Notes under the pieces: generated by a model | What the model was told of the DNA's origin: nothing | Database searches by the model: none | What the model saw: only the letters and a program-made list of their open reading frames with translations | Assembly (NCBI GenBank): GCA_048265185.1 | Contig: JBLXBZ010000010.1 | Location: 30,510 to 54,509 of the forward strand | Reading direction: 5' to 3' | Length of the DNA stretch: 24,000 bases | From: Stappiaceae bacterium | Lineage (GTDB): Bacteria; Pseudomonadota; Alphaproteobacteria; Rhizobiales; Stappiaceae | Translations under genes and position numbers: made by a program | Part shown: in pieces, positions 1 to 24,000 of the stretch | How positions within the stretch are numbered: the first letter of the stretch is position 1 | Layout of the letters: the number at the start of each line of letters is the position of its first letter

Positions 1-222
1 CCGAGAGCGGTTTGCGCAGCGTGCGAGATTTCTTCCGCATGCTGGCGGATGAATTTCGCCCCAAATCATAGGGGGCGAGGGAATGAGCTGGCCGCAGGCG
101 AATTGGCGTCGGCGACCTTGCTTATTCCATTAAAGTTTTTCCAGCTTGGTTGCCCGTTTTCCGGGCGTTCGTTAAACTGTTTGCAAAGGCAAGCTTTGAA
201 GGCCGCTTGGAAATCCATTCAG

Positions 223-1323
223 TCAGGATGCGCTCCGGGATAAGGAAAGCTGAATTTGCGGCGCAAGAGCGCGCGCTGTGCGCGCTGACCCAATCAGAGT
301 GGCTGACGCCGGCCCTGTCCAGTTGCCGTAACCAATAAGCCAGAGGTTCGGTTCTTTCTTCGATCTGTGATCGCCCTCGACGTCAATGCGTCCGTCGGCG
401 TTCACCACGCCCAATGGACGAAGGTGATCGGTCGCTGGCAGAAAGCCTGTGCACCAGATGACTGCGTCAATTTTCTCGCGTGTCCCGTCCGTCCAAACTA
501 CGCCGTCCCGGGTGAAGCGTTTGAAAGGGCGCACGGTTGACAGCGCGCCGCGCGCGCGCGCCTCTTTGACCGGCGCCACCATTACAATGTCTCCCAAGGT
601 GGTTGTTGAACTTTCCTCGAAATTCTCCCGGACCCGCGCGCTGGCCCTTTCGAATAGAACCCGCCCGTCTACGTCGTCTGGCAACATTTGCGGCGGTCTG
701 GTCGTCACCCATGTGGAATTGGCGTGCAGGCTGAGTTCGGCATGGATTTGAGCTCCTGAATTCCCGCCTCCAATTACCAAAACTCTCTTGCCGTTGAATG
801 TTTCTGGTTTTTGGTACTGCGCGGAGTGCAATTCTACGCCGTTGAATTCGTCGTGGCCGGGATAGGGGGGGATATAGGGGGCGCTCCAGGTTCCCGTTGC
901 GCTCACCACCGCCCGAGTCGTGCGCTGTCTTCCATCGGAAAAACGCAACCTTAATAAGGAGCCGAATTTTTCGACCGCCTTAACGCGCACGGGGCGTTCA
1001 ATGGGCAAATCGTAGCGTTTTTCGTAGCGAGTGAGGTAGTCGATCACCTCGTCCCGGCTGGGGAAATCGCCGCTTTGACTGGGAGGCATAGGCCATCCGG
1101 GCAAGGAGCTATAACCGGCGGGAGAGAATAAACGGAGCGAATCCCAACCGTGGCTCCAAGCCCCGCCAGGAGCGGGCTCCGCGTCGAACAACGCGAATGC
1201 CAGGTCTGTGCGGCGCAAATAATAACCGATGGAGAGCCCCGCTTGCCCGCCTCCGATGATGGCTACATCAAGGTCGGCGTTCTCTTCGGTTCCCATTGGT
1301 TGAGAGGCTGAAATGTCGGTCAT
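223..1323 (-). CDS. FAD/NAD(P)-binding flavin-containing monooxygenase-like oxidoreductase (ArsO-family-like)
   Basis: Full 366-aa ORF. It has an N-terminal Rossmann dinucleotide motif ([18 protein letters not shown]) and a second GG motif ([14 protein letters not shown]). The conserved blocks [21 protein letters not shown] and WCTGF resemble ArsO/CzcO-type flavoprotein monooxygenases as I recall them. Confidence 0.8.
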
Positions 1324-1524
1324 GGGTTCCTCGGTTCAATGGTCTGCTATGTTGATGGCGCGAAGTTTGATCTGGCGAATCGGCGCGATAGCGGCAGTCT
1401 CAAGCTGAAGATGTTTCATCTACCCCGGCGCCGTTTGGCGGCTGATGAATGCCCTTTCAAGGCAAGGCCGCAGAATCAAGGTGTTTAACCAGAGACGTAT
1501 CCACCAAATGCTGGTCTGGACCTT

Positions 1525-2364
1525 TTAACCCGCGGTTTCATCTAAAAAGCGTTGGAGGACATTCGCCTGATCCAGATTTTGCGCAAGGTCGCGGAAAAGA
1601 GATTGAGCGCTCTCGAACATTCGGTTGTCCAAGCCGCTATCCGCGAGAAAACGAGAGATTTCCTTCATTTCAGCTTCCCAGCGATAGGCTTTCTGATTGA
1701 CTTGTGGAAGGCGCGTTTTGAGCCATTCCAGCATTTCGGGTTGGCTCAATTTCAGCTCTTCAAGAAGTTGTCCGCGCTTGTCCGGTTCATCCGTCGCGAA
1801 GGTCACCAGAATGGCTAGCGCTTGAAAGCCCTTGGTGAGAGCCGAATATCGCATCTTGAGTTCCGAGGCGCTTCCGATTTCGCCCGGCAGAAAGCGACAA
1901 TCGAGCCCGTGCGCGCGCAAGATTTCGGCTACGCCATCGTTGTCACCACATAGATAAAGGCGCGGCGGTATAGGGGCGTTGGCGTCTGTTCTTCCTATGA
2001 TGGCGCCATCGGCGAAAGGAAGATCGCGCTTTTCGAACACCGCGCCGATGGCGCGGGACGTCTTGGGAGAGAGCGCGTTACAATCTATATAGTACGGCGC
2101 ATTTGTCGCTTTGCCAAAAATTTGGATGAAACGTTCTGCGGTGGCGTGAGCGACGCCGGGCGGCACGATCGAAAGGAACAGGTCCGCGTCAGCAAGCTCG
2201 CTTTCATTGTCGACGGAGCGGATTCCGTTTCTCCTGGCCCGCTCCGCGCTTGCCTGGCTGCGCCCGTCCAGAGAGGTCAGCACCGTTGCGCCGCCTTGCA
2301 CAAGGATGCTCCCTATGGTCGCCCCCATATTGCCTGCCGAGATCAGTGCGATGGTCGTCATCAT
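1525..2364 (-). CDS. NAD(P)-dependent oxidoreductase, 6-phosphogluconate-dehydrogenase-like NAD-binding domain plus DUF1932-type C-terminal domain
   Basis: 279-aa ORF with an N-terminal IALISAGNMGATIG Rossmann motif. The C-terminal GSASELKMRYSALTKGFQAL block is typical of DUF1932 proteins. It lies 61 nt downstream of tctA on the same strand. Confidence 0.8.
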   Translation of the reverse strand: MMTTIALISAGNMGATIGSILVQGGATVLTSLDGRSQASAERARRNGIRSVDNESELADADLFLSIVPPGVAHATAERFIQIFGKATNAPYYIDCNALSPKTSRAIGAVFEKRDLPFADGAIIGRTDANAPIPPRLYLCGDNDGVAEILRAHGLDCRFLPGEIGSASELKMRYSALTKGFQALAILVTFATDEPDKRGQLLEELKLSQPEMLEWLKTRLPQVNQKAYRWEAEMKEISRFLADSGLDNRMFESAQSLFRDLAQNLDQANVLQRFLDETAG

Positions 2365-2425
2365 TTAACTCCCCGGTGACAAACGCGCATCTTCAGCCAT
2401 GCGGCGCTCTCTGCAAGAGGGAATG

Positions 2426-3940
2426 TTAGTCGGCGCCAACCTCCCGGCGTTCTTTTCCTTTGACGCGAAACGCGGAATATACTGCGTATATCAGGAATAA
2501 TGCGGTTATGCCAAGAACGGCGGCGCTGATCGGGCGCTCAAAGAATGTGCTGAAATCCCCGCGCGACAAAAGCATGGCGCGGCGGAAATGCTCCTCCATC
2601 ATCGGTCCCAGCACGAAGCCAAGCAGCAAAGGAGCCGCCGGCAGGTTCAAAGCCCTCATGGCCAACCCAACGACTGAGAAGGCGACAACCATCCAGACGT
2701 CAGCCACTGCGTTGTGCACCGAAAATGCGCCAATGGCGATGAAGACGAGAACCGCTGGATACATCAGGTGATAGGGGACTTGAAGCAAGCGCACCCAGAT
2801 TCCGATCAAGGGAATGTTCAGGATCAGCAGAAAGATATTGCCGATCCAGAAACTCATGATCAGCCCCCAAAACATTTCGGGTTGCTCCGTCAACAGACGT
2901 GGACCGGGATTGACGCCGTGTATCATCAGAGCGCCGAGCATCAAGGCCATGGTCGGACTGCCGGGAATTCCCAGCGATAACGTCGGCACGAAAGCGGTCT
3001 GGTCGGCGGCGTTATTGGCCGATTCCGGCGCGACAACGCCTTCAATTGCGCCTTTTCCGAACCGCTCGGGAGTGCGGGAGACTTGTTTTTCCAGCGCATA
3101 GGACATGAAAGAAGCTATCGCCGGCCCGGTGCCTGGCAAAGTGCCGAAGAACGAGCCTATCGCAGAACCGCGAACCATGGGAAATAACGAGCGTTTGGCG
3201 TCGTCCCGCGTCGGTTTCATCGCCTTCAGCTTGACGCTTTCCGGATCGATATTTTCCGCCTGAACTTTGCCGACGGATTGAATCACTTCTGCGACGCCAA
3301 AAATTCCCATGGCGAGGGCCACGAGACTGACGCCCTCCGCCAACTCCAGGTGCCCAAAGGTAAACCGCTCGAGGCCGGAGTAGATGTCCGTGCCGACCAT
3401 TCCGAAAGCTACGCCCATGGTGACCATGGCCAGCCCTTTGACGGCCGAGCTGTCGGTGATGGTCGATGCGGCGACCAATCCAAGCAGCATCAGCGAGAAA
3501 TAGTCCGCAGCGCCGAATTCCAGCGCGTAACCGGCGATTACGGGCGCGAATAGCATCAAAAGAATGACGCCGACCGTGGCGCCGAAGAAGGAAGCTACGG
3601 TGGTCATCAATAACGCGACGCCGCCACGCCCCTGGCGCGACATTGGATAGCCGTCAAGGCAGGTGACCGCAGATGACGTGGTGCCTGGAATGTTCAGCAA
3701 AATAGACGCGGTGGAGCCGCCATAGGCGGTGCCGTACCATATTCCGGCGAGCATTATCAGAGCTGAGGTCGGGTCAAGATGGAAAGTGATGGGAAACAGC
3801 ATTGATATCGCCGCAAGAGCGCCAATGCCGGGTATGACCCCGATGAACGTGCCCATGAAAACGCCGACGAAGCAGTACAATAGATTTGAGAGGCTGAAGG
3901 CGACGCTAAAGCCGAGGGAGAGGTTATCTAAGAATGTCAT
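2426..3940 (-). CDS. tctA: Tripartite tricarboxylate transporter large permease TctA
   Basis: Long polytopic membrane ORF with TctA-like blocks (GVIPGIGALAAISMLFP, GGSTASILLNIPG, GTLPGTGPAIASF). I moved the start to the internal ATG at 3940 (MTFLDNLSLGF), which forms an ATGA overlap with the tctB stop. The ORF-track start at 4024 would run 84 nt into tctB. Confidence 0.92.
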   Translation of the reverse strand: MTFLDNLSLGFSVAFSLSNLLYCFVGVFMGTFIGVIPGIGALAAISMLFPITFHLDPTSALIMLAGIWYGTAYGGSTASILLNIPGTTSSAVTCLDGYPMSRQGRGGVALLMTTVASFFGATVGVILLMLFAPVIAGYALEFGAADYFSLMLLGLVAASTITDSSAVKGLAMVTMGVAFGMVGTDIYSGLERFTFGHLELAEGVSLVALAMGIFGVAEVIQSVGKVQAENIDPESVKLKAMKPTRDDAKRSLFPMVRGSAIGSFFGTLPGTGPAIASFMSYALEKQVSRTPERFGKGAIEGVVAPESANNAADQTAFVPTLSLGIPGSPTMALMLGALMIHGVNPGPRLLTEQPEMFWGLIMSFWIGNIFLLILNIPLIGIWVRLLQVPYHLMYPAVLVFIAIGAFSVHNAVADVWMVVAFSVVGLAMRALNLPAAPLLLGFVLGPMMEEHFRRAMLLSRGDFSTFFERPISAAVLGITALFLIYAVYSAFRVKGKERREVGAD

Positions 3941-4431
3941 CAGAAGGGCCACTTGAGCATCGTGAATGGTAAGCCGAGAGCGACAGAGAAAACGCCGTAC
4001 ACCAGCGCGCTGAGAACAACGCATACGCCGGCTATCGCCTTGAGATTGGGCTGACGCTCGCCATAAGAGGACAAGACGACAAGCGCCGCGATTGCGGGAA
4101 GAAGGCCAAGTGGTCGCACGGTCACGGCAAAGGCGATGAGCCCTGCCAGAACGGCGATGGATGGACGCATGGCGATGCGGGTGAAGCTACCGGACCGAAA
4201 CAGGGCTGGCAGGGCGATCAGGGCGCCTAGGCCAATCAATATGACGCCAACCCCCATGGGAAAAGCGCCTGGGCCCAGACGCCGGACGCTTCCCAGCTCG
4301 TAGTTCACGACGGCGTAAGCTGCGAACAAGGCGCCGAAGAGCAGGATCAGAGCGCCTGCGGTGATATCTCTATAGTCGCGTTTCATCTTATTCCCCCCGT
4401 TATTCCCATCGGCTTTCGCCAATAGCGTCAT
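3940..4431 (-). CDS. tctB: Tripartite tricarboxylate transporter small membrane subunit TctB
   Basis: Small, about 150-160 aa, four-TM hydrophobic ORF immediately upstream of tctA and overlapping it by ATGA. An alternative start at 4386 (MKRDYRD) is preceded by a G-rich RBS. The start at 4431 overlaps the stop of the upstream gene by ATGA. Confidence 0.8.
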   Translation of the reverse strand: MTLLAKADGNNGGNKMKRDYRDITAGALILLFGALFAAYAVVNYELGSVRRLGPGAFPMGVGVILIGLGALIALPALFRSGSFTRIAMRPSIAVLAGLIAFAVTVRPLGLLPAIAALVVLSSYGERQPNLKAIAGVCVVLSALVYGVFSVALGLPFTMLKWPF

Positions 4432-5099
4432 TCATAGGTGACGCCGGCGGCCTCCAGCGCCTTGTCGACCCAGGAGCGGTCGTTTCTGCCCTCTCGGATC
4501 ATTTCCAGCTGGCGCGTCTCGGCCATGTGTTTTTTGTGGGCGGCTTTATGCACCGCCTCGACGTTGTCGAAAGGAACGCAGATCAGCCCGTCCGCATCCC
4601 CAATGACGAGGTCGCCAGGCGTTATCACCATGCCGTCAATTGCGATCTGCGCGTTTATTTCGCCGGGGCCGCTTTTGAACGGGCCGCGATGGGTGACGCC
4701 AGCGGCGAAGACAGGAAAATTGCTCGCAGCTATTTCCGCGCTGTCTCGAACCGCGCCCCAAATGACGACGCCGGCGAGGCCGCGCTGAGCCGCATAGGCG
4801 CTCATCATCTCGCCCAACAATGCGTTGGATGTTTCGCCGCCGCCGTCGACCAGAATGACGTCGCCCGCTTCCGCTGTGTCCAGCGCCTTGTGAAGCAGAA
4901 GGTTGTCTCCGGGTCTGACCCGGACCGTGAAGGCGGGACCGCATAATTTGCCGCCGTTATGCGCTGGGCGCAGCTTGGCTCCGCCGGCGAACATGCGTCC
5001 CATAGCGTCGCTGACGGTGGCTACCGGCAGTTCCCGGTAAGCTTCGACCCAGCGACTCGCGACGCGCCGCCGCCGTTGAAATATTCGGTTTCCAATCAA
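4428..5099 (-). CDS. RraA-family protein / class II 4-hydroxy-4-methyl-2-oxoglutarate aldolase-oxaloacetate decarboxylase-like
   Basis: 223-aa ORF with RraA/HMG-aldolase family blocks (GDVILVDGGG...ALLGEMMSAYAAQRGLAGVVIWGAVRD, GDLVIGDADGLICVP). TTG start with GGAG about 8 nt upstream. First gene of the minus-strand operon. Confidence 0.85.
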   Translation of the reverse strand: MIGNRIFQRRRRVASRWVEAYRELPVATVSDAMGRMFAGGAKLRPAHNGGKLCGPAFTVRVRPGDNLLLHKALDTAEAGDVILVDGGGETSNALLGEMMSAYAAQRGLAGVVIWGAVRDSAEIAASNFPVFAAGVTHRGPFKSGPGEINAQIAIDGMVITPGDLVIGDADGLICVPFDNVEAVHKAAHKKHMAETRQLEMIREGRNDRSWVDKALEAAGVTYE

Positions 5100-5338
5100 G
5101 GGAGGCTCCGTGTTTTATAAGTCGAGCAGCCAGCGCAATCCCGTTTTACGTTTAGCTCGAACGTCGGAGCGAGGTCTCATGCTGCGTTTGACGTTTCTTT
5201 CATGTCAAACCGCAAAATGACTGCGTTAACGGGCGAGTTGACTGTTCCCGCTCAAGAAGTAGAGTGCATCTTGATAACGGATTTTGATACAGCGTTTCAA
5301 GTATAAAAACGACGTTTCATATTTTGGCGGGATTACAC

Positions 5339-6079
5339 ATGGCGAAACAGGAAGGCGGAACAACGGTTACGAGAGCGCTGTCGCTTCTCTTGGCTTTCAG
5401 GGAGAGAGAGCGCTCTTTATCTCTGGCCGAACTGGCGCGGCGCGTCGAGCTGGATAAATCGACGGTGCTTCGATTGGCGCGAACGCTCGCGGCTCAGCAT
5501 TTTTTAGTGCAGAATGTGGACACCTCGTGGCGGTTAGGCCCGGCGCTGGTGCGTTTGGGCGGTTTTTACCAATCTATTTTTGACATCCGCGAGGTGGGGG
5601 AGCCGTTGTTACGCCAATTATCGCGGACCACCGGTGAGAGCGCGGCGATTTACGTTCCGGAGGCGGGAGGGCGTGTCTGTTTGCTGCGTTACGATTCCGA
5701 GCAGTCGATCCGTCACCATGTCCGGGTTGGCGAAATTCTGCCGTTGGAGCGAGGGGCGCCGGGTCGAACCATCCTTGCTTATCAGGCGGAGGAGGGGGCT
5801 GTTTATGACGAGATTCGCGCAAAAGGGTACTATTTCACCGCTGGCGAGCGAGATCCTCAGGTCGCGAGCCTTGCAGTCCCTATTTTTGAGGATGGGGATC
5901 GTTTGTTTGGAGCGCTTGCGGTGACTGGGCCGCCCGGACGGTTCCACAGCGCCGCAGTGACCAGTCATCTTCCTCATCTGCGAAGCGCGGCCGCAAGCTT
6001 GACGCGTTCTCTGGGGGGCGATGCGCTTTTCTATGGCGTGCTGGGATCGGAAGTCGTGGATGACGATAGAGTTGATTGA
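5339..6079 (+). CDS. IclR-family transcriptional regulator
   Basis: N-terminal wHTH (RALSLLLAF...LSLAELARRVELDKSTVLRLARTL) followed by an IclR effector-binding domain pattern (GESAAIYV..., LAVPIF...LFGALAVTGP). It is divergent from the rraA-like/tctBA operon. I prefer the ATG at 5339 to the TTG at 5324. Confidence 0.9.
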   Translation: MAKQEGGTTVTRALSLLLAFRERERSLSLAELARRVELDKSTVLRLARTLAAQHFLVQNVDTSWRLGPALVRLGGFYQSIFDIREVGEPLLRQLSRTTGESAAIYVPEAGGRVCLLRYDSEQSIRHHVRVGEILPLERGAPGRTILAYQAEEGAVYDEIRAKGYYFTAGERDPQVASLAVPIFEDGDRLFGALAVTGPPGRFHSAAVTSHLPHLRSAAASLTRSLGGDALFYGVLGSEVVDDDRVD

Positions 6080-6172
6080 GCGTGATATCTGCCGTTGAGG
6101 CAAAAAATGAAATAGTATAGTTGATAGTGAAACGTTCGCAGTGGCGCGGCGCTCAGCTAGGTGCGGTTTTTC

Positions 6173-7534
6173 ATGTCCGATTCTCAAGCCGAGGGGCTGC
6201 CTGCTCCTCGACGAAGGGTGGCCATTTTGGCCATTCTTCTTACTATTTCAACAATCACAATGGATAGCAGCGCGATTAATGTCGCGCTTCCAGAAATTGG
6301 GGAAACGCTCGGGGTGGCGCCGCGCGAGGTGACCGTCGTGGTTGGCGTTTATCAGTTGATCATTGTGGCCTGCCTGTTTCCTATCGCGAGTCTGTCCGAA
6401 ATTCTCGGCTATCGCCGGGTATATCTATGTGGTCTGGCCGTTTTCGTTGTCGGCGCCGCGCTGAATGCGCTGGCGGGCAGTTTGGAAATGCTTGTGACGA
6501 CACGTGCGCTTCAGGCGCTCGGGGCCGCCTGCGTGATGAGCGTGAATTTGGCGATGTTGCGTTATGTCGTTCCCGCCAGTCATTTGGGAAGGTCTATTGG
6601 CGTTAACGCAATGGCGGTCGCCCTCTCCACCACGGCTGGGCCGGCGATCGCCGGTTGGCTTCTTGGTTTTTTGCCCTGGAACGCGGTTGTGATGTTGGGG
6701 GTGCCCACAGGTCTGATTGGGCTTGTTCTTGCTGTAATCAGTCTGCCGGAAAGCGAGAAAGTTCGGCGATCCTTTGATGGAAAAAGCGCGCTATTGAGTG
6801 CGGCGGCGTTTGGATTCTTTACTTATTCACTTGTGCTTACCAGTCGGGAAGGGGGCGCTTTTTTGGCGATCGTCATGTTGACGGTCGGGCTGTTGAGCGG
6901 CGTTGCGCTGTTTCGCCGGCAACGTGGCTCCAAGACCCCGCTGGTTCCTCTGGATCTATTCAAACAGCCCGCGTTCAGCCTGTCAGTGGCGACCTCCATC
7001 TGCGCGTTCAGCACGCAAATGCTGGCGTATGTGTCGCTGCCCTTCGCCTTGCAGGTCGGTATGAGTTTCACGTCAGCGGAAACAGGCTTGATACTAAGCG
7101 CTTGGCCGTTCGCTCTTCTTTTTACGGCTCCTGTGGCGGCGCGTTTGGCCGATACGCGGTACAATGGCCGATGCGTCGCAGCTGGATTGGGGATGATGGC
7201 GCTGGGTATGGTTTTGCTTTCCTTAATGCCGGCGGATACGGAAACCTGGGGCGTTTGCTTGCGGTTAGCGGTTTGCGGCGTTGGATTTTCTCTGTTTCAA
7301 ACGCCCAATAACCACAGTTTGATGGGCGCCGCGCCTCGTTATCGAGGGAGCGCCGCCTCTTCGTCGCTGGCGACGGCCAGACTGTTGGGGCAGGCGCTTG
7401 GCACTTCGCTCGCCGCCATTGGCCTCACCTTCGGACCGGGAGGGGCGTTGCATGGCTTGCTGTTGGGGGCGGTTTTGTCCGGCGGCGGTCTCATCATTGC
7501 CCTGGTCCGATATCGGATGTTTTTTGCAAAATAA
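6173..7534 (+). CDS. MFS transporter (drug/metabolite:H+ antiporter-like)
   Basis: Hydrophobic ORF of about 453-457 aa with 12-14 predicted TM stretches and an MFS-like loop motif (SLSEILGYRRVYL). The ATG at 6173 could be replaced by the upstream GTG at 6161. Confidence 0.85.
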   Translation: MSDSQAEGLPAPRRRVAILAILLTISTITMDSSAINVALPEIGETLGVAPREVTVVVGVYQLIIVACLFPIASLSEILGYRRVYLCGLAVFVVGAALNALAGSLEMLVTTRALQALGAACVMSVNLAMLRYVVPASHLGRSIGVNAMAVALSTTAGPAIAGWLLGFLPWNAVVMLGVPTGLIGLVLAVISLPESEKVRRSFDGKSALLSAAAFGFFTYSLVLTSREGGAFLAIVMLTVGLLSGVALFRRQRGSKTPLVPLDLFKQPAFSLSVATSICAFSTQMLAYVSLPFALQVGMSFTSAETGLILSAWPFALLFTAPVAARLADTRYNGRCVAAGLGMMALGMVLLSLMPADTETWGVCLRLAVCGVGFSLFQTPNNHSLMGAAPRYRGSAASSSLATARLLGQALGTSLAAIGLTFGPGGALHGLLLGAVLSGGGLIIALVRYRMFFAK

Positions 7535-7619
7535 TGAAATGCCGTTGTGTTTAATGAAACGAATCGATAGAATCCGATTCTAGTGACGTCTTTAGACGTT
7601 TTGCAGGAGTGGGAAATCT

Positions 7620-8342
7620 ATGACAAAGAAGCTTGTAGTCGTCAGCGCCCATGTTGGTGATTTCGTTTGGCGCTGCGGCGGCGCGATCGCGCTGCACGTT
7701 AAGGCAGGATACGAAGCTACAATCATTTGTCTGGCCTTCGGTGAACGGGGCGAATCCGCTCGTTTGTTTCAGGAGCCGGGAATGACCGCCGCCAGAGCGC
7801 GTGAAATTCGCCGCAGGGAAGCGCTCAGCGCCGCTGCGGAATTGGGCGCTAAAATCATATTCCTGGAAGGTCAGGACTATATGCTGCGCGTTGATGACGT
7901 CATGCTGCACGAGGCGGCGAAAATTCTACGTCAGACGCAGCCTGAGTTCATTCTGACCCATGCGGCTCATGACCCTTCCAATCTTGATCATGTAACGGCG
8001 CATCGCTTCGCGTTGGAGGCGCGGATGGTGGCGCAAGCCCATGGGCATGAGGACGGGGAGCAAGTTCTCGGAGCGCCGCAGGTCTACTGTTTCGAGCCCC
8101 ATCAAGCGGAACTATGCAAGTTCGTTCCTGACACGCTTATCGATATTTCCGAGGTTTGGGAGACCAAGCTCGCGGCTATGCACCGCCTGGCTGGTCAGAA
8201 AAAGCTTTGGTCTTACTACGAGAACATGGCTCTTCAGCGCGGCGCTGTGTCAAAGCGCCGGCAAAAGGGAGGGAGTGATGGGCCGGTTTATGCCGAAGCT
8301 TATCAGCGGATATTCCCATCGGTGGTTTCGCTGTTGGGGTGA
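7620..8342 (+). CDS. PIG-L/LmbE-family deacetylase-type metal hydrolase
   Basis: 240-aa ORF. The N-terminal VVVSAHVGDFVWRCGGAIA and the later THAAHDPSNLDHVTAH blocks resemble the PIG-L family metal-binding motifs (H-x-D-D and H-x-D-H). GGAG-type RBS upstream (gcaggagtgggaaatct ATG). Confidence 0.78.
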   Translation: MTKKLVVVSAHVGDFVWRCGGAIALHVKAGYEATIICLAFGERGESARLFQEPGMTAARAREIRRREALSAAAELGAKIIFLEGQDYMLRVDDVMLHEAAKILRQTQPEFILTHAAHDPSNLDHVTAHRFALEARMVAQAHGHEDGEQVLGAPQVYCFEPHQAELCKFVPDTLIDISEVWETKLAAMHRLAGQKKLWSYYENMALQRGAVSKRRQKGGSDGPVYAEAYQRIFPSVVSLLG

Positions 8343-8402
8343 GCCGGTCAACGTCGGCTTTGACCGATTTAAACGCCCTATTAGGGTACTAAGGGAGTGA
8401 AA

Positions 8403-9350
8403 ATGTCAAAATTCAAAAAATTTCTCGCGGCTTGCGCCGTTGCGCTGACCGTATCGCCGGCGATGGCGGATGAATGGCCAAGCCAGCCGATCCGTTTGAT
8501 CGTTCCGTTTTCGGCAGGTGGTCCGGCTGATATCGTCGCGCGCGAGCTGGGTAAGAGGATGGGCGATTATCTCGGCCAGCCCGTTATCGTCGAGAACATG
8601 ACCGGCGCCGGCGGCGTGATCGCCGCGCGCCATGTGATCGGGTCTAAGCCTGATGGTTACACCGTGTTTTTCCCCGCCGCCGGCAGCATAGCGGTTCGTC
8701 CGCAAATCGACGGACTGGAGGAGATCGTTGAACAATTGCGACCCGTGGCGGTGGTTTCAACCTCCGCTCATGTGATGGTGGTCAATGCGGAAAGCGACTT
8801 TCACAGCGTCGCTGACCTGATTTCCTACGCCAAGGAGCATCCAGGGGAGCTGAACTATGGATCCGCCGGCGCTGGCGCGGTGGCTCATTTGGGCATGGCG
8901 CGTTTCGCCAACGCCGCCGGTATTGAAATGGAGCATATTCCGTACGGCGGCACGTCGGCTGCGATTGTCGACGTGGCGGGGGGCGCGGTCGACGCCCTGC
9001 TCAGTTCAAAGCCTTCGCTCACCGCCATGATCGACGCAGGCAAGATCCGCGTGATTGGCGTGACTGACGTAGCGCCGGGAACTGACGCTCCTCTGATTTC
9101 TGAAACGGTTGAAGAATTTTCCTATTCGACCTGGTACGGGATGATGGTTCCTGCGGCGACCGATGATAAAATCGTCGAAAAATTGAACGAAGCCGCCGGC
9201 GTCGCCGTTGGCGACGAGGCGTTACAGGAAGAGATGGCTTCTCGCTCAATGACGTTGATGCACACGTCGCCGGAAGAAATGGCGACGATGATCGACAAGG
9301 ACGTTAAGGAGTGGGGCGAGGTGATTGAAAACGTAGGATTGAAGAAGTAG
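8403..9350 (+). CDS. tctC: Tripartite tricarboxylate transporter periplasmic substrate-binding protein TctC (Bug family)
   Basis: Signal peptide (KKFLAACAVALTVSPAMA) followed by the Bug/TctC signature PIRLIVPFSAGGPADIVAREL...VENMTGAGG. The ATG at 8403 sits 5 nt after an AAGGGAG RBS. The ORF-track GTG at 8397 is less likely. Confidence 0.92.
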   Translation: MSKFKKFLAACAVALTVSPAMADEWPSQPIRLIVPFSAGGPADIVARELGKRMGDYLGQPVIVENMTGAGGVIAARHVIGSKPDGYTVFFPAAGSIAVRPQIDGLEEIVEQLRPVAVVSTSAHVMVVNAESDFHSVADLISYAKEHPGELNYGSAGAGAVAHLGMARFANAAGIEMEHIPYGGTSAAIVDVAGGAVDALLSSKPSLTAMIDAGKIRVIGVTDVAPGTDAPLISETVEEFSYSTWYGMMVPAATDDKIVEKLNEAAGVAVGDEALQEEMASRSMTLMHTSPEEMATMIDKDVKEWGEVIENVGLKK

Positions 9351-9375
9351 CCTTTTTCCTATGATTGAAGCGCTG

Positions 9376-9406
9376 AAAGGCCCGGATATTTTGTCCGGGC
9401 CTTTTT
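9376..9406 (+). terminator. Rho-independent terminator downstream of tctC
   Basis: Perfect 11-bp stem AAAGGCCCGGA (9376-9386) / TCCGGGCCTTT (9394-9404) with a 7-nt loop, running into a T-tract. It lies 26 nt after the tctC stop. Confidence 0.75.
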
Positions 9407-9591
9407 GCGTGGTGGATCTGTGTCCAGATGCTTGAGTCGCTTTATGCGGTTTATTTTTCTTTAATAAAATCAAATATTTAATTTTTTAAATCGACGCCTG
9501 AAGGCGAGATGAAAACTTTCCTGAATCCATTCAGCTCGCTTTAATCCGCATTTCTTCAAGAATATCGGCCATTTCGAATTGCTCCGTCAAA

Positions 9592-9615
9592 TTATCTGCA
9601 TGTGCATGCAAATAT
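9592..9615. promoter_or_regulatory. 24-bp palindromic box A upstream of the SMR operon (candidate MarR operator)
   Basis: TTATCTGCATGTGCATGCAAATAT has the dyad TATnTGCATG-nn-CATGCAnATA, with 9 of 12 positions self-complementary. It shares a 15-bp identical core with box B and 19 of 22 positions with box C. Confidence 0.5.
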
Positions 9616-9636
9616 ATTGACGAATAGCTCTGTTTT

Positions 9637-9660
9637 TATTATGTATGTGCATGCAAATAA
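9637..9660. promoter_or_regulatory. Box B, second copy of the same motif upstream of the SMR operon
   Basis: The core ATGTGCATGCAAATA (9645-9659) is identical to 9600-9614, 45 bp downstream of box A. The left half-site is weaker. It lies 114 nt upstream of the SMR start. Confidence 0.45.
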
Positions 9661-9773
9661 TTGGGCGAGCGATTTCGACAAATCCTGGCATTGGCGGCGG
9701 TCGTCGCCATTGGCGACAAATAATCCGCAGGCAATTGCGCTTCAAAGGCAACCTGTGACGAAGGGAAATTATT

Positions 9774-10094
9774 ATGAGTTGGTTATATCTTGGAATTGCC
9801 GTGATCTTCGAGATCGCGGTTGCGATCAGCGCTGGAAATGCAAAGGGTTTCACGCACCTAGGGTGGACTATCGTTACTCTCGTCAGTGGAGCGATCGGCA
9901 CCTTTTTTCTCAGTCTTGCGCTTCTGACCTTTGACGTTGGCGTGGGCTACGCCATCTGGACCTCGGTTGCGGGCGTCGGGATCGTCATCTTGAGCACGTT
10001 ATTCTTCGGGCAGCGGTTAAACTGGAGGAAGGGGCTTGGGATGGTTGTCGTTATCGGGGGCGTTGTCGGTCTGCGCCTTAGCGGCGCGGCGTAG
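9774..10094 (+). CDS. Small multidrug resistance (SMR/EmrE-type) transporter subunit 1
   Basis: 106-aa four-TM ORF with the essential TM1 glutamate (IAVIFEIAVA) and the SMR block VGVGYAIWTSVAGVG. Confidence 0.85.
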   Translation: MSWLYLGIAVIFEIAVAISAGNAKGFTHLGWTIVTLVSGAIGTFFLSLALLTFDVGVGYAIWTSVAGVGIVILSTLFFGQRLNWRKGLGMVVVIGGVVGLRLSGAA

Positions 10095-10190
10095 AGAAGT
10101 GCTGTTTTATACAACTCCCACTTGACCGGAAAGGAACATGATTTGACCACAACGGATGAAAAGCTTCCAAGAAACGGGCGCGCATGGAGC

Positions 10191-10520
10191 ATGTTGATGC
10201 TCGCAAGCGTTTTTGAAATCGGCTATGCGCTCAGCGTCGGAAGCAGTCAGGCGTTTACAGTTTTGACTTGGTCAGCGGCCGCTTTGGTGTTCTTCCTGCT
10301 TACGCTTTATTTCCTTAGCGCCGCCTTGCGCACCATCGACGTGGGGATAGGATATGCCGTATGGGCTGGCATTGGTTCTGTCGGCGCGGTTGTTTTCGGG
10401 AGCGTCTTGCTTGATCAGCCGCTTACGCTGGTTCAGGCTTTTTGGCTGGCGATCATAATCGCCGGCGTCGTCTGGTTGAAGCTTGCCGATAGCCCCAAGC
10501 TTCAAGGGAAAGTTTTATAA
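10191..10520 (+). CDS. SMR transporter subunit 2 (SugE/Gdx-like; paired SMR partner)
   Basis: Four-TM ORF with the TM1 glutamate (ASVFEIGYAL) and VGIGYAVWAGIGSVGAVVFG. The ATG at 10191 gives a typical 109 aa. The ORF-track TTG at 10122 would add a 23-aa hydrophilic extension. It lies 27-96 nt after subunit 1. Confidence 0.8.
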   Translation: MLMLASVFEIGYALSVGSSQAFTVLTWSAAALVFFLLTLYFLSAALRTIDVGIGYAVWAGIGSVGAVVFGSVLLDQPLTLVQAFWLAIIIAGVVWLKLADSPKLQGKVL

Positions 10521-10551
10521 ACCGGCGACATTTTTAGACATATAAAGCACA

Positions 10552-10583
10552 GCTCGCGGAGAAGGTTTGTCTTTTCCGTGAGC
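10552..10583 (+). terminator. Possible terminator hairpin after the SMR pair
   Basis: 13-bp stem GCTCGCGGAGAAG / CTTTTCCGTGAGC (two G-U pairs) with a 6-nt loop, 32 nt after the SMR stop. No clear U-tract follows, so this is weak. Confidence 0.3.
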
Positions 10584-10694
10584 CATTTAGCGGCGCCGGC
10601 GGCCCGTCTTTCGTTTGTTGCCGGCGATAAACTCCGCCTCAGGGGGGCGTCTATTCGGCGAGGTCAGTGTGTCTGTAAATTTTCTCTAGAGATT

Positions 10695-10718
10695 ATATCT
10701 GCATGGGCATACACATAT
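10695..10718. promoter_or_regulatory. Box C, the same palindromic motif upstream of marR-family gene (candidate autoregulatory operator)
   Basis: ATATCTGCATGGGCATACACATAT has dyad arms matching at 9 of 11 positions. It lies 46 nt upstream of the MarR start codon and aligns with box A as ATTAT..CTGCATGkGCATrCAmATAT. Confidence 0.5.
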
Positions 10719-10763
10719 GGATGAAATAGCGCCGCCGATTGCTCAAAGGAGTTCGCGTTCATC

Positions 10764-11174
10764 ATGCCAAAGATAAGCGATTCATGGTTTGGGTTGGTTC
10801 ACTTGGTGGGGAACGTCGAATCGGAGCTGGGAAAGGTTCTGCAAGAGCGGCACGGTCTTGGTTTGTCGGAGTATCGTGCGCTTCAAATATTATCGCGATC
10901 ACGGAATAACGAACTTCGAATGCAAGAGTTGGCCGCGCATCTATCTTTGAACCAGAGCTCAGTTTCGCGAATGGTCGAGCGTTTGGAGCGTAGTGGCCTT
11001 ACCGTTCGCGATACTTGCCCTAATGACAAGAGGGGAGTTTACACAGTTCTTACAGATCAGGGGAAGGCGCGTCTCGAAAGCGCTGAGGACGACTATCAGA
11101 CAGCCTTGTCCGCAGCTCTTAAGGATCGCGGTTGCGAGGACTTGTTGTCGGCAAATTTTATCAAGACATGCTAG
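10764..11174 (+). CDS. MarR-family transcriptional regulator
   Basis: 136-aa ORF with a typical MarR wHTH (LSEYRALQILSRS...LRMQELAAHLSLNQSSVSRMVERLERSGLTVR...DKRGVYTVLTDQGKARLE). Confidence 0.9.
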   Translation: MPKISDSWFGLVHLVGNVESELGKVLQERHGLGLSEYRALQILSRSRNNELRMQELAAHLSLNQSSVSRMVERLERSGLTVRDTCPNDKRGVYTVLTDQGKARLESAEDDYQTALSAALKDRGCEDLLSANFIKTC

Positions 11175-11251
11175 GAGCGGCGTTTATATTGTGATTGTAG
11201 CGCATTCGTGGATGTCGTGCGACTATATAGTCGCCGTTTTGAGGATGGCGT

Positions 11252-11572
11252 TCATAAGGAACCATCATAGTCGGGACTCAGCAGATTGGCGTGCCGCTGC
11301 TTGATCGTCCGTTTCTTCTTGCGAGCCTTGCTCGGCGCCTCCCGCAGTCAGGCTGACAGCTTGTCGGCAAAGGCATGGAGTTTTCTGGGACGTTCGGGAA
11401 GCTTGAATGTGGGGGCAACTGTATCGGCACGCAGATACTTGTGCACTCTATGCTGGGGCAATCCGGTGCGATGGGAGATCTCCCGGCTCGAAAACCGATC
11501 ACGAAAACGCCAACGCCTGATAACGCTCTACAACGCTATGTCTATCACGGCTTCATCCCCTGCGGGAATCAT
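11252..11572 (-). pseudogene. IS21-family transposase (istA) 5' fragment, truncated and carrying two in-frame nonsense codons
   Basis: One minus-strand frame reads MIPAGDEAVIDIAL*SVIRRWRFRDRFSSREISHRTGLPQHRVHKYLRADTVAPTFKLPERPRKLHAFADKLSA*LREAPSKARKKKRTIKQRHANLLSPDYDGSL. This resembles the IstA N-terminal HTH and the following RP.KLD.F...L..WL....RK.RRT block. The stops are a TAG at 11528-11530 and a TGA at 11348-11350, the latter where W is expected. Only about 105 of roughly 500 codons are present. Confidence 0.7.
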
Positions 11573-11921
11573 GTAGGGGGCATGGGGAAATTCTCGGTGA
11601 AAACTAAGAAACCGGCATAAGTAGGCGATCCTCCCTGCATAAGGTTGTATTTTTGTCAAGCACAATTTCAGTAAAGCCACTGCAAATGGTTGCCGCCCGC
11701 CTGCAATAAGCATATCATGCATACACATTTCTTCTTTGCGTGTTTGTGTCTGATATTCAAATATGACCAACTAATTCAAAGAGTTAATGTTTATTTAGGT
11801 TGTAGTTTTCATGGTGAATATTTTGAATCAGCCTCAAAAAATCTAGATCATTCCACTCCAGTGACGCTCCAGCTTGGAGTGCTATGATCTACTGAATTCT
11901 GTATAATCCCCCCAAAAAAAT

Positions 11922-14900
11922 GTGATGAGTGCCGTGCCAAAAATTGTCCGACGTAGTCCCATTTTTTTTCCGCCTATAATTAATCGGCTCGGATTGTGGC
12001 TAGTGTCAGCACTTCTCGTCATCACCGTGTCGGTGGTGTCCATCGCTGTTTTTAGCGTCGACAAGCTTTATTCCGATCAGAGGTTGCGCGGCGCTGAGCG
12101 ACTGTCGGAAGGCGCCGCCATTATCTCCAATCGCATCGATCCGGTGGTCTCAGACTTGCGTTTCATCGCGCGCAGCAACTCCATGATGCATGCTGCTAGC
12201 TCGAAAAGCACATTTACTATCAATAGATTAGAGGCAGATTGGCTCAACCTTGCTGAAGTGAAAGGCGCTTACGACCAAATTCGCTGGATTGACGAAAACG
12301 GCATGGAGCGTGTCAGGGTCAATTTTAGAAATGGAGAAGCGGAGATTGTCGCGCAGGATCAACTGCAAAGCAAAGTTGACCGTTATTACTTCCAGAAGAC
12401 AATTACGTTGCAGCAGGGTGAAATCTATGTTTCGCCGCTTGATCTCAATGTGGAAAATGGGGTCATCGAAGAGCCGGCCGTCCCGGTAATTCGCATTTCT
12501 ACGCCTGTTTATAACCGCTCTGGCGCGAGCCGGGGCATCGTTGTCGTCAATTATCTTGCTGGACCATTGCTTGAGCAATTGCGCGCCATTGATCCGGGTA
12601 ATCTTTGGCTTTTGAATGACTTGGGATACTGGTTTTTAAGCCGCGCTCCGGACGCTGAATGGGGGTTTATGTATGGCGATCAAAGCGCGCGACTAGCTGT
12701 CACCGCGCCGGACATCTGGGACGCGGTCACCAAGAGTGAAGCGGGGGAGCTGCGCAATGAAGATGGTTTCTGGCTGTACCGCTGGCTTAAACCCTTCTCT
12801 CTATCTTCCGAACTATATGGTTTGGACGTTAATGGCGCTGATGTCGTGTCACCTCAGTCGGAAAAAATGGCTGATTATCGTTGGCTTTTGGTTATGCAAA
12901 CGCCGAATGACGTTTTGGCGGCGAAAATACGCGAAGTCTGGTTGATCGCTTTCTCGAGTCTCGCGCTTTCATTCGCCGTCATTCTTGTTAGTGGTTGGCG
13001 CATTGCGCGTGCGAACTGGCGGGAAAAAGAAGCTCTCGACAATTTGAAAATCAGCCATGCGTTGCTGGAGGAGAAATCCGAACAGCTGACGGCGGAAGTG
13101 CTGCGCCGCAGCAAGGCGGAGATCAAACTTCGCGGCGCAGTTGAGCTCTACAAGGCTGTGTTGAGAAATTCGGTCGATAGCTTTTTGCTCCTAGACCGTA
13201 ATGGCGAGATCAGGGAAGCCAATGATGCGTTTTGCCAATTGGTGGGGTGCAGCATGGAACAGGTGCTGGGGCGTAATATCAAGGAATTTGGCTTTGATGA
13301 AATCAGCCAGGATCTATCGGGGATGTTCGCCAGCATTGATATTGACCGGCGCGATAGGATTGAAGCCGGGGTGCGCATCAAGGGCGGAGAAGAACTCATC
13401 ATTGAGATGAACCTTGTTTATCTTTATCAGACAGACAATGTCTTTGCTTTCATGCGCAATGTGACGGAACACAAAATCCATATGGGCGAGCTGGAGCGTT
13501 CCGCTTATTATGATGTTCTGACTGGCCTCCCGAACCGCTCCTTGTTGACCGAGCGGATGGCGCAGGCAATATCGTCAACCTCAGGCGAAAGTGGGCTGGT
13601 CGCCATTCTGTTTATCGATCTGGACGGGTTCAAGCAGGTCAATGACGTGCATGGCCACGCCGTTGGTGATGAGGTTCTGATCACGCTGGCCAAAAGGTTT
13701 TTGCGCTGCGTGCGTCCGGTGGATACAGTGGGGCGTTTGGGGGGAGATGAATTTGTCGTCCTTTTGGCGAGTGTCCAGAATGAAGATGCCTGTCTCGCCA
13801 TTGTGGAAGAGCTTTTAGCACAGGCGGCGAAGCCGGTGTCTTCCGGCGGCGGCGAGCACAGCGTCACCGCAAGCATCGGCGTGGCCTATTTCCGGCCCGG
13901 TGACGTGGCCGATCCTGACCTTTTGCTCAGGCGCGCCGATCATGCCATGTATTCCGCCAAAAGCAGGGGGCGGAACTGCTATTATCTGGCGGAAGATGCT
14001 TTTGATGATGACCGGGATGCGGCGCAGCAACGGATCAAGGATTTGCGCCATGCGCTTGAAAACGACGAGTTCGAGCTTCATTATCAGCCTAAGGTGAACG
14101 CCGTCACGGGGCAAACCGTTGGCGCAGAGGCGCTTATCCGCTGGCGCCATCCTGAAAAGGGCTTGCTTTATCCCGCCGCCTTTTTGCCGATGATCGAAGG
14201 CCATCCGATTTATTTTGAAATCGCGTCATGGGTCATGCGTTCCGCCATTAGTCAAATTTCTGAGTGGAACAAGCGCGGCAAGACTGTTTGTGTTAGTATT
14301 AATGTATCCGTCAATGAACTCATGGATCCAGACTTCGCCGATAGACTTCGCTGCGCTCTGGGGGATTTTCCAGAGGTGCGACCGGAGCAAATGGAGCTTG
14401 AGGTGATTGAAACCAACGAGCTTGGCAGTAATGATCTGGCTAAGATCAATATCGCCGCTTGCAAGGCCATTGGCGTTTCGATCTCCATTGATGATTTCGG
14501 AACGGGATATTCTTCACTGTCGCAGCTTAGAAATCTTTCGATCGACACGATCAAGATTGATCGTAATTTTGTTGTAAACGCCACCGAAGCCCCAGATGAT
14601 CTGGCGATTCTGATCGCGATTAACTCGCTTGCTCGCGCCTTGGACAATGAAGCGGTGGCTGAAGGCGTGGAAACGGAAGAGCAGGGGAGGTTGCTGTTGC
14701 TTCTGGGCTGCCGTGTGATGCAAGGCTATTTCTTCGCTCGCCCGATGCCGGCGGCGGATTTTTTCAATTGGCCCGGCTTTCAAAAGCGCCCGGAAAGTTG
14801 GGAGGGGGTAAAACGCATCAGATCTCATAATCACGCCTTTTTAACAGCCATTGTTTTTCACAAAGCGTGGCGTGCGCGCCTTCTGGCTATGTTGAACGGC

Positions 14901-15206
14901 GCTGTGAGCGCCTCCAGCGACCCAGTTGATTGGCGCGCCTGCCAGTTTGGTCGCTGGTTGGCGTCTGAAGATTATGCCCGTTTTGCGCAATTGCCGGAAA
15001 TGAAGGAGATCGTTAAATTACACGATGATCTCCATGAAGTGGCTGACAAGGCGTGCGAAGCTCATAAGTTAGGAGAATTGGGGGAAGTTGAGCTTCAGAA
15101 AGAACGTCTTGGCGAGCTTAGCTCAGCTCTGGAGACGCTGGGCTATACTGTATTGCGTAATGCTGATGACATGAACCTGCCCGGAGAAAGTGGAGGGATT
15201 TTCTGA
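11922..15206 (+). CDS. Membrane-bound sensor diguanylate cyclase/phosphodiesterase: TM, periplasmic Cache-like domain, TM, coiled coil, PAS, GGDEF, EAL, C-terminal CZB zinc-binding domain
   Basis: 1094-aa ORF. Two TM segments (about aa 22-45 and 337-358) flank a roughly 290-aa extracytoplasmic domain. The GGDEF motif is intact at 13740-13754 with an RxxD I-site (RPVD) exactly 5 residues upstream. The EAL domain has EALIRW (E at 14127), DDFGTGYSS, KIDRNF, EGVETEEQ and QGYFFARP. The C-terminal segment matches the CZB pattern H-x2-W-x23-C-x-F-G-x-W-x21-H-x3-H (His at 14859). The start could be GTG 11922 or ATG 11925. Confidence 0.92.
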   Translation: MMSAVPKIVRRSPIFFPPIINRLGLWLVSALLVITVSVVSIAVFSVDKLYSDQRLRGAERLSEGAAIISNRIDPVVSDLRFIARSNSMMHAASSKSTFTINRLEADWLNLAEVKGAYDQIRWIDENGMERVRVNFRNGEAEIVAQDQLQSKVDRYYFQKTITLQQGEIYVSPLDLNVENGVIEEPAVPVIRISTPVYNRSGASRGIVVVNYLAGPLLEQLRAIDPGNLWLLNDLGYWFLSRAPDAEWGFMYGDQSARLAVTAPDIWDAVTKSEAGELRNEDGFWLYRWLKPFSLSSELYGLDVNGADVVSPQSEKMADYRWLLVMQTPNDVLAAKIREVWLIAFSSLALSFAVILVSGWRIARANWREKEALDNLKISHALLEEKSEQLTAEVLRRSKAEIKLRGAVELYKAVLRNSVDSFLLLDRNGEIREANDAFCQLVGCSMEQVLGRNIKEFGFDEISQDLSGMFASIDIDRRDRIEAGVRIKGGEELIIEMNLVYLYQTDNVFAFMRNVTEHKIHMGELERSAYYDVLTGLPNRSLLTERMAQAISSTSGESGLVAILFIDLDGFKQVNDVHGHAVGDEVLITLAKRFLRCVRPVDTVGRLGGDEFVVLLASVQNEDACLAIVEELLAQAAKPVSSGGGEHSVTASIGVAYFRPGDVADPDLLLRRADHAMYSAKSRGRNCYYLAEDAFDDDRDAAQQRIKDLRHALENDEFELHYQPKVNAVTGQTVGAEALIRWRHPEKGLLYPAAFLPMIEGHPIYFEIASWVMRSAISQISEWNKRGKTVCVSINVSVNELMDPDFADRLRCALGDFPEVRPEQMELEVIETNELGSNDLAKINIAACKAIGVSISIDDFGTGYSSLSQLRNLSIDTIKIDRNFVVNATEAPDDLAILIAINSLARALDNEAVAEGVETEEQGRLLLLLGCRVMQGYFFARPMPAADFFNWPGFQKRPESWEGVKRIRSHNHAFLTAIVFHKAWRARLLAMLNGAVSASSDPVDWRACQFGRWLASEDYARFAQLPEMKEIVKLHDDLHEVADKACEAHKLGELGEVELQKERLGELSSALETLGYTVLRNADDMNLPGESGGIF

Positions 15207-15233
15207 TAGCGCTGAACGTGACGGTATGCCTCT

Positions 15234-15470
15234 ATGAACAAACGCGCGAGGCGGGCATTCACTGAAGAGTTTAAGCAGGAAGCCGTTGGCTGACAGAAAC
15301 CAGCGGGCGCGATCGCCTAGATTGCCGTTGATTTGGAACTTGGGCTTTCGACGTTGACCCGCTGGAAGCGGCGATGTCGGGAACTCGACCTGCTGGCGGT
15401 CATCACGAGGATACGTTCAAGGAACTCCCACGGCTTCGCAAGGAGAATGAGCAACAAACCCAGCCTGACG
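15234..15470 (+). pseudogene. IS3-family orfA (transposase HTH) remnant with nonsense codons and a frameshift
   Basis: It reads MNKRARRAFTEEFKQEAVG*QKPAGAIA*IAVDLELGLSTLTRWKRR in one frame, with a TGA at 15291 and a TAG at 15318. ELPRLRKENEQ then follows in a shifted frame. This matches the IS3 OrfA pattern (K.RR.FT.EFK.EAV ... LGIS.STL.RW ... LRKEN). No orfB follows. Confidence 0.65.
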
Positions 15471-15586
15471 CTCTTTCACTATCCCAATGATCTGCTCTTC
15501 GCTGAAACGGTTTCTCTTCATCGTCTGTCTCCTCAGTTGGAGAACTGGCTAACTCAAAACGTCGGACTTTTCAGGGGAGCAGGTCA
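15417..15586 (-). mobile_element. Left end of a second IS3-family (IS407-like) element: terminal inverted repeat plus the first roughly 34 codons of orfA
   Basis: The minus strand reads TGACCTGCTCCCCTGAAAAGTCCGACG..., with the outer end at 15586. This is the typical IS3-family TGAC... terminus. GAGGAG and an ATG at 15521 follow, encoding MKRNRFSEEQIIGIVKERQAG.... The ORF is truncated after about 34 codons where it abuts the opposite-strand IS3 remnant. Confidence 0.6.
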
Positions 15587-16032
15587 CGGCTCATAAGTTC
15601 CCCGCAAACGAGATTTTGAAAACGCGACTTCAACCCGCCCAGCCAAGAGCCTGCTAAGACGTCGAGCCTTGATAGAGGGAATCGGCCCGAGTAAAATTCG
15701 GATGGGTGTTTTGCCATAAATGCTTTCAAGATCACAGGAAATCCGGATCTGGAAGCGAAAGCCACTGGGGGCGCCACATTGACGAGTTTCCGGATGCGAA
15801 TGTGAGTGCAAACCCGCCCGAAAAGATCTGGTATCCAATAAAATAATCTATGGAAATGGGAAGTGGCAGACAGAGAGCCCGCCATAACGTTTTGCGATCT
15901 ATCGCAACCCATCGTAAAATCCTTATATATCATGGATATTTATAAAACTTCCATCGCGATATATTGCAACACGTCGCAGCTAAGCGCATTATCTTTGGTG
16001 GGTAAGTTGGCGGGTAAAATAGTTAGGTTCCC

Positions 16033-17325
16033 ATGCCAAAAATTGCAAAAGAGCTTTCTGCGCTTGAAGTGAAGAATTTGCGTCATCCCGGCGTAGGACG
16101 CAATGTCTGTTTTCCGGTGGGAGGAGTAGCAGGTCTGTATTTACAGATAACGCCCAGCGCGGGGCGTTCTTGGCTGTTGCGCACAACCATTGCCAACAAG
16201 CGGCGCGAAATTGGTCTCGGTGGTTATCCTGATATAACTCTAAGCCAAGCCCGTGAGCGCGCACGCGAGACGAAGGCGCAAGTGCTTGCTGGGATCGATC
16301 CTGTCGCCCAGCGCAAGGCCTTCAAAGCGGCGCTTGTGGCCGATCAACGACGCGGAATGCTCTTTAGCGAAGCGGTGGATCATTATCTGGCCGCTAAGCT
16401 CGACGCCTTCAAAAATGATAAACACCGAGCGCAATGGCGAAGCACGCTGGAAACTTACGCCACGCCAGAGCTGGGTAAGATGCTCGTGCAGGATATCAAC
16501 GTGCAAGACGTGCTGCGCGTTCTCGAACCGATCTGGCACAGCAAAACTGAAACCGCATCACGCCTGCGCGGGCGCATTGAGTCAGTCCTATCGTGGGCCA
16601 CGGTTGCTGGCCATCGGTGAGGGGATAATCCGGCGCGCTGGGCGGGCAATCTCAAAGAGCTCCTGCCCGCGCCCGCCAAGCTCAAGGGCGACGCGAACCA
16701 ACCCGCCTTGCAGATTGACGATGCGCCGCTTTGGTTAGAGGATTTACGCAAGCGTGGGGGCTTTAGCAATAGAGCTCTGGAATTTGCAGCGTTGACCGCA
16801 TCCCGCTCGCAAGAAGTGCGCGGCGCACGTTGGGATGAGATTGATCTGGATAATGCGTTGTGGACCATCCCAAGCAGCCGCATGAAGATGAACCGCGAAC
16901 ATCGTGTGCCGCTATCAGGCGATGTAATGACGCTATTGCGTGCATTGCCACGGCTAGAAGGTAGCTCTCTGGTGTTTCCGGCGGCTCGAGGTGGGCAATT
17001 GTCAGACATGGCCCTCAGCGCCGCCATGAAGCGCCTGCACGCCGCCAAGAAAGCCCAAGATGGGGCGGGATATATAGATCGCATAAGCAAACGCCCGGCA
17101 GTGCCGCATGGCCTGCGATCAACCTTTCGCGATTGGATCGCAGAACGAACGCACTTTCCCGGCGATATGGCGGAGGTTGCCTTGGCGCATAAAGTCGGGA
17201 ATGCTGTTGAAGCGGCCTATCGGCGTGGCGACATGGTGGAAAAACGGCGTTTGATGATGAACTCTTGGGCGGATTACCTGACTGGCAAAACGCAGGCTGG
17301 GGCTAATGTGGTGAGAATCGGATGA
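16033..17325 (+). pseudogene. P4-type tyrosine recombinase/integrase (DUF4102 N-terminal arm-binding domain) interrupted by one in-frame TGA
   Basis: ORFs 16033-16620 and 16708-17325 are in the same frame and are separated only by the TGA at 16618-16620 (...WATVAGHR*GDNPARWAGNLKELLP...). The N-terminus LSALEVKNL...GLYLQITPSGRSWLLR...REIGLGGYPDITLSQARE is the P4-integrase DUF4102 signature. The catalytic R (LTASRSQEV), H-x-x-R (HGLRSTFRDW) and Y (AYRRGD) are all present downstream of the stop. Confidence 0.85.
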
Positions 17326-18125
17326 GGTATGGCGAAGGGGATTTTTCCAACTCATGGATGGAGGAATGGCGATGGTGCGATACTCTTTCGGTGGTTGAAG
17401 CGGCTATGTTGGCGGTTAATTTAAACCCTTCTGAACTTGAGCCTTCAACGGTTGACCGTTTATGGGAGGGGCGTTTTCATTTCATCGGCACAGAACACAG
17501 CCTAATAAAAAATCACATGCGGGCACCAAGATTTGTTCCTGTTTTTCGCGCCATTACAAGAGCGGTGACCGCGATGGAACTGGAGTGCGAGGCTGTGCAT
17601 CTCGCAAGACAATTGCCGATAAACACGGCCTTGAGCAGAGAGCTTGAAGAGTTCCCAATAGACGACGAGGGAGTGATTTCATATGATTTGTTGCTCGCTT
17701 CTAACGCTTTGGTTTCGGCAAATTTCGAGATACCCGAAGATAGCAATTCACGAAATTATTTTTTCAGACTGGAGCCTGATTGGGAGCGCACGACAGTCAA
17801 AATCGATAAGCTCCGAAGTTGGATAGAGGCAAAAGGCCTTCGGCCAAGGTTTTTCTTTCCAGAACCTTCTTCAGACACCGACGCCTTCAAAGATCAAACC
17901 CATGACCATTTTTCCGCTGAGTTAACTTTGGCGGTTAAGGCTTGGGAGGCGCTGGCTTCAACGCAAAAGTTCCCCAGAGGCGTTAAAGAAGCCGTTTCCG
18001 CATGGATAGACGCCAACCCAAATGCGTGGCGTGGAGAAGGCGAACTGTCCAACAACGCCAAAGATCGAATTATCACGCTCGTGAATTGGAAAAAAAGCGG
18101 TGGCGCGCCCTCAACCGGAGGATAA
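17322..18125 (+). CDS. Hypothetical protein (island-associated, no recognisable domain)
   Basis: 267-aa ORF whose ATG overlaps the integrase stop (ATGA at 17322-17325). Its composition is acidic. I recognise no motifs. Confidence 0.6.
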   Translation: MRYGEGDFSNSWMEEWRWCDTLSVVEAAMLAVNLNPSELEPSTVDRLWEGRFHFIGTEHSLIKNHMRAPRFVPVFRAITRAVTAMELECEAVHLARQLPINTALSRELEEFPIDDEGVISYDLLLASNALVSANFEIPEDSNSRNYFFRLEPDWERTTVKIDKLRSWIEAKGLRPRFFFPEPSSDTDAFKDQTHDHFSAELTLAVKAWEALASTQKFPRGVKEAVSAWIDANPNAWRGEGELSNNAKDRIITLVNWKKSGGAPSTGG

Positions 18126-18347
18126 CCATCCCCCTTTGCTCTTGAAACCTACCCCCTGATTAACCCATTGAACCTAAAGATATCTATAGTTGAAATGAGA
18201 CTTTCATTTAATCCCGCGCGTATGAACGGGAGGCTAATCATATGCGCAAAATAGGGTTAGTTATTTGAACCGAGCCCGCTATTTCATGCGGCATTGAACG
18301 CCTCATATTCCAATCATTCGCAACGCCAACTGATTGGAGCAAACAGC

Positions 18348-18524
18348 ATGGCGCAAACTTATCTTTCCGATCTTCAACTCGCCGCCCGCTATGGCGTTCA
18401 CCGATCGACGCCCTGGCGCTGGGCCAAGGTGGATCCGACCTTTCCCAAGCCTGTGACGTTATCGCGGGGGTGTACCCGTTGGAGTTTGTCCGAACTGGAA
18501 CTCTGGGAAGAAGCGCGGCGTTAG
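18348..18524 (+). CDS. AlpA-family phage/island regulatory protein (excisionase-like HTH)
   Basis: The 58-aa product MAQTYLSDLQLAARYGVHRSTPWRWAKVDPTFPKPVTLSRGCTRWSLSELELWEEARR fits the AlpA/Xis MerR-like HTH pattern (...S..T.YR....G.FP.P..L..R...W...E...W). GGAG lies 8 nt upstream of the ATG at 18348. Confidence 0.8.
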   Translation: MAQTYLSDLQLAARYGVHRSTPWRWAKVDPTFPKPVTLSRGCTRWSLSELELWEEARR

Positions 18525-18619
18525 ACCGCGCCTTTGAAACGAGGCCGCGGCTAATATCGTAAGTAGTGGAACATCACGATATTAGCCCCACCTCTTTCCT
18601 TGCAATTAATAAAGGAGCC

Positions 18620-18841
18620 ATGGATATGGCTAAACATGGCTCGGGCCATGCCCGTTATTCTATTGTCAAATTGAACGCCGTTCATGCCGAAACTTGGGAT
18701 AGAAAGCGTGGTCGTTGCGCGACTGTTTGCAACATCCACATAGGGCGTGAAGATTGCGCAGTTATCACCAATTTCAGCATGCCGGCCCGCTATGTCCTGC
18801 GACGCACAATTGCGCAGGCTTCGAAATGGGGGGTGGTGTAA
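18620..18841 (+). CDS. Small hypothetical protein (73 aa), possibly translationally coupled to the downstream HTH gene
   Basis: A strong RBS AAAGGAG lies 2 nt before the ATG at 18620, and the TAA stop overlaps the next ATG (TAATG at 18839-18843). No homology is recognised. A competing antisense ORF (18551-18850) lacks these signals. Confidence 0.4.
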   Translation: MDMAKHGSGHARYSIVKLNAVHAETWDRKRGRCATVCNIHIGREDCAVITNFSMPARYVLRRTIAQASKWGVV

Positions 18842-19284
18842 TGGCCCCAAAAAAATTCAAACGCGGAGGCGGTAAATTCGTGCAGCTTCCACATGCGCTG
18901 ATTGGCGAGTGGGAGCGCCTGAGGGTAAGCACCGGCGCGCGAGCCCTGCATATCGCATTAATCCATCGGTTTAATGGCCATAACAATGGACGCGTTTACC
19001 TGCCCAGCCGTGAAGCCGCCAAGGCGCTGGGCGTGTCGCGCAATACCGTGAGTGTTTATATTCATGAGCTTATAACCTGCGGCTTCATCGTCCAGACAAA
19101 GGGCGCGGCGCTAGGTGTGGAGGGCAAAGGACGCGCCGCCGAATGGCGCTTGACGCATTTACCCTGTGATGGAAAGTCGCCCACTGCGGAATATCGAAAA
19201 ACAGAAACCCGGAGCAAAAACCGTGCATCCCCTGCACGGAAACCATGCCAAGGGCAGAAAAAGAACGAAAATTCCTTGGCTTAA
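18841..19284 (+). CDS. Helix-turn-helix DNA-binding protein (island replication/regulation-type)
   Basis: The 147-aa product has an HTH core (SREAAKALGVSRNTVSVYIHELITCGFI) and a basic C-terminal tail. A G-rich RBS precedes the ATG at 18841. The ORF-track start at 18754 is less likely. Confidence 0.65.
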   Translation: MAPKKFKRGGGKFVQLPHALIGEWERLRVSTGARALHIALIHRFNGHNNGRVYLPSREAAKALGVSRNTVSVYIHELITCGFIVQTKGAALGVEGKGRAAEWRLTHLPCDGKSPTAEYRKTETRSKNRASPARKPCQGQKKNENSLA

Positions 19285-19331
19285 AAACCGTGCCAAAGCG
19301 CGCCCGGTTCCCTGCTCTAAAACCGTGCCAA
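19216..19331. repeat. Four iteron-like direct repeats AAACC(G/A)TGC(C/A)A, plus one 7-bp inverted repeat
   Basis: The AACC cores start at 19219, 19241, 19286 and 19321, giving spacings of 22, 45 and 35 bp. Copy 1 is also part of the inverted repeat CCGTGCA-tcccc-TGCACGG (19221-19239). The array spans the 3' end of the HTH gene and the region upstream of the methyltransferase gene. Confidence 0.5.
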
Positions 19332-19666
19332 TCTTACATCTAGCCATAGGCATAAGAGTTTTCTTTCTACGCATACGAGCTATTTCACAGTGGAGAAATA
19401 CGCGGACCGAGCTTGTTCTGCTTCAATCCCGGAACAAAATCGGCTTGAGTGAAAAAGATCAATGCTGGTTACTCGATTAATGTGCGCGAACTTCTTCTTA
19501 TGATGCTCCTGATAATTTTAGGACCAATACGCGCGCGAGCGACCAATTCCGCAATGCGCATCGAAGAAAAATTCTACTGTGTGGAGTAGAGTTTTCAAGA
19601 TGCATCACTTGGTGGATAAGGCTACATTGGCAAAAAATACCGAATAAGCTGGAAGGTTGCACGAAC

Positions 19667-22420
19667 ATGAACGCTGTTGAGATCGAAGAAGCCATATCGG
19701 CATTGGCTGAACTTCCTTTCGACGCTGAAGAATTTCCGTTCGCCTTCCTTGAAGCCTTTGGCAATAAAGCCACGACGATCAAACGTTTGCGCAGTGGATC
19801 ATCCAACAAATCTGACCACGGCGGGGTTCTTCAAACCAATAATATCCATTTGAAGGTTTGCGAGACAGGAGCGGTCACTGCCACTCTTGCACAGCTCAAG
19901 CAAAGTCCCGCCACCACCAAGGCCAAGGCGAAATTCGTGCTGGCCACCGATGGCAGAGACCTTGAGGCGGAAGACCTGAACACCGGCGAGACGATTGCCT
20001 GCGCCTATACTGACTTTCCCGATCACTTTGGCTTTTTCCTGCCACTGGCTGGCATTTCCACCGTCAAGCAAATCCGCGAAAGCGCCTTTGACATCAAGGC
20101 GACCGGACGGCTCAATCGGCTGTATGTGGAGTTGCTGAAAGACAACCCTGAATGGGGCCGTGCGGAACGCCGTCACGATTTGAACCACTTCATGGCGCGG
20201 TTAATCTTCTGCTTCTTTGCTGAAGACACCGATATTTTGAATAGCGAGGATCTGTTTACCGCCACCATTAGTCAAATGTCGGGCCGCGATAGCGCCAACA
20301 CCCATGAGGTGATCAGCGAAATTTTCCGCGCCATGAATACGCCGATTGCCGAACGGGCAAAGGCAAATCTGCCGCGTTGGGCCGATGCGTTTCCTTATGT
20401 CAATGGCGGCCTGTTTTCAGGCAGTACAGACGTGCCGCGCTTTTCCAAGATTACGCGCTCTTACCTGATTCATATCGGCAGTCTCGACTGGACAAAGATC
20501 AATCCCGATATCTTTGGTTCAATGATTCAAGCGGTTGCCGATGATGAAGAGCGCGGCGCGCTTGGCATGCACTACACCTCCGTGCCCAATATTCTGAAAG
20601 TGCTGAACCCGCTGTTTCTCGATGATTTGCGCGAGAAGCTGGAAGAGGCAGGCGACAATCGGCGCAAACTCAAGAACCTGCGGGAACGGATGGCCAAGAT
20701 CAGGGTATTCGATCCGGCCTGCGGATCGGGCAACTTTCTTGTCATTGCCTATAAGGAAATGCGCGCCATAGAAGCGGAGATCAACCGTCGCCGTGGTGAA
20801 AGCGCCCGCAAGACGGATATTCCGCTGACCAACTATCGCGGGATCGAGCTGCGTGACTTCCCCGCCGAGATTGCCCGTCTGGCGCTGATTATTGCCGAAT
20901 ATCAGTGCGATGTGACCTGGCGCGGTCAAAAGCAGGCTTTGGCCGAGTTCCTGCCGCTCAATGCTGAAAACTGGATCACCTGCGGCAACGCTTTGAGGCT
21001 CGACTGGCTGAGCATTTGTCCTCCGACTGGGACAGGCGTGAAGCACCATGCCGATGATTTGTTCATGTCGCCCGTCGATCAAGCCGAGATTGACTTCGAG
21101 AACGAAGGTGGAGAGACTTATATTTGTGGCAATCCGCCCTATCTCGGCTCAACATGGCAGAGCAAAGAGCAAAAGGAAGATCTGGGCCGCATTTTCGAAG
21201 GCCGGGTCAAAAGCTGGAAGTCGCTTGATTATGTTGCCGGCTGGTTTATGAAAGCCGCTGATTACGGGCAGCACACGCCAACCGTTTCGGCCTTTGTGTC
21301 CACCAACTCCATTTGTCAGGGACAGCAGGTGCCAATCCTGTGGCCGGAGATATTCAACACCGGGCACAAAATCGCCTTCGCCCATACATCGTTCAAATGG
21401 AACAATCTCGCCAGTCACAATGCAGGCGTCACCGTGGTGATTGTTGCAATTGCGCGTGGCACGCTTAAAGCACGACGGCTGTTTTCCGAAACCAAAGCCA
21501 ATGGCGCAGAAGAGCGGCAGGTTGAAAATATCAATGCCTATCTCGTAGCCGGGCCGAATGTTGATCTCCAAAAGTCTACACAACCAATCAATGGTGTAAC
21601 CGCTATGGATCGAGGCGAAAGCGCGGTCGACGGCGGTGGTTTGCTGCTATCAGGAGATGAAGCCGAAGCGATACGAATCGAAAATGCGACAGCGTATAAA
21701 AAATTCGTTAGGCCTTATATCGGCTCAGAGGAGCTTATTAATGGAAAAACCAGATTTGCTCTGTGGATTAAGGACACAGACGCAGTCAAAGCGGCGGATA
21801 CGGCACTTATCGCAGCTCGTCTTGTTCAAGTGAAAAACATGCGAGCCACCAGCAAAAAGTCACAAACGCAAGATGCGGCGGCATGGCCGCATCGTTTCGG
21901 TGAAGTCCGACACAAGCCATCTGATTACACGATCGTGGTCCCACGGGTGAGTTCTGAGAACCGCGATTTTCTGCCCGTTGGCATCGTTAAGGGCGGCACA
22001 ATTATCGGCGACCGAAACTTCGCCCTCTATGATGCCCCGCTATGGAACATGGCGTTGATCGCCTCGCGCCTGCACTGGGTCTGGATCGGAACGGTCTGTG
22101 TGCGAATGCGAACCGACTTTAGCTATTCCAACACTCTCGGCTGGAACACCTTTCCTGTTCCCAAACTCACTGAAAAAAACCGAGAAGACCTGACCCGATG
22201 CGCCGAAGACATCCTTCTGGCGCGCGAGGCGCATTTCCCGGCCACCATTGCCGATCTCTATGACCCGGAAAAAATGCCCGAAAACCTGCGCGCCGCCCAC
22301 GCCCGCAACGACGAGACCCTTGAGCGCATCTATATCGGCCGCCGCTTCAAAAACGACACGGAACGGCTGGAAAAACTGTTCGACATGTACACCAAGATGA
22401 CGACGAAGGTGAGCGCATGA
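19667..22420 (+). CDS. MmeI-family (type IIL/IIG-like) N6-adenine DNA methyltransferase fusion protein; N-terminal nuclease motif apparently degenerate
   Basis: 917 aa, against about 919 for MmeI. Matches to the MmeI sequence as I recall it run along the whole length. These include FMARLIFCFFAEDT (helical spacer), NPDIFGSMIQ...GMHYTSVPNILKV, SAM motif I VFDPACGSGNFL (D at 20711), catalytic motif IV NPPY (21131-21142), FVSTNSICQGQQV..LWP and the C-terminal LYDPEKMPENLRAAH...LFDMYTKMT. Confidence 0.9.
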   Translation: MNAVEIEEAISALAELPFDAEEFPFAFLEAFGNKATTIKRLRSGSSNKSDHGGVLQTNNIHLKVCETGAVTATLAQLKQSPATTKAKAKFVLATDGRDLEAEDLNTGETIACAYTDFPDHFGFFLPLAGISTVKQIRESAFDIKATGRLNRLYVELLKDNPEWGRAERRHDLNHFMARLIFCFFAEDTDILNSEDLFTATISQMSGRDSANTHEVISEIFRAMNTPIAERAKANLPRWADAFPYVNGGLFSGSTDVPRFSKITRSYLIHIGSLDWTKINPDIFGSMIQAVADDEERGALGMHYTSVPNILKVLNPLFLDDLREKLEEAGDNRRKLKNLRERMAKIRVFDPACGSGNFLVIAYKEMRAIEAEINRRRGESARKTDIPLTNYRGIELRDFPAEIARLALIIAEYQCDVTWRGQKQALAEFLPLNAENWITCGNALRLDWLSICPPTGTGVKHHADDLFMSPVDQAEIDFENEGGETYICGNPPYLGSTWQSKEQKEDLGRIFEGRVKSWKSLDYVAGWFMKAADYGQHTPTVSAFVSTNSICQGQQVPILWPEIFNTGHKIAFAHTSFKWNNLASHNAGVTVVIVAIARGTLKARRLFSETKANGAEERQVENINAYLVAGPNVDLQKSTQPINGVTAMDRGESAVDGGGLLLSGDEAEAIRIENATAYKKFVRPYIGSEELINGKTRFALWIKDTDAVKAADTALIAARLVQVKNMRATSKKSQTQDAAAWPHRFGEVRHKPSDYTIVVPRVSSENRDFLPVGIVKGGTIIGDRNFALYDAPLWNMALIASRLHWVWIGTVCVRMRTDFSYSNTLGWNTFPVPKLTEKNREDLTRCAEDILLAREAHFPATIADLYDPEKMPENLRAAHARNDETLERIYIGRRFKNDTERLEKLFDMYTKMTTKVSA

Positions 22421-23889
22421 CGCCTGACCCTGTGATGAGCGCGCAGCGCACCCGCAAACTGATCGATGATCTGCGCGCCAAGCCTGCGGAAACGTCGTGG
22501 ATCGAGTTCAAGGAAAATAACGTCGGCGGGCCGCTGATCGGCAAGCTGATCTCGGCCCTGTCCAACGCCGCGCGTCTGGCCGATCAACATTTCGCCTATG
22601 TCGTATGGGGCGTGCGCGACAGCGACCACGCGGTTGTCGGCACCACTTTTGAACCTACGGTGAAAAAAGAGAAAGGCCAGCCGCTGGAATTTTGGATCGC
22701 CAATCACCTCCAGCCAAGCATCGAGCTCCGGTTTGAAGAAGTGGATCACGATGGCCAGCGCCTGATCCTGTTGACGATCCCCGCTGCCGCCACAGCGCCC
22801 GTTGAATTTGACCGCACCGCCTATCTGCGCATTGGCAGCGCCACGCCCCGCCTGTCCGACCACCCCGAGCGCCTACGTGCCCTCTGGGCAAAGCTACAGC
22901 CCTATGCGTGGGAGACAGGCATCGCCGCGCAGTTTCTGACCGGTGATGAGGTTTTGGCGCGGTTGGACTATGCCAACTATTTCGATCTGACTGCACAACC
23001 CTTACCTGATAACAGACAAGGGATATTCGATAAGCTGTTGGCGGATCGCCTGATCCAGAAAGACGTGAGTGACCATTGGAACATCACCAATCTCGGCGCG
23101 ATCCTCTATGCCAAAAAGTTGGCCGATTTTGGCCCTTCGGTAGAGCGTAAAGGTGTTCGCTTTGTAGCCTATGTAGGCACCGGCCGTGCAGATGATGTGG
23201 TCCATCGCCATGACGGCCAGCGCGGCTATGCAGCAGGATTTCAAGGGTTGGTGAATTACATCGACGGCCTTTTGCCGCGTAACGAGCTTATCGGAAAAGC
23301 CTTCCGCGAGGAACGCCCGCTTTACCCCTCAATCTCGATCCGCGAAGTAATCGCCAATGCGTTGATCCACCAAGACATGACGATCACCGGAGCCGGGCCG
23401 CTGATCGAACTATTCAGCGACCGGATGGAGATTACCAACCCCGGCGCGCCATTGGTCAGTCCGGATCGTTTTCTGGATTCGCCCCCACGATCACGCAACG
23501 AGGCCCTTGCATCACTGATGCGGCGTATGAAGCTGTGTGAAGAACAAGGCACCGGTATCGACAAGGTGATCACGGCAGTCGAGCTCCACCAGTTACCTCC
23601 ACCGGACTTCCGCAGGGAAGGCGACGCCGTGCGTGTCGTTCTGTTTGCCCCGCGTCGCTTTGCCGATATGACGCCAGAAGAGGCTGTGCGGGCCTGTTTC
23701 CAGCACGCCGCGCTGAAATATATAGGCGGCCAGAAGATGACGAACGCCACGCTGCGCGAACGGCTCGGCATCGACGATCAGAACGCTGCGCAGGCGTCAC
23801 GGGTGATCCGCACGACATTGGATGCCGGCTTGATCCGGCCAGCCGATTCAGAGCGCCCGCGTGCCGGCTATGTACCTGCATGGGCGTGA
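22417..23889 (+). CDS. AlbA_2 (Schlafen-like) domain protein with HATPase_c_4-like and C-terminal winged-HTH regions (COG2865-type 'ATP-binding protein/putative transcriptional regulator')
   Basis: 490-aa ORF. Its N-terminus ETSWIEFKEN...ISALSNA...YVVWGV fits the AlbA_2 pattern (E..EfK). The middle block IREVIANALIHQDM...DRMEITNPG...SRNEALASLMRRMKLCEEQGTGIDKV fits HATPase_c_4. The C-terminus TNATLRERLGI...ASRVI is an HTH. Its start overlaps the methyltransferase stop (ATGA at 22417-22420). Confidence 0.85.
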   Translation: MTPDPVMSAQRTRKLIDDLRAKPAETSWIEFKENNVGGPLIGKLISALSNAARLADQHFAYVVWGVRDSDHAVVGTTFEPTVKKEKGQPLEFWIANHLQPSIELRFEEVDHDGQRLILLTIPAAATAPVEFDRTAYLRIGSATPRLSDHPERLRALWAKLQPYAWETGIAAQFLTGDEVLARLDYANYFDLTAQPLPDNRQGIFDKLLADRLIQKDVSDHWNITNLGAILYAKKLADFGPSVERKGVRFVAYVGTGRADDVVHRHDGQRGYAAGFQGLVNYIDGLLPRNELIGKAFREERPLYPSISIREVIANALIHQDMTITGAGPLIELFSDRMEITNPGAPLVSPDRFLDSPPRSRNEALASLMRRMKLCEEQGTGIDKVITAVELHQLPPPDFRREGDAVRVVLFAPRRFADMTPEEAVRACFQHAALKYIGGQKMTNATLRERLGIDDQNAAQASRVIRTTLDAGLIRPADSERPRAGYVPAWA

Positions 23890-24000
23890 GCGGGAAAAGA
23901 TTTGATCGGGTTTTGATTGAGGCGATGCCGGTAGGAGGGTTTGGTTTGAAAAAAAGTTATAAATCAATGTTTTATGATGGTTTCAGAGTGGAGAGATTAC

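Follow-up and report, generated by a model that had tools for sequence, protein, structure and literature searches.

The two genes at 19667-23889 of the window (the whole 24,000-nucleotide stretch that was analysed) are best read as the first two of a four-gene operon of the YeeA/DnmA-YeeB-YeeC type, truncated by the window's end, with the second gene, a Schlatpase, as an optional passenger. We put the probability of this reading at roughly 0.8. The features concerned are:

16033-17325, plus strand: P4-type tyrosine integrase, island context (Pfam on two ORF halves)
18294-18524, plus strand: AlpA-like island regulator (Pfam)
18754-19284, plus strand: HTH_36-like island regulator (Pfam)
19667-22420, plus strand: YeeA/DnmA-type MmeI-family protein gene, 917 aa (Pfam, PADLOC)
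22417-22420, plus strand: ATGA stop/start overlap of the methyltransferase and Schlatpase genes, 4 nt
22417-23889, plus strand: Schlatpase-HTH gene (pSlfn-HisKinase-HTH, COG2865, 'MloB'), 490 aa (Pfam, AlphaFold)
23890-24000, plus strand: spacer between the Schlatpase gene and a predicted YeeB-like helicase gene, cut by the window's end
23902-23919, plus strand: first core of a phased repeat element, the single exact match in the window

An earlier note on this DNA had placed both open reading frames and their ATGA overlap exactly here, and had assigned them to the MmeI-like and AlbA_2/HATPase_c_4/wHTH families; Pfam, PADLOC and AlphaFold agree with it. A Shine-Dalgarno-like AAGGTGAG lies 4-11 nt 5' of the overlap. 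Judged by their domain matches, both genes are strongly supported homologues and no chance ORFs. The island setting that the note described also holds, with the P4-type integrase, AlpA and HTH genes upstream of the methyltransferase. The integrase (Arm-DNA-bind_3, Phage_int_M and Phage_integrase, matched on its ORF halves) keeps a single reading frame, interrupted once by a TGA at 16618-16620.

The methyltransferase and Schlatpase proteins

Along its whole length the 917-aa protein matches all five of the Pfam domains of MmeI (MmeI_N, 2.7e-37; hel; Mtase, 5e-120; TRD, 9e-78; C), and it also matches the PADLOC Type IIG model PDLC03598 (REase_MTase_IIG, 966 bits). It is laid out as an N-terminal domain without PD-ExK, a helical spacer, a gamma-class N6-adenine methyltransferase, a TRD and a C-terminal domain. 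Across 117 subfamily members, FDPACGSGNFL (residue 348) is invariant and NPPY (residue 489) nearly so. The canonical PD-ExK nuclease motif (D-X9-E-X-K) was not found in a positional alignment to MmeI and the 117 homologues, as the earlier note had supposed: by position, D50 is the equivalent of MmeI D70, but that of E80 is an invariant His (H61) and that of K82 (position 63) is variable (A in 77, K in 26 and L in 8 of the 117). The match to MmeI (5HR4, E 6e-135) starts only at residue 88, and the HMMER N-terminal alignment is limited to residues 85-154 against MmeI 104-173. D50, H61 and E102 are invariant in the same homologues, in which the N-terminal domain equals the methyltransferase domain in conservation and the TRD is hypervariable (majority fraction about 0.5 versus 0.8-0.9 in other regions). 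This combination of a conserved N-terminal domain and a hypervariable TRD is a sign of selection on the methyltransferase.

The 490-aa protein carries SLFN_AlbA_2 (residues 25-143, 1.8e-14) and HATPase_c_4 (325-409, 1.8e-24), and its AlphaFold model (pLDDT 94.4) ends in a three-helix plus beta-wing unit, a winged helix at about 420-490. A Schlafen RNase-like site, which the earlier note had suggested looking for, is present: the nuclease motif E25-x4-E30-x-K32 is intact, and Foldseek returned 3LMM first, then SLFN14/13/11, and then His-kinase CA domains. Taken literally, the note is right that an obvious DxGxG ATP lid is missing, but the other GHKL motifs are conserved (N-box E310 and N314, NPG at 341-343, GTG at 378-380). 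Scored in 30 and in 89-91 homologues, these are invariant or kept in at least 90% down to 35% identity, and the Ex4ExK motif, the Schlafen box (SAFAN-like, S46-A-L-S-N50) and the N-box are likewise retained down to 35% identity. The protein belongs to the common 'Schlatpase'/pSlfn-HisKinase-HTH class, with both its tRNase and its ATPase motifs, as defined in the literature, intact. For related proteins, tRNase activity and ATP-driven tetramerisation have been published (bioRxiv 10.64898/2026.05.29.728809; PMC13056530; PMC13462974). Speaking against the role proposed below, the Schlatpase literature gives no demonstrated phenotype for any stand-alone Slfn-HisKinase(-HTH) member and, for seven Slfn systems assayed in E. 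coli, reports protection only from DUF262 and Ig-like fusions.

Gene neighbourhood of relatives

We examined 80 loci holding the closest relatives of the 490-aa protein, a set outside which the source genome falls. The order MmeI-like, AlbA_2, helicase was found in 52/80, with the helicase downstream in all 52, plus T5orf172 where the contig permits; all four genes lie on one strand in, for example, Acidithiobacillus and Paracoccus, and the relatives closest to the window locus retain complete four-gene operons. The helicase matches DEAD/ResIII in Pfam and the product of the final gene T5orf172/MUG113, and PADLOC, which matched the methyltransferase, had no model matching the Schlatpase, helicase or T5orf172 proteins. 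The other 28 loci comprise two in type I R-M loci (L068 and L070, ordered HsdM-HsdS-Schlatpase-HsdR), the rest being solitary or adjoining decayed remnants; COG2865-type genes thus occur in YeeA-type as well as type I R-M loci, in line with the earlier note's statement that they are commonly embedded in type I R-M loci.

The reverse test, with 62 metagenomic loci carrying close relatives of the methyltransferase, gave a helicase downstream in 61, usually followed by T5orf172, and an AlbA_2 (Schlafen-like) gene in none. The slot between methyltransferase and helicase is filled in 50/72 loci and empty in 19/72, and its cargo in relatives includes Fic, RhuM, HEPN, DUF1016 and reverse transcriptase genes. 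Given these counts from both sides, the 490-aa protein is optional cargo in a variable slot and no part of the core system. That it is a self-contained passenger is supported by the loci in which an intact Schlatpase gene adjoins remnants of a methyltransferase or helicase gene. As helicase and T5orf172/GIY-YIG genes lie downstream in relatives, the lost nuclease function is most likely supplied by these partners, and not by the AlbA_2 protein, which the note had taken for the effector or a checkpoint regulator.

In the window, 111 nt separate the stop of the 490-aa gene from the window's end. This spacer aligns with the pre-helicase spacer of three relatives (L004, L031, L005), where the start codon of the helicase gene, an ATG, follows some 70 nt after the equivalent of position 24000; we predict helicase and nuclease genes past that position in this genome.

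A phased repeat element 3' of Schlatpase genes

A new side observation concerns a phased heptamer pair that abuts the stop codon of Schlatpase genes. The core in the window, TTGATCGGGTTTTGATTG at 23902-23919, holds the heptamer TTGATYG twice in direct orientation at an 11-nt spacing, and its partner core should follow some 99 nt later, just outside the window. Paired cores occur at +15 and +115 past the stop in 78/81 Schlatpase loci, and loci without a Schlatpase gene gave 7/71 matches, mostly weak. The heptamer sequence co-varies with the recognition helix and with the Schlatpase clade, and the four phased heptamers are probably the binding site of the winged helix. Against this, L066 and L068 have an identical recognition helix yet lack the element. 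The available text of the Schlatpase/pSlfn-HisKinase-HTH literature does not mention such an element (bioRxiv 10.64898/2026.05.29.728809; PMC13056530; PMC13462974).

Alternative readings

The earlier note had proposed a self-contained, obligate two-gene defence module, in which sensing or marking of DNA falls to the methyltransferase/TRD and the AlbA_2 protein serves as a dedicated effector or checkpoint. The ATGA overlap, which recurs in 16/44 full loci from diverse taxa, speaks for such a module, as do the 52/80 relatives that follow an MmeI-like gene and the intact SLFN catalytic motif. However, helicase (and T5orf172 where the contig permits) follows in 52/52 of those loci, 61/62 close methyltransferase relatives keep helicase and nuclease without AlbA_2, another gene or a gap separates the pair in about 24/44 full loci, and close AlbA_2 homologues also sit in type I R-M loci or alone. 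The neighbourhood counts largely refute this reading, which we consider very improbable; conservation of the pairing, on which the note had staked it, breaks down from the methyltransferase side (0/62).

That the 490-aa protein acts mainly as a C-protein-like controller, its wHTH binding the heptamers and so timing or limiting restriction gene expression in an operon that the inserted cargo had divided, is unlikely. Both cores lie between Schlatpase stop and helicase ATG in 54/55 helicase-bearing loci, the 11-nt phasing and A/T-rich centre point to repression through a looped complex, and heptamer and recognition helix co-vary. Yet the element survives in 24/26 Schlatpase loci without a helicase, where downstream gene orientation is mixed; a simple repressor would have no need of the catalytic residues that are invariant in SLFN and GHKL; most YeeA-YeeB-YeeC operons do without a Schlatpase; and no sigma-70-like promoter is conspicuous in the part of the element inside the window. 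The window copy could also be a relic, considering the in-frame TGA of the integrase and B. subtilis dnmA-yeeB-yeeC, which showed no restriction, phage or transformation phenotype (PMC7261158, PMC9973331) and whose DnmA was proposed as an orphan methylase. The island would then be immobilised, restriction defunct and the methyltransferase an orphan epigenetic methylase, the Schlatpase persisting for its own reasons, as may be the case in seven loci that pair an intact Schlatpase with decayed methyltransferase/helicase fragments (L045, L047, L054, L060, L062, L067, L072). We hold this to be decidedly unlikely: both window ORFs are intact with every catalytic motif present, the spacer toward the helicase is conserved, the closest relatives have full four-gene operons, and yeeAB is active in Vibrio, conferring phage resistance in V. 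crassostreae (bioRxiv 10.1101/2021.05.05.442762).

Proposed mechanism

Under the preferred reading of a YeeA-type operon with a Schlatpase passenger, the MmeI-like protein would recognise an asymmetric site via its hypervariable TRD and methylate one adenine as a self mark, and its motif-less but conserved N-terminal domain may serve as the docking site for two separate proteins, a YeeB-like SF2 helicase and a YeeC-like nuclease of the T5orf172/GIY-YIG type. These two would perform ATP-dependent restriction in a split, type I/type ISP-like design. If it behaves like the bacterial Schlafens that have been characterised, the Schlatpase would oligomerise on binding ATP at its GHKL domain and cleave tRNA with its SLFN domain, making it a putative abortive-infection back-up, or guardian, in a position comparable to that of PrrC in type Ic R-M loci, with its winged helix probably bound to the four phased heptamers at the stop codon.

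Comparison with known systems

The earlier note recognised no named system in this pairing, but both partners belong to described types. In a second set of MmeI homologues, those without PD-ExK (B. subtilis YeeA/DnmA type), the DEAD helicase YeeB and YeeC, a protein of the GIY-YIG/T5orf172 type, were found as constant neighbours (Morgan et al, 2009; PMC2731913); the same authors reported that YeeA alone lacks endonuclease activity, proposed a partner-supplied mechanism and drew the type I comparison. The restriction-like operon of methyltransferase, helicase and nuclease is therefore already described and not novel. B. subtilis DnmA methylates GACGAG (PMC7261158, PMC9973331). The window locus resembles this type in its methyltransferase, which lacks PD-ExK, diverges from MmeI over the first ~85-100 residues and keeps its methyltransferase motifs intact, in its acquired island and, in relatives, in the DEAD/ResIII helicase and then T5orf172/GIY-YIG on the same strand. 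It differs in the extra Schlatpase-HTH gene that the window and its relatives' clade carry between methyltransferase and helicase, and in that its helicase and nuclease genes fall outside the window. Single-chain MmeI (type IIL/IIG) enzymes (5HR4) share the five-domain layout with methyltransferase, TRD and C-terminal domains, whereas the window methyltransferase lacks D-X9-E-X-K and comes with a helicase and a nuclease as conserved partners. Type ISP (LlaGI/LlaBIII) and type I systems similarly combine an MmeI-like methyltransferase-TRD, an SF2 helicase-like motor and a nuclease, with ATP-dependent restriction presumed here; in the YeeA-type operon, however, these are separate polypeptides, the nuclease is GIY-YIG/T5orf172 and not Mrr/PD-ExK, and there is no HsdS subunit.

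The 490-aa protein shares PF04326, PF13749 and a C-terminal HTH with the Schlatpase supradomain/pSlfn-HisKinase-HTH class (bioRxiv 10.64898/2026.05.29.728809; PMC13056530; PMC13462974), along with Ex4ExK, the SAFAN-like box, the GHKL N-box Glu, an R-M association (R-M-associated cluster, PMC13462974) and, in some annotations, the name 'MloB'. It differs in standing alone, without an Argonaute, Csx15 or Ig-like sensor. That an RNase gene can reside within an R-M operon is known from PrrC ('RM guardians', PMC12707154). The anticodon nucleases PrrC and RloC of type I R-M loci likewise place a latent RNase gene, here a predicted one, between modification and restriction genes, and the Schlatpase shares the PrrC position in L068 and L070, although the folds are unrelated (SLFN plus GHKL here versus PrrC-type ATPase plus nuclease domains).

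Gene organisation of the locus

Re-reading of the window sequence returned the two genes described in the earlier note, exactly as it had them in position, length and ATGA overlap. They are listed here with the other features considered.

Features of the window (coordinates, strand, description)
16033-17325, + strand: P4-type tyrosine integrase, single frame with one in-frame TGA at 16618-16620 (...AGHR-stop-GDNPARW...)
19667-22420, + strand: MmeI-family methyltransferase (MTase), 917 aa
22417-23889, + strand (same as the MTase): Schlatpase, 490 aa
23902-23919: first core TTGATCGGGTTTTGATTG, an 18-mer of two direct TTGATYG heptamers 11 nt apart

The MTase stop and the Schlatpase start share 4 nt (ATGA), and a Shine-Dalgarno-like AAGGTGAG lies immediately 5'. 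Upstream of the MTase lie the integrase, a gene for a 267-aa unknown protein, an AlpA-like gene and an HTH gene, and positions 1-15200 carry housekeeping genes (TctABC, MFS, a GGDEF-EAL sensor). As the integrase, AlpA-like and HTH genes stand next to this housekeeping stretch, the island context is real. The integrase is probably a pseudogene, which would leave the island immobilised. No tRNA gene was found in the window. Just outside the island, and without bearing on the pair, is a gene at 11922-15206 (+) for a 1094-aa protein with a periplasmic sensor, PAS, GGDEF and EAL domains and a C-terminal CZB zinc-binding domain.

The pair had been proposed as a two-gene defence module, a proposal that the gene order of relatives contradicts. 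In Acidithiobacillus marinus and Paracoccus pantotrophus, a single strand carries an MmeI-like gene, an AlbA_2 gene, a ~680-aa DEAD/ResIII helicase and a ~395-aa T5orf172/MUG113 protein, with Pfam identifying DEAD/ResIII in the helicase and T5orf172 plus MUG113 in the last gene of the relatives. A scan with one genome per species gave 323 Schlatpase relatives, of which the best 80 (63–95% identity) were analysed. Among these 80, a full MmeI-like gene lies upstream in 44, and 8 further loci, cut by a contig end, have the helicase downstream, giving 52/80 with the operon layout; 46 of the 52 (46/80) also have a full T5orf172 gene. The reverse scan, started from the MTase, found at least 570 metagenome relatives, and the best 80 were analysed (68–80% identity). 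In these, the helicase is downstream in 61/62 loci with at least 2.5 kb of 3' flank, nearly always followed by T5orf172.

Past the Schlatpase stop, 111 nt of the window remain. This tail aligns with the AlbA_2-helicase spacer of three of the genome loci (L004, L031 and L005); there, counted from the counterpart of position 24000, the helicase ATG follows after ~70 nt. Given the synteny of this tail and the gene order of the relatives, the "two-gene module" is almost certainly a four-gene operon severed by the window edge, with helicase and T5orf172 genes of the kind read in the relatives.

The methyltransferase and its N-terminal domain

The MTase has all five Pfam MmeI domains (N-terminal, helical spacer, methyltransferase, TRD and C-terminal) above cut-off and at full length; in PADLOC, residues 17-914 match the Type IIG model PDLC03598 with 966 bits. 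The PADLOC search recommended in the earlier note was thus positive for this protein and negative for the Schlatpase, which matched no PADLOC or NCBIfam model (weak sub-threshold hits at most). For the helicase, the T5orf172 protein and a 260-aa insert, PADLOC and NCBIfam likewise gave nothing beyond weak sub-threshold hits.

Compared with MmeI itself (PDB 5HR4) by phmmer, the MTase matched with an E-value of 6e-135, in an alignment starting only at residue 88. HMMER could not align residues 1-84 to MmeI, either as a single sequence or as a profile; in the N-terminal profile (30 sequences, first 170 residues), positions 85-154 alone align, to MmeI 104-173. [quoted passage not shown] By this offset, D50 of the MTase corresponds to D70 and H61 to E80. 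Comparison of 117 distinct subfamily members shows D50, H61 and E102 to be invariant and D95 to be present in 116/117; the K82-equivalent position (MTase residue 63) is A in 77, K in 26 and L in 8. With histidine at the E80 position and A, K or L at the K82 position, the canonical ExK is absent, as the earlier note had suggested in calling the nuclease motif seemingly lost. Morgan et al (2009, PMC2731913) included proteins whose PD-ExK residues align with D70/E80/K82; the invariant H61 and the A/K/L at residue 63 place the MTase outside the single-chain MmeI family on that definition.

The N-terminal domain is about as conserved among the 117 homologues as the methyltransferase domain (majority fraction 0.81 versus 0.82), in which FDPACGSGNFL is invariant and NPPY is present in at least 115/117, and the TRD is hypervariable (majority fraction ~0.5). 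Such a pattern is the one expected of a working R-M component that diversifies its specificity. The motif-less N-terminal domain (MTase residues 1-108; window 19667-19990) retains the polar residues D50, H61, D95 and E102, which may serve in docking a partner or as a variant metal site.

Cargo between the methyltransferase and helicase genes

The Schlatpase had also been described as an obligate partner of the MTase, and here too the relatives disagree. Among the best 80 of the at least 570 MTase relatives, none of the 62 loci with at least 2.5 kb downstream has an AlbA_2 homologue between MTase and helicase, and 61 of them keep the helicase; the single analysed metagenome locus with such a homologue (L088) has short flanks. 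In ~24 of the 44 full operons that bear a Schlatpase, another cargo gene or a gap lies between it and the MTase, and 16/44 share the 4-nt overlap of the window.

The distance from MTase stop to helicase start in the metagenome loci ranges from 39 to ~3000 nt. Where both ends are visible (72 loci), this slot is empty in 19 and at least 300 nt long in 50. Its cargo falls into ~53 sequence clusters, including RhuM, Fic/DOC, reverse transcriptase, DUF1016_N, HEPN and unknowns, and a 4-nt overlap with the MTase stop is usual for the first cargo gene. Unknown families of 255, 278, 294 and 338 aa occur in the slot across the metagenome (L084-L163) and genome (L004-L083) loci. Operons of the YeeABC type (named for Bacillus subtilis YeeA and its YeeB- and YeeC-like neighbours) have a defined MTase-helicase slot, exchanging accessory genes that type I R-M loci carry as well: Fic, RhuM, HEPN, DUF1016, reverse transcriptase and Schlatpase.

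Among the best 80 of 323 Schlatpase loci, 28 lack MTase, helicase and T5orf172. Two of these (L068 and L070) are classical type I loci with the order HsdM-HsdS-Schlatpase-HsdR, and others adjoin housekeeping genes (e.g., UvrD, CTP synthase, RapA, HemY). Seven loci (L045, L047, L054, L060, L062, L067 and L072) have an intact Schlatpase beside short pieces left over from the MTase C-terminus, the helicase N-terminus or both; there, the passenger appears to have outlasted the surrounding R-M genes or to have been exchanged as a cassette through conserved flanks. The frequent survival of an intact Schlatpase next to decayed R-M genes argues for a selective value of its own. The reverse scan, the operon variants and the loci devoid of MTase, helicase and T5orf172 together show the protein to be an autonomous passenger lodging in R-M operons. 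The label "MloB" in the source agrees with this passenger reading, because mloA of Shewanella oneidensis is a Fic gene (SoFic); as the name of a characterised function it was rejected, being only an annotation locus label in that organism.

The Schlatpase protein

Pfam places SLFN_AlbA_2 (PF04326) at residues 25-143 and a GHKL HATPase_c_4 domain (PF13749) at 325-409. The Schlafen-type acidic motif Ex4(E/D)xK, which the earlier note had proposed looking for by structure prediction, is intact (E25-TSWI-E30-F-K32), and a SAFAN-type Schlafen box follows (S46-A-L-S-N50). The GHKL residues comprise an N-box (E310, N314), NPG at 341-343 and GTG at 378-380; a literal DxGxG is absent from the protein. 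In 89–91 sequences reaching down to 35% identity, E25, N50, E310 and N314 are invariant, and E30, K32, S46, N341, G343, G378 and G380 are each at least 90% conserved. The AlphaFold model (pLDDT 94.4, pTM 0.87) matched 3LMM over its whole length in Foldseek, followed by the nuclease domains of SLFN14, SLFN13 and SLFN11 and by histidine-kinase CA domains. It ends in an HTH (helices 420-436, 443-450 and 454-469, then two strands) modelled at pLDDT above 95.

Proteins of this class were catalogued in 2026. In the Schlatpase sources (bioRxiv 10.64898/2026.05.29.728809; PMC13056530; PMC13462974), PF04326 plus PF13749 forms the "Schlatpase" supradomain, present in 60,692 of 103,533 prokaryotic SLFN proteins; its members are mostly small, with or without a C-terminal HTH, and are exchanged among pAgo, NACHT and R-M contexts. 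Another classification counts pSlfn-HisKinase-HTH as 19.2% of bacterial Schlafens, the second commonest architecture, and Ex4(E/D)xK plus the SAFAN box is the published SLFN active-site signature. In these sources, the related proteins CbCash, RorSlfn5 and RzAgo cleave tRNA after activation, ATP-driven tetramerisation of RzAgo assembles its active site, and RzAgo E314A, altered at the counterpart of the Schlatpase N-box glutamate, is ATPase-dead. ATP-driven oligomerisation or tRNA cleavage is described there for these three proteins only, and a phenotype for no stand-alone HisKinase-type Slfn: among seven systems put to the test, protection came from the DUF262 and Ig-like fusions alone. By analogy with these relatives, the best-supported reading is that the Schlatpase may be a latent ATP-dependent tRNase, an abortive-infection back-up placed as PrrC is in a type Ic locus (PMC12707154), to which we give a probability of about 0.4–0.5.

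A phased heptamer element past the Schlatpase stop

Paired copies of the core at about +15 and +115 past the Schlatpase stop are present in 54/55 loci with the helicase and in 24/26 without it; any core hit occurs in only 7/71 MTase-helicase loci without a Schlatpase, mostly with 3 mismatches. The window ends before the second core. Conservation within the element is confined to the cores and an A-rich tract near the centre with AATCA-N5-TTA, which we take to resemble an IHF site. Distances between cores are 77, 88-89, 98-101 (53/67), 109-110 and 120 nt, with one at 106. Almost all are multiples of ~11, evidence for helical phasing on DNA, with the cores 7–11 helical turns apart around an A/T-rich centre. 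At some loci the copies are more numerous: L060 has a 10-copy tandem array (646-1660) of a core-bearing 100-nt unit directly upstream of its Schlatpase and two more copies downstream, and L081 and L082 have four and three core-bearing copies after the gene. These arrays are probably unequal-crossover expansions.

A motif-free test covered 33 diverse homologues (33–68% identity), searching 260 nt past the stop for direct repeats with at least 16/18 matches. Such repeats were found in 18% of homologues versus 0.8% of control windows; all begin 0–21 nt past the stop, and almost all repeat internally every 11 nt. Which heptamer is present depends on the clade (TTGATCG-like, TAACTTG/GTAACTG or TTATTTG), and the start of the predicted recognition helix changes in step (NAAQxS versus S(S/A)(G/A)(S/T)(I/V)S). 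The two-core, 11-nt geometry with TTATTTG, TAACTTG or GTAACTG heptamers can be seen in L166 (2014-2129) and, within the first 21 nt past the stop, in L174-L177, L195 and L171; the Schlatpase-HTH homologues of these loci are 35–48% identical, and their heptamer differences also track the recognition-helix start. A 47%-identical Schlatpase-HTH at L164 (7539-12206) is convergent to a CBASS-type cluster (SMODS, two bacHORMA_2, Cap8, AAA ATPase) and has no heptamer pair, with a terminator-like hairpin past its stop instead.

As the most economical explanation of these sequence patterns, the element is a candidate cognate site for the Schlatpase's own winged helix, with four heptamers per tetramer, although L066 and L068 have the same recognition helix and yet no element. 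Readings of the 100-nt repeat as RNA (an antitoxin RNA resembling those of type III toxin-antitoxin systems, or another ncRNA) were rejected, since Rfam gave no match to it, the inter-core sequence is not conserved across taxa and the distances are quantised at ~11 nt. A promoter or operator of the helicase gene was rejected as the sole explanation, the element tracking the Schlatpase even where the helicase is missing; a sigma-70 scan gave nothing above shuffles. An extra motif copy at +8764 in Rhodobacterales loci is a 2–3-mismatch match inside a coding ORF and was dismissed as chance, and single-mismatch matches to TTGAT-N6-TTGAT elsewhere in the window are at chance level.

With the element read as a winged-helix site, its role may be control of the downstream restriction genes, autoregulation or holding the nuclease latent. 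A broader proposal, that stand-alone Schlatpase-HTH proteins carry a cognate cis element abutting their stop and use DNA binding at their own locus as a latency or sensing switch, is tentative and we consider it rather unlikely. Under it, an ATP-dependent Schlatpase tetramer would dock on the four heptamers. If true, the element in YeeABC-type or type I R-M operons could tie tRNase activation to the state of the restriction genes or to their expression, a PrrC-like guardian assembled from different parts. The clade-co-varying, phased element offers a concrete handle on the control of Schlatpase-HTH Schlafens.

Comparison with known systems

The observation that opened this analysis stands, as do its link to defence and the lost nuclease motif; what falls away is the new two-gene system, in place of which there is almost certainly a known YeeABC-type operon with optional cargo. 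No new two-gene defence system is added by the locus; worth following are the slot for cargo genes and the heptamer element, phased and co-varying with protein clade.

In their survey, Morgan et al (2009, PMC2731913) divided MmeI homologues into two sets. The second, exemplified by B. subtilis YeeA, is without PD-ExK and differs from MmeI over the first ~100 residues; its genes are flanked "invariably" by those for a YeeB-like DEAD helicase and a YeeC-like GIY-YIG protein. They proposed that the MmeI-like subunit provides specificity and single-strand modification, its N-terminal domain docking the helicase and nuclease. YeeA, since renamed DnmA, is an m6A methyltransferase with the target GACGAG, and its cluster in B. 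subtilis had neither a phage nor a transformation phenotype (PMC7261158; PMC9973331); yeeAB of Vibrio crassostreae gave resistance to a phage subclade (bioRxiv 10.1101/2021.05.05.442762). The window MTase resembles this set in being without PD-ExK and unlike MmeI over the first ~100 residues and similar elsewhere. The helicase partner is found at the loci of its relatives (52/80 and 61/62), the window itself ending before that gene, and T5orf172 follows the helicase, also outside the window, in 46/80 genome loci and nearly all sufficiently flanked metagenome loci. The YeeA/DnmA system places m6A on one strand of an asymmetric site, and the SAM and NPPY motifs of the window MTase are intact and conserved.

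The single-chain type IIL/IIG enzymes share with the MTase the full five-domain architecture. However, they work alone and cleave about 20/18 nt from an asymmetric site, whereas the MTase type has a helicase downstream in 61/62 close relatives, usually followed by T5orf172, and neither YeeA nor MslORFHP showed endonuclease activity when expressed alone (Morgan et al, 2009, PMC2731913). The locus almost certainly belongs to the MmeI subfamily that is linked to a helicase and a GIY-YIG protein and was described in 2009, the known YeeA/DnmA-YeeB-YeeC type, and the Schlatpase is an optional cargo of the class catalogued in 2026.

As for the cargo itself, it is no C protein of R-M systems: C proteins are small HTH proteins with operator boxes upstream of their own gene, whereas the Schlatpase is a 490-aa multi-domain protein with its repeat element 3' of the gene. 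In position it resembles PrrC-type guardians, its gene lying between MTase and helicase in 52 loci and between HsdS and HsdR in L068 and L070. It is not a member of the PrrC/RloC family, Pfam, NCBIfam and PADLOC yielding only AlbA_2 and HATPase_c_4, but it may work in a PrrC-like way.
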